A stretch of DNA of 64,000 nt, from positions 32,001 to 96,000 of the forward strand of contig CAXXXF010000007.1 in NCBI GenBank assembly GCA_963667175.2, given 5' to 3'. Made by a program: the position numbers and the translations under genes. Shown here one piece after another: positions 1 to 64,000 of this stretch. Positions within the stretch are counted from its first letter, which is position 1, and each line of letters begins with the position of its first letter. The notes beneath the pieces were generated by a model. The model searched no databases, had not been told where the DNA came from, and worked only from the letters and a program-made list of their open reading frames with translations. The DNA comes from Candidatus Latescibacterota bacterium (GTDB taxonomy: Bacteria > Latescibacterota > UBA2968 > GCA-2709665).

Positions 1-2
1 TT

Positions 3-74
3 GGGGCGCTGGCTGGTGCCACAGTCGCCGGCCTGCACATCCTACGCTTGAAGGTTCGACTCCCTCCGGCTCCG
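3..74 (+). tRNA. Degenerate tRNA-like sequence (possible pseudo-tRNA or att remnant)
   Basis: T-arm GAAGG-TTCGACT-CCCTC, partial acceptor stem GGGGC/GCTCC, anticodon-loop-like CTGCACA, length ~72 nt; D and anticodon stems pair poorly. Confidence 0.3.
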
Positions 75-134
75 TCATGTGGGTTTAGTTTCTGGGTTGA
101 AATATACCCCCTTCTCGGTGAGTTGTCATTTGGA

Positions 135-617
135 CTATTTGAGCGAGTATACGAAGGTGGATGCTCCCACCGCACCCAAGAAGAATCCTAAATGCTCGCG
201 TGGGTTGTTGCGAGCGTTGATCCACTGTATGGGCCTGTTATCTGGAGCAGGTCCATAAACGACCAGAAAGATGTCGTCCTCTCCTCTCTCATGGAGTATT
301 TGCCCGCCGATTATAGCCCCTGCTCCAGCAAGGATCCCTACGGTTTTCCGAAACTTGGCCATAGCCTCCTTTACGGGTTTATCCTCGTTCCGCATTCTAT
401 CAATGGACAGGGTGAGGATAGCGGCCCCCGCCAGCCCCATAAGATAACCTGTGTGTTCCCACTTGTCCTTGTCGTATGCAATTCTCGTGGGCTGCAGGAC
501 CTCACCGTGCCAATTCACATGGCCACGTGGTAAGAGTTCCATGTCCATATCGTGAATGGCGAATCCACCCGCAAAAAGCCCGGTGCCGATTAGTATTCCA
601 AGAATTTCAATCCGCAT
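135..617 (-). CDS. Hypothetical membrane protein with internal duplication
   Basis: ORF 135..704; likely start MRIEILG at 617 because the upstream part lies in a MITE; two similar units (G-rich TM helix..H..EH-x-G-aromatic TM helix). Confidence 0.55.
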   Translation of the reverse strand: MRIEILGILIGTGLFAGGFAIHDMDMELLPRGHVNWHGEVLQPTRIAYDKDKWEHTGYLMGLAGAAILTLSIDRMRNEDKPVKEAMAKFRKTVGILAGAGAIIGGQILHERGEDDIFLVVYGPAPDNRPIQWINARNNPREHLGFFLGAVGASTFVYSLK

Positions 618-626
618 TGTTATTAG

Positions 627-990
627 CCTCGATTTGAAATTTCTCGGGGATGTTAAATCGAATATACGCAAGAGAACAAAGGCGATCTGACTTCGGTTTT
701 CCAAGATACTTCAGGTCACTGGACGTGACCGGAATAAGTGTCCTTCCGGACGACCCTTACGCCCCGTTTCGGGAACTTCCTCCACAGTGTCGGTTTGTGC
801 ATTTTTCGATTTAAGGCAAATGCCACAAGAGGCACAAAAACAGCTTTTCTGTTACCGGGCGGATCGCCGAAAGACATGGAAATACGTTCAGGGTCACGGC
901 GATACGACACACGCCGTTTCGCACCGATACCCTCTGAGAATCTTGTGCATTTTATGGCCAATTCACCGGTTATCTTTTTCCGAATTGAGG
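627..990 (+). mobile_element. MITE copy 1 (364 bp, non-autonomous)
   Basis: Terminal IRs CCTCGATTTGAAA / TTCCGAATTGAGG, flanked by TTAG (623-626) and CTAG (991-994); aligns end to end with the reverse complement of 39876-40240. Confidence 0.8.
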
Positions 991-1811
991 CTAGCATCTA
1001 TTGACTTCTAAGACTGCGCATGCTTATCGTATGATGTCTCCCCTCAAGACGAAGGAGCCATCGACATGCCGAAGAAATACGTTGTCCTTCTGAGTCTCGA
1101 AGAACGGGAGCGGCTTCAAGATCTGGTAAGCAAAGGCAAGACACAAGCCTACCGCATCAGGCACGCACATGTGCTACTCAAGGCCGATGCAGACGGTCCG
1201 GGGCTGGCTGGATCGCCAGATCACGGAGGCCTTTTCGTGAAATCGGTCAACGGTTGAGGGCATCCGGAAGTGTTATGTGTTGGAGGGCCTGGATTCAGCC
1301 CTCGAGCGAAAGAAGCGCGCGCATCCTCCCACACCAAGAAAACTGGATGGCGCCAAGGAAGCCCGATTGATCGCGTTGGCTTGCAGTGAACCTCCAAAGG
1401 GAGGTAAGCGGTGGACGCTGAAGCTTTTAGCCGATGAGTTCGTGGCTTTATAGATCGTCGATAGCATCTCCTATCGAACGGTGCAACGGACGCATAAAAA
1501 AACAAACTTAAGCCTCACCTGAGAAGGTGGTGGGTGATTCCGCCCAAGCAGTACGCCGCGTTTGTCGCCGCGATGGAGGACATCCTGGATGTCTATCATT
1601 GGCCGTACGACGAAAAAAGCCCGTGGTCAATATGGACGAACACCCGGTGCAGTTGGTCAAGGAGACGCGTGTTCTCCTCACAACACGTCCGGGCCAACCT
1701 GAACGCTACGACTACGAGTATGAGCAGAACGGAATCGCTGTGAACTCTATGTTCATCGAAGCGCTTTTGGGCTGGCGCAAGGCGTGTGTAAGACAACGCA
1801 AGACCGCACTA

Positions 1812-2969
1812 GTACTTAATTGGCTAAATTAGAGTATTTTTCTTCAAGGGCTTTGGGTCGGACTTTTGTGGCTTTCCACTCGAAGGGATGTGCGTTCTCG
1901 TTGTAGGCGTCAATGAAGTGATTGATGGCGGTCCGCAAGTCTCGAATCGAGGTGAAGGAGCCGCCTTTGAGCGCGCTTCTCCACAGGATGCTGAACCAGA
2001 TTTCGATCTGGTTGAGCCAGGATGCGTGGGTAGGGGTGTAGTAGAAGTGGACATTGGGATGGCGTGGCAGCCAGCGGTCGTTCTTGGGCTTGTGGGTGTT
2101 CAGGTTGTCGAGGATGATGTGGAGTTCCTGACCGGGGTATTCGGCGACAAGTTCGTTCATAAAGCTTAAGAATTGGCGTCGTTTGCGCCTTTTGTAATGC
2201 CCGGCCTTGACGAGGCCGGTGGCGACGTTCAATGCAGCGAATAACGTGGTGGTGCCGTTTCTCTTGTATTCGTGGTTAAAGCCGGTCACGGCCTTGCCGT
2301 TGGGCAGCTTGAGCCATCCCTGTACCCTTTCCAACGCCTGGATCGCGGGCTTTTCGTCGACGCACAAGACAATCGCATTTTTGGGAGGTTCCAGATACAA
2401 CCCCACGATGGCTGCGGCCTTGGTGGCAAATTCGGGATCGGTGCTGATACACCAGCTGCGCCTTCTGGCCAGTGAGATGCCGTGGTTGCGCAATACTTGC
2501 CAGACATAGTGGACAGAAATCCCCAGCTTGTCGGCCAACAACGGACCGGTCCAGTTTCCATAGCCCTTGGGCGGGGCGTCGTCCAAGGCCTCCAAAATGC
2601 GCCTTTCGCTTGACTGGTCGTACTTGGCAGGCTTACCCGACCTCGCCTTGTCCTGCAACCCGGAAAGACCCGACTCGTGAAAGCGCCGGCGCCACTTGCA
2701 CACCGTGGCCTCGCGCGTTCCCAAGTCCTTGGCGATGTCCCGGTTCGCATCGCCCTGCGATGCTGAAAGAACAATCCGGGCGCGCAGCACATAACGGTGT
2801 TGCGTCTTGCCTGAACGGGTCCAACTCAACAGCGTCTCTTTTTCCTCGTCGCTCAACGTGATCAACACGGCGGGGCGGCTCATAGGCGGTCTCCTCTCCA
2901 CAGTTGAATTGAGATCGATTCCCTATGAGCACAAGATATATTAATTCGCTTTCTTTGTCAAGTAAGTAC
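1812..2969 (-). mobile_element. Intact IS630-family element inserted in the older IS630
   Basis: Imperfect IRs GTACTTAATTGGCTAA / reverse complement GTACTTACTTGACAAA; CTAG at both junctions (TA duplication 1810-1811 and 2970-2971). Confidence 0.9.
1816..2883 (-). CDS. IS630-family DDE transposase
   Basis: HTH N-terminus, CVDEKP, LDNLNTH and YTPTHASWLNQIE motifs; ATG at 2883 with GGAG upstream. Confidence 0.92.
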   Translation of the reverse strand: MSRPAVLITLSDEEKETLLSWTRSGKTQHRYVLRARIVLSASQGDANRDIAKDLGTREATVCKWRRRFHESGLSGLQDKARSGKPAKYDQSSERRILEALDDAPPKGYGNWTGPLLADKLGISVHYVWQVLRNHGISLARRRSWCISTDPEFATKAAAIVGLYLEPPKNAIVLCVDEKPAIQALERVQGWLKLPNGKAVTGFNHEYKRNGTTTLFAALNVATGLVKAGHYKRRKRRQFLSFMNELVAEYPGQELHIILDNLNTHKPKNDRWLPRHPNVHFYYTPTHASWLNQIEIWFSILWRSALKGGSFTSIRDLRTAINHFIDAYNENAHPFEWKATKVRPKALEEKYSNLAN

Positions 2970-3360
2970 TAGGCTGGCCCAGGAGATCGAGGATCTCCTG
3001 AATACGGACTACCCAAAAGCTGAAACCGTCGTGTTGGCGTGTGATAACCTCAACACGCATACGCCCGCGGCACTCTACAAGGCGTTCTCACCCGAACAGG
3101 CGCGCCGTCTGGCCAGGCGTCTGGAAGTCCACTACACGCCCAAACACGGAAGCTGGCTCAACATCGCCGAGATCGAGCTGAGCGTCTTGAGCAACCAATG
3201 CTTGAAGGAACGCATCCCCGATATCGAATCCCTCAAGGAGCAGGTCTCCGCCTAAGCGAACGACCGAAACAACATAAGCCAGGCGCTCAATTGGCAGTTA
3301 ACGACCGAAAATGCTCGCATCAAACTGAAAAAACTGTATCCGGACTACGAGGCGCTTTAG

Positions 3361-3736
3361 CCGTCAATGGGTCCTCGATCGGGATGTTGATCCGTGAAAA
3401 TCGATCGGACCAGTTGGTTACGCTGCCGCGAACCGGGTGCGTATTGTCCAGCGCGTAGTCCCCCACCCGAAGATCGATGTCGAGCATGCGGTTTCGTCGC
3501 TCGTTGCTGTAGGACAGCGCGCCAAATGAAGCTCCGACACGGATCAGGTGGGTTTCCGTGATTTCATAACTCAGAAAATAGGGCGGGACCGGCTGCCGTT
3601 TGAGCAGGTCAAGGGAACGGGACATTTCCTCCCGCATGGCCTGCAGCAGCGGGGAGGCGGTCTCCGCCCCGATTCCGGCCGCTGTAAATGCGGTGCAGAA
3701 AAGCCAGAGGCAGAACATCCTGGGAATCGTCCTCAT
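3361..3736 (-). pseudogene. N-terminal fragment of an exported TldD/PmbA-related protein, truncated at the IS630
   Basis: Signal peptide, then LLQAMREEMSRS..PPYFLSYEI..GAL..DLRVGDYALDN; the ORF runs into IS sequence. Confidence 0.6.
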
Positions 3737-3958
3737 TGGCGCTCCTTTCTGTGATGGCCCTCGGATTTGCGCTGAGTGTCGCAAAATGCGACGGTTGGGA
3801 CAGGCTGCTACAACGTGCCCGTTATTTACCTGCTTCGAACGAACGGCGGACGCAGTAATTGACTCTTACATCCTATATTAGACGCGCTGACGAGGCAAAG
3901 GTTCCCGGTACCGTGGGAGGCCGCCAAACCGGTGATGTCTCCGCGCAATTGTGTTGAC

Positions 3959-4175
3959 CGCGTTGTTGCGTGTCGGACAATCGAGAAAACGGGAGATTCT
4001 TCGCTCCGCTCAGAATGACATGTTTTGCAATAACCAACGGAAAATGTGGATGTTATACGTTTGCAAGTACTGTCATCCTGAGGAAGCCGACCCTAAAATG
4101 GCCGGGGGAACTCACGACTACGTGGAGACGATGACAAAGCCGATGCGAGGGTGGGGCAGACATTCCTGTCTGCCG
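3959..4175. repeat. REP-type composite repeat, copy A
   Basis: GAGATTCTTCGCT..CTCAGAATGACA..TGTCATCCTGAGGAAG followed by GTGGAGACGATGACAA..GTGGGGCAGACATTCCTGTCTGCC; direct repeat of 5824-5952 plus 6179-6233. Confidence 0.85.
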
Positions 4176-4222
4176 ATCTTCCGGTTGAGCCGAGAGAATT
4201 CCGTCCGCATTGTCCCAACTGA

Positions 4223-5764
4223 CTACCTGGGCGTGATTGATGCAACAGACAGGCGATCCACGACCGCCTTGAGTTTCCGGTAGGCGTTGTCCGGATCGAA
4301 ACCCACCATCCGGTATCGAACGATCCCTTCTCTGTCCACAACCAGCGTTACCGGCAGGGATTTTGTCCCGGACCGTACCGCGAAGTTCTGTTCCTTGCTG
4401 TCCCAGACGGTCTCGAACGAGCCTTCGTACTTTCTCACGGCGTTCTTAACGACAGACGGGTATTCTTCTTTCGTGATGCCGGGAACGGACTCCAGAGGCG
4501 TGTGTATGGCGACCACTTTGACCCCACGACCGGAATTTTCTCGCGCAAGTCGGGCAATCACGGGCAACTCATACATGCAGGGCCCGCACCAGAACGCCCA
4601 GAAGTTCAGGACGCTCACGTTGCCTTTAATCTGATCGAGCGACAATGTACCCCCGTCCAATCGCGGCAGCTCAAATCCCGGTAGCGGCTTGCCCAGGAGG
4701 TCGTGTTTCTTCTCCGGCTCATCCCCGCGAACTGAAGCTTCGAGTTTTCGGCTGTATGCCTCATAGCCCACGTCGGACCCATGAGCGAGGTTGAAATTTC
4801 GCTGCAAGGCCATCCAGAGTTCAGGATCCCTTGGTTTGGCCCTGACGGCCTTCTCGTAGAACTCGATCGCGTCGCCGTGTCTGCCTTGCTGTTCGTAGAG
4901 CGAGGCGAGCCCCTGGTACGCCCAGACACGCCGGCCGAAATCGGAGAAGGTGCCGGAATCCGCCAGAGAATCGAGAATGTTGACGGCCTTGATATAAGCC
5001 TGCTCGGACGATTCGAATCTGCCCAGGAGTTGGAGGCTGTGGCCTCTGAGACAGTGGTATCGAAAAAGTGCCTCGTTCCGGTAGGGCTCCGGTACATCGG
5101 TGGCGTGACTGACTGCCCTGTCGGCGAAAAACAGCGCGGTTTGCGGGTATTTGCCTTCAGAAAATCCATCCAATCCGCTCAGAAAACGACCGATTTGGTC
5201 ATAGGTGCCTGAATGAGGAAGCAATGCAGCCGCGCTATCCGCGGCCGCGTGGACGTCGATGCTGTCGGATGCTGGAATCCTGGCCATCATCGAATAGAGA
5301 AAGGCCTTACCCCGACTCGCGTTGCTGGGATACCGATTCAGGAACTCATTCCACAGTTCGACGCCCACTTTTGGATTCAATGAGGTGACGGCAAAGCTTC
5401 GATTCCAGTGATCCCGTTCGTCCCTTGTCGATGTGACCGGCATGCCCGAAGCGCTGTGCAGGAAGCCGCGCCGGGTTACCTTTTTCCGATCTCGATCCAA
5501 AATCAGACTTACGGTATAACTTCCCGTCGGAAATCCGGATTTGTCCAGCACAGCCGCATGGTTGCCGGGCGCCTGATATCCGTATTGAGGCGCGGCGTGA
5601 ACGCCCACATGGATTACCTTCACCTGAACGTGCGATGATTCCGGCACGACATAATTGATGGTGATTGTACTGTCCGTGGACGCGCCGTGGATCGTCAGTG
5701 TCGCCTTCGCCGAAAGCGACCCAGGCAGGGACAACGCGAAGAGCGTGAGCCAAATGGATTTCAT
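4223..5764 (-). CDS. Exported TlpA/ResA-like thiol-disulfide oxidoreductase with TPR repeats and an N-terminal FlgD/Ig-like domain
   Basis: Signal peptide MKSIWLTLF, TPR helices, NFWAFWCGPC thioredoxin motif; GGAGG RBS upstream. Confidence 0.85.
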   Translation of the reverse strand: MKSIWLTLFALSLPGSLSAKATLTIHGASTDSTITINYVVPESSHVQVKVIHVGVHAAPQYGYQAPGNHAAVLDKSGFPTGSYTVSLILDRDRKKVTRRGFLHSASGMPVTSTRDERDHWNRSFAVTSLNPKVGVELWNEFLNRYPSNASRGKAFLYSMMARIPASDSIDVHAAADSAAALLPHSGTYDQIGRFLSGLDGFSEGKYPQTALFFADRAVSHATDVPEPYRNEALFRYHCLRGHSLQLLGRFESSEQAYIKAVNILDSLADSGTFSDFGRRVWAYQGLASLYEQQGRHGDAIEFYEKAVRAKPRDPELWMALQRNFNLAHGSDVGYEAYSRKLEASVRGDEPEKKHDLLGKPLPGFELPRLDGGTLSLDQIKGNVSVLNFWAFWCGPCMYELPVIARLARENSGRGVKVVAIHTPLESVPGITKEEYPSVVKNAVRKYEGSFETVWDSKEQNFAVRSGTKSLPVTLVVDREGIVRYRMVGFDPDNAYRKLKAVVDRLSVASITPR

Positions 5765-5823
5765 TTCGGACCTCCTTATGACTGGCCGCCGGGCCGACGA
5801 TTTCTCCGCGCAAATGTGTTTAG

Positions 5824-6233
5824 CGCGTTGTTGCGTTACCGACAATCGAGAATACGGGAGATTCTTCGCTGCGCTCAGAATGACATGTTTTGCAATAATC
5901 AACGGAAAATGTGGATGTTACACGTTTGCAAGTACTGTCATCCTGAGGAAGCGGTCCGGCCTGCCAGCGAATTATTGGCAGGCCGGGCTGACGAAGGATC
6001 TACTGCGGCATCGCTTGATGCTTAGCTACTGGCGCTCAATGCGACGCAACAGGCGGCACGTTTCGATAGGGGCCCTCTGACTTCGTTCAGAATGACGGGT
6101 CTGGCGATCGGCTCCGTTGCGAGAGGCCGGGCGCCCACAAGGGACGCCCCTACAATAACCGGAAGGATTCACGGAAAGGTGGAGACGATGACAATGCCGT
6201 TTTTAGGGTGGGGCAGACATTCCTGTCTGCCGG
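5824..6233. repeat. REP-type composite repeat, copy B, with extra hairpins
   Basis: Matches 3959-4175; also contains CCGGCCTGCCA..TGGCAGGCCGG and GGGCGCCCACAAGGGACGCCCCTAC hairpins. Confidence 0.85.
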
Positions 6234-6428
6234 TCTTGACTCCACTCTGAATGACCTGGCGGCCGTTCATGCCATCGGGATCCGAACTATGATCCCCCAC
6301 TCCGCATTATATCTATTAATAATTTAATATATGGAATTGTCGTCGCCGGGTCAATTAAAAAATTAATATTTCATTCGGCGATTCGGCAGTCCGCCCCGCG
6401 GCGCCGGTTTTCACGCGGGCCTGCCCTT

Positions 6429-7172
6429 TTACTTTTCCGCCCTCACGACGGTTTTCCTGGCCGTGGCCGTGGTGGTATGATAATTCCAACCGCGCAGCAC
6501 CAGATTTTCACTGAACTGATGGATGTCTTCCTTCCGGTCCCTGCCGGAAAACATCCGCGCGATCACTACCTTCCTCGGCGTTTCAGAGCGGTTGGACCGC
6601 GAGCCATGAACAATGAAGTAGTCGAAAAACGTAACGTCACCCGGCCGTGCTTCAATCGCCGTCGACCCCTCAAACGGAAACTGTTCGTGGAACGCCGCAT
6701 TCGTCGCCGTAGAGCCTTCCACCCGGCCGTGTCTGTGGGAGCCGGGATAGACTCTGAGGCAGCCCATTTCTTCCGTGGCCTCGCTGACGTGGATCATACC
6801 GGCAATCATGGTGTTCATCCGGGTCGGCAGATAGCTCCAGTCCTGGTGCATGTGGAAGGGTGTTTTTCCGGTTGTCATCCGCTTCTCGAAAAGCGTGGAA
6901 TGGTTGAGGACGATGTCGGGACCGATGAGCCTTTCGACAACGTCGAGGAACTTTTCCTGAAGCAGGGCCGCCATCCAAAGACCGGAATACTGCTGCACGT
7001 TGCGGGTGCTGATGACGCCGTTGCCGTTTGAGGAGCCATTCTTGTCGTCTCTGCCGATTTGACGCACAATTCGATCGAATTCGTCTTCCAGCCGGCCCAC
7101 TTCATCGGGCGAAAAGACGCCTCTGGCAAGGTAGTAACCGTTTTCCTCGAAAAACGCGCGCATCTTGTCCAT
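6429..7172 (-). CDS. Phytanoyl-CoA dioxygenase (PhyH) family protein
   Basis: FFEENGY, HQD, GCLRVYPGSH and HGS motifs. Confidence 0.9.
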   Translation of the reverse strand: MDKMRAFFEENGYYLARGVFSPDEVGRLEDEFDRIVRQIGRDDKNGSSNGNGVISTRNVQQYSGLWMAALLQEKFLDVVERLIGPDIVLNHSTLFEKRMTTGKTPFHMHQDWSYLPTRMNTMIAGMIHVSEATEEMGCLRVYPGSHRHGRVEGSTATNAAFHEQFPFEGSTAIEARPGDVTFFDYFIVHGSRSNRSETPRKVVIARMFSGRDRKEDIHQFSENLVLRGWNYHTTTATARKTVVRAEK

Positions 7173-7185
7173 TTCCCTCTCCTTC

Positions 7186-8214
7186 TTACGCCAGGTCCAG
7201 AACCACTTCGTGACCGGTCCGTGCGGACGATTCGGTGGCTTCCAGGACCTTGAGTACGTTCAGTCCATGAACCTGGGGTATCGGTGTATCTTCGTCGCCT
7301 CGTTCGAGCGACCCGATAAAATCGGTGAACTCGTCCAGCAGGCTGTCGCGGTCCGGAACGGGTTCGCGCCGCCAGGTTCCGTCGCCCGTGTCGGCGATGA
7401 ACAACCCCGGCGGATCGCCCCCGCCGTACGGCAGTCGGAAACGCGCCATGCCATCCGTGAAAAACCAGTCGCCGCCGTACTCGGTTGCCCCGCGCTCCCA
7501 CGCGATGCGGCTGACCGTTGCCACCGCGCCGCTCTTCCACCGGATGAAGTACATGCCTGTGTCGTCGCAATCGATTTTCGGATGTTCCGATCTCGGACAG
7601 GTGAACTGCCCCTGCTGCGCCGAAACCGTCGCAACGTCGTTCCCGATGATCCAGAGCAGCCGGTCGATCTGGTGGGTGCCGTCCATCTGTCCCATGCCGC
7701 CGCCCCGGTCGCGGTCCAGCATCCACGCCGGCCGGTTGTATGGCACGTAAGGCTTGTGCCACATGTCGTACGCCATGATCAACGACCCCAGATCGCCGCG
7801 GTCCACGATTCCCTTCATCGCCTTCACGGCCGGGAAATAGCGCTGGGTATGGGCGGTCATGAGCTTGACGCCGTTCTCCCTCGCCGCCTCCAGCATCTCC
7901 TCGGCCTGCCACGCCCAGGCCGCGAGCGGTTTCTCCATGTAAACGTGTTTGCCGGCGGCAGCGGCGTCCATCGCCGCCTGGTGATGGAGCCAGTGCGGCA
8001 GGGTCCCGATGACGACGTCAACGTCGTCGCGTTCCAGGGTCTCCCGGTAGTCGGAAACGAAATCGACGTCGGGATGCCGGCTCCGCCAGCGCGCCGCGGA
8101 GTCTTCCCTCGGCTCCGCGACAACCCTGACATCCGCGCCGGGTGTTTTCTTCACCACGTCGATATAGCTGCCGCCGATGCGGCCGGTGCCCAGCACTGCG
8201 ACGCCAAGGGGCAT
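7186..8214 (-). CDS. Gfo/Idh/MocA oxidoreductase
   Basis: GTGRIG Rossmann motif, GKHVYMEKPL, GGG..D.GTH. Confidence 0.9.
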   Translation of the reverse strand: MPLGVAVLGTGRIGGSYIDVVKKTPGADVRVVAEPREDSAARWRSRHPDVDFVSDYRETLERDDVDVVIGTLPHWLHHQAAMDAAAAGKHVYMEKPLAAWAWQAEEMLEAARENGVKLMTAHTQRYFPAVKAMKGIVDRGDLGSLIMAYDMWHKPYVPYNRPAWMLDRDRGGGMGQMDGTHQIDRLLWIIGNDVATVSAQQGQFTCPRSEHPKIDCDDTGMYFIRWKSGAVATVSRIAWERGATEYGGDWFFTDGMARFRLPYGGGDPPGLFIADTGDGTWRREPVPDRDSLLDEFTDFIGSLERGDEDTPIPQVHGLNVLKVLEATESSARTGHEVVLDLA

Positions 8215-8248
8215 TGAGTACCAATCGTTTAAGGATTCCCGCGGATCC

Positions 8249-9067
8249 TCAGAATTGCCCGCGGCGGAATGCGTATCGAAGTTCACCCGTCAGCAGGCGC
8301 CGTTGTTCGGGCGTCACCCGTTCGAGCAGGTCAGCGGGCGGATCGTATCGATTCCACGTCTGCATGAACGGCGGCGTGTATCCGTACACGAGCGAAACCC
8401 GCGGCCGCGCGCCCGCGTCCAGCCGGGGACCGGCGTGGATGAGCGTTTCACTCAGGATGAGCACGTCTCCGGCACGGGATTGCAGTTGCCGCGCCAGGGT
8501 TTCGTCCATGAATTCGCGCAGCGTTGCCATGGGCATACTCATGCGGTGGCTTCCCGGCACCACCCAGGTCCCCTCCCCCGGGCCGTTGCCGGTCAGGTAA
8601 ATGAAAGCTTTGCTGAACATACAGTGGTAATGTTCATCTGCGTCGAAACTGCCGACATTCGGGGCAATACCCCGGTGCCACCCTTCGTCCGCGACCTTGC
8701 ATGAGGGCGTGCCGGTGTCGGCGGGCGACTCATTCGGGTAGTTGATCAGAAATTGATGCTCTTCCAGGCGCACGTAGCCGCCGACGACCTCCTCGATGAT
8801 CGGGAGCAGCACGGGGTGCATGGCGGTCTCCAGCAGGTACGGATCATACCAGGCGCACCGTGAGAGAACGGTCAGCGTCGCGGTCTTCGGATAGCCGTCG
8901 TGCTTGTACGCGCACGCGTCATCGGCGTCCATCCTGTCCGCGAGATCGATCAGACGGCCACATTCTTCCGGGCTGAAAATCCCCTGAAGCAACACGTAGC
9001 CGTTGACGTCGAAGAAATACCTTTGCGCCGGACTCAGTCCGGAACTCGTCTTCGAGTCGGTTTCCAT
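8249..9067 (-). CDS. PhyH-family dioxygenase-like protein
   Basis: YFFDVNGY, WHRG, VVPGSH and AGDV..IHAG motifs. Confidence 0.85.
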   Translation of the reverse strand: METDSKTSSGLSPAQRYFFDVNGYVLLQGIFSPEECGRLIDLADRMDADDACAYKHDGYPKTATLTVLSRCAWYDPYLLETAMHPVLLPIIEEVVGGYVRLEEHQFLINYPNESPADTGTPSCKVADEGWHRGIAPNVGSFDADEHYHCMFSKAFIYLTGNGPGEGTWVVPGSHRMSMPMATLREFMDETLARQLQSRAGDVLILSETLIHAGPRLDAGARPRVSLVYGYTPPFMQTWNRYDPPADLLERVTPEQRRLLTGELRYAFRRGQF

Positions 9068-9304
9068 CTTACATTACCCCTTTGGCGACTCTACAAATCC
9101 TCGCGATAACCCGGCGCAACGATGTATTGACGCCAACAGACTGATTCGGCGAGGTACGATCTATTGTAACAAGAAAAGTGTGATTGCGCCAGATGAAGAC
9201 CGAACGTAAATTTCGAGTGAGACGCCGGAATCGTGTCGATCTTCGTGTGGATCGGAGATGCCGTTCCCGATTCACGAATTCCGCTACACATTGTAAGGGA
9301 TTGA

Positions 9305-10564
9305 ATGATGGCCAATGAACGTGAAAACCGGAAAATCCGGGTCGGCGTGGTCGGCGTCGGCCGCGGGCGCTCGTTTGCGCGAGCGGCCGGGGCGACCGGG
9401 ATGGGGCTTGTCGCAATTTGCGACACATGGGAAGAGCGGCTAATTGCAGAGGGTGAGGCGCTGAACGTTCGGACCTTCGTCGACTACGACGACTTCCTGG
9501 GCTGCGACATGGACGCGGTCGTGCTGGCGAACTATTTCCACGAGCACGCCCCGTTTGCCATCAAGGCGTTCAATGCCGGAAAGCACGTGATGAGCGAGAC
9601 TGCGGCCTGCCACACCCTCGGCGAAGGGGTCGCGCTGGCCAGGGCGGTCGAAAACAGCGGCAGGATTTTCATGTTCGCCGAGAACTACCCCTACATGGTC
9701 TTCAACCAGGAGATGAAGCGGCTCTATCTGGAAGGACGCGTGGGCGAGTTCAAATACGGCGAGGGCGAATACGTCCACCCGGACCCGCCCGAAGTGAAAC
9801 TGGGCCGAAGCTGCGGGCGAAACCACTGGCGCAACTGGACCCCGGCCACCTATTACTGCACGCATTCCATCGCGCCGGTCATGTACATCACCGACACCAG
9901 GCCCACCAAAGTGAATGGATTCGTGATCCCCTTCGATTTCGCCGACCCCTCGCAGACGTTGCACGTGAGGCGGTCCGACACTGCCGCGGTGATCATCTGC
10001 CGGATGGACAACGACGCGGTGATGAAGTCCCTCCACGGCGGGCTGCGCGGTCACGGCAACTACGTCCGCATCCACGGCAACAGAGGAGTGATGGAAAACT
10101 GCCGGCACGGCGACAAACAGCGGCTGCGGGTCTGGCGCGAACCGTGGGAGAAGCGCGAAAACGATCCGGTCGAAACCGTTTACAAACCCGACTTTCCCGT
10201 CCACCACGACAAAGCAACCCGCACCGGGCACGGCGGCGGCGACTTCTTCACCTCCTGGCACTTCGCCGAGGCGATCCGCACGGGCGAGCAGCCCTATCTG
10301 GATGTGTACAGGGGGATCGACATGAGCATCGCCGGCATCCAGGCGTGGCGTTCGGCGCTGAACGATTCCGCACCTTTGGAAGTGCCCGACTTCCGCGACG
10401 AATCGGTGCGCCGGAAATACGAAGACGACGACTGGTCGCCCGACCCCGCCCGCAAAAAGGCCGGACAGCCGCCCTCCAGCATCCTGGGCGACATCGAACC
10501 GTCCGACGACGCAAAGGAACTCGCCAAAACGGTCTGGGCGTCAAAGGGATACACCGCGGACTGA
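9305..10564 (+). CDS. Gfo/Idh/MocA oxidoreductase
   Basis: GVVGVGRG, GKHVMSE, YCTHS and GHGGGD motifs. Confidence 0.9.
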   Translation: MMANERENRKIRVGVVGVGRGRSFARAAGATGMGLVAICDTWEERLIAEGEALNVRTFVDYDDFLGCDMDAVVLANYFHEHAPFAIKAFNAGKHVMSETAACHTLGEGVALARAVENSGRIFMFAENYPYMVFNQEMKRLYLEGRVGEFKYGEGEYVHPDPPEVKLGRSCGRNHWRNWTPATYYCTHSIAPVMYITDTRPTKVNGFVIPFDFADPSQTLHVRRSDTAAVIICRMDNDAVMKSLHGGLRGHGNYVRIHGNRGVMENCRHGDKQRLRVWREPWEKRENDPVETVYKPDFPVHHDKATRTGHGGGDFFTSWHFAEAIRTGEQPYLDVYRGIDMSIAGIQAWRSALNDSAPLEVPDFRDESVRRKYEDDDWSPDPARKKAGQPPSSILGDIEPSDDAKELAKTVWASKGYTAD

Positions 10565-10720
10565 CGGCGGACCGTTGTCTCGCGCCACCTTAGGCGAGCG
10601 AGGTTCGATTGCCACTCGGGCACGCGCCCGCATCTGCAAGATGTGTCAATTTCCGGCTGGGGCGAATTGAGAATCCTGGAGGTTGGCCGCGTTGAGAAGA
10701 GGAAAGGATTCGCTGTTGCG

Positions 10721-11680
10721 TTAAAAAAGCCGGGGCGCTGCAGCGGGCCCGGACGTCGAATCGCAAATCAGGTTTTCAAGTGACTCTAATTTGTCAGGAA
10801 TCCACCGTGCGCCCCTCTCGACAAGACTTGCATTGCCCGATTTCCTGTTTTCCGTGCGTTTCACCCAGAGGGGAACCCAGCCGGCTTTCAGGTTTTCGAG
10901 CGCGCCGTTCCACGTTCCCCCCCGGTTCGGCGTACTGCTGACCACAATTCCAGCCGCGGACAGGCAATAGATGTACCGGTTTCGGCCCATCGCGTTGCCG
11001 ACATTGAAACCCGCTTCCGGATTGAAAGGGGTTACCAGCACCAGGTCACGTGAAACAAGAAACTTGCGGTACTTCGCAGATGTCGCCGCCCGGATCAGAC
11101 TGTCCGCCAGAACGCCGACGGCAGTGCCTCCGCTCTCCAGTGCGCTCACCATTGCACTCTGGTCGACCCCGCGGGCTCCGCCCGATACGACCGTATGTCC
11201 CTGCCGAGCGGTGGCGGCGCCCAGTCTCTCCGCGAAAGTAAGGTCCGTTCGGCCGGCATTTCGGGAGCCGACGACGGCGATGCCGCCGCGCGGAAGCAGT
11301 ATCTTGTTTCCGCAGCCGAACAGCACCGGTGGAGATTCCAGCCGAAGCCGGCGTTTCAATTGTACCGGATACTCCGGATCGGATTGAGCAACGACCCACA
11401 GACCCGCACGCTGCCATCTCTCGAGCGACAGACCGAACGCCCCACCACGATCCATCAGGCTCTCGAGTCTGGCCAGCGTAATCGAACGATCCATCCAACC
11501 CGAGAGCTCGTTCTTCAATTCACCCTTCAACAAGGCCGACGCATCCAGCTTGCGATCCTTCAGCCAGGCCGCGAGGCGGGCCCACTCTCTCGGCGAAAGT
11601 GGTTTCGCCGTCGCCCCTTCGGATCTTCCAAACGAAACCGTGAGAAGCATCACCACCTGGGTATGGGAATCCAGATTCAT
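10721..11680 (-). CDS. dprA: DprA/Smf-family DNA processing protein (accessory type)
   Basis: YP..L..PPVLFGCGN, AVVGSR, VSGGARGVD, AMGRNRYIY and GGTW motifs. Confidence 0.88.
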   Translation of the reverse strand: MNLDSHTQVVMLLTVSFGRSEGATAKPLSPREWARLAAWLKDRKLDASALLKGELKNELSGWMDRSITLARLESLMDRGGAFGLSLERWQRAGLWVVAQSDPEYPVQLKRRLRLESPPVLFGCGNKILLPRGGIAVVGSRNAGRTDLTFAERLGAATARQGHTVVSGGARGVDQSAMVSALESGGTAVGVLADSLIRAATSAKYRKFLVSRDLVLVTPFNPEAGFNVGNAMGRNRYIYCLSAAGIVVSSTPNRGGTWNGALENLKAGWVPLWVKRTENRKSGNASLVERGARWIPDKLESLENLICDSTSGPAAAPRLF

Positions 11681-11681
11681 A

Positions 11682-11782
11682 TCAAGCTGCCATTCTTGTC
11701 GTCGATAGAGCCAGCGGCCAAACGGGACCGCTGCCGGCCATTCGAAGCAACGCTGCGATGACAGTCAACGTCCATCCGGAGT
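11682..11782 (-). pseudogene. C-terminal stub of a RecQ-helicase/PRT-domain fusion gene
   Basis: VDSGWTLTVIAALLRMAGSGPVWPLAL resembles the PRT-like C-terminus of RecQ proteins encoded upstream of dprA; the stop lies 1 bp before the dprA start. Confidence 0.65.
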
Positions 11783-11841
11783 CGACGACGCAAAAAACTC
11801 GCCCTAAAGTTCTGGCGTCAAAGGGATACACGGGAGAGTGA
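11783..11841 (+). repeat. Degenerate direct copy of the 3' end of gene 9305..10564
   Basis: CGACGACGCAAA..AACTCGCC..TGG.CGTCAAAGGGATACAC..TGA matches 10504-10564. Confidence 0.85.
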
Positions 11842-11897
11842 GAGGGATCCTTCGAGATCCTGCAAGACCACAGGTACGAAAGCCGCGCAGAGCAGAA

Positions 11898-12045
11898 GAA
11901 AGGTTGGAGATGCGCCAACAGTGTGTACGATTTCTCGCTCCGACTGCTTGTTTAGTTAGGTTTATAAGGCCTAACCAAGGAAAGCAGGCGGTCTGTACCT
12001 CATTCGTATTTTATCGACGAGGCAAAAGGCGCATCTCCAATTCTT
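11898..12045 (-). ncRNA. DRT3-associated structured ncRNA with ACACAC putative template
   Basis: Perfect 13-bp closing stem (12028-12040 with 11904-11916), three internal hairpins including CGA-GAAA-UCG, unpaired ACACAC at 11921-11926; lies directly downstream of drt3b. Confidence 0.8.
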
Positions 12046-12057
12046 GCGTGTCGGGCA

Positions 12058-14040
12058 CTATGCGTATACGGTACCCAACTTCTTCTTTTCTATCATTTTC
12101 AGCAGACCGATACCCTTCCAGCGAACAAACCAATGCGTTTTCTCCATCTCGCGTGTGATTTTGCACGCGGTTTCCTTATTGATTGTGCCAATAGCGGAGT
12201 TTCTCCGGTTCAATATTGGCCAAACACCCATCAAGAGTTCACCCCGTTTTGTTGCGTCTATATGAGGGCATGCCAACAGGTCGAGAAGAAGGTGTGTGAG
12301 TTCGGAATTGAAGGTAAGTTCATCCGCGGCCACAATTCTCTCACAAGCCGACCGGAACACATCATCTATTCGGTCTCGAAGACTACAGTCATCTCCATAT
12401 ATAAACAGTTGCACAATCACATTGAAATAACCTGCGTCCCTGAGGTCGGGCTCCGCGACATCCATGAGCTCGGCTGTAAGCGTTCCATCGTCAGTGAATT
12501 CTCTGACGCATGCAAGGATATTTAACAGCTCGATTGGTACAATCCGGTTTCTCTTAATTAGATCTTTCACCGCCGGTGATCTTGCGAACTGATTGGTCCA
12601 CCTAACTATCGCTTCTCGTGCGATCTCAAAACCCTCAGGATCGTGGTCGACGAAGTGTTGTCCCGTTCGCAAGATTGCATGTGAGAGGTTCTGCGATGAT
12701 GCAACCGTTGGATGAAGCATAAAGTAATGGAAACCGACTTCCAAAAGAAACAAGACCACTTGCCTATAGTCCAACGTCGCGATAGCAACTCCGTTTGTTT
12801 TCCTCGTTTGAAGGTGTGAGTCCGCCAGTTCGGTGATCTGGCGATCCACAGTGCTAATGACGTAGCTCGCGACCGCATCATATCCCGCCTGAGCGGCCTG
12901 GCAGGCAGCCTTAACTTCCCGAGTAAAGCTTAGAAAAAGAGAACGCCGTTTCTTGATCCGACTTGGAACGATTAAGCGGGTACCACAATGATCAGTTTCT
13001 TTAAATATTTGATTTTCAAGGTTTTGTATACTTACATCCACCCTGTCAATCACGATAGATTTGCGCGTGTAGAAGGGTCTCTCGAGATTCTCAGTCTTTC
13101 CTTCGTTAAGGTAGAGCTTATATTCAGATAGGGCATTCCGAATTTCATCCTGAATTATAGATGTTGATTCGCGGGTGTTGGCGAAAACATAGTAGTTGTC
13201 TACGTATCGCCGACAGTCAAAGTGGGTCTTTTCAGTAAGTTTAAACTGGTTCAGTCGGTCACGGAGGTTCTGATCGACCTTGGCAAGTATAATCTCGGCA
13301 AAGAGGCGACTCGCTTCCGGTCCTATGCAAATTCCGCTGGTCTCGCCGTAGTTAAGGGATCGCATTACAAGGTCGAATTGATTCCCAAATGATCGCGCTC
13401 TTGGGCTTTTCTTTGCGGACTCTTTATCCGTTACAGCCCATGTAATCGAGTGGGTATATATACTGTCGAAACATTTGCCTATGTCTAATATAAGCATATG
13501 CTTATACTTTTTTTCAAGTTGGATGTAATCTTCCGACGAAAAGAAGCGATACAGTCGGTTATATCGTCGGTAAGTGAAGTAAGTTTCAGGGTTTCTCTCG
13601 ATATTATCGACAGCGGACGCGTCAATTGAAGCATTCTTTCGGTTGTTTTCACCCCCAATAAACGATCTGCCTATACCTACAGGCTTGCGTATCGAAAATG
13701 AGCTCCGTCCGCCAAATTCGCAAATTAGCTGATCGTACTTTTCGTAAAATCTAGCGATTTTTGCCTGCCCGTGCGGATGGATCAGGCTCAGTTTCCTGAC
13801 ACCCTCTTCATCGTGCGCGATCGCATAAATGAACGGGATTGTATAGTTCCGCTTGCAAAGGACCAGAGCACCTATCAGCTCTTTCAATTTATCGGTTTTG
13901 GCATCGCATTCCGACAGGTTCTTGTAGAAACCATCATTGCTGAAAATTATCGGCACCTCAATTGGCGCGGTGTCCGTCAATACCGTTCGCCAGACGTCTG
14001 AACGGTTAAGTCGTACACGTCTCTTGGATGGGCTAGGCAT
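12058..14040 (-). CDS. drt3b: Antiviral reverse transcriptase Drt3b (DRT type 3)
   Basis: R.VLTDT.P.EVPIIFSNDGFY N-terminus, LDIGKCFDSIYTHSI.WA, GICIGPEASRLFAEIIL, RYVDN; 660 aa; overlaps the end of drt3a. Confidence 0.9.
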   Translation of the reverse strand: MPSPSKRRVRLNRSDVWRTVLTDTAPIEVPIIFSNDGFYKNLSECDAKTDKLKELIGALVLCKRNYTIPFIYAIAHDEEGVRKLSLIHPHGQAKIARFYEKYDQLICEFGGRSSFSIRKPVGIGRSFIGGENNRKNASIDASAVDNIERNPETYFTYRRYNRLYRFFSSEDYIQLEKKYKHMLILDIGKCFDSIYTHSITWAVTDKESAKKSPRARSFGNQFDLVMRSLNYGETSGICIGPEASRLFAEIILAKVDQNLRDRLNQFKLTEKTHFDCRRYVDNYYVFANTRESTSIIQDEIRNALSEYKLYLNEGKTENLERPFYTRKSIVIDRVDVSIQNLENQIFKETDHCGTRLIVPSRIKKRRSLFLSFTREVKAACQAAQAGYDAVASYVISTVDRQITELADSHLQTRKTNGVAIATLDYRQVVLFLLEVGFHYFMLHPTVASSQNLSHAILRTGQHFVDHDPEGFEIAREAIVRWTNQFARSPAVKDLIKRNRIVPIELLNILACVREFTDDGTLTAELMDVAEPDLRDAGYFNVIVQLFIYGDDCSLRDRIDDVFRSACERIVAADELTFNSELTHLLLDLLACPHIDATKRGELLMGVWPILNRRNSAIGTINKETACKITREMEKTHWFVRWKGIGLLKMIEKKKLGTVYA

Positions 14041-15265
14041 ATTTCCAACATTTGATTAGCTGATTGAGTCTGTCCGGTGGAAAGTGGAAGTGGATTCTAT
14101 TGACGAACCCACCAGTAAATGTCAGTCTGAGCAACTCCTTCCTTTGAGATTTCGAAAGTACCTGCGCCAACGGACCACAGATTTTCCCTGTATTGGAGAG
14201 AAGGACCTTTCTCAAGAACTGATCCAGCTCCGTTAAAGCCGATGAAGGCCAGCTTATCAGTCCGTATGTATGGTACACACCCGCAAATCGGACGCGATCA
14301 TTTTTCGAGTCGTGAAAACTATAGTTGCAAGTCAGTAGCTTAAGACGATCGTGTAAGTCCTTGAAATCTTGGTCCCTAATGAATTGGAGCAGAGATCGTA
14401 TCACTCGGGTTTTTCGTTTGTTGATCTTTGATCGAGCGATGTCGATTCTAACCGTTCGGTCGTATGGAATTGAGTTTCCAATCTCGTGGACTTCAAAAGA
14501 GAAACCCAAATATTCGAACCTGTGTTCGATCGTTGGATTTGGGCTACGTTTGTTGCGAAATTCAATCAATCTGGTCTTCCGCGCGTTTAATCGTAGACCC
14601 ATAGGCAGAAGGTTTGCTATTTCCTTACGGAAAGACTTAAAATCACCGTCCGGTTGTGCGACTACAATGATGTCGTCGACGTACCTACAATACAACCGTA
14701 TCAATGATTTAGTTCTAACTTGACCGTCAAAGTCTTGCATATAGAATTCGCTCAACGCAGCGCTTATTGATAAACCGCGAGGCATACCACTGACACAATT
14801 GACAGCACACTGATCGATAAATCTGCCGAGGACAAGCCTCGTGCCGGGCGCTGTGAGCAAACGACATCTCAACAGTTCCTTCAAGTTATCTTGATCGATT
14901 GTTTCGTAAAAGCTCTGGATGTCGATTTTCGCTACGCAATACGGAAGCCCCTCTTCAAGAAGTAGCCGAAGGCGTCGAACAATCTCCACCCGGTTGCTCT
15001 GTTTCGTGTTCGCTATCGTTCGGAGATTCTCGGCCGCTTTCCGCAACACAAGCTCAGACGGAAGATGAGTCAGACGGTAGACTAACTTTCCTGATACGGA
15101 GTTGGTCTGCAATCGAAGATCCGTGAACCCGTTTCTACCAATTTCAGCGGCCTTGTTGATTATGGACGTACGCTTTATCGGATCTGTAAGTGACGGGTAT
15201 CGGCGGAAGTCGCTTGTGCGTATGTGGCGTTCAAGCGAACTCGCACTGAATGTAGGATCATACAT
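14033..15265 (-). CDS. drt3a: Antiviral reverse transcriptase Drt3a (DRT type 3)
   Basis: MYDPTFS start, DIQSFYE, GMPRGLSISAALSE, RYVDDI, FEYLGF; 410 aa. Confidence 0.9.
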   Translation of the reverse strand: MYDPTFSASSLERHIRTSDFRRYPSLTDPIKRTSIINKAAEIGRNGFTDLRLQTNSVSGKLVYRLTHLPSELVLRKAAENLRTIANTKQSNRVEIVRRLRLLLEEGLPYCVAKIDIQSFYETIDQDNLKELLRCRLLTAPGTRLVLGRFIDQCAVNCVSGMPRGLSISAALSEFYMQDFDGQVRTKSLIRLYCRYVDDIIVVAQPDGDFKSFRKEIANLLPMGLRLNARKTRLIEFRNKRSPNPTIEHRFEYLGFSFEVHEIGNSIPYDRTVRIDIARSKINKRKTRVIRSLLQFIRDQDFKDLHDRLKLLTCNYSFHDSKNDRVRFAGVYHTYGLISWPSSALTELDQFLRKVLLSNTGKICGPLAQVLSKSQRKELLRLTFTGGFVNRIHFHFPPDRLNQLIKCWKYA

Positions 15266-15546
15266 GGTTTAATTCTGGCGGACCGGACCCAAAAGCCGTA
15301 ATGTGCGAGATACCTTAAGCACTGCGCGGAATCCCAGCGTAATGATGTGTTGTGATCCAATAAAATATCTGAGCCTGTTAGTCCCCAGTACAGAGACACA
15401 TAACGGCGGAACTAAGGAAATCTATCTAATGTTGTTATCCGGCAAGGCGAACACCATTTCAACGTCACGCGCAATTACGAAATCAGAGACCCGTAGACGA
15501 GCCGACCAAATCATCGACAGACAGTGTGCGTGCAGACTATAGAGGG

Positions 15547-16464
15547 TCAATTAGCTTCGTTGCCAGCTATGCTGGCCAAGGTCGCCGCGGATACATCACA
15601 GCCTTTAGCCAAGTACCCAATTCCGGCCTCAGACAACCGCGATGTCAACTCGTCGGAAAACCAGTTCGCCAAGGTTATTGCGAATTTGCACGGGATGTCA
15701 AACTCGCAGTCGTAGTAACGCGAAAGAAATGGAACGTCATTCACAGGAACATTCGGTACTTCATCTGTGAGTTCGGCATAGGCCAGAGTCTGAATCATGT
15801 GAAGTGTGAGTCGGGTAAACCATGCCATTCTATACGCACCGACGGATAGGCTCTGTGAGCCATCGTGCATCACCAAGTTTACCAAATCATCAGGTTCTGG
15901 GAGGTTGTCATTGCCGTGAAAAACATGGTCTCTAAACCCTGCGATCAGCAGGCCGGCCTTACCAAGCAGAGTGACCTCGCTCCCCTTCAATAGCCTCCGG
16001 CGGATAGCTGTCTTGTCCGTAGCAAGGGACAGACTGATCTGGTACACCGAAGTCACCAAATCGACGTGTGCGGGTGGAACCGCATTGAGCAATTCAATTC
16101 GGGCTTTATTACCCTTGGTTGTCAGTTGGCGGCCAGACAGAGACCGATGTCGGATCAACTCGTATGCATTCCAAACAAAATGAAAACGCACGAGTTCCAG
16201 CATGTAATCATCCAAAAGGTCACTTTGCCGATTATCATAAGCTGATGCACTGGAGCAATAGGACCAAGCCTTGTAGAGGTCTGCGGCAGATGCGTCTGTA
16301 ACGACACGTGAAACAGATGCGGGTGGGAACAAGGAATTTGCCGCCGAATACCACACAGACGATTCCCCCCGCATCACGTCATGGCCTTGGAACAGCTCAA
16401 GAAGGAAGCGCATCCGGGCGGACACTGTAGCCAGTGAAACGCGATGTGCAATTTGAATCTCCAC
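15547..16464 (-). CDS. Hypothetical protein with HEPN-like RxxxxH motif
   Basis: F.FVWNAYE helix followed by RDHVFHG; located in the defence island. Confidence 0.6.
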   Translation of the reverse strand: MEIQIAHRVSLATVSARMRFLLELFQGHDVMRGESSVWYSAANSLFPPASVSRVVTDASAADLYKAWSYCSSASAYDNRQSDLLDDYMLELVRFHFVWNAYELIRHRSLSGRQLTTKGNKARIELLNAVPPAHVDLVTSVYQISLSLATDKTAIRRRLLKGSEVTLLGKAGLLIAGFRDHVFHGNDNLPEPDDLVNLVMHDGSQSLSVGAYRMAWFTRLTLHMIQTLAYAELTDEVPNVPVNDVPFLSRYYDCEFDIPCKFAITLANWFSDELTSRLSEAGIGYLAKGCDVSAATLASIAGNEAN

Positions 16465-16708
16465 TACTCAAACCATGCCGTGATATTGATTGTAAAGCTT
16501 CCGCGAGGGAATAGGCAATAACAGGATCCTTTCCGTGCCCTCTGTAAAAATGCTGATCGCAGACGTCGGTCGGGCTCGATCGGTGAAGAATGTTGTAAGT
16601 CTTTGAGGATGGCTTACTGTCTTGTCTTTTTACATGTCGCCCGGTATCGTAGTCAATGCGATCTTCGAGGGGCTAACTGAGATGCGGATCCGTGGCACTG
16701 TCCGCCGC

Positions 16709-17143
16709 TCACCCCACACTCACCGCCCCCAACAACACCGCCGGATTCTCGATTTCCTCGTTGAATGCAGCGTTTGCGAGTTTCTGGTCGAATGTCGCCA
16801 AACTGGCCTCGCGCCGGGTCGCCGTCTCGAGATAGCTCGCGTCATATACGGTCAGGTTGTGTCTTTGCGCGAGGTCCAGGACCGCGGCCTCGTTGCGTTC
16901 CGTGTCCTCGCACAATGAAAACCCGTCGGTCAGTTGAATCAGACATGCATCGAACTGCCGTTGGTTTATCCGGTTGAAGCGCTTAGCGTTGAGCAAGACG
17001 TTCCGAATCTCATACCAGAAGATGATCGGCGTGATGCTCTCAGTGGTATCGAGGTGTTCGAGAATCGTGCGCGCAAAGTGACTATAAACTTCGTCAGGCA
17101 GTAGTTGGGCCCCCATCACCGACGCGTCGATTACGGTGGCCAT
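16709..17143 (-). CDS. vapC: VapC-family PIN-domain toxin
   Basis: VIDAS, YEIRNVL, LTVYDASYL and LATFDQKL motifs; ATG overlaps the res stop (TGATG). Confidence 0.9.
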   Translation of the reverse strand: MATVIDASVMGAQLLPDEVYSHFARTILEHLDTTESITPIIFWYEIRNVLLNAKRFNRINQRQFDACLIQLTDGFSLCEDTERNEAAVLDLAQRHNLTVYDASYLETATRREASLATFDQKLANAAFNEEIENPAVLLGAVSVG

Positions 17144-19986
17144 CAGCCCCGGCCCTCCTCTTTCCATTGGCGGATTTCGTCTTGCGTGACTGGCCTCATC
17201 TCGCGTTGGCGTTCACTTGATTCGTTAAGCGCTTTTTTCCACAACAACGCGCCGAAAGTCCGGTGCTCGTCAGAGAACTCTGACTGGTTTATCCTCGTGT
17301 ATTTCCAGGCCTTTCCAGTGGCTTCGCTTACCCGCTTGCACCAATCCCTTGCAGCGTCGTCTTTTCGTTCAGTCCCTGGCCACTCACGGCCCTTGGTTTC
17401 GACAATCCAACTGACTTCGCCGCCCCCGACTTTCTGGACCACCACCCAATCGGGGAAATAGAAGCCGATTGCCCCACTCTTCTTCAGGTAATCGATCCTA
17501 AACGTGGATGCGGAACTCCCCTGTTCTGTGGTACCGAGCGCAGCGAAACGTGTGACGTCTCCAGCGCGGTCCAGGAAAACTGCGAATTCGCGCTCAAAGT
17601 GGTTGTACGTAGCCACGAGATTGAAGATAGTCTTCCTTGCCTCCATTAGTGGCAGATTTCTTTTCCAACCAAAGCGTTTCGTCATAGATAGTCGGAAATC
17701 CTCTTTTTCAAATGTTACCGCACGCCGCTCAATGGATAGTTCCCCGATCTTGCCCGCGATGTACGTGGCGATACTTTCTTGTAACTCCAATCTCGCTAGA
17801 TGGGAGCGGACATTATTATCCGTCAGTTCGATCTTGCGTCCAAAACATCGGTTTGAAACATAATTCTGTACGATAGGGTAAATTTCCGCGAAACAGTTGG
17901 TAAGGTTAGCGCGGTCAGCGGTCTTGTTGGCGATACTCGCCAAGAGTTCACGGGCTGAATTTGGTTCTACAGCAATGTCCGCCTGATGTACCTCCGTCTC
18001 GGTAGTAGCAAATTCCATTCTCAGGCGTATCCGGTATGCTTCGGATAGTTCTTGCCTCTGGTGAATTGCCTCAAGTAAATGAACTTTCAGCGCGGACACC
18101 TTCCGAAAATCATGGGTTAGAGTTGGCTTTGTGATCGGTATGGCGATGTCGTAATTCAGCCGTTCAAGCACGGGTTCGATGTAGACTGGCAACGGCGGGT
18201 TCTTTTTGGTGGTTACGACTCCTACCCCCTCCACTTCGAGTTGATGACGCAAGACGTTGAGCAGGTTGCGCGTGCCAAGCACTTCGAGTGTCTGGGTCTG
18301 GTCGGGGCTTATTTGCGTCATTAGCCGAAGTCCGCGACCGATGGCCTGTTCGGGAAGGATCTCAGCCGTCGCGGTGAATGGGCGTAAACCGAGAACTACC
18401 GTCACGTTCCGCACGTTCCATCCCTCGCGCAACATCATCACACTGACGATTACCTTAATTCTGCTCTCGGGCTTATCGATATCCCGCGCCGCTTTACGTG
18501 CTTTCTCAATGTCTCCTCTTCGAATTTCCCCAGTGTTGTCAGTGTGGATAACGAGCACTTCGGATTCCTTGAATCCGAATTCCTCCGTTTTGCACAGGTA
18601 CTCTCCCATTACATCAGCATGGGCGTTTTTCTCAGCCATAACAAAAAGCACTGGCCTCATGTTGAGTTTCCTATAAATCCGCCAGTGTTCCTTCCAACGC
18701 TGGACGGCGGCTCTTAACCAATATCCGTATTTCTCCACGACGTTTTTCTTATTGACGCTGTTGGGGTCTTCTGCAGGTTGATCTGGATCATCTTCTTTGC
18801 TGACGATGATGGGCGCCTTGACGATCCTATCCTCCACGGCCTGCGCCAATGGATAGTCCACGACTGTCCATGGGAAGTACATCCCGTTCTGGTCCTTGGG
18901 TGTGGCAGAAAAGTCGAGCCACATGCTGAGGCCCCGTGGCAACTTATCGTTAATGGATAGAAGCGATTGGCTCCAGGTTAGATCTTCCCTATGGACATGG
19001 TGCGCTTCGTCATTTAGTACGACGAGGTCCGGAAGTGACTTTACGCGATCCAACATTGAACGATGACCGGATGCCGCGAGGTCTTGTACGGGTTTCTTGC
19101 CCAGCATGAATTCAGCGGCGTTTTGCGGAGTCGGCCTCTTGTAGCGAGATTCGTAGAGTTGATGAATATTGGTGAGAAACAGATTCCCGGAAGGGTCGGG
19201 CTCAGCGGCTTCACCACGCAGGATCACCTTTTGAGAGAAAGTGCCATACCATTCCGGAGGTATTAACGGCAGTTCGTGGAATACCTGGTTGTTTGCAAAG
19301 TCCTTCTCCAACCGCTGGTAGACAATGACGTTAGGCGCCACGATGAGGAAGTTTGTGGAGAGCTCCGATCCTGGAACTAACTGCTTATGGAAGCGCGACC
19401 AAACAACTGCCATCGCCATCGCCCACGTCTTGCCGGAACCCGTGGCCATCTTGAAGGCAAATCGCCGGAGATTATCGGGCGGTAGGTCCTGTTCGCCGAC
19501 GCCATTCAGTTCCGGAACATATCGGCGAATCCGTCTTATTCCATTCGGTGTTGTTCTAAACTCGAGGTTCATCGATAGGAGGTCTTTTCGCTGAATCGAG
19601 CCTTGGGCCTTAATGAGAGCTTGAACATCGAGCTGACCCGCTATTTCCACCAACCAGACCAGTGTTTCTATAGCTTCCCTTTGGCAGAAGTAGTACCGAA
19701 ATGGAACGTCAAATCCGTCGACAATGTGGTCCTCGTCGAACCAAAATTCGAACAGGCGTCGCGTAACATCCGATGCCCCCTCATATCCCCCATTGCGCCA
19801 CGCATCAACTGCCTCGCGAACCTTCGGCACCAAAAGAAGATTACTTGGACGCCTTCCCGAACAATCCTCTCGCCATCCGGTTGGCACTTCGTCATCTCTG
19901 ACGAGGTAGGATGTTGGCCTTTCCCATGGACGCCGGTGTCGGATTTCGGGTAAATCGTCGTCGTATCTGATAACGGCTTTGGCCAT
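17143..19986 (-). CDS. res: Type III restriction enzyme Res subunit (SF2 helicase plus PD-(D/E)xK) with C-terminal antitoxin-like extension
   Basis: MATGSGKT, NDEAHH, SATP, MLREGWNV, EQAIGRGLR and YFPDW..IVETKG motifs. Confidence 0.88.
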   Translation of the reverse strand: MAKAVIRYDDDLPEIRHRRPWERPTSYLVRDDEVPTGWREDCSGRRPSNLLLVPKVREAVDAWRNGGYEGASDVTRRLFEFWFDEDHIVDGFDVPFRYYFCQREAIETLVWLVEIAGQLDVQALIKAQGSIQRKDLLSMNLEFRTTPNGIRRIRRYVPELNGVGEQDLPPDNLRRFAFKMATGSGKTWAMAMAVVWSRFHKQLVPGSELSTNFLIVAPNVIVYQRLEKDFANNQVFHELPLIPPEWYGTFSQKVILRGEAAEPDPSGNLFLTNIHQLYESRYKRPTPQNAAEFMLGKKPVQDLAASGHRSMLDRVKSLPDLVVLNDEAHHVHREDLTWSQSLLSINDKLPRGLSMWLDFSATPKDQNGMYFPWTVVDYPLAQAVEDRIVKAPIIVSKEDDPDQPAEDPNSVNKKNVVEKYGYWLRAAVQRWKEHWRIYRKLNMRPVLFVMAEKNAHADVMGEYLCKTEEFGFKESEVLVIHTDNTGEIRRGDIEKARKAARDIDKPESRIKVIVSVMMLREGWNVRNVTVVLGLRPFTATAEILPEQAIGRGLRLMTQISPDQTQTLEVLGTRNLLNVLRHQLEVEGVGVVTTKKNPPLPVYIEPVLERLNYDIAIPITKPTLTHDFRKVSALKVHLLEAIHQRQELSEAYRIRLRMEFATTETEVHQADIAVEPNSARELLASIANKTADRANLTNCFAEIYPIVQNYVSNRCFGRKIELTDNNVRSHLARLELQESIATYIAGKIGELSIERRAVTFEKEDFRLSMTKRFGWKRNLPLMEARKTIFNLVATYNHFEREFAVFLDRAGDVTRFAALGTTEQGSSASTFRIDYLKKSGAIGFYFPDWVVVQKVGGGEVSWIVETKGREWPGTERKDDAARDWCKRVSEATGKAWKYTRINQSEFSDEHRTFGALLWKKALNESSERQREMRPVTQDEIRQWKEEGRG

Positions 19987-19988
19987 TC

Positions 19989-22049
19989 CTATTCCACCTC
20001 AATATCCATCGCTTGGGAAGTGTCGTTACCGAATATATCTATCACTTTGACTAAGATCCTATACTTACCTGGCGATTCATATTTGTGAGAATCGCTTGTC
20101 AGCGCGAGCGTTCGATCATTACGGGTCCGATAAGCCACCCATCCCTGCATAAAGGAGTCGTTACGGAAGTCCCAGTCCACCGCCCAATAGTCGATGTAGT
20201 CGGACCACTTCGTAACCTTTTCCCGCACTTCGTCAGGGATGAGTTCCGAATTCGGAATAACAAAATCGTCCAGCTTCACCCCAATTGTCTGCTTTGTCGG
20301 CTTAACGATGACTGCATTTAGATATGCGAGCTCGAAGAAGCGCACATCGTTCCTGTCCACAGCCTGCTGTTCCATCACTTCCCGAGGAATCTGCAGGAGA
20401 ATAAGCTTTACGCCTCTTGCTCTAGCAACGTTGTGCATCAACCCTCCGCTACGCACGCTGTTCTGCCCCGCAAGACCCATCTCCCACTCCCAGCCGAGTA
20501 CATGAAGTTCCCCCTGCCTTAATCGGATGCACTCGTCAAGTCCGTGTTGTATCTCGTCGATGGTAACGGGCGCCTCGACGGCGCCTATATGCACTAGGGC
20601 CTTTCCTTTCTTCCCGTGCAGATGTACCGATCCCGAAATCGGCTGAGCGCCGTAAAGCTTAAGGATGAAAGCCAAATATTCATACAATGCACGCTCACTT
20701 ATCACCCTATTCGACTTTTCGCCAAAGGTCATACCTTGCCAGTACTGGCGTTCGTATTTACCCAGATTCAGAACCTCAAAAGGCTGGCAATTCTGTATAC
20801 CCTGTAGCCGCTTTCGTGTGACATGCATAGCCCAGCGACCGAGATCACATCCGATCCATCGTCGGCCGAGTTTTTCGGCGATGGCTAGTGTTGTACCGGA
20901 ACCGCAAAAAAAGTCTGCGACAATGTCGTTAGGTCGACTGATCCATTCAACAATCCGAGTTAACAGCTGCTCGTGTTTTTGAGTCGCGTAGTCCTTGAGA
21001 TTCTCATATGTCTTTATGTCATCCCAAACTGTGTCTCCGACTTTATCGTTACGAGGTGGAAACCAATTTTCTACAGTTCCAGTTGAAGATTTCCGGATAA
21101 ATTCCAGCGTGCGACCCGTATCCCGCCAATATTCGACCAATGACCGATCGCGCCTATCTCTTAGGAACTGGTTGTAGTTTTCTACTGCGCGTAGCGCTCT
21201 CTTTTTTTGCCATTTCCACTGTCCATGGGTCGGTGTCTCCGAAAGCAATTTATACCTCATACTAGGCCGGTTAGCACCGCTCCAGAATCGATGCCAATAT
21301 CCGTCGGGTGTCGGGCTTTCGTAAGGAACCAACAGGTTTGGGACCCTTGTACTAGATTGTGCAGAGTACCAAAGCAACACATCATGACCTTGTGGTAACG
21401 ACGAAATGACATTGAACTGTCTTTGTAGATTTTTCGTTATGGGTCTGTGAAGCACTATTTCATTTCTGAAATTGTCGGCTCCGAAAATTTCATCTAACAT
21501 CAGCCTTAGGTATGGGCTTACATTTGGCGCCACGTGAACAAACAGGTGGCTCGCCGGTGACATTAAGGATTTTATCAGTTTCAAACGCTCGTTCATCATC
21601 GCCATGTAGCTGATTAGTCCCTGTCCCCATGTATCGCGGTAAGCTTTATCCTCGACAACTGATGCCGCCTTCTCAACTCTGAGATCTTCGTCACCAACCT
21701 TTGTCGAGAATGAGAAATCCGCCCCAGTTGCAAACGGCGGATCGATGTAAATCAGATCGACCTTTCCCGAAAACCTCGCAAGTAGCGAACCCATCACCAG
21801 CAGGTTATCGCCCCAGATGAGCTTGTTTTTCCAGCCATCTTCAAACGTGTCCCCCTCCTTACCGTCGTAAATGTCAAAAAGGGAACTCTGAACCCCTTCC
21901 TTTTTTGCTTCGCGTGTGGCGCGGCTTTCGTTGACAGTCTCGATCACCTGGAAGGGTAGATTGACTCGCGGAACTTCCCTTAGAGTTCCATCTTCGTTGT
22001 ACTTGCCGGGCCAGACTAACTCAGTCCTCGCAATGTCATTCTTTGCCAT
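19989..22049 (-). CDS. mod: Type III R-M Mod subunit (N6-adenine DNA methyltransferase)
   Basis: ELVWPGK, NKLIWGDNL, IYIDPPF (motif IV) preceding DFFCGSGTT (motif I); GAGG RBS. Confidence 0.9.
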   Translation of the reverse strand: MAKNDIARTELVWPGKYNEDGTLREVPRVNLPFQVIETVNESRATREAKKEGVQSSLFDIYDGKEGDTFEDGWKNKLIWGDNLLVMGSLLARFSGKVDLIYIDPPFATGADFSFSTKVGDEDLRVEKAASVVEDKAYRDTWGQGLISYMAMMNERLKLIKSLMSPASHLFVHVAPNVSPYLRLMLDEIFGADNFRNEIVLHRPITKNLQRQFNVISSLPQGHDVLLWYSAQSSTRVPNLLVPYESPTPDGYWHRFWSGANRPSMRYKLLSETPTHGQWKWQKKRALRAVENYNQFLRDRRDRSLVEYWRDTGRTLEFIRKSSTGTVENWFPPRNDKVGDTVWDDIKTYENLKDYATQKHEQLLTRIVEWISRPNDIVADFFCGSGTTLAIAEKLGRRWIGCDLGRWAMHVTRKRLQGIQNCQPFEVLNLGKYERQYWQGMTFGEKSNRVISERALYEYLAFILKLYGAQPISGSVHLHGKKGKALVHIGAVEAPVTIDEIQHGLDECIRLRQGELHVLGWEWEMGLAGQNSVRSGGLMHNVARARGVKLILLQIPREVMEQQAVDRNDVRFFELAYLNAVIVKPTKQTIGVKLDDFVIPNSELIPDEVREKVTKWSDYIDYWAVDWDFRNDSFMQGWVAYRTRNDRTLALTSDSHKYESPGKYRILVKVIDIFGNDTSQAMDIEVE

Positions 22050-22114
22050 AATGGTGTTCCTCTTATGCACCAAAGAGAAGAGACCGATTGTTTGGGAATC
22101 TATTCCGTCCCGTA

Positions 22115-24979
22115 TCAATTGGCCACTTCTGATCTTTCGATTACGCCTTCCGAATGGCACAGCATCCGCAGGTCGCACTCCTGGCAGATTTTCGCCTCGG
22201 GTGGCGTTTCGACCGCGAACTGTCCTGTCTGAATTCGATGAACCGTCTCGTCGAAGTGCCGTCCCGCCTTTTCCACGGATTCCGGTCGGTACGGCAGGAC
22301 CATCAACGCTTGTTCCTTCTGTTCCTCAGCGGTCCAATAAAGGAGCAGACGGTCAACGTGTTTTCCGTGTCGCTGCTCCAGAATGTGCGCATACGTACAG
22401 AGTTGCCGTTTGTACGCCGAGATAAGCTCGGTGGAGTTCGTCGGACGTGGGGACGTCTTGAAATCAAGCAGTTCCAGCTTTCCGTCGCCGCCGAGCAACA
22501 GGTCCACTTTTCCGGTCAGGATGTATCCGTCCTTCTCGAGCGAGACGTCCACCTCAGTCTCAACGATCCGGTTCATTGCCTCCTGATTCTGTTGAAAATA
22601 GTTGATTACCTGGGTGAATGCCAGTTCTTTTGCTTTTTCGCCGATCGGACGCCTGCCGGAATGGTGCAGAAACCGGAACGTCCGCTCAAACAACACCTGT
22701 ATGTGTTCCTCGTTCAGCGTATCAAGCTGCCCGTCGAGCGCGAATCTGTGGATGTCCTCAATTGTCTGATGGACGAGCAGTCCGAAGTACATCTCGGCGG
22801 AACGTGAGGGGGTAAAGTCGTATTCGCGGAAGAATTGGTATTGACGAGGGCAGGTTTCGTAAACCTTCAGGTCGCCGGTGAAGCTGTAGGTCTTTTTCAC
22901 CGGCATCCGCTCCTGAGGTTCGAAGGACTGAGCGGCCAGCGTTTCCCTCCGGACGTACGGCCATTGCGGGAGCCCCTGCCAGATTGACGCGAAGTAACCC
23001 TTCGGCTGATCGTGGGCTGTAAGTACGAGCAACTTCTGCGGCCTCGAAAATGCCACGTAATGCAATCGCATCCGATCGAAGAGGGTGATCCGTTCCTCGG
23101 GCTCGAAGGGCGGGCGGTGATAGAATTGCCCGAGATGGCGGTCGATTTGCTTTGGGCTGCTAAGAGATACGGTAAGCGACCCAACCACGACCACGGGAAA
23201 CTCCAGCCCCTTCGCCTGATGGATGGTCATGACCTGAACGTGGCCCCTTGGGAACGGCCGGTCCGGATCCTCGTATTCGTTGATGCCGCCGGCGTATAGG
23301 AACCGTAAGAAGCTGCTGAAAAAGTGAAAGCGGATATACTCGCGATTCCTGTGCGTAATCACCGAGTAGTGGTAGTAGGTTTGAAAGACATTCAGCAGCT
23401 CAGAAAAAATGGCCAGGTTGCGGGCGATGTTTTCGTCGCGAACGGCACTCCTGAACGGTTCAAACGCGAGCAATCGGTAGAAATAATCAGCGGGACGCAG
23501 GTCGAGCGTCTCTCCCTCCTGAAGTGCGGCCATTTCATCTGTCCATCGTCTGAGGGCTGCGGACAGCGGGTGCGGAGGAGCGCAGTTTTCACTGAGCTCG
23601 ACAATGGCCTCGTCCACATACGTAGCGAGTTGCTTTACCACACCGGCGATTTCCCCACGCTGATCCCCATACCAACCGAACAGGACGGCATAACAGGCGA
23701 CAAGATCGCGAATCACCGGAATTTCGAAAAAGGCGCGTGCCCTTGGACAGAACGCCGGGATTCCCTTGCGCTCGAGCGCATCCGTATAGGGTCCACTGTG
23801 TTCTACGCGTACGCTATGTAGCAATAAGGCAACTTGACTGTAGTCTGAAATAATGCCGTTCACTTTCAGGAAATCGACCATGTCAGCAAATCGGTCGGCT
23901 TCATCAGTACTGTCGCTGCCCCATATGCTGATAACGGAAGGGTAATCCGGGTGCGTCCCTTCAGCGTCTGCGACGATCGTCTTGTCGTGACGGTACGATC
24001 CCCCATCCCGGTTGGACCAATCGCTTGAGGCCATCCAGCGGTCGTAGCGTTCCACAATCGCACTGTGGGACCGGTAATTGGTTGTCAGCCGTGCGATCCG
24101 GCAATCCCCGACGTTGTCCGCGAACTCCAGGATGTTGCGTACGGTCGCGCCCCTGAAGCGATAGATGCTCTGGTCCTCGTCTCCAACGACGCACAGATTT
24201 TTCTCGGTTCCCGCCAACTTGAGGAGAAGCTGTTCCTGGATGTAATTCGTGTCCTGGTATTCGTCTACCAGAAGATACCGCACGTCCGGAGCCACAGCTT
24301 CCGCTTGTGGGTCTTGCTCTAACAGCCCGTAAACATGCCTTTGCAGGTGGGCGAAATCGACCCGGTTGCCCGCCGATAGGGCCCGCACATAACGTTGATA
24401 GGCGGAACCGATCGCCGCGACGAACGAGTCGTCGGATGCTGCAAGTCGGCAAGGATCGACCAGTTCTTCCGTGATCTTGTCAAAAAAGCCGCGTGCGCCC
24501 TGAATCGCCGTCCAGCGCGTCGTCCAACGCGTGAGGAACTTGCCGTCTTCGGAAGGACCGATAATCTCGTCAAAGTGTTCAAATATGAACAGCAGTTGTG
24601 TCAACTCGTCCAGCGTTTCGTAGTTGTGTCCGAGCGCCGTGCGGTGCCGGTGTTGGGAAAGCACGCGGTCGCAGAATCCGTGGATGGTGGAAACTGTGAG
24701 CTCAGAAAGGTCTACGTCGAATCGAACCGTGCGAGCGGCTGCCGCCAGCCGGTCCCGCATTTCAAAGGCGGCCTTTTCGGTGAAGGTGCACAACACGATC
24801 TCCTTCGGCTCAGCCTTTCCCAACATCAATAGATTCAATGCCCGCAGGACGATGCTGAACGTCTTGCCGGAGCCCGGTCCCGCAATCACGAGCAACGGGC
24901 CGTCCAGATGGCCAACGACTTCCCGCTGACTGTGCGTGAGTTCCGGATAGTGCCTCAGTATGGCCGGCGTAATATTCAC
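22115..24979 (-). CDS. UvrD/Rep SF1 helicase fused to a C-terminal PD-(D/E)xK nuclease with Cys cluster
   Basis: AGPGSGKT, VDEYQD, GDEDQSIYRFRGA, TIHQAKGLEF; C-terminal CPRQY..GKVDLL..DFKT..CQECDLRMLC. Confidence 0.9.
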   Translation of the reverse strand: MNITPAILRHYPELTHSQREVVGHLDGPLLVIAGPGSGKTFSIVLRALNLLMLGKAEPKEIVLCTFTEKAAFEMRDRLAAAARTVRFDVDLSELTVSTIHGFCDRVLSQHRHRTALGHNYETLDELTQLLFIFEHFDEIIGPSEDGKFLTRWTTRWTAIQGARGFFDKITEELVDPCRLAASDDSFVAAIGSAYQRYVRALSAGNRVDFAHLQRHVYGLLEQDPQAEAVAPDVRYLLVDEYQDTNYIQEQLLLKLAGTEKNLCVVGDEDQSIYRFRGATVRNILEFADNVGDCRIARLTTNYRSHSAIVERYDRWMASSDWSNRDGGSYRHDKTIVADAEGTHPDYPSVISIWGSDSTDEADRFADMVDFLKVNGIISDYSQVALLLHSVRVEHSGPYTDALERKGIPAFCPRARAFFEIPVIRDLVACYAVLFGWYGDQRGEIAGVVKQLATYVDEAIVELSENCAPPHPLSAALRRWTDEMAALQEGETLDLRPADYFYRLLAFEPFRSAVRDENIARNLAIFSELLNVFQTYYHYSVITHRNREYIRFHFFSSFLRFLYAGGINEYEDPDRPFPRGHVQVMTIHQAKGLEFPVVVVGSLTVSLSSPKQIDRHLGQFYHRPPFEPEERITLFDRMRLHYVAFSRPQKLLVLTAHDQPKGYFASIWQGLPQWPYVRRETLAAQSFEPQERMPVKKTYSFTGDLKVYETCPRQYQFFREYDFTPSRSAEMYFGLLVHQTIEDIHRFALDGQLDTLNEEHIQVLFERTFRFLHHSGRRPIGEKAKELAFTQVINYFQQNQEAMNRIVETEVDVSLEKDGYILTGKVDLLLGGDGKLELLDFKTSPRPTNSTELISAYKRQLCTYAHILEQRHGKHVDRLLLYWTAEEQKEQALMVLPYRPESVEKAGRHFDETVHRIQTGQFAVETPPEAKICQECDLRMLCHSEGVIERSEVAN

Positions 24980-25665
24980 AGAAGTCCTGCATTCCTGAAG
25001 CTGAAGGTCTCCGAGGCGGAAACGATCAGATGGTCGACGACCCGAAGGCTGATGGTTTCAGCTGCGAGTGAAATTGCGCGTGTTACCAATTTGTCGTGCT
25101 CGCTCGGCTCAAGGTTCCCGTTCGGATGGTTGTGCGCGAGCACCACCGCCGCTGCCTCGCGCCGGAGCGCCGCCTCAACGACGCGGCGCGGATATACCGC
25201 CGCCCTGTCAATCGTGCCTTGCTGGAGCGTTTCAACGCCGTCGCGAAGCAACCGATGCGCCGTGTCGAGGTACGCGACGGCGAACACTTCGTGTTTCAAG
25301 TGGCCGATCTCCATCCGCCAGAAGTCGCTCAATTTTTCGGGTTCATTGAGAACCTGCGTTTCCTCGGAAGTCTCAAGCAGGTAGCGTGTTGCGGCTTCGC
25401 GGATCACCTTCAGCGAGACCGCGGCAACCTCGCCGATGCCCTTTACAGACTGTAACTCGGCCGGCGGGGCATCGAGGATGCCGCGCAAGCTGCCGAAGCG
25501 CTTGAGCAGCGCCTTTGCCTGCTGCTTCACGTCGGAACGAGGAATCGCCAGCGTCAACAACAACTCAACGCACTCATGCTCGGCGAATCCGGAAAAACCG
25601 GACTTGAGAAAACGTTCGCGAAGGCGCTTCCGGTGGCCATGGTAATGTGGGTCTATCGTCGCCAT
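24976..25665 (-). CDS. radC: RadC family protein (HhH plus JAB domain)
   Basis: GHRKRLRERF, VKGIG and HNHPNG..PSEHD..DHLIV motifs; GTGA overlap with the helicase gene. Confidence 0.92.
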   Translation of the reverse strand: MATIDPHYHGHRKRLRERFLKSGFSGFAEHECVELLLTLAIPRSDVKQQAKALLKRFGSLRGILDAPPAELQSVKGIGEVAAVSLKVIREAATRYLLETSEETQVLNEPEKLSDFWRMEIGHLKHEVFAVAYLDTAHRLLRDGVETLQQGTIDRAAVYPRRVVEAALRREAAAVVLAHNHPNGNLEPSEHDKLVTRAISLAAETISLRVVDHLIVSASETFSFRNAGLL

Positions 25666-25777
25666 ATTCCTGTGTGTTGTATCGGTTCAGTTGTTCACGC
25701 CGGGCGAACTCTCAGAGAATTTGTAGACGTCACGGGATCTTCGTCGGTGGCGCCAACTATAAAATACAACAGGAGTT

Positions 25778-26473
25778 TTATACAGGCATCCACCTGGTCG
25801 ATCGATAGATCCTACTTCCATTAATTTCCTCCGATAACTCCAACTCCCACATACTACTTCCATTGTCTCCATACTTGATCGATTTGTGCAATCTTCGGTA
25901 TACTTCCTCCGTAACTCGGGACGGGTAGTCTGGTGCAAGTGAACAGAGTTTCGATGCATGGTTTGCCGCGGGTCCGATCCAGACCAGATCGTTTGATCCT
26001 CGGCTTCCTGTTCGTGCGACAAACAGATCGCTAGTATCTATCCCCACGACCTGTCTGATCCGATAGTCCACATTTGGATAATACTTGTCCAATAGGGGAT
26101 TGATGATCTTGCAGACCGTGTAGTTTATCTTCAATGCCGAACGAGCGGCGGACGTATTTTTCGAGTCGCCAATATATACAGCCATTACACGATCCCCGTC
26201 ATAGGAAGTTATAACACCGCTCTCCGAACGTATCACCTTAGCAGCACAACCAAGGTATGCCTTATATATTACAGCCGCGAATTCTGGCTTATAGGCATCT
26301 ACAAGGTGGGTAGAATCATCGAGATCCGCATAGAGTACCGTACCTTCTAACTTTACGGCGTGATTACCCATCCCCAAATCTTCAGATTCCGGTACCTCAT
26401 TCCCGTCACGGACAGACCATACGTCCTTAAACGACTTCTCGACAGCTTCGGAATAATCCTCATGTAATCCCAT
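25778..26473 (-). CDS. pycC: Pycsar pyrimidine cyclase PycC (uridylate-cyclase-like)
   Basis: TVLYADLDDST, YDGDRVMAV, GIDTS and NDLVWIGPAANHASKL motifs; closely resembles the Burkholderia-type PycC as recalled; adjacent to the cNMP-TIR gene. Confidence 0.88.
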   Translation of the reverse strand: MGLHEDYSEAVEKSFKDVWSVRDGNEVPESEDLGMGNHAVKLEGTVLYADLDDSTHLVDAYKPEFAAVIYKAYLGCAAKVIRSESGVITSYDGDRVMAVYIGDSKNTSAARSALKINYTVCKIINPLLDKYYPNVDYRIRQVVGIDTSDLFVARTGSRGSNDLVWIGPAANHASKLCSLAPDYPSRVTEEVYRRLHKSIKYGDNGSSMWELELSEEINGSRIYRSTRWMPV

Positions 26474-26499
26474 TTGAACAACCCTCACTTTACGGAATT

Positions 26500-27408
26500 T
26501 TACTTTACACCAGCTTTGTTAATTGCACGGCGAAGGCTATCGCATACTGGTCCCAGCAATCCAGGGAGATCATCGGAATTCCCAGTTTTGTAATCCAAGG
26601 GAATGAGACCCAGTAAATCTGCCGGGACCTTTACTTTGCGTCCACGAGGAACAATCATGAAGGTTCGACGATGTGACAATGCACCCATGAATAGTCCCAA
26701 CTCAAAGATCACATTGTCGCGCGGGGCGTCAGTTCTCTCGCTACGGCTGATCACTTGATCGTCAGGTCCAAGAATCAATGCCGCGAAGTCGGCTTCCTGA
26801 ACCTGTTTTTCAAGTTCGGCAATCGGAAACCGAGAAGCCCCGAATACGCTGTCGGTCCATAGTCGTATGATAAGATCATCGTGATCCAAATTGGATTGGA
26901 TCGTCTGTGCGATAGGTAATGACTCAACTGAAGATCCCAAAAACAACACAGGGCGCGGATTCTTGGAAACAACCAGCTTGTTTCTTTCCCTCAGCCGCTC
27001 ACCAATCTCCATGGCAATCAGCTGCCAGACCCTCGGGTATCTATCTGCCAATGGGCGAAAGGATGCCTCCGAGACTTTGGCGACAACCGTTCGTTCAATT
27101 GCGATGATAGATGCCGAACGCCTGGCTGACGGGTCAATTAATGCCATTTCACCTACATGCTGTCCCGATGCCCTTATCGCTACCTCACGTCCGCCAACGA
27201 CAACTGAAAGTCTCCCTGCCAGGATAAGATAAATGTCATCATCTGCTTCATCCTGACGGATTAACTCGTCACCGGGTTCAAACTGAACAATCTCTGCCTG
27301 GTCAGCCAATTCCTTTGATAAGGCTTCGTTGTCATGGATGATAACCTGTTTACGTAACGCCGAAATCAGTCGATGACGACCCTGGCATCCACGAAATCTG
27401 TTAATCAT
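26500..27408 (-). CDS. pycTIR: Pycsar effector PycTIR (cNMP-binding domain plus TIR NADase)
   Basis: CNBD motif VGEMALI..RRSASI; TIR motifs LFLGSSVE and PRDNVIFELGLFMG. Confidence 0.9.
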   Translation of the reverse strand: MINRFRGCQGRHRLISALRKQVIIHDNEALSKELADQAEIVQFEPGDELIRQDEADDDIYLILAGRLSVVVGGREVAIRASGQHVGEMALIDPSARRSASIIAIERTVVAKVSEASFRPLADRYPRVWQLIAMEIGERLRERNKLVVSKNPRPVLFLGSSVESLPIAQTIQSNLDHDDLIIRLWTDSVFGASRFPIAELEKQVQEADFAALILGPDDQVISRSERTDAPRDNVIFELGLFMGALSHRRTFMIVPRGRKVKVPADLLGLIPLDYKTGNSDDLPGLLGPVCDSLRRAINKAGVK

Positions 27409-27518
27409 TCCTATCCCTTATCGAATTCCGAAAAATTCAACGACTCTGATTGCGGGCCAGATTTGTCAAAAATAACGGAGTTTAGACCTATTACGGTGAG
27501 CATTTTATAGATTACATC

Positions 27519-28422
27519 ACCTGCCTATGACCTCCGCGCACGTACTGCCGGGTTTTCAGGGTCTTCCACCCATTCCGCCGGGTTGTCAACGATATACTGA
27601 CGAATGCGATTCAGGTCCACGTCATTACGTATGACGTGTTCAAAGTAATTCCGCTGCCAGAATGGTCTGCCAACGGTGTCGCGAAAGGCGTTGATCCGTC
27701 TGGCCGAAAAGGTCTTGAAAGCCCTCACAATTTCGGGTAAACCATGTCGAGGCGCATTCTTGGATGTAGGGGCAGGTTTCAAACCTGCCCCTACCCGCGG
27801 GACGTGTACAAGTGCGTGCGCCAGGATCAGGATGGCGTGCAGGTGGTTGGGCATCAATATCCAGACGTCCATCTTCACGTGCGGATAATGGCGCGGCAAC
27901 CCTTCCCAGACAGCCTGCGTTAGTCGACCAATTTCGCTGTAGCGCATTGTGCCATTTATTACGTCACCAAACTCATACACACGATTCCGGGTGCAAATGG
28001 TGACAAAATACCCTCCAGGACGGCCGTAATCAAAACCCTTCAGGCGTATATTCCGACGACGGGACCCAGACAGATTGCCGGTGTGCATCGATGGACCAAC
28101 GATTGGGCGCTCAATACCTTTCATAGACGGTCATGCTTTCAGGTGGGTTCGCATGTCTTTCAGCGAGGAGCATTCGTGAACGCGCGGGCAGGTTTGAAAC
28201 CTGCCCCTACGAATGGGATTGAGATGCGTCTTATTACGGGGAAAATTTTATAGTTTACATCATCCTTCTCAGGTGTAGCCGGGCATTGACGTCAACCCAT
28301 TGTCGCAACCGCTAATAAAGCGCTACTTCCAGGTCCCACTCGTACGGTTCGCCGCCCTCTAATCGTGTCATCTACTTAACGCTCCCCGTAATAAGCACCT
28401 TACAGAGACTTTTACGCTAAAT
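27519..28422. repeat. ~905-bp direct repeat copy 1 (RAYT gene plus upstream region)
   Basis: Near-identical to 30887-31792. Confidence 0.9.
27525..28124 (-). CDS. REP-associated tyrosine transposase (RAYT, HUH Y1)
   Basis: RRNIRLKGFDY..YFVTICT, MPNHLH and WQRNYFEHVIR..YI..NP motifs; GTAG REP hairpin inside the gene (27766-27794) and upstream (~28184-28210); start codon uncertain. Confidence 0.9.
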   Translation of the reverse strand: MKGIERPIVGPSMHTGNLSGSRRRNIRLKGFDYGRPGGYFVTICTRNRVYEFGDVINGTMRYSEIGRLTQAVWEGLPRHYPHVKMDVWILMPNHLHAILILAHALVHVPRVGAGLKPAPTSKNAPRHGLPEIVRAFKTFSARRINAFRDTVGRPFWQRNYFEHVIRNDVDLNRIRQYIVDNPAEWVEDPENPAVRARRS

Positions 28423-28495
28423 AGCCTTGACGATTGGGTGCACGTCACGGAAAGATTATTAATGGAAACGAGTGAAACCAAGAGCAGCTCCAAAT

Positions 28496-29518
28496 TCAAT
28501 CAGGAAGCGGGTAATGATCGTAGCTGATAGGCAGGCCGAATTTCCCTTTCAGCTCAGACAAATACTCCTCTGCCTCATCATCCATCGGATTTGGACCGAC
28601 AACGACCAGATGTTTAACAACAGGACCACCGCCAATCCAAAACGCATATTCGAGCAATTGTCCGATGGCTTCTCGGATGCAAATACGCGGGACGTGTGAG
28701 GTCTTGATTTCGTAGAAACTGTAGGTGATGTCTTCGTATTTGACGACGACGTCGATGGGTAGACCATTACCACTGGGATTCTCTGTTCCTACGTTGTCTT
28801 TACCATATTTCGAAGCCAGCTTGCCATACAGTGCGAATTGCATGTCGTTGTGCCGCAGCCGGATGTTTGAGATGCCTGGATGTAATTTTGCGATAGTTCG
28901 GCGCGACTTTATTGTACAGCCGGGCTTGAAAGAGAATCCGACTGTCCCCCGCCGTTGACGCCTGAGAGAAGACGAACTATGGCCTTCAACATGCTCATAA
29001 AGCGGGAGAAGTTCGTCGAAGGTTTTCAGCACTCCATGTGGATTCCAATTGTCAGGAGTACTGATTCGTCCCAGAAATATGAATAGGTCAGGCTCATAGA
29101 GATTCATCCTAATTGGACCGGCTCTAAATTCCTTAGATCTCTCACCATTGGCCCAATGCCACATTTTCATCGTTGGATATTCATCTGGGTTCCACCCAAG
29201 GTAATCGTTGAATCGTTCGATCTTTGGATCCAGGAATCCATGTAGGTCATCAACAGAATAGGATGAACTCGGCTCAAAAGAAAACGCAACCCCGTATCGG
29301 ATTCGGTTATCTTCTATGCCCAAATTGAACTGAAGTTCTTTGCGTCCTCCCCAATGAAATGCATAACCGTCGCTATCCTTGGGAATTACCCAGCGCATAC
29401 CATTGCGATTGCCCGATCTTCCCCGAATTATCCAGCGAAGCTGTTGAAGGTTTCCAACCCGATAATCTTCTGCCAAGCTGTTCAGTTCGGTCACGATACT
29501 GCGTAAGTCTAATTCCAC
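28496..29518 (-). CDS. Putative restriction-like PD-(D/E)xK nuclease with uncharacterised N-terminal domain
   Basis: C-terminal IDVVV..FYEIKT..IREAIGQLLEY; GAGGAG RBS. Confidence 0.7.
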   Translation of the reverse strand: MELDLRSIVTELNSLAEDYRVGNLQQLRWIIRGRSGNRNGMRWVIPKDSDGYAFHWGGRKELQFNLGIEDNRIRYGVAFSFEPSSSYSVDDLHGFLDPKIERFNDYLGWNPDEYPTMKMWHWANGERSKEFRAGPIRMNLYEPDLFIFLGRISTPDNWNPHGVLKTFDELLPLYEHVEGHSSSSLRRQRRGTVGFSFKPGCTIKSRRTIAKLHPGISNIRLRHNDMQFALYGKLASKYGKDNVGTENPSGNGLPIDVVVKYEDITYSFYEIKTSHVPRICIREAIGQLLEYAFWIGGGPVVKHLVVVGPNPMDDEAEEYLSELKGKFGLPISYDHYPLPD

Positions 29519-29674
29519 CTTAGTCTCCTCGAACTCTCGATCTAAGTCGACGACGTTTCTTCTTACATTAGCCGGTATACGTGATCCGCCAGTTGTATCT
29601 TGAAGTGAGATCAGTATTCGGAGCGCTGCGGTCCTGATGCAGCGCCCGCATTTCCCGACAACGCCGGCGAATTG

Positions 29675-30451
29675 TCAATCTTGTGGATCAGTGCGATCCT
29701 CGGGCGGCTTGAAAAGGGAAATCCGGTTGCCAGCGATGTCGTTGAAGATCGCGAGCGAGCCGAAGCCGCCGGGAATCTCGTTTGGTTGCATCAGGGCCGT
29801 TGCGCCAAGACTCACCGCCTTGTCAAGATATGCCTGCAAATCGTCGACCATTACAGCAACCGAAGGGGCGTTGGGCGGCATATTATCCATGTGCTGGAAC
29901 ATGCCGCCGCCGATGCCCTCCGGCTCTTGCTCCACGAGGCGGTAGTTCATCTCTTCCATGAGCGTGGTCTTCCAGCCGAACATCTCAGTGTAGAAGTCGT
30001 TAAGCGCTTCCGCGTCTTTTCCCCCGACCTCGAAATGCACAACGGGTGGGGCATTGCCCTTCGGTGGCATCTCGCCGTCCCATTCGGCGGGCAGGGAGTA
30101 CAGTCCAATGGTGTTGTGGGCGGGGTCTGTAAACATGGCAATGGAACCCATTCCGGGCGCAATCTCCATCGGCGGCATCACGGTGGCTCCACCCAATCCG
30201 GAAAGCTTGTCCAGGGCTGCCTGGAGGTCCTCAACCTGGATGTAGAACGTCACATAGTTGCTGGCAGGCATGTCCTCGGTGGTTTCCATGATACCGCCGC
30301 CGATGCCGCCTTCGTTGGTCTGCACCAGACCGTAGTTGCCCATCTCCTCGCCCTGCGTCTGCACGTTCCATCCGAAGAGATCCCGGTAGAACTGCCGCAA
30401 GGCGGGGCCATCGGGGCCTGCGATTTGAAAGTGAACGACCGGATTTCCCAT
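29675..30451 (-). CDS. VOC/glyoxalase family protein (tandem domains)
   Basis: Two PVVHF.I/V..FY..FGW..GIGGG units. Confidence 0.9.
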   Translation of the reverse strand: MGNPVVHFQIAGPDGPALRQFYRDLFGWNVQTQGEEMGNYGLVQTNEGGIGGGIMETTEDMPASNYVTFYIQVEDLQAALDKLSGLGGATVMPPMEIAPGMGSIAMFTDPAHNTIGLYSLPAEWDGEMPPKGNAPPVVHFEVGGKDAEALNDFYTEMFGWKTTLMEEMNYRLVEQEPEGIGGGMFQHMDNMPPNAPSVAVMVDDLQAYLDKAVSLGATALMQPNEIPGGFGSLAIFNDIAGNRISLFKPPEDRTDPQD

Positions 30452-30580
30452 TGTTCCTCCTGACGGTTGTGGATGTTGTATGTTTTCATAGAGGCTCTCG
30501 ATAAGACTCTTTTAGTGCGACTTCAACGCAAAACGCGCTCATGTTTCTTTATGCTCCCGGCTATCGAAAGGCATTGAAGT

Positions 30581-30685
30581 CCCCCCTCCGCATCAGCCGT
30601 CGCCTGACGGCTCGGCTTCTGCCTGTCTGCCGTTCCAACGGGACAGGCAGGCGCAGGCAGGCGACTCCCCTCAAGGGGGGAGTGA
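30581..30685. repeat. REP-like element with nested mini-hairpin
   Basis: CCCCCTCCGCATCAGCCGTCGCC..GGCTTCTGC..GACTCCCCTCAAGGGGGGAGTGA; related copies at 31839-31983 and, inverted, at 36157-36249. Confidence 0.85.
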
Positions 30686-30771
30686 TAAAACCGTCAATCC
30701 TGCTCGCGCTTCTACCTTCACCTGTTTCGTTGCGGATGAGCCCAGCGAAGCCGCGCCAGGGCAGATAGAGT

Positions 30772-30850
30772 GAAACGCCACCCCCACCCTCACATCGGTC
30801 CGATGCGATTGGGGCTTCTGTCCGTGGCGATGGCGGCGGGCACGAAGCTG
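30772..30850 (-). repeat. Degenerate copy of the sulfatase 3' end
   Basis: GAAACGCCA..CCCTCACATCGGTCCGATGCGAT..GAAGCTG matches 32285-32364. Confidence 0.85.
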
Positions 30851-30892
30851 GCTGGCCCGGTTCCGAACCTTTCGATAGGTGTCAGAACCTGC

Positions 30893-31492
30893 CTATGACC
30901 TCCCCGCACGTACTGCCGGGTTTTCAGGGTCTTCCATCCATTGCGCCGGGTTGTCAAAGATGTACTGACGAATGTGATTCAGGTCCACGTCATTACGTAT
31001 GACGTGTTCAAAGTAATTCCGTTGCCAGAATGGTCTGCCAACGGTGTCGCGAAAGGCGTTGATCCGTCTGGCCGAAAAGGTCTTGAAAGCCCTCACAATT
31101 TCGGGTAAACCATGTCGAGGCGCATTCTTGGATGTAGGGGCAGGTTTCAAACCTGCCCCTACCCGCGGGACGTGTACAAGTGCGTGCGCCAGGATCAGGA
31201 TGGCGTGCAGGGGGTTGGGCATCAATATCCGGAGGTCTATCTTCACGTGCGGATAATGGCGCGGCAACCCTTCCCAGACATCCTGCGTTAGTCGACCAAT
31301 TTCGCTGTAGCGCATTGTGCCATTTATTACGTCACCAAACTCACACACACGATTCCGGGTGCAAATTGTGACAAAATAGGCTCCAGGACGGCTGTAATCA
31401 AAACCCTTCAGGCGTACATTCCTACGGCGGGACGCAGACAGATTGCCGGTGTGCATCGATGGACCAACGATTGGGCGCTCAATACCTTTCAT
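30893..31492 (-). CDS. RAYT paralog with HUH motif mutated to PLH, probably inactive
   Basis: Near-identical to 27525..28124 but reads MPNPLH. Confidence 0.85.
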   Translation of the reverse strand: MKGIERPIVGPSMHTGNLSASRRRNVRLKGFDYSRPGAYFVTICTRNRVCEFGDVINGTMRYSEIGRLTQDVWEGLPRHYPHVKIDLRILMPNPLHAILILAHALVHVPRVGAGLKPAPTSKNAPRHGLPEIVRAFKTFSARRINAFRDTVGRPFWQRNYFEHVIRNDVDLNHIRQYIFDNPAQWMEDPENPAVRAGRS

Positions 31493-32058
31493 AGACGGTC
31501 ATGCTTTCAGGTGGGTTCGCATGTCTTTCAGCGAGGAGCATTCGTGAATGCGCGGGCAGGTTTGAAACCTGCCCCTACGAATTTGGGTTTGAGATGCGTC
31601 TTATTGCGGGGAGAATTTTATAGTTTACATCATCCTACTCTGGCGTAGCCGGGCATTGACGTCAACCAATTGTCGCACCCGCTAATAAAGCGCTACTTCC
31701 AGGTCCCACTCGTACGGTTCGCCGCCCTCTAATCGTGTCATCTATTTAACGCTCCCCGTAATAAGGACCTTACAGAGACTTTTACGCTAAATGCATTAAT
31801 GTTCATTCAATCTGCTTGCTCACAGTAGGGCGTTTAAATCCCCCCTCCGCATCAGCCGTCGCCTGCCCTTCGACCCTACGACAGGCTCAGGGACCGCAAG
31901 CTCAGGGAACCGGCTTGGCTTCTGCCTGCCTGCCGCGCTCCGCTTGGCGCAGGCAGGCGACTCCCCCCTCAAGGGGGGATTGATTGAACCGTTGAGTGCG
32001 CGTATTCACTCGTGCCTATTCGTGCGCATCTGAGCAAAGCCATGCCGGGCTAAGTTAA

Positions 32059-32272
32059 TCTTGATTCGTGGTTCTCAGGGAACGTGAATTCGAAAAAACG
32101 CACGTGAATAAAGGCAATTTAACGTCGGATTTTCAGGAACCTTCAGTTCACTGGACGCGAACCGAGAATACATGCCTTTGGACGACCTCTACACGCCGTT
32201 TCGAAGCCATGCCCTTTGTGTCTTTTGTGCTTTTTGTGGCTGATTTTTCGGTTGTCTTTTTTCGAATTGAGG
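32059..32272 (+). mobile_element. MITE copy 3 (internally deleted, degenerate)
   Basis: Matches both ends of 627-990 and lacks the centre. Confidence 0.7.
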
Positions 32273-32303
32273 GTGAGAGTCGGAGAAACGCCATCCCCCT
32301 CCC

Positions 32304-33761
32304 TCACATCGGTCCGATGCGATCGGGACCTCGGTCCATGGCGAGCATGGAGGCGTCGAAGCTGCGTTGCATCAGGTCGAGTTTGACGTGGGCGTGATCG
32401 GGGTTGTCCCAGAGATTGTCAAACTCACCGGGATCCTCCTCGAGGTCATACAGTTCGCCCAAGGCGTGCCCGTGGTAGACGACGATCTTGAACCGGCGGT
32501 CGCGGTACATCGTGGCGAGGGTCCCGTCGGCCTGGTCCAGCGCATCGTAGAATTCACATCGGACGTATTCACGATGTTCGTCGGCCGGTTTCTCGCCGCT
32601 GAGCATCGGCGCCAGTGAACGTGCCTGTATCCGCTCAGGAACGGGTAACCCCGCCAGTTCCAACAGCAGCGGGGCGACGTCGCGCAGTTCCACGAGCGCG
32701 TCGCTTCGCCGGCCGGACGTCACGTGTCCGGGCCACGAGAAGATCAGCGGCACCCTTACCAGCCCTTCGTAGAAGCGGCATCCCTTCTGAATCAGCCCGT
32801 GGTCTCCCAGCATCTCGCCGTGATCGCTGGTGAAGATCACGAGTGTATTGTCACGTTGTCCGGTAGCTTGCAGAGCGGCCATGATCCGGCCGACCTGATC
32901 GTCGATCAGCTTGATCATGGCATAATACGCGGCGATCAGCGTTTTCGCATCCCGTTTGCCGACGGTTTCCGGCTCCACCAGTCCGCGGGTCTGCGTCCAG
33001 GGGATCACCGGGCTCCTGATGTCCAGGTCGCGCGGATGCCGGCCTTTGGACTGGAAGTCGATGGATTCGAGTGCCTTCTGTTGTGCCAGATCGCTTTCCC
33101 GAAACAACGGTCCGCCCACCTGTTCCGGATCGAACAGGTCGCGGTACGTCCCGGGCGGATTGAACGGCGGATGCGGGTCGTAGATGTTCACGGAAGCCAG
33201 CCAGGGGCCTTCACGCGCTTCGCTCAGGAAGTCGATGGTCTTTTCCGCGCACCACGTGGTCTGGTGCAGCTCGGCCGGCACGCCGTCCAAGCTCTTCGTC
33301 AGTTCGCCCAGCACCTCCCCCTTCGACCGAACCCAGTCGGCGTAGTCGTGTCCGGTTTCCCAGTCGTCCCTGGGCGCGTGGCTGTATTGCCAGTACCGGT
33401 ACCCGTCGTCTACCCGCGCTTCCACGCGACCGAACGCGCTGGACAGGTGCAACTTGCCGATCAGGCCGCAATCGTAGCCGCTGTCGGCAAGCAACTTCGT
33501 GACGAGGGGAGGCGCATCCGGAAAATGTGAATTGCCATTGCCGTTCACGTGGACGGCGCTCGCATATTGGCCGGTCAGGAAACTCGCGCGGCTGGGCGTG
33601 CAGATCGGGCTCTGGCAGTACGCGTGCGTAAACGCGAATCCCTCCGCGACAAGCCGGTCTATATTGGGCGTGTCGACGTGGGGATTCCCCAGCGCGCCGA
33701 TGGTATCGTACCGCTGCTGGTCCGTACAGATCCACAGGATATTCGGTCTGGATCCCTTCAT
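32304..33761 (-). CDS. Sulfatase (formylglycine-dependent)
   Basis: PNILWICTDQQR, CTPSR, GKLHL and FTSDHG motifs. Confidence 0.93.
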   Translation of the reverse strand: MKGSRPNILWICTDQQRYDTIGALGNPHVDTPNIDRLVAEGFAFTHAYCQSPICTPSRASFLTGQYASAVHVNGNGNSHFPDAPPLVTKLLADSGYDCGLIGKLHLSSAFGRVEARVDDGYRYWQYSHAPRDDWETGHDYADWVRSKGEVLGELTKSLDGVPAELHQTTWCAEKTIDFLSEAREGPWLASVNIYDPHPPFNPPGTYRDLFDPEQVGGPLFRESDLAQQKALESIDFQSKGRHPRDLDIRSPVIPWTQTRGLVEPETVGKRDAKTLIAAYYAMIKLIDDQVGRIMAALQATGQRDNTLVIFTSDHGEMLGDHGLIQKGCRFYEGLVRVPLIFSWPGHVTSGRRSDALVELRDVAPLLLELAGLPVPERIQARSLAPMLSGEKPADEHREYVRCEFYDALDQADGTLATMYRDRRFKIVVYHGHALGELYDLEEDPGEFDNLWDNPDHAHVKLDLMQRSFDASMLAMDRGPDRIGPM

Positions 33762-33792
33762 GGATGCCCCGCTGGCAAATAAAAGCGTTTCA

Positions 33793-34638
33793 TCATGCGT
33801 TTCCCCTCTCAACAAGCCTTACGCCTTCCTTCATCCAATCGCTGACGCAGGTGACGTCGTTGACGGCGCGCATCGCGATATTTCGTGACGCGTGACTCAA
33901 GTCCAGCCTGCGGATGACGATCTCGTCAGAAAACATCCCTGCTTCCGCCAACACGTTGCCGTCCGGATGGATGATCTTCGACTCGCCATGCGAAGACCCG
34001 GCACGGTCGATATCCGTCGGATCGGCCGGCGCATTGGCCATCACCACGTAGATGCCGTTTTCCGTTGCGCGGCTGATGGGCATGGCCCGGTACGCCGATA
34101 ATTTGTGCTCCAGCGTGACCGAACTCTCGCAGCTGCAGAAGAAGCAGACCTGCGCGCCTGCCGCCGCGGGCAGCCGTACGAGTTCGGGATAGCGAACGTC
34201 GTGACAGATCAGGAAACAACACGGAACGCCGCACAGACTGTAGATTGGGAGGTGTTGAGAAGGCTCGAACCAGCGCTCGCCCGCAAGATGGATCTTCCCG
34301 TAACGTCCCCGCACGGCGCCGTCTCTGTCCACAACGAGCAGGCTGTTGAAGCGTTTCCCGCCATCCAGATGGGTTGAGCCGACGATTGCCGCGATGTTCC
34401 TTTCACGGCAGGCGCGGATGATCTTCCTCTCGGCGTTTTCGATTCGGGTCTGATTCCGGTCCGTCCAGAAATCCGGTCGGTCGCAGTAGCCGAACAGGAC
34501 GCCTTCCTGGAACGCGGCCACGTCCACGTTCTTCCGGGCGCAGGCAGTCAGCCGTTCGACGACCCCGATCGCGTTTTTCTCAACCTCTTCGCCGGCGTGC
34601 ATCTGGACCGCGGCGACGCGCAGCCACTTCCGGGACAT
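33793..34638 (-). CDS. Carbon-nitrogen hydrolase (nitrilase superfamily)
   Basis: E-K-C triad in FQEG, YGKIHL and LICHDVRYPE. Confidence 0.9.
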   Translation of the reverse strand: MSRKWLRVAAVQMHAGEEVEKNAIGVVERLTACARKNVDVAAFQEGVLFGYCDRPDFWTDRNQTRIENAERKIIRACRERNIAAIVGSTHLDGGKRFNSLLVVDRDGAVRGRYGKIHLAGERWFEPSQHLPIYSLCGVPCCFLICHDVRYPELVRLPAAAGAQVCFFCSCESSVTLEHKLSAYRAMPISRATENGIYVVMANAPADPTDIDRAGSSHGESKIIHPDGNVLAEAGMFSDEIVIRRLDLSHASRNIAMRAVNDVTCVSDWMKEGVRLVERGNA

Positions 34639-34743
34639 ATTTCGGCCTCCTGGACGATAGTATATTACGCGGCATTCGCAATATAACGCGCGAGAATGAA
34701 CGATGCGAGAAACAAGGAATGAGGGCCGGGAGTGCCCGATGGC

Positions 34744-36066
34744 TCAGGCGCGGTCCGCGGATGTTGTCGGCGTCTGATAGAAGGCCATGCTGGCGTAGCT
34801 GACCAGCGAACCGGTATCCTCCTGGCGGTTCTGCCCGTAGCTGAGCAGGTCGCCCCGGCATGCGGCGCCCGGCAGGAGCGCGTGGAGCGAGAACAGGCCG
34901 GCGACAGCGTCCACGTTCCGGCCGTTCCCGTCGGCATGCAAACAGCGGCGCAAGCCTGCCGCATCGAATCGTAGCGCGTATCCGAGCAGGTCACGATCGG
35001 CCTCTTCGCAGGCGGCGGCCGCCGCATCGTCGACGCGGTCGGGGTGGCCGAATTTGGGACCGACATGCGCCAGGTCCACGCTGAGCACGTAGAGTGTGCG
35101 CTTACCGCTGGCGGACACGGCTTCTCGTAGCGCATCGAGTTCGGTCGAAACTTCGGGGGCCTGCAACGGGTCCCGCCCTTCGCACAGGTCGTGATCGAGG
35201 CTGCCGAGCAGGACGGGCACCGCCTCGTACGGCGGCAGGTCCTCCCGCGCGTGGATGTACTGAAGAAACAGCAGCGCGAACTCCACCGAGTGTTCGGTGC
35301 GGTGCAGCCACTGTTGCTGCGTGACGTCGCGCCCGGCACGCCGCGACCAATCATCGATGATCCGGCCGTTCGACGCCACCCGTCCGAACGGGGTCTCATA
35401 GTGTTTGCCGGTCGCGATCGCGAAGCGCTTACCGGGTTCCGTGCCGCCGTTGTGGGCCACGCCGAGAATGACGTAGAGGTCGAACGGCCGGGACGCGTCG
35501 GCGGCATCGGACAGCGCCGTGAAGGCCGGCGGGTAGGTCTTCCCGCCGGCGCGCAGGTCGATGTGCGGGCACATGATGGCGGCAAGTCCCGTCGTTTGGT
35601 CTCCGTTCGCGGTTCCGTCCTGCGCCTCTTCGGAAGACGCCGCGGCGAAGAAGCCGTCGAGCATTCTCGCCAGTTCCCCGGGATCGGACGGATAGGCGGC
35701 GCCCGCGTGCCAGGCCGGCCGCACGTCCGCATTCTCGAATGCCTCGCGTACCTGTGAAATCCGCGCCGAAGCCACGTGATCATCCAGGTAGCAGCACTCA
35801 CTCAATTTGCCCAGGACGTGACGCACCTCGCCAACCCCCACCTCTCCGCCCGGAAGCGCTTTTCGCAGGGAATCGAGAATCTCATCGACGGTGCGACGGC
35901 CATTCAGTTGCGATAAAATGAAGACCCCTGCAGGTCCGACCAGCAGGGGCTGCGGCGCGATCTCCAGCGGATCGCGCACGTAGAACATACGGCTGCCATC
36001 ATGGTCGACCGGGATCACTTCGACGTTTCGCACACGGGGCAGCGGGGTGTCTGTCGGGGTAGGCAT
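34744..36066 (-). CDS. amrB: AmmeMemoRadiSam system protein B (MEMO1 family)
   Basis: RPAWHAGAAYP, PHID, EHSVE and SVDLAHVG motifs. Confidence 0.85.
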   Translation of the reverse strand: MPTPTDTPLPRVRNVEVIPVDHDGSRMFYVRDPLEIAPQPLLVGPAGVFILSQLNGRRTVDEILDSLRKALPGGEVGVGEVRHVLGKLSECCYLDDHVASARISQVREAFENADVRPAWHAGAAYPSDPGELARMLDGFFAAASSEEAQDGTANGDQTTGLAAIMCPHIDLRAGGKTYPPAFTALSDAADASRPFDLYVILGVAHNGGTEPGKRFAIATGKHYETPFGRVASNGRIIDDWSRRAGRDVTQQQWLHRTEHSVEFALLFLQYIHAREDLPPYEAVPVLLGSLDHDLCEGRDPLQAPEVSTELDALREAVSASGKRTLYVLSVDLAHVGPKFGHPDRVDDAAAAACEEADRDLLGYALRFDAAGLRRCLHADGNGRNVDAVAGLFSLHALLPGAACRGDLLSYGQNRQEDTGSLVSYASMAFYQTPTTSADRA

Positions 36067-36333
36067 GGCTGGCTGGCAACCAACTTTGTCAATTACAATT
36101 AAAACACTACATGATGGGCCGGCATACGGACGACGCGTCCGGTAGAACATCCGTATCACTCCCCCCTTGAGGGGGAGTCGCAGAAGCCGAGCCGGACCCT
36201 GAGCTTGTCGAAGGGTCGAACGGAAGGCGACGGCTGATGCGGTGGGGGGTCACAAACGCGTTGCGAATCCAGCCAGGGTCACTTTACATGCACCCAATTT
36301 ACGTGAAAATCTGACTGGGAAATTCCAAAGGCG

Positions 36334-36792
36334 CTAATGTTCATCAGGTTGCCCAGTGCCGAGATCCGGATGCCGGTACGTGTACAGCAGGCCGATTAGA
36401 CCAAGCTGAATGAGCGCGCCGGGCGCGAGGACCGGGAGGGCGCCGCTTGCGGTCCGGGACACAAGCGCCCAACCGGTCAACCTCGAGTTCATCTCCAGTT
36501 CGAATTCCATATTCCCGTTGATATGAAACCAGAATCCTGCGATTCCCCCCAGTACGAACGCCAGCATCGCCAGCCGAAAGAGCCGGAGGACGACCCGCCC
36601 CTTGAAGCGAACAAGCATCGCCACCACGACGAGGCCCAAAGCAAGCAGCGCGAGGGGCGCCTGCTGCCTCCACTCCTGGAAATGGCCGAGGAGCAGCAAC
36701 TCGGCGCCCAGCCCGACGCTCCCAAGGACGAAGATCAACAGGAGGCCTTGACGGAGAGAGATCATGCGCGGCTTTTTTCCTTCATCTGACAT
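36334..36792 (-). CDS. Hypothetical membrane protein
   Basis: Four hydrophobic segments; ELLLLGH and PVLAPG motifs. Confidence 0.7.
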   Translation of the reverse strand: MSDEGKKPRMISLRQGLLLIFVLGSVGLGAELLLLGHFQEWRQQAPLALLALGLVVVAMLVRFKGRVVLRLFRLAMLAFVLGGIAGFWFHINGNMEFELEMNSRLTGWALVSRTASGALPVLAPGALIQLGLIGLLYTYRHPDLGTGQPDEH

Positions 36793-36845
36793 CGCCTCAA
36801 CCCTTCAGCTTCCGGCGTTCGGACGTTCTGAACACCGGGTTTTCT

Positions 36846-37763
36846 TCACGTCTCATCTCCTGTACGGCCGACGCCATACAGCGCGAAGGAAAAATTGGGC
36901 GCCGGATCGACCAGGTCGGATCTCTCGTTCAGGTATCGGCGTTTCTGATCGCCGGCCGGGATGTCTTCCACTTCCGCAAAGCCGAATCCTGACATGACGT
37001 CCTGCAGCTCCTCGGGCGTAAACGTGGAGATCATGGGCTCTCCGCGTCGCGCCACGAATCGATCCAGCTTGTCGGCGAACGGCAAGCTCTCCACCGCAAC
37101 GAGGTCCCTTTCAATCTTGTAGTCGAGAACAACGCGGCTTCCCGGGGCCGCCACGCCTGCGATGCGGGCAAGTGTTTCGCGTATCGCGTCTTTGGTGAGA
37201 TAGTAGGTCGTCCCCAGCCACGAGAAGAAGGACGGCGTCTGAGGGTCGAATTCCGCCCGGACGAGCGCATCGTCGAGGTGATCGGTTTCAAAGTCGATGG
37301 GTACGAATACCAGATTCGCCGGGATTCCGCCAAAGACACTCGAGACCTTGTCGCGCTTCATGGCCTGGGTCGCGGGATGATCCAGTTCGAATATCCGCAA
37401 TGTCTCCGAAATCCCCTCCTGACGCATGGAGAAGGAATCGAGACCGGCCCCGAGTATCACGTACTGTCCAATGCCTGCCGACAAGGCGTCCATCAGGCGG
37501 TCTTCGGCGTACCGCGCCCGCAGGACAATCTCGGTGTGTACGGGTCGCAATGCCCGGAACACGGTGTGAACGACGATCCGGCTGAGCAATCTGTACCTGG
37601 CAATCCCCCGCCAGAAATCCGATATCATGTCGTATGCGTAGACGTCATCGAAAATCGGCGACTCGTGCCAACGAGAGTGGTACGCACGTACGCACGCCGC
37701 CAGATTCGCCGTTCTGCTCGTCCTGTGCCCATGCGCGGATAACCCGGATTTCTGCGAATCCAT
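36846..37763 (-). CDS. Class I SAM-dependent methyltransferase (LCM-like)
   Basis: QYVILGAGLDS, FELDHP and WLGTTYYL motifs. Confidence 0.88.
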   Translation of the reverse strand: MDSQKSGLSAHGHRTSRTANLAACVRAYHSRWHESPIFDDVYAYDMISDFWRGIARYRLLSRIVVHTVFRALRPVHTEIVLRARYAEDRLMDALSAGIGQYVILGAGLDSFSMRQEGISETLRIFELDHPATQAMKRDKVSSVFGGIPANLVFVPIDFETDHLDDALVRAEFDPQTPSFFSWLGTTYYLTKDAIRETLARIAGVAAPGSRVVLDYKIERDLVAVESLPFADKLDRFVARRGEPMISTFTPEELQDVMSGFGFAEVEDIPAGDQKRRYLNERSDLVDPAPNFSFALYGVGRTGDET

Positions 37764-37788
37764 TCGAAACCTCGGTTGTTAACTCAAC

Positions 37789-38316
37789 CTAAGCGGACTT
37801 CCCCTCCACGAATTTCGCCAGGACGAGCCCGGCCAGGAACCAGGCGATCAGGGAGTCGACGATGATGACGAGCGTATAGGAAGTCGAGAAGCCGAACCAG
37901 TTCCAGTACGGAAAGTGGCTGACAAAACCGATCGCCACGCCCGCAAGCGCGACGAAACGGACCCGCCCCCAGTAGTCCGGAATCGAGGTTCTGCACAGCA
38001 GAAGGATAACGAGCGCGGCGGACACCGCCTGACCGATCAGGGAAATGCCCATCATTTCGCCCATGTTCGTATTGATGCCGTTGGGCAATACGTTCGCAAG
38101 GGCGAACAGCGCCCCCGGCTTGAGGTCTTCCTGGGCGAATGGGAGATAGTACATTCCCGCGGCCGGCGCGTTTTCCTTGAGGACCGCTGAAACAGCCGAT
38201 TCGTCTGCGAATTTGTTTGCAACCGCATTATGCCACGGCAATATCGTCCACGAGACGTAACCCCAGACAAACAGGACAATAGCGGACAGAACCATGGCGA
38301 GGATGCACTTTTTCAC
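37789..38316 (-). CDS. Hypothetical membrane protein
   Basis: Multiple TM helices; GGAGG RBS. Confidence 0.75.
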   Translation of the reverse strand: MKKCILAMVLSAIVLFVWGYVSWTILPWHNAVANKFADESAVSAVLKENAPAAGMYYLPFAQEDLKPGALFALANVLPNGINTNMGEMMGISLIGQAVSAALVILLLCRTSIPDYWGRVRFVALAGVAIGFVSHFPYWNWFGFSTSYTLVIIVDSLIAWFLAGLVLAKFVEGKSA

Positions 38317-38489
38317 CAGGAAACCTCCTTCCGATGGGTAAGCACGAATCCGGCGCCGGCGGACGCGTCGAACCGTCCGCTTCGGGCGCCGTGCGAATTC
38401 AACATTGTTGGCGAGGGCACGTTACCACGGGCAGCCGGTCGCGACTTGCCGGGGCCTTCCGGTTGTCTCTGTCCTGACGAGATCCGGCG

Positions 38490-38852
38490 TCAGTCGCCGA
38501 CGTACTGGCGCAGTTCGAAGACGTTGCCTTCCGTATCGCGGATGACGGCGATACGCACGGGGATGCCGCCGCCGGCTTCCCGGATGTTTCTGACCTCCCC
38601 GCCCCCGGCCGCGACTTCCTTCACGGCGGCGTCGAGATCGTCCACGTGGAGATTCAGCCCGGCGTGGGCGACGGTCCCTTCGGACATCCCGTCAGACAGG
38701 ATGTGGAGCGCCACGATGCATCCTCCGCACCGAAACGTGGTCCATCCGGACGATTCGAACTCCACCTCGAGTCCGATGACGTCGCGGTAAAAGGGCAACG
38801 CCCTGGCCATATCCTTGACGTAGTGCACGACCATGGGTTGTGTCGCGTTCAC
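38490..38852 (-). CDS. VOC family protein
   Basis: V.DMARA..FYRDVIG..DTEGNVFEL. Confidence 0.85.
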   Translation of the reverse strand: MNATQPMVVHYVKDMARALPFYRDVIGLEVEFESSGWTTFRCGGCIVALHILSDGMSEGTVAHAGLNLHVDDLDAAVKEVAAGGGEVRNIREAGGGIPVRIAVIRDTEGNVFELRQYVGD

Positions 38853-38940
38853 GGTTTTCTCCTTTCAGAAATCAACTGCGAAACAGGCAAAATATACGAA
38901 ACAGAAAAAAACGTCCCTGCGAATCAGATTCTGTGAAGCG

Positions 38941-39675
38941 TCAGTCCACAGCCGCCAATAAGGGCGACACCAGGAGCATCAACCCGAACGCCAGCAGCGC
39001 CGCGTAGAGCACACGCTGAAATCGGGCGGCGGGGATGCGCGCGCCGATGATCCGGCCCAGCACCACGGCGACAATGATGGCGGGCACGGCCGGCAGATAG
39101 AATCCGAAGACGTCCCCCGTCCACAGCCCGGCCAACGCATGGCTGCAGACAATGAGCAGGGTCGAGGGAAGGAAGTACCCCTGCAGCGTCGCCCTGAAGC
39201 CCTCGGGCGGCCAACGCCTCAGGATCCCGTAAACGGCCACCGGCGCCGCGTTCACGTTAAAAGCGCTGCCGAGTACGCCGGACAGGAAGCCGAACAGGTG
39301 CGCCCATCGGATATGTTCGAGTCTGGGAAGCACCGACGTCCGCAAGTTATACAGCCCGATCGCGATGAGCAGAATTCCGAGCCCGGCTCTGAAGGCGTCC
39401 TGGGGTGCGTAGCGGAGGACCAGCAGACCCAGTGGTATTCCCGGAATCGAAGCGACGAGCAGATGAAACGCCGACCGGACGTCCAGATCCCGCCAGGACC
39501 GAAAAAGCAGCAGGGCGATCGTGGTCAGCATCGACATGCCGACCAGTGGCGTCGCCACTTCGACGTCGAGTACCGCCAAGAGCATCGGCATTGCCACCAG
39601 CGCGGTCCCGAATCCGAGCGTCGAATGGACCAGCGCAGCCACAAACACGATCGCGACAACCGTCAACAAGAGCAT
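38941..39675 (-). CDS. TauE/SafE family sulfite exporter
   Basis: LGFG..VAMP and G..SG.LG motifs; about 8 TM helices. Confidence 0.85.
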   Translation of the reverse strand: MLLLTVVAIVFVAALVHSTLGFGTALVAMPMLLAVLDVEVATPLVGMSMLTTIALLLFRSWRDLDVRSAFHLLVASIPGIPLGLLVLRYAPQDAFRAGLGILLIAIGLYNLRTSVLPRLEHIRWAHLFGFLSGVLGSAFNVNAAPVAVYGILRRWPPEGFRATLQGYFLPSTLLIVCSHALAGLWTGDVFGFYLPAVPAIIVAVVLGRIIGARIPAARFQRVLYAALLAFGLMLLVSPLLAAVD

Positions 39676-39875
39676 ATCAGGGCGGGCCAGACTCCCGGCA
39701 ATGAGGAATTTTCGTGACGTTGTTCAGGCAAAAGCACGACGCCTGATAGCCGATTCTCCGGAGTTTTCGAAATCCAAACGATCTCTCGTCGTTCATTGCC
39801 TGCTCACTAACCGAGCAATTGGTCAAGACCTTACCCAAAAGGGGGACCAGACCAAAATGCAAATGCCGGATCTAA

Positions 39876-40240
39876 CCTCAATTAGAAAAAAATAACGGCT
39901 AAATCAGCCACAAAAAGCACAAAAGACACAAAAGGTATAGGCGCCAAACGGCGTGTGTCGTAACGCCGTGACCCTACAAGGTAATCCTTGTCTCTCGGCG
40001 ATACGCCCTGTAACCGTTTAGCTGTTTTTGTGCCTCTTGTGGCAATTTGCCTTCAATCGAAAAATCCGGAAAGTCGACACCGCGGAGAAACTTTCCGAAA
40101 CGGGGCGTAGCGGTCGTTTAAATGGACATTTCTTCCGTTCACTTCCAGTGACCTGAAGGTTCTTGGAAATCCGAATTCAAATCGCCTCTATTCACCTGGA
40201 TATATTCGATTTAACGGCACCGGAAAATTACGAATGAAGG
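39876..40240 (-). mobile_element. MITE copy 2 (365 bp)
   Basis: Perfect CTAA target duplication (39872-39875 and 40241-40244); CC..GG termini. Confidence 0.85.
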
Positions 40241-41272
40241 CTAATTGCTCCTGTACTCGCGAAGTCGTGTACAATCAACCAGTCTGTCAATCGTATTTGC
40301 CGTAAAAACCTTCCCCCTCGTCGCAAGGATCATCTTCTTCATGTCTTCCCTGCGGACCCCGAAGCCGCGCCCCCCAATGCAGGCGACGACCTGGAATCTC
40401 GGGTTTCTTTCCGTACGACCGGTAAGACTCAATTCACCCAGATGTTGAATCCTCGTAACTTTATCTCGCGCTGTCCCGTCATCCTCCGTTATTTTCGCCT
40501 CGATGATAATCTGAGGGTTAAATTCGCTCGGTACGATAAAGTCCGGTGTCTGGTCGAATCCCTCAATTCGTTCAGCGCGTTTCGTCTTACGGTAACTGAC
40601 CTCGGCTTTTACGAGCTCATCTTCAATCGCTGATTCCAGACTATCTCCGATTATTTCACTCACCGAGTCACGATGACCTGCAAATGGCCTACCCAGAAAT
40701 CGTTCGTACAGCAGCATAGCATAAGGGACACCAATCCTCGTGAGGTTCTGGATGCTATCGACGCCGCGACTCGTGTCGGCCTTGTCCAGGCGATGCAATT
40801 GGTCGCCTGGCACGTCCGGGACACCATTTACCAAAAGTTGACAAGCTGCATCAACCATTGCTTTGAGGCGAACAAAGCTCTTATTACCAGGGATCAGTTC
40901 GATCTCTGGCGCCATTCTGACCTTACGATCAATCGAACGAGCGAATCCCTGGCTTACCGCGATACCGGTCCTTTGTGTGGTGACATAGCCCCATTCAGGT
41001 GGGGTAAATCCAAGCATTGAACGCAAAACAACAACTGAAATCGGTTTGGAAAACACAACCGGAAGCAACTCCTCAGGTTCGAATCTGGAGAAACCATCGG
41101 TCGCAGCTTTCAAAGATTCGTACCCGCGCTCGAACACGGAATATTCAACAAAACCGACTCCTTTGGGAAGAACGATGACTTCTGACTCGAGGCTTGCAAA
41201 TACAGCATCGACATAACTGTCAGGATCCGCGGAAACCTCCTCAAAACGCGCTTCAAAAGGGAACCTCGGCAT
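40241..41272 (-). CDS. Putative type II restriction endonuclease
   Basis: TPDFIVP..IIIEAK PD-(D/E)xK motif; overlaps the MTase 3' end; start codon uncertain. Confidence 0.75.
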   Translation of the reverse strand: MPRFPFEARFEEVSADPDSYVDAVFASLESEVIVLPKGVGFVEYSVFERGYESLKAATDGFSRFEPEELLPVVFSKPISVVVLRSMLGFTPPEWGYVTTQRTGIAVSQGFARSIDRKVRMAPEIELIPGNKSFVRLKAMVDAACQLLVNGVPDVPGDQLHRLDKADTSRGVDSIQNLTRIGVPYAMLLYERFLGRPFAGHRDSVSEIIGDSLESAIEDELVKAEVSYRKTKRAERIEGFDQTPDFIVPSEFNPQIIIEAKITEDDGTARDKVTRIQHLGELSLTGRTERNPRFQVVACIGGRGFGVRREDMKKMILATRGKVFTANTIDRLVDCTRLREYRSN

Positions 41273-43460
41273 ATTCGACTCCATACTCAACGCCTTCCTC
41301 ATTCGCGGCAAACAACGGAAGATCTTGTACAGATCCCCCAGGTTGCATACAAGCTTCTACATCGGTCAATCCCCCGAAATCGCGCACCCAATCAGCAACA
41401 CGAAGCATACGTCTATTTGTGGGTTCATCCATATTCCATCCAAGTCGCAAGGACCATATTGCCAGCCGTATCAGATGCCCATAGATAATACATCTGGTGT
41501 CGCCTCGGGTAGGCTTCACGTTGCCGCGCCGAAGTCGACCAAGGTCCTCTGAAACGATCCGAGCTAAGTCGCCGGGTGTATTTGCCAGCCATTCTCGTCG
41601 CGATGTTCCAGTTTTGCGGCAAACAAACACAGTATCGACAATGGAGGAATTCGTCCCTTCAATATGTATGGATGAACCCATTTCCGCGGGACACGGAAGC
41701 GAAGCCGAACAGGTCAAGCCTGAATCAAGAATAGCGACGGCTACAGGGAAGTATGCTTCGATGGTATTGTGGTGATAGGTAAATGCCAGAGGGGATCCAG
41801 GCTTCAATGCATTGGCCATTCGTCGAAAAACACACGAGAGCCCATCAGTGAAATGATCTATCCCGCGTCCCATCGCTACGTTGCCCGTCAACTCATTTGG
41901 TGTGCGAGTGGTCGGGACCTTAAATGGGCCAGTACTCTCGCCAACCAGCCTCCTGAGCCAAACATAGCAGAAATCCATGAGTTCAGCGTATTGCACATTG
42001 GCAAAATAGGGTGGATCGGTAAACACGGCATCAAGGGAACGCTCAGGTAACGTGGCTGATGCTGCGTCTCTGCAGGATATGTCGACTACACGAACAGAAT
42101 GGGAACCGTCGCCATTTATGCTGCCGCCGATCCGTTCCCCTGAGACATGGACGACTTTCTTTTTTTTATTCTGATATTTTACTTCAAAGGGATGATCACA
42201 AAAAGACTTGGCTTTCTTGAACTTTTCGATAATGTTTGCCCAGCCGCCGCTGCCCACACACGTGGAACGACCCGGATCCATAATACCAATTATGTTGGAC
42301 TCGCAATGAATTAAACCCACCGGGAATCCGTGGACAGAGAAAATGTCCAAAGACTTTAATGCCCTGGTATCGTAACGACAGAGCATGTTCTGATAGCGGA
42401 GTAAGTCGGAAAGATTGGTCGCCAGCGCGGCGCGGAGTCTCTCGTTGGCGTTTTTGCCGATAAAATCGGCTGAAAGTTCCAGTCCGAGTAGTTGACGGCT
42501 GTTGAATAAGTCACGATAGCGTGAGTATCCCCACCGGTGCAGCCGGTCTGTTTCATCTCCTGCCGGAATCTGATCGTCCGGAGTGTATTTGGGCGACATT
42601 TTCGCCCATCGACGTTCGACTTCCACTAGCCGCGCCATATCCTGTTTATCTGGTTTCTTGAAGAATCTCCCAGTGTGGGATGGCTTGCAAACGGGACAAT
42701 GGTATTCCAGTGCAAAATTGCGGTGTCTTGGGGGACCATCACGTGCATCCGGATATTTATTCTCGGCGCCGCAGGCACTGCAAGAGCATCGGTTACGCCG
42801 AGCAGGCCCGTTAATTGTAAGCTGGTAGTCGCAGGATTTACAATGGCCGGGCGTTTTCCGATTGACGGCCTCGTTGAGTTCTCCACAAACCGGACAGACA
42901 AACACGTCTCTTGGATGTCTTGAATCTGCGGCCAGCAGATAGCCGGGGAAGAGATCGATCTCCCTTCCACATTCATAACACGATTTGACCTTGACCCACA
43001 GAAAGTATTTAACGTGGGCTTCATCTGATCCACATATCGTACATCGCGTTCGATAAAGCGGGCCGATTTCAATTTCCAGTTTTTTTCGAAGTTCTTGTGC
43101 GGCTTCCGTATAACTGCTAAGGTCAAGAGATTCGATTTCCTGCCTGACAATCCAATACGACATCGGATTTATGTCGAATCCCGTCACGTTGCAACCGAGG
43201 CGGTTCGCTTCCAGTATAGGTGTGCCGCCGCCCATGAACGGATCAGCTATATGGACTCCGGAGAGGTCATTGGTCCTGTAGAATGTCTCTTCTATTGGCC
43301 TGTCTAAAAACTCCGACAATAGCAAACCGCGGAACAGGGTGCCGGGACGTCGAGCGAACCACTTGTGAACCGCGATAATCGGCCTGTAGTTCTGCTGTAT
43401 TTGCTTTTCCCTTAGCGCCAGATCAGCAATGAAAGCTACGTTGAAATGTCTTTCGATCAT
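41253..43460 (-). CDS. Amino-DNA methyltransferase with Zn-ribbon insert (DUF1156-like)
   Basis: HKWFARR, DPFMGGG, multiple CxxC, FTDPPY. Confidence 0.85.
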   Translation of the reverse strand: MIERHFNVAFIADLALREKQIQQNYRPIIAVHKWFARRPGTLFRGLLLSEFLDRPIEETFYRTNDLSGVHIADPFMGGGTPILEANRLGCNVTGFDINPMSYWIVRQEIESLDLSSYTEAAQELRKKLEIEIGPLYRTRCTICGSDEAHVKYFLWVKVKSCYECGREIDLFPGYLLAADSRHPRDVFVCPVCGELNEAVNRKTPGHCKSCDYQLTINGPARRNRCSCSACGAENKYPDARDGPPRHRNFALEYHCPVCKPSHTGRFFKKPDKQDMARLVEVERRWAKMSPKYTPDDQIPAGDETDRLHRWGYSRYRDLFNSRQLLGLELSADFIGKNANERLRAALATNLSDLLRYQNMLCRYDTRALKSLDIFSVHGFPVGLIHCESNIIGIMDPGRSTCVGSGGWANIIEKFKKAKSFCDHPFEVKYQNKKKKVVHVSGERIGGSINGDGSHSVRVVDISCRDAASATLPERSLDAVFTDPPYFANVQYAELMDFCYVWLRRLVGESTGPFKVPTTRTPNELTGNVAMGRGIDHFTDGLSCVFRRMANALKPGSPLAFTYHHNTIEAYFPVAVAILDSGLTCSASLPCPAEMGSSIHIEGTNSSIVDTVFVCRKTGTSRREWLANTPGDLARIVSEDLGRLRRGNVKPTRGDTRCIIYGHLIRLAIWSLRLGWNMDEPTNRRMLRVADWVRDFGGLTDVEACMQPGGSVQDLPLFAANEEGVEYGVEYAEVPF

Positions 43461-43609
43461 TTGGTCACTTCCACGCTTGTTCGTTCACCCTGCACAGCAA
43501 TTGGACCGACCTGAATTTACTGATACTCCTGATTCACAAAACAAAACAAAAAAAACGCCACCCTCGTTGAACCTGAAAGCAGCGATTGGCGGGAGACGTT
43601 CAAGGGGAT

Positions 43610-44167
43610 TCAGACCTCCATGATTTCCTCTTCCTTCCGCGCCAGCAGCTTGTCGATCTCCGCCACGAAATCGTCGGTCAGCTTCTGCGCCTGGTCCTGC
43701 CCCTTCCGCGAATCGTCTTCAGGGATCTCGCCCTCTTTCTGACCGTCTTTGAACATCTCGTTTGCGTCCCGTCTGGCATTGCGCACGGAGACCTTGCACT
43801 CTTCCGCCATCTGGCGCACCACGCGAACGAGTTCCGTGCGGCGCTCTTCCGTCAGGTGCGGGATCGGCAGACGAATGACGGTCCCGTCATTGGACGGCGT
43901 CAGGCCCAGATTCGACGACTGTATGGCCTTTTCAATCGCCGGGATCGCGCTCTTGTCCCACGGCTGAAGAACGATGAGCCGCGGCTCCGGAACGCCAATG
44001 GTGGCCACCTGGTTGAGCGGCACATGGGTACCGTAATACTCGGCGCGGATATTGTCCAGCAGTGACGTGTTTGCGCGTCCGGTTCGCACCGTCGAGATTT
44101 CGTACTGAAACGCTTCGACGGCCTTCGCCATCGATTGCCTGGTCTCTGAGAGAATCTCGTCAACCAT
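43610..44167 (-). CDS. frr: Ribosome recycling factor
   Basis: VRTGRAN, LTEERR and VRNARRDA motifs. Confidence 0.97.
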   Translation of the reverse strand: MVDEILSETRQSMAKAVEAFQYEISTVRTGRANTSLLDNIRAEYYGTHVPLNQVATIGVPEPRLIVLQPWDKSAIPAIEKAIQSSNLGLTPSNDGTVIRLPIPHLTEERRTELVRVVRQMAEECKVSVRNARRDANEMFKDGQKEGEIPEDDSRKGQDQAQKLTDDFVAEIDKLLARKEEEIMEV

Positions 44168-44172
44168 CTGCC

Positions 44173-44772
44173 TCAGCTCTCCTCTCCCAGAACAAACCGC
44201 ACGAACCGTCTGACGGTGACATTCTCGCCGCACTGGGCGATCAGGTCCATCAGCAGGTCTTTGACCGTCTTGTCCGGATCCTTCACGAAGGGCTGTTCCA
44301 TAAGGCAGACTTCCTGGAAGTACTTCTCGAGACGCCCCTCTACAATTCGGTCGATTACCCGCTCGGGTTTGCCCTCGTCCAGCGCCTGCTGTCTGAAGAT
44401 TCTGCGTTCGCGCTCGATGCTTGCCTCGTCCAGCTGCTCGCGGCTCACGGCGGCCGGCGCGCTGGCCGCGATGTGCATAGCCAGGTCGCGGACAAAGGTC
44501 CGGAACTGATCGGTTCGGGCGACGAAATCGGTCTCGCTGTTGACCTCCAGCATCACGCCCAGCTTGCTGCCGGTGTGAATATACGACGTGATCAGCCCTT
44601 CGTTTGCCGCCCGCTGTGAACGGTCTTCCGCCCTGGCAACCCCGCGGGTGCGCAGCAGCTCGATGGCTTTTTCCAGATCCCCGTCACTCTCGACGAGCGC
44701 CTTCTTGCAGTCCATCATGCCCACGTTGGTCTTGGCGCGCAGTTCCTGAACCATCTTCGCAGAAATTGCCAT
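44173..44772 (-). CDS. tsf: Elongation factor Ts (short form)
   Basis: GMMDCKKAL and EVNSETDFVA motifs. Confidence 0.97.
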   Translation of the reverse strand: MAISAKMVQELRAKTNVGMMDCKKALVESDGDLEKAIELLRTRGVARAEDRSQRAANEGLITSYIHTGSKLGVMLEVNSETDFVARTDQFRTFVRDLAMHIAASAPAAVSREQLDEASIERERRIFRQQALDEGKPERVIDRIVEGRLEKYFQEVCLMEQPFVKDPDKTVKDLLMDLIAQCGENVTVRRFVRFVLGEES

Positions 44773-44817
44773 GGTTTCTCCCCGCTGGCGTAACGCCTTT
44801 CCCTTCTGATTCGTCGG

Positions 44818-45582
44818 TTATTCGCTGGCTTCGGTAATTTCAGTAATTTCCGGCCCGAGCAACTGGGGTTCGTCGTCCGCCCTGTCGGGACCCTCCCGTC
44901 GAATCTTCTGACCCTCGAGCACCGCATCGGACACGAGCCGGGTGAGGAGTCCGATAGACCGGATGGCGTCGTCGTTGCCGGGAATCGGATAGTCGACGTC
45001 GTCCGGATTGCAGTTGGTGTCGACGATGGCCACCACCGGAATATTGAGGCGCCTCGCTTCGTGAACGGCGATCCTTTCTTTCTTGATATCAATCACGAAT
45101 ACCAATCCGGGCAGCCGGCCCATATCCCGGATACCGCTCAGGGATCTCTCCAGTTTCTCCCGCTCACGTTCCAGCCGCAGTACCTCTTTCTTGGTCAACT
45201 TCTCGTAGGTCCCGTCCGCGCCCATCTTGTCGAGCGTTTCGAGGCGCCGAATACTCTGACGGATGGTCTGGTAATTCGTCAACATCCCGCCAAGCCAGCG
45301 CTCGGTGACGTGAAACATCTCGCAACGCTTCGCTTCCCGAAGAATGACGTCCTTCGCCTGTTTCTTCGTTCCCACGAAGAGGACGGATTCACCCCGTTCC
45401 ACGGCCTGGCTGATCATCTGGCACGCTTCTTCGATCTGCTTCATCGTCTTCTGCAGATCGATAATGTAGATGCCGTTGCGTTCGATAAAGATGAACTTTC
45501 TCATCTTCGGATTCCAACGTCGGGTCTGATGCCCGAAGTGGACTCCGGCCTCGAGCAACGCTTTCATTTCAACGACAGCCAT
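44818..45582 (-). CDS. rpsB: 30S ribosomal protein S2
   Basis: [12 protein letters not shown] and IPGNDD motifs. Confidence 0.98.
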
Positions 45583-45597
45583 ACAATCCTCCTGCGA

Positions 45598-45680
45598 CTC
45601 CGGGTTGAACCTCTGTGACCGTCATTCCGCAGGCCCGCCGGAAACCGACACCCGGCCTGAAGTCGGGGCACATGTGAAAT
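45598..45680 (-). promoter_or_regulatory. Putative S2 autoregulatory leader
   Basis: On the minus strand CACA..GGGUG..GAGGUUCAACCC upstream of rpsB, resembling known rpsB leaders. Confidence 0.5.
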
Positions 45681-45729
45681 AGGCGCGCTGTCGGGTTTGC
45701 ACAACACGCCATTTAAAAAAAAGGTCCGA

Positions 45730-46122
45730 CTAGCGTTTCGAGAACTGGAACCGTTTGCGCGCCCCGGGGCGACCCGGCTTCTTCCGCTCCACCTCTCGCG
45801 CGTCGCGGGTCAGCAGCCCTGCCTCCCGCAACGGCCCCTTGAGGTCCTCGTTCAGGGCGAGCAGGCCCCGGGCGATGCCAAGCCTTACGGCGCCGGCCTG
45901 GCCGCTGAGACCCCCCCCCTTGGTGCTGGCGACGATATTGTACTGCCCAATCGTCTCCGTAACCGCCAGCGGCTGTTCCACGATCATCACGAGCGTCTCC
46001 CGCTTCAGATAATTCAGAATCGGCGCGCCGTTGATGGTAATCTCTCCGGACCCGGAAAACAGCTTTACGTTTGCCGTGGCCGACTTGCGCCGGCCTCTGG
46101 CAGAAGCAAGGATTTCTGCCAA
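45730..46122 (-). CDS. rpsI: 30S ribosomal protein S9
   Basis: GRRKSA, GGGLSGQAGA, terminal QFSKR. Confidence 0.97.
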   Translation of the reverse strand: MAEILASARGRRKSATANVKLFSGSGEITINGAPILNYLKRETLVMIVEQPLAVTETIGQYNIVASTKGGGLSGQAGAVRLGIARGLLALNEDLKGPLREAGLLTRDAREVERKKPGRPGARKRFQFSKR

Positions 46123-46177
46123 GACCCGACCTCCTCTCGGTCAACGAACTTCGAACGATGCTTCGGTTCGGCGGAAA

Positions 46178-46612
46178 TCAAATCAGGTCGATCGCTTCGG
46201 GCACCTGACTCTCATGCGGATGATCGGGCCCCGCGTAGATCCGGACCTTCTTAATCATCCTGCGACCCAGCTTTGTGCGAGGCAACATCCCCCGGATGGC
46301 ATGCTCCAGCACGAACACAGGCTGGGTTTCGAGCGCCCGCTTGAGTGTCTTGGTTTTAAGGCCGCCCGGATAACCGCTGAAGCTCGTATAGACCTTCTGT
46401 TCGGGTTTGTTGGCGCCTTTGACAACGAGCCTGTCGGTGTTTACCACGATCACATGATCGCCGGTATCCACGTGCGGCGTATAAAACGGTTTGTGTTTGC
46501 CCATCAGAATCCGGGCCACCTCGCTCGCGAAGCGACCCAGCACCTTGCCTTCGGCATCAGCCAGAAACCATCTGCGTTCGACGTCGGACTTTTTCGCGCT
46601 CGGCGTATTCAT
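46178..46612 (-). CDS. rplM: 50S ribosomal protein L13
   Basis: LGR.AS..GKHKP.YTPHVDTGD and GMLP motifs. Confidence 0.97.
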   Translation of the reverse strand: MNTPSAKKSDVERRWFLADAEGKVLGRFASEVARILMGKHKPFYTPHVDTGDHVIVVNTDRLVVKGANKPEQKVYTSFSGYPGGLKTKTLKRALETQPVFVLEHAIRGMLPRTKLGRRMIKKVRIYAGPDHPHESQVPEAIDLI

Positions 46613-47054
46613 AAAATCCGAATGGCGTCCACGTGCACGCCAATTTCGAATTCACCTCCTCTCAACGACGTTTGCGCACAATGTCAAGCCTCAAAAGATA
46701 TAGAACACGTTTATTTCTGTCAAGCACAAACCCTTATTTGACAAAAAATGCGCCGCGATTCGGGAGCCGGCTTTCCGGCCACGTCTCACCACGGCGCATT
46801 GATCGAGACGGCTTCCATCTCACGGCGCCCCCACTCGCATCGCGGGGGCCCGTCGGGACGACGGATCGCCTGTCTTTCGATGGCTGCTTAGATTCGCCAG
46901 GCGCGTTACCAGACGAGATGTTCTCCCGCACCCGGCAGCGCACCTAACGACAGCCACCTCCACTGGTCATATCGCTCATTTGACCACCTCCTTTCCGTGT
47001 AAGCGAAAATATAGGCCACGGAACCGTGGAAGTCAAAGGCTTTCTCCAGCCGGG

Positions 47055-47957
47055 TCAGGTCCGCGGATCCAGCGCATCCCGCAATCCGTCTCCGACCAGG
47101 TTAAAGGCCAATACGGTCAGGAAAATGGCGACGCCGGGAAAGGTCAGGACCCACGGCGCGCGCAGTACCAGTTCGCGTCCGCCCGTCAACATGGCGCCCC
47201 ACTCCGGCAACGGCGGCTGCGCGCCCAATCCCAGAAAGCTCAGGCCCGCCGCATCGAGTATGGCCGTCGCCAGGCCCAGCGTGGACTGAACGATCAGCGG
47301 CGTAAGGCAGTTCGGGAGAACCGAAGAAAACAGGATTCGGAAATCGCCGCCGCCAAGCGCTCTCACGGCCTGCACGTAATCCTGCCCGCGCACGGCCAGC
47401 GCCGATGCCCGCACGAGCCGGGCGTACTGCGGCACCGCCACGATTCCGACGGCCAGCATCGCGTTTTCCAGTCCCGGTCCCAGGATCGCGACAATGGCAA
47501 TGGCCAGAAGGATGCTGGGAAACGCCAACATCAGGTCCATTGCCCGCATCAGCGTCTGATCCAGCGCGCCGCCCCAGTATCCCGAGGCCAGCCCGATCGG
47601 AACGCCCGCGACCAGTGCGATCAGAACGGCTGCAACCCCCACCCGAAGCGATATCCGGGCGCCGTGGATCACGCGACTCAATACGTCTCTGCCGAAATCA
47701 TCCGTACCGAACGGATTCGACAGCGACGGCGGCTGAAGGCGGTCGTACAGGTTCTGGGCAAGGGGATCGTGTGGCGCCACCAGCGGCGCGGCAACGGCTA
47801 GCAACAGGAATGCCAACAGGAGTACGCCGCCGCCGGCCGCGAGCCGGTTCTTGAGGAGCCGCTTCCAGAACAGCCCGCCCCATCCGGAAACCGATAGAAC
47901 GCGCGGATCACCGGCTTCCACAACCTGCCCCGCGGCTGTATGGAATGGCCGGTTCAC
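47055..47957 (-). CDS. dppC: Dipeptide/oligopeptide ABC permease (DppC-like)
   Basis: FGTDDFGRD, LSFLGLG..PEWG, GDGLRDALDP; GTG start overlaps the dppB stop. Confidence 0.88.
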   Translation of the reverse strand: MNRPFHTAAGQVVEAGDPRVLSVSGWGGLFWKRLLKNRLAAGGGVLLLAFLLLAVAAPLVAPHDPLAQNLYDRLQPPSLSNPFGTDDFGRDVLSRVIHGARISLRVGVAAVLIALVAGVPIGLASGYWGGALDQTLMRAMDLMLAFPSILLAIAIVAILGPGLENAMLAVGIVAVPQYARLVRASALAVRGQDYVQAVRALGGGDFRILFSSVLPNCLTPLIVQSTLGLATAILDAAGLSFLGLGAQPPLPEWGAMLTGGRELVLRAPWVLTFPGVAIFLTVLAFNLVGDGLRDALDPRT

Positions 47958-48967
47958 GTTCCTCTCCCGTGTCGGATCCTCGGGTCCAGCCACGCGTACA
48001 TCACGTCCGCAACGAGGTTGATCAGAGCAAATGTCAGCGCAACCAGCAGAACCCCGCCCTGCACGGCCCTGAAGTCCCTCGAATAGACCGCGAGCAGCAG
48101 CCAGCGCCCCACGCCCGGCCAGGCGAAAATCGTCTCCGTGATGACCGCTCCTCCGAGCAGGAAACCGAACTGCAGGCTGATCACGGTCAGCACGGGAATG
48201 AACGCGTTCTTGAGGGCGTGCCGGAAAATGACGATTCGTTCCGGGAGTCCCTTCGCCCATGCCGTGCGCACATAGTCTTCTTTCAGCACGTCGAGGAGGC
48301 TGGACCGCGTCATGCGCGCAATGACGGCCATTGGCACGGTGCCCAGCGTGAGCCCGGGCAGCACGAGATGCCACGCCGCGTCGCCGAAAGCCGGCCAATC
48401 CCACGCCAGCAGACTGTCGATCAGGTAGAGCCCGGTCACTTCCGGAATAAACAGGTGGGTGCTGAGCCGTCCGGAAACGGGAAACAGCCCGAGAAAGACC
48501 GACATCAACAGAATGACCATCAGACCCAGCCAGAAAATCGGCATGGAGAGCCCCGCCAGGGAAGCCGTCATGCCGAGATAATCCATGACGGATCCCTTTC
48601 GTGACGCCGAGACCACGCCGGCAAGGATCCCGAAGCCGCAGGCAAGCAGCATGCTGGTCAACGTAAGTTCGAGCGTCGCGGGAAACCTGGCCAGCAACTC
48701 GGAGGAGACTTTCGCGTGCGACTTGAACGAACGGCCCAGATCGCCCTGCAGCAATCCCGCCAGGTACAGACCCAGCTGGACGTGCAGGTCCCTGTCAAGC
48801 CCCAGCTGCTTTCGCAGTTCCGCCACCTGTTCCGCGTTCGCGCGTTCTCCCAGCATCACCTGCGCCGGATCCCCGGGAACGAAGTGGATCATCAGAAACA
48901 CCAGGACCACAATGCCCAGCAACATGGGAACCAGCAGAAGCAGCCGTTTCAGGATGTAGACGCCCAT
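47954..48967 (-). CDS. dppB: Dipeptide/oligopeptide ABC permease (DppB-like)
   Basis: PGDPA, GDLGRS, RTAWAKG..HALKNA and ETIFAWPG motifs. Confidence 0.9.
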   Translation of the reverse strand: MGVYILKRLLLLVPMLLGIVVLVFLMIHFVPGDPAQVMLGERANAEQVAELRKQLGLDRDLHVQLGLYLAGLLQGDLGRSFKSHAKVSSELLARFPATLELTLTSMLLACGFGILAGVVSASRKGSVMDYLGMTASLAGLSMPIFWLGLMVILLMSVFLGLFPVSGRLSTHLFIPEVTGLYLIDSLLAWDWPAFGDAAWHLVLPGLTLGTVPMAVIARMTRSSLLDVLKEDYVRTAWAKGLPERIVIFRHALKNAFIPVLTVISLQFGFLLGGAVITETIFAWPGVGRWLLLAVYSRDFRAVQGGVLLVALTFALINLVADVMYAWLDPRIRHGRGT

Positions 48968-49041
48968 GGCGCGCGTGGCCTCGATAGGTTCAGGATCGTG
49001 CCGTTTTCCGCAGCTTTCGGCGGCGGCTTCCGGCGGCGCCC

Positions 49042-50604
49042 TCAGTCCGCCTGCTCGATACGAACGTGCTGGAACCACTTGCTTCCGGTGGGATGCAGGG
49101 TGAAGCCGGTCACCGTCTTCTTGAAAGCGGCGGTCTGGGCCGCGTGCACGAGGGGCGCCCAGGGCGCATCGTGGAAGACGATCTCCTGCGCCTTTCGGTA
49201 GAGCCCGGTCCTTACGTCCACGTCGACTTCCCTCTGCGCCTGCACAAGCACGTCATGCAGTTCGTCGCTGCGGTAGAACGCGATGTTGTTGGCGGGATGT
49301 TGCGTGGCGCTCTTGTCCAGAAGCACGTAAAGAAAGTTGTCCGGGTCGCCGTTGTCTCCGGTCCAGCCCAGAAGCGCCATATCATGCTGACCTCGCGAAA
49401 CCTTGTCCAGATAGGTTCCCCATTCGTAACTCACGATTTCCGCCTCTATACCCACCGCCTGCAGGTCGGCCTGGATGGCCTGGGCTATTTTTCTGGGCTG
49501 CGGCATATATGGGCGCGGCACGGGCATGGCCCACAGCGTCGTCTTGAATCCGTCCGCGTATCCGGCGTCTTCCAGCAGCTCGCGCGCCCGTTCGGGATCG
49601 TAGGCGTAGCCGTCGATGCCTTCGTGATAGCTCCACATCGACGGCGGAATCGGATTCACCGCGGGCAGCGCCAGACCCTGGTACAGATTATCCACCAGCG
49701 CCTGCTTGTTGATGGCGTGATTCACCGCACGCCGCACCTTTATGAGATGGAACGGGGCCCGGTCCATGTTCATTGCCAGGTACCCCACGTTCATCCCCGG
49801 CTGAGTCAGAAGCCGAAGCTCCGGATGCCCTTCGATATTCGGGATGAAATCGGGCACGAGGTGATCCATTCCGTCAATCGAACCCTGGATGAGGGCAATC
49901 AGACGCACGGAATTTTCCGGAATGCTTCTGAAAATCAACCGGTCGATCTGCGGCGCATCGCCCCAGTAGTCGGCAAATCGCTCCAGCACCACACGGTCGT
50001 CCTTGATCCATTGAACGAACCGAAACGGACCGGTGCCCACGGGGCGCCGGGGAAAGTCGGCGCCGTGTTTCCGTACGGCGGAGGGACTGACGATGCCACA
50101 GAAATTCATGGCGAGATTCGACAGAAACGGCGCATTCGGACGGGACAGCTCAATGGCGACCGTGTGGTCGTCCACCCTCTTTACGTCGCTGACGACGTCG
50201 CTCATCGACATGCTGTTCCAATACTGATACGCGCCCTCGACACGATGAAACGGATGGTCGGATCTGAACTGCCGGGCGAGCGAAAAGACCACCGCGTCCG
50301 CGTTGAACGGGGTACCGTCGTGGAACCGCACGTTCTTCCTGAGTTGAAACGTCCATGTCCTGAGGTCTTCCGAAACCTTCCACGCTTCCGCGAGACCCGG
50401 CGCCAGTTCCGTAGTTCCCGGCTGAAACGTGACAAGGTTATCGTATATATTGTCGCATACCTTGAATGACTCGCCGTCTGTCTCGAGCGCGGGATCCAGA
50501 CCCACGGTATCACCGCCCCTTCCGAATACCAGGGTTCGGGGGCGCTCTTCAACGCAGGCGATCAGGGTCGATAACAGAATCAGCAGAACGACAAACATCC
50601 GCAT
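49042..50604 (-). CDS. dppA: Peptide ABC substrate-binding lipoprotein (DppA-like)
   Basis: Lipobox LIAC, FHDGTPFNA, PVGTGPF and GWTGDNGDPDNF motifs. Confidence 0.9.
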   Translation of the reverse strand: MRMFVVLLILLSTLIACVEERPRTLVFGRGGDTVGLDPALETDGESFKVCDNIYDNLVTFQPGTTELAPGLAEAWKVSEDLRTWTFQLRKNVRFHDGTPFNADAVVFSLARQFRSDHPFHRVEGAYQYWNSMSMSDVVSDVKRVDDHTVAIELSRPNAPFLSNLAMNFCGIVSPSAVRKHGADFPRRPVGTGPFRFVQWIKDDRVVLERFADYWGDAPQIDRLIFRSIPENSVRLIALIQGSIDGMDHLVPDFIPNIEGHPELRLLTQPGMNVGYLAMNMDRAPFHLIKVRRAVNHAINKQALVDNLYQGLALPAVNPIPPSMWSYHEGIDGYAYDPERARELLEDAGYADGFKTTLWAMPVPRPYMPQPRKIAQAIQADLQAVGIEAEIVSYEWGTYLDKVSRGQHDMALLGWTGDNGDPDNFLYVLLDKSATQHPANNIAFYRSDELHDVLVQAQREVDVDVRTGLYRKAQEIVFHDAPWAPLVHAAQTAAFKKTVTGFTLHPTGSKWFQHVRIEQAD

Positions 50605-50741
50605 GATAAAGTCTCCGTACGAAAGAGCGGTCGGCAGGCCCTATGACACGCCCTGCCGACCGCGAGCGTTACGCCCCGGAAACCGGCCGCCAGGCGGCGA
50701 TCCGTATCCGGCGCGGAAACCGTGTGGGAAACGTCCGGTAC

Positions 50742-51740
50742 CTATTCGGCAAAAGCCGCGTCGAATGCCACGGCGGACGGTTCGAAATCCACGCTGTTTA
50801 CGAAGGCGCAAGCCTCGGCGGCCCCGTGTTCCCGGTCCATTCCGGAATCTTCCCACTCTACGGAAAGGGGCCCGCCGTAGCCAATGTCGTTCAACGCGCG
50901 GATGATTTCTTCAAAGTCCACGCTGCCGCGGCCCAGGGATCGGAAATCCCACGAACGATCGGGGTCGCCGAACTCGGTGTGCCCGCCGAATACTCCCGCT
51001 CGCGTGGGCAGAGGCGAAAGATACGCGTCTTTCATGTGCACATGGTAGATGCGATCACTGAATTCCCGGATGAACGCCACGTAATCCACGTTCTGATAGA
51101 CCAGATGGCTGGGATCGTAGTTGAATCCGAACTCGCTTCTTCCTCCCAGCGCCTGTACCGCCCGCGCGGCGGATGAGACATCGAAGGCGATTTCCGTGGG
51201 ATGCACTTCCAGGGCAAACCGTACGTCGTTCTTTTCGAATGCGTCGAGAATGGGATTCCATCGATCCGCGAAATCCCTGAATCCCGCATCGATCGCATCG
51301 GGACCCACCGGAGGGAACGAATAGAGCAAGTGCCAGATGGACGACCCGGTGAAGCCGTTGACCACGCGCACCCCGAGCGCCCTCGCTGCCTCGGCCGCCG
51401 TCATCATATCCTCGGCCGCCCGCCTTTTCACGTCGTCCGGATTCCCGTTCCCCCACACGTGCGGCGGCAGAATCGCCTGGTGGCGTTCGTCGATATTGTC
51501 GCATACCGCCTGCCCGCTGAGATGATTGCTGATCGCCCAGAATTTCAGTCCGTGCTTTTCCAGTATTTCGTGCCGGCTCCGGCAATATCCATCGCTGGAG
51601 GCCGCCTCACGGACGTCGAGATGGTCTCCCCAGCAGGCCAGCTCCAGACCGTCGTATCCGAATTCGGCCGCTTTCTCCGCCATCACCTCCAGGGGGAGGT
51701 CCGCCCACTGACCGCTAAACAATGTACAGGGCCTTGCCAT
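50742..51740 (-). CDS. Sugar phosphate isomerase/epimerase (xylose-isomerase-like TIM barrel)
   Basis: LEVHP, DPSH, HVHMKD and SVEWED motifs. Confidence 0.9.
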
Positions 51741-51809
51741 AACCGTAACTCCTTCCAGATGCTCCCAGCCCCCGCCTGCGATTCAATGCGTCCAGGCGGA
51801 CGGAGCAGG

Positions 51810-52973
51810 TTACACTTCCGGGACGTCCCGCCACCGGTCCGATCGCGCCGAGTCGCTCGCCGCTTCCAGCACGGCCTGGACCCGTGCGCCTTCCCTGAAA
51901 TTCGGCGACGCCTCCCGGTCGTCGGCGATCGCATCGAAAAAGTCCTTGACCTCATGGACAAACGTATGCTCCCACCCGATGATATGGCCCGGCGGCCACC
52001 AGGCCGAGATGTACGGATGCTCGCCTTCGTTCACGATGATTTCACGGAATCCCTGGATATGCCCCTCGTCCTCCCGGGAATAGAACTGCAGCTCGTTCAT
52101 CTTTTCCAGGTTGAACGCCAGGCTGCCTTTGCTTCCATTGATTTCAAACCGGTTGTGGTTGCGCCTGCCGGCCGCAAACCGGGTGGCTTCGAACGACCCC
52201 AGCGCGCCGTTCCGGAATCGCGCCAGGAACAGGGTTGCATCGTCCACGGTAACGGTTCCCATGCGTTCGGACGTGCTTCCCGTGGCGCCCAGTGAAGCAT
52301 CGATGGACTCCGCCAGCGGGCGTTTCCTGATAAACGTGGTGTCGGCCCCGACGACGGAATCGATATCGCCCACCAGATGCAGCGCCAGATCGACGATATG
52401 CGCATTCAAATCTCCGTGCGGCCCTGAACCCGCCTTGTCCTTCTCGAATCGCCACACCATCGGGAAGTCGGGATCGATGATCCAGTCCTGCAGATACACC
52501 GCCCGCCAGTGGTAAATCTGCCCGATTCTTCCCTCCTCGATCAACTGTCTTGCAAGGGCCACGGCCGGCACGCGCCGGTAGTTGTACGCGACCATGGTCT
52601 TCCCGAGGGAGTTTTCGGCGGCCTTCAGCATGGCCCTGGCCTCGTCCAGGTTATTCGCAAGCGGCTTCTCGCAGATGACGTGCTTCCCGGCCTCCAGGGC
52701 GGCGATCGCCATCGGCATGTGCAGGTTTCCGGGCGTGCAGATATCGATCACGTCGACGTCGTCGCGGGCGACCACGTCCTCCCAGTTCGTATGGTACTCC
52801 TCCCAGTCGAACGTGCGCGCCGCTTCAGCTACGTTCTCCCGGTTGGAACCGCAAATCACCTTCATCACCGGCTCGACGCCCGTATCCGGGAAAAACATCG
52901 GGACCTTCCGGAACGCGTTGCTGTGCGCCTTGCCCATGAACGAATATCCCAGAAGGCCGATATTCAGTTTCAT
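51810..52973 (-). CDS. Gfo/Idh/MocA oxidoreductase
   Basis: GYSFMGKAH, KHVICEKP and GDLNAH motifs. Confidence 0.92.
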   Translation of the reverse strand: MKLNIGLLGYSFMGKAHSNAFRKVPMFFPDTGVEPVMKVICGSNRENVAEAARTFDWEEYHTNWEDVVARDDVDVIDICTPGNLHMPMAIAALEAGKHVICEKPLANNLDEARAMLKAAENSLGKTMVAYNYRRVPAVALARQLIEEGRIGQIYHWRAVYLQDWIIDPDFPMVWRFEKDKAGSGPHGDLNAHIVDLALHLVGDIDSVVGADTTFIRKRPLAESIDASLGATGSTSERMGTVTVDDATLFLARFRNGALGSFEATRFAAGRRNHNRFEINGSKGSLAFNLEKMNELQFYSREDEGHIQGFREIIVNEGEHPYISAWWPPGHIIGWEHTFVHEVKDFFDAIADDREASPNFREGARVQAVLEAASDSARSDRWRDVPEV

Positions 52974-53155
52974 AGATTCCCCCTTGTACAATTCCGTGTT
53001 CGAATCCGCATCGGCGCCCTGTCCCGAACATACCCCGCCAATCTACCGACGATGCAGGCAACCTGTTACCCGTACGGCACGTCGCAAACCGCATCAATAT
53101 ATGATTCTGCATCAACGTGTCAACGGCTATCCGAATTCGCAACGATGACCCTTAC

Positions 53156-54457
53156 TTATTCGGTCTTATGCCCGATACAATACAAGTGCGTCGCCGTCCG
53201 TATAAAGAGCCTGGACCCTGCGGACACGGGCGATGAAAGCGTGTAGGTATCGTCCAGTTCATTGGTCGCCAGGACCTTGAACTCGGGACCGGCGGCCAGC
53301 ACGGTCGTCACGGCGTATTCGTTCAGCAGAAACAGCTTGCCGTCGGCGAGATGAGGCGACGCGCTCACGATGCCCTGCGCCGTCCTCTCAGGTCCCCAGA
53401 CGACGGCGCCGGTCTTCGCGTCGAGACATGTCGCCAGACCGCGGTCATCCACCATGTAAAAGTACTTCCCGTCACAGACCGGCGTGGGCACATCCGGCGC
53501 GCCTGCGCCTTCCCACTTCCACTTCACGTTCCGTGACACGTCTCCAACCCCGCCGGCAGCCAGGGCCAGCAGGGGACGCCGCCGGGTCGGCGCGTAAATC
53601 ATCCCGTCAACCACCACGGGCGACGCCACGATCCGATAGTTGCCCCGGCGCTCGGGATTCAATCCGTATGCCCGCCAGGCTTCACGTCCCGTCAACGGAT
53701 CGTGCCCCGTCACGCAATCCCCGCCCGTAATGACAATCTGCGTCCTGCCGTCGTGCTCCAGCAGCGCGGGGGTGGTGTACGAGTCGGGAGACTCCCGCAC
53801 CGCGTCGGTCGCGCGCGCTTCGCGCCAGACTTCCCTTCCGCTTGCGGCGTCCAGCGCGACGATATACGAGGGATCATCCGTGTAAGATCCGTGGAGCACC
53901 TGCAGGACAAGCTTGCCGTCAACCAGGATCGGCGAAGACGCATACCCGAAATTCAGACCGAAATCTCCGTAGTCCTTTTGAATATCGCGCGTCCAGATAG
54001 GCTTTCCGCCCATATTGAGGCACGTCACCACACCGTTTCCGGTGACCACCCACACGTGCGCGCCATCGGTAACCGGCGAGGGGGACGTGCTGTTGTGTTT
54101 GCGCCACAATACATTGCCGTCGCCCAGTTTGTGCCGCCATTGCTCACTGCCGTCTTTGCTCGAAAGACACAGGATGTATATCTCGGGCCCGCCAGGTTCC
54201 CGTTCCTCCGGCTTTTGGGCGGGAGACGGAGACGTCAGGAATATGCGGTCTTCCCATATAACGGGTGTGCTGCCGCTCCACGAAGGCAATTCAGCCTTCC
54301 AGACGATATTCTCTTCAAGGCTCCATGACGTGGGGAGATTCCGGGCGGAACTCACCCCGCTCTGCCGCGGCCCCCGCCACTCCGGCCAGTTATCGGCGTA
54401 AACACCGAGCGGAAAGAGCGCAAGCAAAATAACCGGGCGTGCAATGTGACCGACCAT
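53156..54457 (-). CDS. PQQ-like beta-propeller protein
   Basis: NWPEWRGP plus repeated SP/TP..W blades. Confidence 0.88.
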   Translation of the reverse strand: MVGHIARPVILLALFPLGVYADNWPEWRGPRQSGVSSARNLPTSWSLEENIVWKAELPSWSGSTPVIWEDRIFLTSPSPAQKPEEREPGGPEIYILCLSSKDGSEQWRHKLGDGNVLWRKHNSTSPSPVTDGAHVWVVTGNGVVTCLNMGGKPIWTRDIQKDYGDFGLNFGYASSPILVDGKLVLQVLHGSYTDDPSYIVALDAASGREVWREARATDAVRESPDSYTTPALLEHDGRTQIVITGGDCVTGHDPLTGREAWRAYGLNPERRGNYRIVASPVVVDGMIYAPTRRRPLLALAAGGVGDVSRNVKWKWEGAGAPDVPTPVCDGKYFYMVDDRGLATCLDAKTGAVVWGPERTAQGIVSASPHLADGKLFLLNEYAVTTVLAAGPEFKVLATNELDDTYTLSSPVSAGSRLFIRTATHLYCIGHKTE

Positions 54458-54616
54458 GTCGATTCCTCCCATTTGGCGTCACTTTGACCTTGATTTTCAT
54501 CCAATTTGACGGATATTGCCTGATAAATGTCTCTTCGTTTGCGCAGGCGCCGCTGCCGGACGGGATGAGCCTTCCGGCAGCGGATTTCGGATACTCCATC
54601 ACCGAAAGGAAGTTCC

Positions 54617-55195
54617 ATGCAGCTTTTCGACGGCAGAACCCTTAACGGCTGGGCCGCCACAGGCAATCCCGATGGCTGGACGGTAGATCAAGGGTGTATC
54701 TTCTGCACCGCGGAAAAGGGGGAATACCTGGTTTATACGGACGACCAATTCAGGGATTTCGAGCTTACGCTGGAGTACAAGCACCCGCCCGGGGCCAACA
54801 GCGGCGTGTTCTTCCGATGGACCGATCTGGACGACCCCGTGCAGACCGGCATAGAAATCCAGATCCTGGATACGCACGGACGGGAACCCGCAACCAGGAA
54901 ATGCTGCGGCGCGGTCTATGACGTGAAGGCCCCCACGCACAACGCCTGCAAACCCGCCGGCGATTGGAATGAAATGGGAATTTACGCCGTGGACAACGAC
55001 ATCCGGGTCACTTTGAACGGCAAGGACGTCACCGAAATGGATCTGAGCGGCTGGATCACACCGGGCCGGAACCCGGACGGCACGCCCAACAAGTTCAATC
55101 GCGCGTATTGCGAAATGACCGAAACCGGGCACCTCGGCCTTCAGGACCACAACAGCCGGATCTGGTTCCGCAACATCGAAATCGAAAAACGCTGA
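54617..55195 (+). CDS. DUF1080 (3-keto-glycoside hydrolase-like) protein
   Basis: LFDGRTLNGW, NSGVF, EIQILD and GLQDH..FRNI motifs. Confidence 0.9.
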   Translation: MQLFDGRTLNGWAATGNPDGWTVDQGCIFCTAEKGEYLVYTDDQFRDFELTLEYKHPPGANSGVFFRWTDLDDPVQTGIEIQILDTHGREPATRKCCGAVYDVKAPTHNACKPAGDWNEMGIYAVDNDIRVTLNGKDVTEMDLSGWITPGRNPDGTPNKFNRAYCEMTETGHLGLQDHNSRIWFRNIEIEKR

Positions 55196-55214
55196 CACGC
55201 GACATCCAAACAGA

Positions 55215-55244
55215 AAGCCCACCCGGTCCTCAGCAGGTGGGCTT
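55215..55244. terminator. Hairpin between convergent genes
   Basis: AAGCCCACC..GGTGGGCTT stem. Confidence 0.55.
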
Positions 55245-55274
55245 CTAAACTTCATTGAGCAGTCAACGAGCAAG

Positions 55275-58200
55275 CTATTCTGCAACATCAATGATGGCGA
55301 TACCCACCACAATACTCACGCGCCCGCCCTTCTCACCGCTCACGCGCACGATTGGAGAATACCAGTTTCTCTCCTCAAAATTATACGTCCCTTTCGTCTC
55401 AAGCTGCCCTGTGCTCGCGTCAATCGCAAAATAACCAGCATCGACGCCCCACAGACTATACGTGAGAGGTTCACCATCTGCACTGGTCGCTGAGATCGGT
55501 TCGCCTATGGGCGGTCCCGATGGCGTGTTCTCCTCTATGAAGCGCGTTACAGGAGGTGCAGACGTGAAAACTGGCACCCGGGGCACTACCTTGCCAAAGT
55601 GAAGGACAAAGATCAGAAAATCGGGAAACCCTATCTCGTCATTCCTATCCAGATCGTATCTTGCCTCGTATCGCTCTTGACCCGCTTTCAATCCGAACAC
55701 ATCCACAAAGAGCAAAAAGTCAGGGGTATCTACTGTCCCGTTGCCGTTAAAATCGGGAGAAGGATCGCTGCTCGATAACCCAAGAGAAGACCCCTGTAAA
55801 GCAACGCTGAGAAACAACGGTATGGTGTCAGACTCTTCTCCGCGCAATAGCTCAACCTGCGCCATCCGTATCTCGGTCTCTGAAAGCGCATCCGTGGCGC
55901 GAAAGCGAATTGTGCCCACAAGACCACTATCGACCCTTGCCACGCTATCAGGTAACGTCATCCCGACGTTTGCCAAATCCTGGCCAGCAAGCGCAGAGGC
56001 GCCAGACAAAACGGGCCCCCTCCTGAATCTCTCGTAGGCCACCTGAGTTGCATCGTATTCAAAGCGCACGGAAAGATCGTCTACGGGAATCGCTTTAAGA
56101 CTTCTCCCAAAAATCTGTATAGAAACAAGGCTGTCAGGAGCAACCGAGAGAAAGGACATGAACTGATCATCATCTGAATCATCCACGTCCAGAGAAAGAG
56201 AAAATCGGTCACTCGCAATGAGCGTGCTGGTACGCACCGTGCCCAATTCCGACCAATCGCCATCACCTGCAGAATTGCTCGCCCGCACCTGTATTTCGTA
56301 TACCGTATTGGGATTCAGTCCTGAGATAATCGTCCTGGTCCCGGTCACGTCCTGCGGACCGTCGATAAAGTCTGTGGCGCCGCTCTGTCGATAGCGCAGG
56401 TCATAGCTTGAGACGACCGAACCGGTTGGAGGCGCCCAGTTCACGGCCATACTGGTTGCCAATGCCCTCGTCACCGTGGGCGCAGAGAGCGATGATGATG
56501 GCGCAGGTTCATCGTTGTCCTCAACAGTCACGCTCGCCGAGGACGAACTGCCCACCGTATAGCCTGTTCCAGCCGCCACTTCCGCGGTTACCTCACCATT
56601 GGACTCATCGGCCTGATCATCGTCCGTTGCTACTGTCAACGTGGCGCTGGACTCGTCAGCGTTAATTGTCACGCTCGAAGGCGGTGTCCCACTCATGACG
56701 TTTCCGGTCTCGCTGACGTCTACATTCACCGTCAGTGAGGTTGTCGGCGCAGGATTCGCTGTGATCGTAAACGTTGCAGCCGTCCCTTCAGTCACAGGCG
56801 AAGTACCCGCAGAGATGGTCACCTGTGGGGTTGTCGGTGGCGGTGGCGCAGGATCATCGTTGTCCTCAACAGTCACGCTCGCCGAGGATGAACTGCCCAC
56901 CGTATAGCCTGTTCCAGTCGCCACTTCCGCGGTTACCTCACCATTGGACTCATCGGCCTGATCATCGTCCGTTGCTACTGTCAACGTGGCACTGGACTGG
57001 TCAGCGTTAATTGTCACGCTCGAAGGCGGTCTCCCACTCATGACGTTGCCGGTCCCGCTGACGTCTACATTTACCGTCAGTGAGGTTGTCGGTGCAGGAT
57101 TCGCTGTAATTGTAAAGGTTGCAGGCGTCCCTTCAGTCACAGGCGAAGTACCCGCAGAGATGGTCACCTGTGGGGTTGTCGGTGGCGCAGGATCATCGTT
57201 GTCCTGAACAGTCACGCTCGCCGAAGATGAACTGCCCACCGTATAGCCTGTTCCAGTCGCCACTTCCGCTGTCACCACGCCATTGGACTCATCGGCTTGA
57301 TCATCGTCCGTGGCTACTGTCAACGTGGCGCTGGAGTCGTCAGCGCTGATGGTCACGCTCGAAGGCGGTATCCCACTCATGACGTTGCCAGTCTCGCTGA
57401 CGTCTACATTCACCGCCAGAGAAGTTGTCGGTGCAGGATTCGCTGTAATCGCAAAGGTTGCGGCTGTCCCTTCAGTCACAGGCGAAGTGCCCGCCGAGAT
57501 CGTCACTTGCGGGGTTGGTGGTGGCTCCGCGTACTCGCCGCTGGCGGTTGCCGCCACGTTGCCGTTGCCATCGACATCGTGCGCCACGTCCGCCGCAACC
57601 GCGAGGCTGTAGTCCGCGCTGGGCGTGACCACCAGCGTCCAGACCCTGCTGGAGGTCACCTCGGCAAACGTTCCCTTTGTTCCGCCGGTGACGGTGACGT
57701 CCGCCGCCTCGAAACCGCTCACCGTCTCGTCGAAGGTGAAGGTCGCGGTGAACGTGCTGGTCGTGCGCTGTGGCACGCCTGTAATCGTCACCTCCGGCTT
57801 CGGGTTGTCCGGGTTGTCCAGGACGAACGTGTTGTCGTTCTGGCCGAGCGGGCCGGGATTCGTCATTTCTTCGCCGTCGCCGATGCAGCCCCAGATGTCC
57901 GGCTTTTCCAGGGGGTTATGGCCGTCGAAGTCCAAACCGTCCTTGACGATGACGTTGGGTTCGATCGTCACCGTACCGTTCAGATCCGCGAGGTCCCCGC
58001 CGGACAGCGTCGCATGCCATACTTCGCTGCACTTCTCCTCGTCCAACGCAAGGGGCGTCAACGTAAGCGTCGCCGTCGTGCCCGACACCTTGAAGTCGGT
58101 CGGATCCACGTTCTTCGTGTGGTGAGTCGCACTCGCAACCGGCTCGGAGAAGGTGATCTTCCATGTGAGCACATCGGCGTTCGTATGCTCGCTGGTCGGA

Positions 58201-58433
58201 GTTTCCCGCGAGATTGCCTGAATGTTCGGCGAGGCCTGAGCGACAGTCGCCGCGGTCATCACGAACAGGACTGCGGCAAGAGCATACGCTACAAGCCGGG
58301 CGGCGCGATGAATCAGTTGGGAATGAGCACGAACCCCGGCGCTTGGAGGTCCCTTTCCGCTGCAGTTACTACCAGCCATGGCGCCCTGGACCTGATCAGT
58401 GTGTTTTTTCATCTCTGAACCGGACTCATTCAT
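55275..58433 (-). CDS. Large surface protein: Ig-like, three Calx-beta-like repeats, FN3, cohesin-like, dockerin/EF-hand pair, cadherin-like
   Basis: Hydrophobic signal segment, three near-identical ~113-aa repeats, GLNPNTVYEIQVRA, DFNGNGTVD..YDLDRNDEIGFPDF, FAIDASTGQL. Confidence 0.85.
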   Translation of the reverse strand: MNESGSEMKKHTDQVQGAMAGSNCSGKGPPSAGVRAHSQLIHRAARLVAYALAAVLFVMTAATVAQASPNIQAISRETPTSEHTNADVLTWKITFSEPVASATHHTKNVDPTDFKVSGTTATLTLTPLALDEEKCSEVWHATLSGGDLADLNGTVTIEPNVIVKDGLDFDGHNPLEKPDIWGCIGDGEEMTNPGPLGQNDNTFVLDNPDNPKPEVTITGVPQRTTSTFTATFTFDETVSGFEAADVTVTGGTKGTFAEVTSSRVWTLVVTPSADYSLAVAADVAHDVDGNGNVAATASGEYAEPPPTPQVTISAGTSPVTEGTAATFAITANPAPTTSLAVNVDVSETGNVMSGIPPSSVTISADDSSATLTVATDDDQADESNGVVTAEVATGTGYTVGSSSSASVTVQDNDDPAPPTTPQVTISAGTSPVTEGTPATFTITANPAPTTSLTVNVDVSGTGNVMSGRPPSSVTINADQSSATLTVATDDDQADESNGEVTAEVATGTGYTVGSSSSASVTVEDNDDPAPPPPTTPQVTISAGTSPVTEGTAATFTITANPAPTTSLTVNVDVSETGNVMSGTPPSSVTINADESSATLTVATDDDQADESNGEVTAEVAAGTGYTVGSSSSASVTVEDNDEPAPSSSLSAPTVTRALATSMAVNWAPPTGSVVSSYDLRYRQSGATDFIDGPQDVTGTRTIISGLNPNTVYEIQVRASNSAGDGDWSELGTVRTSTLIASDRFSLSLDVDDSDDDQFMSFLSVAPDSLVSIQIFGRSLKAIPVDDLSVRFEYDATQVAYERFRRGPVLSGASALAGQDLANVGMTLPDSVARVDSGLVGTIRFRATDALSETEIRMAQVELLRGEESDTIPLFLSVALQGSSLGLSSSDPSPDFNGNGTVDTPDFLLFVDVFGLKAGQERYEARYDLDRNDEIGFPDFLIFVLHFGKVVPRVPVFTSAPPVTRFIEENTPSGPPIGEPISATSADGEPLTYSLWGVDAGYFAIDASTGQLETKGTYNFEERNWYSPIVRVSGEKGGRVSIVVGIAIIDVAE
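56505..57516 (-). repeat. Three tandem ~340-bp intragenic repeats
   Basis: TPQVTISAGTSPVTEG..SASVTV.DND repeated three times at DNA level. Confidence 0.9.
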
Positions 58434-58627
58434 GAAACGGGTCGGAACAGTGTTTTTGTAAAAGGAAGGTGTTCTGTAGAAGGGAAAGCAGTAGAATGAG
58501 GTGTTGATGACGCGATGATGAGTGAGCTTTGGTGTTCCGTCAGCAAGGTAATCAACCCATCAGAACCCGTGTGGCATTCGCCACCACATGGAGTGCGACT
58601 CTCTCGCGGGAAGTCCACCTCATCCAT

Positions 58628-59058
58628 TCACGAAAGGCTACGCAGATAGTCTGAGAAGAACCCCAGCTCAGGTTGTTCCGGTAACCCAACGACCATCGCT
58701 CTGTCCAGCAGGCGGTTTCCCTCCTCACAGGAAGTTTCAGGCAGGAGAGCACACGCATGACAGGCGCCCAAATTACACGAATCAGGACCTTGACCACGAC
58801 TCTCTATGCAAGTTGGATCGGAAGAACACCAGCGCGCAGTCCGAAGAGCACGGATCAAAACTCGTTCAAGCCTGCCCCTTTCTCCCTGTCGTACAAGACC
58901 GCCCAACGTCCCTTCAGAGTCTCCGGATGCTGTGTAAATCAGCACCCCACTCATTGGATGGGAATGATCTTCTTCATCGCAGTAGATACGTTCACGAAGT
59001 GATGCGCTGCCATAGCCACACTCAAAACAAAGCTGGTTGCGGAACGTGTCAATAGAAA
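58628..59058 (-). pseudogene. drmB: C-terminal remnant of DrmB/DUF1998 (DISARM-like)
   Basis: ECGY..ASLRERIY..GDSEGTLGGLV..CSSDP.C..ACHAC..ETSCE.GNRLLDR; cut at the IS end. Confidence 0.85.
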
Positions 59059-60655
59059 TGAGACACCTCCCGTTGGGGTTTAGTGTAGCAGTTGTTGGCA
59101 TTCGATGGTGTTCTGTGGTTGGTTAATCCAGACTTGGTCTGGAACGCGTGGTGGCCGAGGATGCCCTTTAACGAATCGTTCAGGGTGGTTGTGATAGGCC
59201 TGATCCAGCACCGATTGTCTGGCGGCTTGCACCTGCTGTGTGAGCCCATGGTGGACGGTGTCGGGCGTGAGTAAGCCCAGTCCACTGTGCCGGTGTTGCG
59301 TGTTGTACCAGGAAAAGAAGGTCTGTAAATAGGTACGGGCTTCTTGCGGGTTGGTGAAGCGCCCGGGGTATGAAGGCGCGTATTTGAGCGTTTTGAACTG
59401 GCTTTCGGAATACGGGTTGTCATCGGAGACGCGGGGTCGAGCGTAGCTGGCCAGGATGTCGAGGTCCATCAGCAACTGCGAAAACGTCTTGGCTGTCATG
59501 GGTGCGCCGCGGTCCTGGTGCAGCGTCAGTTGTCGGGGTTGAATGCCCTGCTTGTTGCAGGCGTTGGTGATCAGGCGCTTGGCGTATGTGGCGCTTTCTC
59601 TTGTGGCGACCATCCAGGCCACGACATAGCGTGAGAACAGATCCAGTACGACGTAGAGGGGATAGGTTTCCCACTTGCGGGTTCCTGGCAGCCGCGTGAT
59701 ATCCCATGTCCAGACCTGGTTGGGCGCATCCGCCATCAAGCGGGGCGGTTCCAGACGTGGATGACGCCGCTGGTGTCGCCGCTGGGGCACCTCTCCTGCA
59801 TCGTGCAGCAGACGGTACATGGTCCGGATCGAGCAGACATACCGCCCTTCCTCGAGCAGCGCGGCGTAGACTGCCGGTGGCGCCTGGTCTGCGAAGCGGT
59901 CCTCGTGCAGGATGTCCAGCACGGTAGCGCGCTCGTTTTGGGAAAGCGCACGTGGCGACGAGGACCGGGCACCACGAGGCCCGCGTTGGGCTGGCTGACG
60001 CGCACGGTAGACCGATGCCCGCGCCACACCCAGGGCCCGGCACGCGGAAGCCAACCCGACCTTCGGGGCCAGTTGTTCTGCCGCCTGCCTGCCGCGCGGG
60101 GCTCGGCGCAGGCAGGCACGGATCATACGTCGTCGTCGCCTGCTGGCGGATTCAGGGGGATGCCCAGGATCTCGGAGGCTTTTTTTTGGATCTCGAGGAT
60201 CGTGTTCGCCTGTTCCAATCGTCGTCGCAAACGGGCGATCTCCTTGCGCAGTTGCTCGTTCTCGACGGATACCTCGTCGCGGCGACCTCCCTTGGGTCCC
60301 CGCAGCTTCGACAGCGCCTTGAGCGACCCCTCTCGACGCGCGCGACGCCACTGCGTCAACTGCGAGGAATACAACCCCTCGCGGCGCAGCAGCGCGCCCA
60401 CTTCACCAGGGGCACGGCACGCATCCGCCGCTTCCAGGATGCGAAGCTTGTACTTTGCCGTGAACCGGCGACGCTTCGCACGCGCCACCACTTCCGGATC
60501 CGGCTTCGTGGTTGTGGAGGTCCCGCGCGGGACCTCCACAACCAGAGACCCTTTGCTGCTGCTGCCGTTGTCTCCAACATCGGTTCTTGACCGCATCTCG
60601 TGCTCTCCTCTCCGCCCATTAATACGACATTAATCTCGAAGGGGGAGTTGTCTCA
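59059..60655 (-). mobile_element. IS3-family insertion sequence
   Basis: IRs TGAGACACCTCCC / TGAGACAACTCCC; orfA 60123..60596 and orfB 59080..~60126 (WTWDIT, HQDRG, DNPYSES); no target duplication. Confidence 0.92.
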
Positions 60656-61651
60656 CCCTATATTGGCACGTAGGGCCATCTTATTTAACCAATCACGCCA
60701 GGCGTCGGCGCTATCATCTCTTTTGGATAATCCGCTTCTTACTTTGGGTAAATCCGACAGCACTTTGTTTGCGGCGACGGGACTCTGCTCCTCGAGAGTT
60801 TTAGGTTCGGCCTCAATATCCTCACGGATTCCGAGGATAATGACGCGATGCCGAGTCTGAGGTATGCCGAATTTTTCCATATAGACCACATAATCAGATA
60901 GGTTCGAGTTACTGATTTCACCAGGTTTCACCAGCGAATATAATTTATACCGACATGGCTTGCGGACATTCTCAGGTATCTGAACCAGACGGTCCTCACG
61001 TTTTAGCGCTTCACCCGGTTCCTGCAGGTCTTCATGCATACGTTCAAATATGTACTGGTTATTTAAAGTAGCAGATAATAATCCCTTGACGTTCTCCATC
61101 ACAAAGATAGCTGGCTGATGCTCCGCGATGATTTGCAAATATTCTAGATACAAATATTGCCTGTGATCTTCTTCTGCATTATAGTTATCGTTGCCGCGAT
61201 TGCGAGATCTGCCCGCAATAGAGTATGCCTGGCAGGGAGGGCCACCGATTAAAACCCACTCACAGTCTTCGCCGATTGCATCCTGGATCCATTGGTATAT
61301 TGTATCAGGGTCATCTGTTCCCAGTTCAGTGAGACGTGCTTCCCGCTGAACTTGCTTCGCTTGTTCAGGGTATTGACTGAACAGCTTATTTCGCCGTTCA
61401 TCTTGTGGCACATCATCCTCTTGCAAATAAACATAGTAAGCATCAGGAACCTGGTCTTGCTGGAACTGGCGAAAAAAGCTACGTAACTGAAGTGTCTGAT
61501 GAGCAGTAGAGTCATTTTCTATAGAGAGTTTGATCCGAAATGGCTGCACATCGGAAATCTTGTAAGCAGAGAACCCCTCACCAAGTCCACCTGGCCCGGC
61601 AAATAGGTCAATAACAGGGATTGTGGCAATCTCTGGCGTCTGATTTTTCAT
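60656..61651 (-). pseudogene. dcm: N-terminal part of a C5-cytosine DNA methyltransferase, truncated by IS3
   Basis: DLFAGPGG, GGPPCQ, ENVKG and PQTRHR present; motifs IX-X absent; the stop is supplied by the IS inverted repeat. Confidence 0.88.
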
Positions 61652-61743
61652 TATGGCAGATCAGCGGATATTCTGTATATTCATACCTGTACAGAATAAG
61701 GGGGCAAGCGGATCGCTTGCCACCGCGCAAAGGGAGATACACC

Positions 61744-62052
61744 ATGCAGATTCCGAGCGTCGAAACCCGCGTTGCTTCTCTTGAGGCTGTTCAGGCGCAA
61801 ATCAACGAGCGATTGGGCAGCATCGAAAGCCGATTGACCAGCCTTGAGACGCGCTTCGACAACCGCTTGAGCGACGTGGACAACCGCTTGAACAACATGG
61901 ACAACCGCTTCACCGGTATGGAAAATCGCTTCACCAGTATGGAAAATCGACAAGCCAGCAATTTCAGGTGGATTGTCGGTTTGCTGATCACGGTTCTGCT
62001 AGCCAACGTCGGCACGGCAATTTCAGTCGTCATCGCCGTGTCAAGCAAATAG
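61744..62052 (+). CDS. Small coiled-coil protein with C-terminal membrane anchor
   Basis: Heptad repeats (L..MENRF) followed by WIVGLLITVLL; GGAG RBS. Confidence 0.7.
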   Translation: MQIPSVETRVASLEAVQAQINERLGSIESRLTSLETRFDNRLSDVDNRLNNMDNRFTGMENRFTSMENRQASNFRWIVGLLITVLLANVGTAISVVIAVSSK

Positions 62053-62118
62053 ACACCTGCCTTCAGCGCGGGCAGAAAAAGGCGCCTCCCGAACGTCACC
62101 CCAATTGAGACATGCGCA

Positions 62119-63381
62119 CTACAACCCGTAGTGTGCGTTGATCGGCTTCTGGTAGCCGTCCACCTCTCCGGTCAACATCTCGTCCAGCGTCACTTCTCGG
62201 CCCAGCATCCCCGACTCCAGGACGGCGTAGCTCAGCGCCAGGTCGATCGTCCCCTCCTCCCCGGACATCCGCGCCGGCAATCCGTCGCGTATCGCACGCA
62301 GCCAGTCCAGGTTCTCCAGCGCGAACGCATCCGTGATCCCCACGGGCATCGTTTCTTCCCGGTCCCGTTCCGGGGCCTCCCGCCCGAATCGCTCCAGAAC
62401 GTCTTCCGCCTCACCATCCCCGCTGAACACCTTTCCGTCGGACAACGCCCCCTCGCTCCCGAATACGTTCGTTCCTCCCGGCACCCCGATCTGCGTTCCC
62501 CTCGCACTTCTGGCCACCGCCATGTGCCCGATGGCGCCGTTCCCGAGCCTGAAATTCGTGAAGAAAACGTCGTCCACCTGGTTCTTCACCTCGTCCGAGA
62601 CCCTGCGGTCGTCGTCCGACATCAACACCCTGACAGGCTCGAGAATCCGCCACAGGGCCTGCACCGAACGCACCGGCCCGCAGATCGTCCGGACCCCGTT
62701 GAAGAGATGCACCCCCAGATCGATGGACACCCCGCCGCCCGCACCCAGTTTTGACTGTCGCCACGGCGTGCGCGCGGCAACCAGGTCCGGGCGGTGAGAA
62801 CGGAACCCGATCGCGCCGCGGTAGACCATCTGCACGTCGCCGATCAGGCCCCGTCTTACGGCCCAGCGGTTCGCCCGTACCGCCGGGGTGAAATTCACGT
62901 TTTCCGCAACGCTCAACACCGTGTCCGTTTCGGATGCGACTTCACACATCCGTTGCGCAGCCCTTACCGAAATCGCCATCGGCTTTTCCACGATGACGTG
63001 CTTTCCGGCGCGCATGGCATCGATGGCGATGGTGTGATGGTTGTCGTGTCCCGTCAGGACGCACACCGCGTCGACCTCCCCGCGTTCCAGCATCTCGCGA
63101 TAGTCGGTGTAAATCGCCGTTTCCCAGCCGGGATGCAGGTCGCTGATGTAGGCGTGGGGGGCGTTCAGGGGGTCGCCCGGGGCTTCCACGGGCGCCGGTC
63201 TGGGTCCCGGTCCTTCGCCCCGCGTTCGAAATCGGAGGGCGTCCTCCGTTCTCCTCGCGCAAAGCGCCGTGACCCGGAAGAGATCCCCAAATCCCCTTTC
63301 CTGCAGGATTCGGAACCCGCGCAGGTGCGCGTTCAGGATCCGCCCGCAACCCACAATGCCAATTCGAACCGAAGACGACAT
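62119..63381 (-). CDS. Gfo/Idh/MocA oxidoreductase
   Basis: GIVGCGRI, GKHVIVEKP and DLGVH motifs. Confidence 0.88.
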   Translation of the reverse strand: MSSSVRIGIVGCGRILNAHLRGFRILQERGFGDLFRVTALCARRTEDALRFRTRGEGPGPRPAPVEAPGDPLNAPHAYISDLHPGWETAIYTDYREMLERGEVDAVCVLTGHDNHHTIAIDAMRAGKHVIVEKPMAISVRAAQRMCEVASETDTVLSVAENVNFTPAVRANRWAVRRGLIGDVQMVYRGAIGFRSHRPDLVAARTPWRQSKLGAGGGVSIDLGVHLFNGVRTICGPVRSVQALWRILEPVRVLMSDDDRRVSDEVKNQVDDVFFTNFRLGNGAIGHMAVARSARGTQIGVPGGTNVFGSEGALSDGKVFSGDGEAEDVLERFGREAPERDREETMPVGITDAFALENLDWLRAIRDGLPARMSGEEGTIDLALSYAVLESGMLGREVTLDEMLTGEVDGYQKPINAHYGL

Positions 63382-63394
63382 TTGCGATCTCCAG

Positions 63395-64000
63395 CTAAAT
63401 CCAGCCCGGCGTACCGATCGTATCCGCGATGGGGATCGCCCGTTCGAGCTCCGCATCGGTCAGGGGCGGCATTTCTACGGTACGGGCGTTCTCCTCCACC
63501 TGCCGGCGGTTCCTGGCCCCGGCGATCACGCACGACGCGCCCGGGTGGTCCAGTACGAAACGCAGCGCCGCCTGGGGCATGGTTCGCGACTGGTTCCGCA
63601 GGAACAGCAACTGCGGAAGACGTTTCAGGCCGTCGAGTGTTTCGGGTTTGTTGAATCGTTCGTACCGCACGTCGTTTTCAGGGACAGCGCGCGCCTTCGG
63701 GCCGAAATACTTGCCGGTCAACTGTCCCTTCGCGAGAGGCACGCGAATCAGCGTGCCGATTTCCTCGGCCTTCGCCCAGTGCAGCAACCCGTCCGCCGTA
63801 CGCTCCAGAAGATTATAGCCGATCTGTAACATATGTATGGGTCCCAGCAATCGGAGTTTGTCGATGGCGCTCCGGTCGTTGGTCGAAATGCCGTACCACC
63901 GCACCTTGCCAGCCTGCCGGAGCTTCGCCAGCGCGTCCATGACCGCCGGCATCGCCCATTCGTAAGGAACGGCGTGCAACTGGTATATGTCGATATGGTC
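63395..64000 (-). CDS. Aldo/keto reductase (5' end outside the window)
   Basis: IDIYQLH..GKVRWYGIS..YNLL..PLAKGQLTGK..VIAGAR. Confidence 0.88.
   Translation of the reverse strand, partial: DHIDIYQLHAVPYEWAMPAVMDALAKLRQAGKVRWYGISTNDRSAIDKLRLLGPIHMLQIGYNLLERTADGLLHWAKAEEIGTLIRVPLAKGQLTGKYFGPKARAVPENDVRYERFNKPETLDGLKRLPQLLFLRNQSRTMPQAALRFVLDHPGASCVIAGARNRRQVEENARTVEMPPLTDAELERAIPIADTIGTPGWI

Follow-up and report, generated by a model that had tools for sequence, protein, structure and literature searches.

An apparently intact DRT3 locus with a covarying, ACACAC-bearing ncRNA in a Latescibacterota genome

We identified what is very probably an intact three-part DRT3 anti-phage system on the minus strand of positions 11904-15265 of the window, the whole 64,000-nucleotide stretch of Candidatus Latescibacterota DNA that was analyzed. 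It comprises drt3a, drt3b and a cis-encoded ncRNA of ~137 nucleotides (Table 1). The find is correct but ordinary, being a complete copy of a system already described. All of the defining features of DRT3 that we checked are present, namely both reverse transcriptase (RT) families, the functional residues of Drt3b, a covarying ncRNA and an invariant ACACAC; the sole departure is a YVDN motif C in Drt3b in place of YVDD. What is seen directly is the identity of the genes, the conservation of the catalytic, gate and priming residues, and an RNA fold backed by covariation, with a template that does not vary. The locus reveals nothing new about mechanism, and what modest value it has comes from the YVDN variant of Drt3b, a host seemingly without RecBCD, and an example of a low-GC DRT3 cassette in a chromosomal defense island. 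The RNA that makes DRT3 work is missed by ORF-based annotation, which, as an earlier note on this DNA had pointed out, gives the two RT genes only; here it can be placed to the base.

Table 1. Features of the DRT3 locus, in window coordinates
Feature	Position	Strand	Basis
drt3a, class 2 (UG3) reverse transcriptase, 410 aa; motif C Y195-V-D-D198	14033-15265	-	PADLOC, Pfam, PDB
drt3b, class 1 (UG8) protein-primed reverse transcriptase, 660 aa; motif C Y279-V-D281-N282	12058-14040	-	PADLOC, PDB
DRT3 ncRNA core, 137 nt, first to last base of closing stem P1	11904-12040	-	fold, covariance models
P1 5' strand (UUGGAGAUGCGCC)	12028-12040	-	inverted-repeat pair I7; helix 1
Stem-loop 2 (GCCUCGUCG ... 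CGAAUGAGG hairpin)	11996-12024	-	fold; helix 2
Conserved junction just before stem-loop 3	A11992-C11991	-	alignment rows
Stem-loop 3, long three-part arm: CC/GG base, CUGC/GCAG, UGGUUAGG/CCUAACUA	11940-11991	-	fold; helices 3-5
Stem-loop 4, GCGA-GAAA-UCGU hairpin abutting 5' side of template	11927-11938	-	fold; helix 6
ACACAC, predicted single-stranded template for Drt3a poly(dTdG)	11921-11926	-	unpaired in MFE fold; conservation
Linker UGUU, 4 nt, between ACACAC and P1 3' strand	11917-11920	-	
P1 3' strand (GGCGCAUCUCCAA)	11904-11916	-	fold; pair I7
3' tail conserved with same-genus relative	11801-11903	-	blastn, pairwise alignment

The earlier note had described a complete DRT3 locus of two RTs plus a structured ncRNA, and this holds: both genes match PADLOC profiles at full length, and an RNA fold follows drt3b. 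Drt3a matches the PADLOC Drt3a profile PDLC02175 (E = 1.1e-130, residues 1-409 on profile positions 1-416 of 417), Pfam RVT_1 (E = 2.8e-14) and PDB 9z6y_A, the 'Drt3a reverse transcriptase protein' (E = 1e-62, residues 1-409). Drt3b matches the PADLOC Drt3b profile PDLC02176 (E = 8.9e-187, residues 6-659 on profile positions 2-651 of 651) and the solved Drt3b chains 9z6y_H (E = 1e-97) and 26cz_A (E = 1.2e-76), so that the closest solved structures for both proteins are chains named Drt3a and Drt3b. The two ORFs are encoded on the same strand, drt3a before drt3b, with an overlap of 8 nucleotides. A scan of genome contigs with the single Drt3b protein found no relatives, and a scan with alignment A1 yielded 80 loci. 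In 77 of these 80, drt3b is preceded on its own strand by a Drt3a homolog; one more has a homolog with overlapping coordinates, and the other two are limited by the end of the contig.

For comparison of individual residues, we aligned Drt3b to PDB 26cz, presumably the E. coli DRT3b of Wang et al., its numbering shifted by a tag offset of 108. With this offset, E22, R71, D182, F187 and R241 of the E. coli protein correspond to E28, R82, D186, F191 and R245 at the locus, Y276/D278 to Y279/D281, and Y666 to Y659. Each of these eight locus residues is invariant in all 33 aligned Drt3b homologs, and they include the published nucleotide-selecting residues (E28, R245, R82 and F191) and the priming tyrosine (Y659).

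Directly downstream of drt3b, the minus strand folds into a branched RNA. The predicted free energy of positions 11880-12060 is -71.5 kcal/mol versus -45.2 +/- 4.1 kcal/mol for 200 shuffled sequences (z = -6.37), none of which folded as well. In the minimum free energy (MFE) structure, a closing stem encloses three hairpins, and ACACAC is left unpaired. The perfect 13-bp closing stem proposed in the earlier note was recovered, its arms TTGGAGATGCGCC (12028-12040) and GGCGCATCTCCAA (11904-11916) being 13 nucleotides long and 100% complementary with 111 nucleotides between them, as was the long CUGCUU..UGGUUAGG/CCUAACUA..AAGCAG arm. Other details required adjustment. The hairpin given as CCUC/GAGG exists, but its stem is 9-10 bp rather than those four pairs alone; the CGA-GAAA-UCG hairpin is likewise present, but is extended by a fourth pair, G11938-U11927; ACACAC is unpaired at 11921-11926 as claimed, but the U before it, also given as unpaired, is predicted to pair. 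The locus had been given as running to 11898, which is 6 nucleotides too many, as the closing stem ends at 11904.

Taken singly, neither ACACAC nor a 13-bp stem is remarkable by chance. Within the window there are 16 copies of ACACAC versus 23 +/- 5 expected, so that it is not enriched. A search for inverted repeats (seed 12, length >= 13, arms at most 160 nucleotides apart) found eight pairs in the window, five of them (I4-I8) 100% complementary, and pair I8 (35362/35479) has 13-nucleotide arms like those of P1 (I7) with a similar spacing of ~100 nucleotides. The significance of the RNA comes instead from the z-score of the fold, and most of all from the conservation and covariation seen across homologous loci. 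At short range, window positions 11801-12132 are 72.7% identical to loci L002/L007 by blastn, as against 64.6% for the coding part, and the pairwise alignment of the 3' tail, a comparison of just two related sequences, has 80% column identity.

Across the wider family, ACACAC is found within ~450 nucleotides downstream of drt3b in 78 of the 80 homologous loci, and in the other two the downstream sequence runs to just 81 and 2 nucleotides. RNAalifold on seven sequences returned the same four-helix fold, with compensatory changes in 21 of 40 pairs. MAFFT alignment of 16 downstream regions placed ACACAC two nucleotides out of register between subgroups; the covariance model, built up from relatives of the window, was seeded from the seven sequences, and the rest were realigned by Infernal. 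The successive models R1, R2 and R3 each have a single match in the window, at 11901-12043 on the minus strand, with scores of 124.1, 106.5 and 97.9 bits. One minus-strand match of R1 in locus L006 (E = 0.004) is on the reverse strand and was left out as spurious; the R1 search was repeated on 21 sources at E <= 0.0005, which drops it. R3 matches 34 sequences from 85 sources, all directly after drt3b and on its strand, in several phyla. These include an E. coli locus annotated as drt3a/drt3b (L093), matched right after drt3b with E = 3.4e-5.

In the resulting alignment A7, bases pair in 91.9% of pair cells and double changes occur at 37 of 40 pairs, counts that lean towards the model structure because the alignment was fitted to it. 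None of 500 shuffles reaches these pairing values, and slid controls are 32.8-43.5% paired. Every pair of helix 1 (P1) has changes on both sides (13 of 13; 94.8% of cells paired), as does every pair of helix 2 in stem-loop 2 (9 of 9; 81.9%). Helices 3-5, which make up stem-loop 3, are 100%, 87.8% and 93.1% paired, with double changes in 13 of 14 pairs. Helix 6 (stem-loop 4) is paired in 100% of cells, and its G11938, C11937 and G11928 are invariant in all 33 rows. All six bases of ACACAC are invariant in the 33 distinct aligned ncRNAs; A11992 is identical in the same 33 rows and C11991 in the 32 that have a letter there. The conservation of stem and ACACAC that the earlier note had asked of homologous loci is borne out in these aligned sequences. 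Single-sequence MFE folding gave the same architecture in 36 of 78 loci versus 17 of 780 shuffled controls.

A search of 151 genomes in the window's phylum gave R3 matches in only two, once each, and these are the two with a full-length Drt3b match (G000 and G048); the match at the window RNA is the only one in its own genome. At E <= 0.01, R3 left 49 of the 80 drt3b loci unmatched (31 matched). In L092, which carries the second E. coli DRT3 type, R3 found no ncRNA: even with filters off, its best score at the expected place was 6.1 bits (E = 3.3), although an ACACAC is located 235 nucleotides after drt3b. This fold can therefore be claimed for only some members of the family. Rfam 15 cmscan of positions 11000-16500 gave no matches at E <= 1, indicating that this library of 4227 families does not include the DRT3 ncRNA, and our alignment could seed an Rfam family. 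The covariance models reach DRT3 loci in several phyla, such that the published model is supported by independent sequences.

In Wang et al. (2026, bioRxiv; PMC13174585), E. coli DRT3a is reported to copy ACACAC into poly(dTdG) and DRT3b to make poly(dCdA). The ncRNA lies downstream of DRT3b with a conserved ACACAC loop, mutation of which led to the loss of poly(dTdG) and of defense. DRT3b does not need a nucleic-acid template, its own residues selecting the nucleotides, and roles are reported for E22, R241 and Y666; read-through into a 'stem-loop 4' adjacent to the template is also described (PMC13174585). A review attributes the same findings to Deng et al. 2026 (PMC13314766). The earlier note had suggested a reiterative ACACAC template with poly(GT) made by Drt3a and poly(AC) by Drt3b, in agreement with these accounts of E. 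coli DRT3 (PMC13174585; Deng et al. via PMC13314766). Template-free synthesis by Drt3b is a published point that was absent from that note.

By analogy with the published work, RNA transcription, DNA products, complex formation and defense may all be expected at this locus. An operon transcript would carry the ncRNA directly after drt3b, and the RNA would fold with closing stem P1 around three stem-loops. Drt3a, the class 2 RT, would bind this RNA and repeatedly copy the exposed 5'-ACACAC-3', with stem-loop 4 bounding the template on its 5' side, to give poly(dTdG) in a telomerase-like manner with resetting of the template. Drt3b, the class 1 RT, would prime on its C-terminal tyrosine Y659 and make the complementary poly(dCdA) without a nucleic-acid template, the alternation of A and C being enforced by a glutamate gate (E28) and an arginine switch (R245). 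The two strands would then anneal into poly(GT/AC) duplex DNA, and its build-up during infection would presumably lead to abortive infection.

The control of the system could differ from that in E. coli. The published account of DRT3 includes a RecBCD/Gam regulatory step. RecC (PF04257) and two AddB models have no match in the host genome, which is 95% complete, such that absence is not proven, and the RecB and AddA models have sub-threshold matches only. An AddA-like ORF of 1149 aa, a divergent helicase-nuclease, adjoins a 929-aa ORF weakly matching TIGR03623. As RecC was not found, the RecBCD/Gam step may not carry over unchanged. It is possible, if rather doubtful, that the locus shares the DRT3 chemistry under another control, in which a nuclease other than RecBCD and a phage inhibitor other than Gam serve to restrain the duplex and to trigger the system, and in which YVDN may alter the handling of metal or nucleotides. 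This suggestion draws on the lack of a detectable RecC beside an AddA-like gene with a weak partner, and on the size of the YVDN subgroup, as the fourth residue of motif C is N in 22 and D in 11 of 33 sampled Drt3b homologs, the two forms being interleaved.

The same substitution could be read as a sign of decay, in which Drt3b would be catalytically dead and no duplex DNA would be made. Motif C does indeed have Asn (N282) in place of its second Asp, both solved Drt3b chains have YVDD, and the island does carry decayed genes, with a 33-codon psyrT remnant adjacent to the locus. We consider this very unlikely. YVDN in 22 of the 33 sampled homologs, among YVDD forms, argues against decay and looks like a maintained natural variant. 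Neither RT ORF contains a stop, both are full length and match whole profiles, and every other functional residue of Drt3b is invariant. In the E. coli structure, the Mg2+ ligands are described as D182, I183 and D278, the last of these being the first Asp of the motif C pair (PMC13174585); they correspond to D186, I187 and D281 in the locus Drt3b. Activity of Drt3b with YVDN is an assumption.

Still less probable is that the structured region is merely the 3' UTR or terminator of the drt3ab mRNA, or a psyrA leader, with an incidental ACACAC. A U-rich run (CCUUUCUUCU) does follow the P1 3' strand, a simple scan lists 11903-11919 on the minus strand as terminator-like, and the hexamer is not enriched in the window. 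However, the number of terminator-like sites is not above that in shuffled sequences (6 versus 3.7 +/- 2.1 expected), as is also the case for the promoter scan, and a terminator needs neither three internal helices covarying across phyla nor a fixed, invariant unpaired hexamer. The same-genus relative keeps the RNA and has no psyrA, disfavoring a leader, and in E. coli DRT3 the loop mutation abolishes products and defense (PMC13174585).

The PsyrTA pair adjoining DRT3 is incomplete and neither gene is part of the system: PsyrA is full length (PADLOC, E = 6.6e-128), and of PsyrT there is only a C-terminal remnant at 11691-11789. It is hardly conceivable that 11682-11918 on the minus strand is a protein-coding gene rather than the end of the RNA gene, since the 78-aa ORF spanning it, whose residues 43-76 align with the final 33 positions in the PsyrT and DpdF profiles, overlaps the RNA at the P1 3' strand only, via a weak TTG start, and its profile match covers just positions 654-686 of 689, lying in the remnant outside the RNA core.

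The DRT3 reading places the locus closest to E. coli DRT3 (PMC13174585; Deng et al. in PMC13314766; PDB 9z6y, 9z6z and 26cz), with which it shares the drt3a-drt3b-ncRNA order, both RT families, and the gate, switch and priming residues of Drt3b. In both, the ncRNA combines a closing stem with stem-loops inside it, a small hairpin adjoins the template, and ACACAC is single-stranded and invariant. Unlike E. coli DRT3, the locus has proteins strongly diverged from the solved chains, as judged by eye from alignments, a YVDN rather than YVDD motif C, and a host in another, small phylum. No E. coli genome was matched by blastn with the locus DNA, and the E. coli DRT3 loci were reached via a locus in Ewingella (L038). 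Those loci adjoin genes of phage-satellite type (psu, ogr/delta, integrase), whereas the window locus lies in a chromosomal defense island.

The resemblance to DRT10 and DRT9, which are class 2 UG RTs, and to telomerase is one of mechanism and not of membership. In each, a short template in a structured RNA is copied reiteratively and a helix adjoining the template serves as its boundary, the products of DRT10 and DRT9 being ncRNA-templated tandem-repeat or homopolymer DNA (PMC12632851, PMC13174585). DRT10 and DRT9 have one RT each, with another repeat unit and other effectors (SLATT in DRT10), whereas DRT3 adds a second, protein-templated polymerase for the complementary strand. AbiK and other class 1 UG RTs (DRT4, UG15) share with Drt3b the RT core and protein-primed, template-independent synthesis; matches of Drt3b to PDB 7r08 and 7z0z (E from 2e-19 to 3e-10) cover the RT core only. 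In contrast to Drt3b, AbiK and these other RTs act singly, with neither a partner RT nor an ncRNA, and their products are random or homopolymeric DNA.

This locus is a further member of the known DRT3 system. Its two genes lie on the minus strand with ORFs overlapping by 8 nt, and both products contain the Pfam RVT_1 domain and match the PADLOC models for Drt3a and Drt3b; with an RNA downstream, the complete DRT3 locus claimed in the earlier note is thus borne out. The nearest solved structures are the 9z6y and 9z6z chains, 'Drt3a/Drt3b reverse transcriptase protein' (E = 1e-62 for Drt3a and 1e-97 for Drt3b), and Drt3b also matches 26cz, a SUMO-fused RNA-directed DNA polymerase (E = 1.2e-76).

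Features of the DRT3 locus and its neighbourhood, in window positions
Feature	Position	Strand	Remarks
Pycsar cyclase and TIR effector	25778-27408		PycC 25778-26488; cNMP-binding TIR effector 26500-27408
RadC-like gene	24976-25665
UvrD-PD-(D/E)XK helicase-nuclease	22115-24979		also matches PADLOC RT-associated helicase model
Type III methyltransferase and restriction enzyme	17143-22178
PIN protein	16709-17167
305-aa ORF between PIN gene and drt3a	15547-16464	minus
DRT3	11904-15265	minus
drt3a ORF	14033-15265	minus	410 aa; PADLOC Drt3a E = 1.1e-130, match across whole length
drt3b ORF	12058-14040	minus	660 aa; PADLOC Drt3b E = 8.9e-187
P1 (closing stem) arms	12028-12040 and 11904-11916	minus	13 nt each, perfect complementarity
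First hairpin inside P1 (stem-loop 2)	11996-12024	minus
Long three-part arm inside P1 (stem-loop 3)	11940-11991	minus
GAAA-loop hairpin inside P1 (stem-loop 4)	11927-11938	minus
ACACAC	11921-11926	minus	after GAAA-loop hairpin; 4-nt linker next
psyrT remnant	11691-11789	minus	33 codons
psyrA	10721-11680	minus	full; PsyrA E = 6.6e-128, full length

The RNA's closing stem, P1, begins 17 nt past the drt3b stop codon (12058-12060). Small corrections aside, the 13-bp stem, internal hairpins and ACACAC described from the sequence alone are present, and the predicted fold is far more stable than that of shuffled sequences (-71.5 versus -45.2 +/- 4.1 kcal/mol, z = -6.37). Taken alone, neither ACACAC nor a 13-bp stem is remarkable: the window contains 16 copies of ACACAC versus 23 expected, and another perfect 13-bp inverted repeat with a spacing of about 100 nt (pair I8) occurs elsewhere in it. 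The weight lies in the comparison with homologous loci.

A Drt3b protein search returned 1066 homologs at E <= 1e-20, of which 33 were aligned, and with this alignment 80 loci were drawn from species genomes. Of the 80 loci, 78 have ACACAC at -30 to +450 nt relative to where the drt3b match ends, where chance would give about 5 of 78 (from a window frequency of roughly one per 8 kb of single strand); in the other two, the contig stops after 81 and 2 nt. In 77 of the 80 loci drt3b is preceded by a Drt3a homolog on its own strand; one further locus has the homolog at overlapping coordinates, and the remaining two are limited by the contig end.

The earlier note had suggested a covariance model of the regions downstream of drt3b, with conservation of stem and ACACAC as the point to check. 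RNAalifold, applied to the window and six relatives, returned the same four-helix fold, with compensatory changes in 21 of 40 pairs. From this alignment we built a first covariance model, R1, and enlarged it twice to give R2 and R3. Run over both strands of 85 sources (677 kb), R3 matches 34 sequences: the window itself, 31 of the 80 loci, the same-genus relative G048 and one E. coli locus with annotated drt3a and drt3b (L093). All matches are full length, on the drt3b strand, and begin no more than a few tens of nt from the drt3b end; judging by record titles, the matched loci span several phyla. Across 33 distinct rows, the modelled fold covaries, with standard pairs in 91.9% of 1155 pair cells and changes on both sides in 37 of 40 pairs, counts that lean toward the R3 structure, as the alignment was fitted to that model. 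None of 500 shuffles equalled any of five covariation measures, and pairing falls to 32.8-43.5% once the 3' partners are slid by 1-3 columns. A covarying fold is favoured both by these slid controls and by RNAalifold, whose result is structure-free. By a naive architecture criterion applied to single-sequence minimum free energy folds, 36 of 78 loci qualify, versus 17 of 780 shuffled controls. Invariant positions are few in the RNA: the ACACAC hexamer throughout, G11938, C11937 and G11928 at the base of stem-loop 4, and A11992 at the junction before stem-loop 3. Beside the last of these, C11991 is the same in every row with a letter there.

R3 is also specific. Among 151 genomes of the window's phylum it matches only the window's own genome and G048, once each and directly after drt3b, and these are the only two of the 151 with a full-length Drt3b match. 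The ACACAC template is universal in the sample, but the scaffold described above is that of a large subgroup, since R3 misses 49 of the 80 loci and also the E. coli DRT3 of the second type (L092), and ACACAC stands close to drt3b in seven loci. L092 gives no R3 match even without filters, and its ACACAC lies 235 nt past drt3b. In the seven distant loci (L061, L063, L072, L078, L080, L082 and L083), none matched by R3, ACACAC is only about 40-50 nt past the drt3b match, and the ncRNA is either much shorter or overlaps the drt3b 3' end. Rfam 15 has no family for the DRT3 ncRNA, and our alignment is a ready seed for one.

Wang et al. (2026; PMC13174585) report that the E. coli DRT3 ncRNA is encoded downstream of DRT3b and has a loop with a highly conserved ACACAC, that DRT3a performs RNA-templated poly(dTdG) synthesis, that poly(dCdA) synthesis by DRT3b is protein-primed and protein-templated, and that mutating the ACACAC loop abolishes both poly(dTdG) and defence. 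They further describe products that form a duplex, restraint by RecBCD with triggering by Gam, and a covariance model built on 41 homologous systems. A review (PMC13314766) credits Deng et al. 2026 with the same chemistry and with a 6:6:6 Drt3a:Drt3b:ncRNA complex. The reading proposed from the window, in which ACACAC would template poly(GT) synthesis by Drt3a and Drt3b would make poly(AC), agrees with the literature. The window locus is very probably a functional DRT3 that works as published. Its specialist interest lies in its YVDN Drt3b subgroup, the apparent absence of RecC in the host and the RNA family seed alignment.

The catalytic residues were compared by aligning the window Drt3b to chain 26cz, with an inferred tag offset of 108 that places E22 and Y666 on E and Y. 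On this alignment, E22, R71, D182/I183, F187, R241, Y276-V-D278 and Y666 of E. coli DRT3b correspond to E28, R82, D186/I187, F191, R245, Y279-V-D281 and Y659. E28, R82, D186, F191, R245, Y279, D281 and Y659 are invariant in all 33 aligned homologs, and position 187 is I in 20 and V in 13. Drt3a has a canonical YVDD (residues 195-198). The one departure is in motif C of Drt3b, which is YVDD in both solved chains but YVDN in the window; at residue 282, 22 of the 33 sampled homologs share YVDN and 11 have YVDD, the two forms being interleaved among close relatives. As the Mg2+ ligands in E. coli DRT3b are given as D182, I183 and D278 (Wang et al. 2026, PMC13174585), the second Asp of motif C may be dispensable in the window protein. 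A 100%-identical 640-aa form among the homologs (97% of the query) apparently begins about 20 codons later (13981-14040, minus strand). The ATG at 14040 is the better start: D15 and R18 do not vary among homologs, and alignment to the solved Drt3b chain begins at residue 5.

The DRT3 genes are embedded in a run of defence genes, with an island (16709-27408) on the drt3a, high-coordinate side, and have a GC content of 44-48% versus 58-63% in the segment at 7-12 kb, on their low-coordinate flank. For the 305-aa ORF next to drt3a, neither Pfam nor PADLOC gives a match; it hits only unnamed hypothetical clusters in the ESM Atlas (score 0.94), and the same-genus relative lacks it upstream of its drt3a. 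That relative carries its own DRT3 at about 65% DNA identity with different neighbours, as is typical of cassette shuffling. On the other side, what precedes psyrA is just the final 33 codons of a PsyrT-like gene, the N-terminal part not being found nearby; the two form a broken PsyrTA pair adjoining the DRT3 cassette. Flanking them is a ~50-nt direct repeat (10504-10554 and 11783-11831, both minus; copies 86% identical and sharing an exact 18-mer), of which the genome holds these two copies only. The 3' end of a GFO/IDH/MocA oxidoreductase ORF (9305-10564, plus strand) overlaps with one of them, and in the same-genus relative there is one copy, immediately past its DRT3 RNA tail. The repeat may mark a cassette junction or represent an att-like site. 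Further away, two 199-aa ORFs (27525-28124 and 30893-31492, minus) weakly match IS200-like Y1 transposase; both hold one and the same perfect palindrome of 14 bp (27766-27794 and 31134-31162), so the element is duplicated.

Models for RecC (PF04257) and AddB found no match in the window's own genome (95% complete). In one region of it (L110, G000:C15:430500-440500), a divergent AddA/RecB-like ORF of 1149 aa adjoins a 929-aa ORF with a weak TIGR03623 match. Both observations bear on whether the published RecBCD/Gam control applies in this host. The E. coli loci L092 and L093 adjoin phage-satellite-type genes (polarity suppression protein, an ogr/delta-like gene and an integrase beside ssrA), and the L093 ncRNA match ends at 4572, overlapping the opposite-strand integrase CDS (locus coordinates 4571-5767) by 2 nt.

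Follow-up and report, generated by a model that had tools for sequence, protein, structure and literature searches.

The window analysed here, the whole stretch of 64,000 nucleotides of DNA from a Candidatus Latescibacterota bacterium, contains an operon of three minus-strand genes, mod, res and vapC (Table 1). The product of mod is a methyltransferase of the N6/N4 class (Pfam N6_N4_Mtase PF01555, E 1e-30; PADLOC MTase_III, E 1.7e-113). An ATG lying 43 codons inside its maximal ORF is a possible alternative start, giving MAKNDIARTELVW. Only 2 nt separate the mod stop from the ATG of res, which follows directly downstream. Res consists of an SF2 helicase (GSGKT, DEAH), a C-terminal PD-(D/E)xK nuclease (PDW...ETKG) and a tail, in this order, and matches Pfam ResIII (PF04851, E 4.5e-16) and PADLOC REase_III. 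The family NCBIfam NF046055 covers it only in part (residues 502-900), and as the match to NCBIfam BPTD_3080, at 279 bits, falls short of the cut-off of 800, Res is not that equivalog. The nuclease residues P845, D846, E863 and K865 are invariant among 52 homologues. In its AF2 model (mean pLDDT 77) a strand at 894-900 is followed by helices at 911-929 and 935-943. As judged from gene order and domain content, mod-res has the make-up of a Type III R-M system, with Mod directly upstream of a Res that combines helicase and nuclease.

Table 1. Features of the mod-res-vapC locus; positions are those of the window.
Feature	Position	Strand	Description
mod	19989..22178	-	Type III DNA methyltransferase; coordinates of the maximal ORF from GTG
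res	17143..19986	-	Type III restriction subunit, 947 aa; coordinates include the stop codon
Antitoxin-derived tail, Res residues 918-947, KALNESSERQREMRPVTQDEIRQWKEEGRG	17146..17235	-	Supported by hhalign, BLASTP and absence from tail-less Res
Shine-Dalgarno-like GAGGAGG of vapC	17154..17160	-	Tail codons E943-E944-G945; 10 nt before the vapC ATG
Overlap of res stop and vapC start, TGATG	17141..17145	-	TGA 17143-17145, ATG 17141-17143
vapC	16709..17143	-	PIN-domain toxin, 144 aa from MATVIDAS; coordinates include the stop codon

The product of vapC matches the PIN domain (Pfam PF01850, E 3.9e-11). Among 60 homologues, its acidic residues D6, E45 and D101 do not vary and D119 is conserved to at least 90%, which fits the PIN fold with its four conserved acidic residues. 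Of the proteins with solved structures, the Pyrobaculum PIN proteins 2fe1 and 1v8p are closest to it in sequence. Neither a paralogue of VapC nor a second copy of the tail motif was found in the bacterium's own genome.

The three genes are surrounded by a defence island with matches to DRT3 and PsyrA. An ORF of 305 aa downstream of vapC (15547..16464) was considered and left outside the unit, as it adjoins vapC in no other locus. Scans of positions 16300-22500 yielded 3 promoter-like sites (4.9 expected) and 9 terminator-like sites (7.1 expected), in both cases nothing above chance. No RNA run was listed among the sequencing runs that contain any part of the stretch, and the five runs listed have only 0.05-0.13 of its words. 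A search of a plasmid collection returned only two distant matches, both tail-less, and gave no sign of a plasmid-borne unit.

The C-terminal tail of Res and its junction with vapC

The C-terminus of Res reads ...GALLWKKALNESSERQREMRPVTQDEIRQWKEEGRG. The earlier note had drawn attention to about 30 extra residues after the nuclease domain, and the translated ORF agrees exactly with the sequence quoted there. An alignment of Res homologues for their end points places tail-less proteins at an end corresponding to about Res residue 905-914, so that the tail is absent from them. The likeness of these residues to the C-terminus of Phd/VapB-type antitoxins, proposed in the same note from family knowledge, proved to be real homology in several comparisons. 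When Res tails were compared with 35 Phd/YefM antitoxins by hhalign, the C-termini aligned end to end (E 3.2e-5), covering antitoxin positions 55-84 of 85. The score of 28.9 was reached by none of 200 column-shuffled controls (mean 9.9, maximum 18.1). A profile of the tail only yielded 19 matches among 1.84 billion representatives, including stand-alone Phd/YefM antitoxins (P0337, PF02604 E 1.4e-9) and the MazE/AbrB antitoxin P0336, which end in the tail motif. P0337 has 16 of 20 residues in common with one Res tail (E 1e-8), and BLASTP aligned the tail of the present locus to it with 13 of 21 residues identical (E 4e-6). By these comparisons, the last ~30 residues of Res and the C-terminal end with which Phd/YefM-type antitoxins bind their toxins are homologous.

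The remainder of such an antitoxin was not found: the last 50 residues of Res have no Pfam family match, the last 85 residues only a chance-level one (DUF4847, E 0.098), and the Phd/YefM DNA-binding and dimerisation domain PF02604 was detected in neither segment. An HMM of canonical antitoxin C-termini matched 97 of 120 single Res ends at E<=10 and 14 of 120 at E<=1e-3; being too short to discriminate, it was replaced by sorting the Res ends into motif classes (v1, v2 and v3) and by the profile and pairwise comparisons given above. The invariant residues of the tail are encoded by two to four synonymous codons each, which argues that selection acts on the peptide. Distant VapC homologues are preceded by ordinary antitoxins that end in ...EILAFKHEGHR or ...MIEEGRRF.

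The tail was predicted to form a complex with VapC, in which it is placed over the active site of the PIN domain. The model score was 0.87 (three runs with 0.87, 0.87 and 0.86), with the best control at 0.00. The score expresses how confident the model itself is. In its calibration, which is only rough as our own alignments were used, 58 of 80 solved complexes attained the mark, as did 2 of 110 mismatched pairs. At least 95% of contacts are common to the runs, with a partner pLDDT of 84. On VapC, the modelled contacts involve residues 7-8, 45, 100 and 118-119, which are at or beside the catalytic residues D6, E45, D101 and D119. On the tail, they take in seven of the eight invariant positions. 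According to this model, the tail probably covers the PIN active site of VapC. Homology and modelled PIN contact together give Res the marks of the C-terminal toxin-binding segment of a Phd/YefM antitoxin. No solved complex resembling VapC or the tail by sequence was found. VapBC complexes of other families do have solved structures, and fold-level memory in the complex model is therefore possible.

That vapC has no antitoxin ORF of its own and starts within the res stop was borne out by the list of ORFs, by translation of the 420 nt before vapC in three frames, with no separate antitoxin frame among them, and by direct reading of the TGATG overlap. The place directly upstream of vapC, where a small antitoxin gene would be sought, is occupied by res. 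The GAGGAGG within the tail codons is presumably the Shine-Dalgarno sequence of vapC, and the similar GAGGTGG precedes the start of res. Given the overlap and this presumed Shine-Dalgarno sequence within the tail, Res and VapC are probably made together. The TGATG is kept in 12 of the 13 loci of the phylum survey, the remaining, degraded locus having TGATA, and it is also present at L038, L041, L044 and L045. The codon of E944 is GAG in all nine sequences compared, and conservation of the EEG in the tail may partly serve the ribosome-binding site of vapC.

Recurrence of tail and vapC

The architecture recurs. It was read as DNA in 17 loci, 13 of them from a sample of 168 genomes of the phylum, two from further genome records and two from metagenome contigs; these loci are related to one another, and counts among them are not independent. 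All 17 tail-bearing loci have vapC or at least its first codons at the junction, with the vapC start located there in every case, and a downstream PIN gene was present at none of six tail-less Res loci. As the same junction occurs in all three sources, an assembly artefact or a one-off deletion, which the earlier note had considered as a refutation, is ruled out. A tail in Res proteins lacking vapC would equally have spoken against the idea. Some tail-bearing loci do lack a whole vapC, but each keeps the vapC start codons, which identifies them as secondary losses.

Both genes are open in nine of the 17 loci, three have an open res and a broken vapC, and both genes are broken in five; an intact vapC without a tail-bearing frame did not occur among them. 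With vapC broken in eight loci, three of which retain an open res, VapC is dispensable for the R-M system, and selection for keeping the toxin is weak.

On a broader scale, 89 of the best 120 Res clusters have a C-terminal extension, 86 of them with a v1 or v2 tail and three with a v3 extension, which was outside the antitoxin-homology tests. The v2 tail (...TMSR.EVRQARDEGRA) precedes an overlapping PIN gene in both loci available. VapC proteins of the v1 and v2 types are about 40-43% identical to each other and 36-42% identical to canonical ones. Although their VapC proteins thus share only ~40% identity, both types retain the exact TGATG overlap together with an intact PIN gene. For 20 Res-tail clusters, the longest contig has exactly the same size as that of a VapC cluster. 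There are also rare chimeras that have the tail but have lost most R-M genes, for example P0342, a Mod N-terminus joined to the tail. In a quick IQ-TREE analysis of Res with the tail columns removed, in which the backbone is unresolved, eight label changes were counted against a minimum of three. This indicates that the history of the tail includes several gains or losses; tree and VapC identities do not settle the number of fusions.

Res as a putative antitoxin carrier and competing readings

The preferred reading, to which a probability of roughly 60% is given, is that Res acts as the antitoxin carrier for VapC within the mod-res-vapC unit, as the homology of the tail, its joint occurrence with vapC, the peptide-level selection and the modelled complex with its controls suggest. 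The toxin-binding peptide of a Phd/YefM-type VapB would have been grafted onto the end of Res, with the DNA-binding domain of the antitoxin being replaced, and the last ~30 residues of Res would sit on the PIN active site and hold the VapC RNase inactive. With vapC being translated straight after res, both proteins would probably be co-produced, and VapC would be freed only once the supply of tail-bearing Res ends or Res is destroyed, possible events being proteolysis of Res, a shut-off of host gene expression, or loss or truncation of the operon. Linked to the restriction enzyme in this way, the unit would serve as a module for addiction or for back-up suicide. We infer that Res binds and neutralises VapC, that VapC is toxic and that a trigger releases it; the earlier reading of a restriction-held VapC is, as a whole, partly supported. 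Type II antitoxin logic requires a labile antitoxin, and a tail on the ~108-kDa Res serving as such is a putative feature only. Furthermore, as translation of vapC is tightly coupled to res, a truncation of res could lower VapC too, which would weaken the argument for addiction. Tentatively, one may go further and see here a restriction-coupled Abi/addiction system, a widespread class of Type III Res with a portable 30-residue antitoxin module. In it, Res would be both antidote and sensor, and once Res is lost or engaged, or has been inhibited or degraded, VapC would be freed and arrest the cell.

Canonical Phd/YefM-VapC pairs (e.g., L042; antitoxins P0337 and P0093) have the VapC/PIN family in common with this locus, their antitoxins share with the Res tail the C-terminal motif ...PVTQ.EI..W...EGR, and in them, too, the start of vapC overlaps the stop of the upstream gene. 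In contrast, the Phd/YefM domain of the canonical antitoxin, ~50 residues that serve DNA binding and dimerisation, is absent here and is replaced by 917 residues of a restriction subunit. Hence no autoregulation through binding of an antitoxin to the operator is expected, and expression of vapC is, unlike in the canonical pairs, tied to the R-M operon.

A rather unlikely alternative is a PrrC-like guard, with a phage anti-restriction factor that inhibits, displaces or degrades Res and thereby releases VapC, turning a failure of restriction into abortive infection. In logic, such a guard is a special case of the antitoxin-carrier reading with a defined trigger. As in PrrC/EcoprrI, an RNase toxin gene lies within an R-M operon and the restriction enzyme is proposed to keep the toxin inactive. 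However, PrrC, whose activating trigger is T4 Stp, is a non-PIN anticodon nuclease with a Type Ic partner (EcoprrI) and is masked by complex formation, whereas the present locus combines a PIN toxin with a Type III system and has a recognisable antitoxin peptide fused to the subunit. It thus does not represent a PrrC/RloC-family nuclease with a Type I partner, and the likeness to a PrrC-type guardian is presumably functional only. A guard would fit with toxin control that, by sequence and model, seems physically tied to Res through the tail and with the position inside a defence island. Passages of PMC12707154 speak of PrrC as a guardian of R-M and treat guardians such as PrrC and PARIS as an accepted class. 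Yet VapC and PrrC belong to different families, no anti-restriction factor is known for this Res family or host, and the loss of vapC in three loci with an open res speaks against strong guard pressure.

It is also unlikely that the arrangement is a hitch-hiking toxin-antitoxin remnant, in which the antitoxin end became joined to res through a deletion and persists only because losing it alongside a live vapC would be lethal, with no role in defence and decay to follow. The broken genes described above, the sporadic chimeras that retain the tail alone and the several gains or losses in the Res tree would all be consistent with this. However, with a v1 or v2 tail in 86 of the best 120 Res clusters the fusion is neither recent nor rare, junction and intact PIN gene are kept between the diverged types, and the tail residues are under peptide-level selection.

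Quite unlikely is a sensor-effector arrangement, in which Res would free VapC as a second effector upon its helicase or nuclease engaging unmodified foreign DNA. Some defence systems do release helicase-bound nucleases; here, the modelled tail directly follows the nuclease domain, so that domain movements could reach it, and the association of tail and VapC is conserved through two diverged types. But the tail is an ordinary antitoxin end, which also occurs on small DNA-binding antitoxins, and control by depletion fits this better than allostery. Finally, that a separate mini-peptide from the in-frame Met 930 (MRPVTQDEIRQWKEEGRG) rather than Res is the real antitoxin is very improbable: M930 is present in each of the 13 tails compared and most modelled contacts fall within the 18 residues after it, but its ATG lacks a Shine-Dalgarno-like sequence such as those of res and vapC, the aligned position is R or K in the v2 loci L045 and L044 and L in the canonical antitoxin of L042, so that it need not be a start, and the modelled contacts reach upstream (tail positions 25-42).

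Links between R-M and toxin-antitoxin systems have long been discussed in reviews, with R-M systems being regarded as toxin-antitoxin-like and toxin-antitoxin modules as stabilising defence islands. The present locus appears to join parts of these known kinds in an undescribed combination. In line with the earlier note, which knew of no system with this architecture, a search of the literature found no description of a restriction subunit that carries a fused antitoxin segment; a like case might be contained in Supplementary Figure S7 of PMC5499597. In its passages on R-M, that paper reports PIN toxins that are transcriptionally coupled to R-M subunits, sometimes without an antitoxin element, and proposes "a different mechanism of regulation", a direct interaction between the two systems not having been shown at that time (Matelska et al., 2017; PMC5499597). 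Unlike the present locus, these cases are of Type I and usually unconserved between close species, and an antitoxin-derived R-M segment is not described in those passages. According to sections of a more recent review, the parts of toxins and antitoxins are modular and other domains can be fused to them, and some toxins reside in defence operons of several genes that lack a classical antitoxin (Gerdes, 2025; PMC11980606). The fusions presented in those sections are of toxin to antitoxin, or involve RelE/ParE-fold toxins in operons, and none has an antitoxin tail on a restriction subunit. If Res does neutralise VapC, an R-M enzyme and a type II toxin would here be linked physically and directly. 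The end of an antitoxin that binds the toxin would then be a portable module able to turn an unrelated enzyme into an antitoxin, by which defence of the guard or addiction type could evolve in a simple way. The tail itself is a natural 30-residue candidate for an inhibitory peptide against a PIN RNase.

Gene layout and origin of the Res tail

In the window, mod, res and vapC are packed tightly on the minus strand, and their products are ordinary members of known families, namely Type III Mod and Res proteins and a VapC/PIN toxin. The residues D846, E863 and K865 of the C-terminal PD-(D/E)xK motif of Res (PDW...ETKG) were invariant among 52 homologues, and in VapC the acids D6, E45 and D101 were invariant and D119 was at least 90% conserved among 60 homologues. 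The res stop codon overlaps with the start codon of vapC (TGATG), and GAGGAGG, located 10 nt before the vapC ATG and encoded by the Res codons E943-E944-G945, is similar to the GAGGTGG preceding the start of res. As this three-gene layout and junction were found and no separate antitoxin frame was present upstream of vapC, the observation of the earlier note, a vapC lacking its own antitoxin gene and overlapped by a res with extra codons, was correct as written.

Features of the mod-res-vapC region (window positions)
Feature	Coordinates	Strand	Description
mod	19989..22178	-	N6/N4 methyltransferase domain, Pfam E 1e-30; PADLOC MTase_III E 1.7e-113
res	17143..19986	-	947 aa; ResIII helicase domain E 4.5e-16; GSGKT and DEAH motifs
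vapC	16709..17143	-	144 aa from MATVIDAS; PIN domain E 3.9e-11
ORF	15547..16464	-	305 aa, directly downstream of vapC; without Pfam or PADLOC match
Drt3a	14033..15265	-	reverse transcriptase, PADLOC E 1.1e-130
Drt3b	12058..14040	-	reverse transcriptase, PADLOC E 8.9e-187
PsyrA match	10721..11680	-	DprA/SLOG-domain protein, PADLOC E 6.6e-128

A Pfam search of the Res tail (residues 918-947) yielded no family. The likeness to the C-terminus of Phd/VapB antitoxins, which the earlier note had pointed out, was borne out. Distant VapC homologues (29-37% identity) are preceded by small ordinary antitoxins ending in ...LSIREMIEEGRRF, ...MSIKEMVEEGRE and ...VSTNEILAFKHEGHRC, the last of which is a Phd/YefM protein (PF02604, residues 5-54). 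In a profile-profile alignment of 13 Res ends with 35 antitoxins of the Phd/YefM family (probability 72.5%, E 3.2e-5) the last 30 columns align end to end, and the tail-only score of 28.9 compares with a mean of 9.9 (s.d. 2.3, maximum 18.1) for 200 column shuffles. A search with a 35-position tail profile against 1.84 billion representatives (threshold E<=1e-3) gave 19 matches, which included Res itself, C-terminal fragments of Res, a few tiny proteins and also stand-alone antitoxins. The Phd/YefM antitoxin P0337 (PF02604, E 1.4e-9), ending in ...MAKPVTQEEIRAWRDEGRA, has 16 of 20 residues in common with a Res tail (E 1e-8); against the Res of the window the figure is 13 of 21 (E 4e-6). P0343-P0345 are likewise stand-alone Phd/YefM antitoxins, and P0336 is a MazE/AbrB-type antitoxin (PF04014, E 2.8e-8) with the same end. 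One repeat protein among the matches was taken as false.

Because the profile alignment, the shuffle test and the stand-alone antitoxins with the same end agree, the tail is judged from its sequence to be the toxin-binding C-terminal segment of a type II antitoxin, a module that also follows DNA-binding domains of at least two different kinds. Its start in Res is where the Phd/YefM domain would end. As Res therefore carries the C-terminal module only and lacks the N-terminal domain, it is not regarded as a member of the Phd/YefM family.

Distribution, selection and decay

The last 188 residues of Res were searched against 168 genomes of the phylum, 19 of which gave a match. In 13 loci the match reaches the last residues, and all of these share the tail and the junction, followed by vapC codons; the junction is TGATG, except for TGATA in one degraded copy. 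In the six loci with a more distant Res (28-67% identity) the match ends at query position 145-155 (Res ~905-914), and neither a tail nor a downstream PIN gene was found. Recurrence of res-tail-vapC loci, raised as a question in the earlier note, is thus seen in 13 of the 19 matched phylum loci and, in addition, in genome records and metagenome contigs. Both metagenome contigs carry a second tail type (v2), and in both the genes overlap as TGATG and the PIN gene (130 aa) is intact; the tail type of the window (v1) with an intact vapC is present in two more genome records, MAGs titled Gemmatimonadota and Chloroflexota.

Among the best 120 of 208 Res matches from a large protein collection, 59 exhibit v1 (...PVTQ.EIR.WKEEGR.), 27 exhibit v2 (...TMSR.EVRQARDEGRA), plus one degenerate copy, three carry a different extension (v3) and 30 have no tail, proportions that are biased towards tails as the ranking query included the tail. 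For 20 Res-tail clusters the longest contig is exactly as long as that of a VapC cluster, an indirect sign of shared contigs. The v3 extension (P0282, P0290 and P0328; ...LTLEEQAQRQAAGRNLEPDVDD) is unlike the VapB-like tails and might serve as a tail for another toxin family. The res-tail-vapC modules are near-identical between MAGs whose titles name Latescibacterota, Gemmatimonadota and Chloroflexota (L036, L038 and L041, the last a 2.6-kb contig), which reflects either inter-phylum transfer or differences in binning or labelling.

Across nine v1 loci, P932, V933, T934, Q935, E937, I938, R939, G945 and R946 are invariant, yet each is encoded by 2-4 synonymous codons; E944 alone, which forms the core of the putative ribosome-binding site, is fixed as GAG. 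Pairwise differences within the last 18 codons were 221 synonymous vs 132 non-synonymous, which points to selection on the tail as a peptide.

In nine of 17 tail-bearing loci vapC is intact and the res frame is open over the length that the locus covers. Three combine an open res frame of ~950 aa with a vapC that is cut after ~40 codons, deleted after 6 codons or frameshifted (one locus each). In the other five both genes are broken, and what survives of res is each time its tail-encoding 3′ end. None of the 17 loci read as DNA had an intact vapC that lacked a tail-bearing frame upstream of it. This pattern is what toxin-antitoxin logic predicts, with loss of the toxin first being allowed and loss of the antidote not, the loci being related to one another and the numbers small. 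In a fourteenth phylum locus (L030), part of res has become fused to the 3′ half of vapC through an internal deletion. Just after the vapC cut at ~40 codons, locus L006 (genome G013) holds a 440-aa ORF on the same strand (1802..3124), which, judged by eye, looks like a transposase and may belong to an insertion element.

In a few rare predicted proteins (1-2 members each) the tail derived from Res follows the N-terminus of another protein: a UPF0758_N part in P0333 and P0334, and a nucleotidyltransferase part in P0347. Residues 2-42 of P0342 are 69% identical to residues 48-89 of the window's Mod (E 2e-16) and are followed by a v2 tail, so that it resembles the product of an in-frame deletion spanning almost the entire R-M system. 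Such chimeras may be pseudogene calls.

Predicted VapC binding and candidate roles

The complex of VapC (60-row alignment) and Res residues 908-947 (12 distinct rows) was modelled with scores of 0.87, 0.87 and 0.86 in three runs, whereas the best of three controls scored 0.00. As a rough calibration only, since own alignments were used, 58 of 80 solved complexes attained this mark and so did 2 of 110 mismatched pairs. The runs have at least 95% of contacts in common (partner pLDDT 84). The predicted contacts include VapC positions that coincide with or adjoin the four catalytic acids (7-8, 45, 100 and 118-119), as well as seven of the eight invariant tail positions. The nearest solved PIN proteins by sequence, PAE0151 and PAE2754 from Pyrobaculum, are listed without antitoxin partner, and solved antitoxins match the antitoxin family of the tail through their N-terminal domain only; it is unlikely that the model simply recalls a like solved complex, and fold-level memory of VapBC complexes is possible. 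Modelling of the entire Res protein with AF2 (mean pLDDT 77) gives a tail of two helices, 911-929 and 935-943, which come after the final strand of the nuclease; confidence drops from 86 to 56 along the tail. The complex model supports binding of VapC by the tail, as the earlier note had supposed.

The presence on Res of an antitoxin tail that is coupled to VapC has good in silico support. Res would act as antitoxin carrier, its tail binding over the active site of VapC and blocking it. Both proteins are probably made together from the overlapping genes, and free VapC would arise only once the supply of tail-bearing Res ends or the protein is destroyed. To this reading, binding and neutralisation of VapC by the Res tail under depletion-type control, we assign a probability of roughly 0.6.

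Such control could make the R-M operon, or res in particular, addictive, or provide a back-up suicide upon shut-off of host expression. Further candidates are the PrrC-like guard against anti-restriction proposed in the earlier note, with abortive infection as its outcome, and a release of VapC when Res engages foreign DNA. Against a strong role of any kind stand the broken vapC in 8 of 17 loci, three of them with an open res frame, and a Res tree without tail columns (backbone unresolved) that needs 8 label changes vs a minimum of 3. The same points would suit a hitch-hiking toxin-antitoxin remnant without any role; in favour of more than an accident are the v1 or v2 tail of 86 among the 120 top-ranked Res clusters (the three v3 extensions counted apart), an exact junction and intact PIN gene kept between types whose VapC are only ~40% identical, and selection on the peptide.

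The closest functional analogue of the unit is PrrC with EcoprrI; PrrC has no protein family in common with the unit, and its partner R-M type differs. The available part of a 2025 review names PrrC and PARIS as R-M guardians and does not contain the word VapC (PMC12707154). The accessible text of Matelska et al. (2017; PMC5499597) describes Type I R-M operons with coupled PIN genes, some of which have no antitoxin, and states that a direct interaction of toxin-antitoxin and R-M systems had not been shown. Fused toxin-antitoxin genes, and toxins located within defence operons, are reported in a 2025 survey of RelE/ParE toxins (PMC11980606), whose available portion mentions no restriction subunit with an antitoxin tail. 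A full-text literature search found no published description of such a tail.

Genomic neighbourhood

Drt3a and Drt3b (12058..15265), adjacent with an 8-nt overlap, are matches to DRT type 3, a defence system. No obvious partner toxin gene adjoins the PsyrA-like gene in the ORF list of the window. With the PsyrA match, DRT3 and the R-M unit, the region is a defence island. Among the loci, only the window has the 305-aa ORF beside vapC; within its genome the ORF is single-copy. In locus L003 (genome G010; 1..1182, minus strand) a different gene lies downstream of vapC, so the flank of the unit is variable; its product starts with MNAIDRSLELLTLKQVF..., contains a DFQRGYSW motif and presumably resembles DUF262/GmrSD-type proteins.
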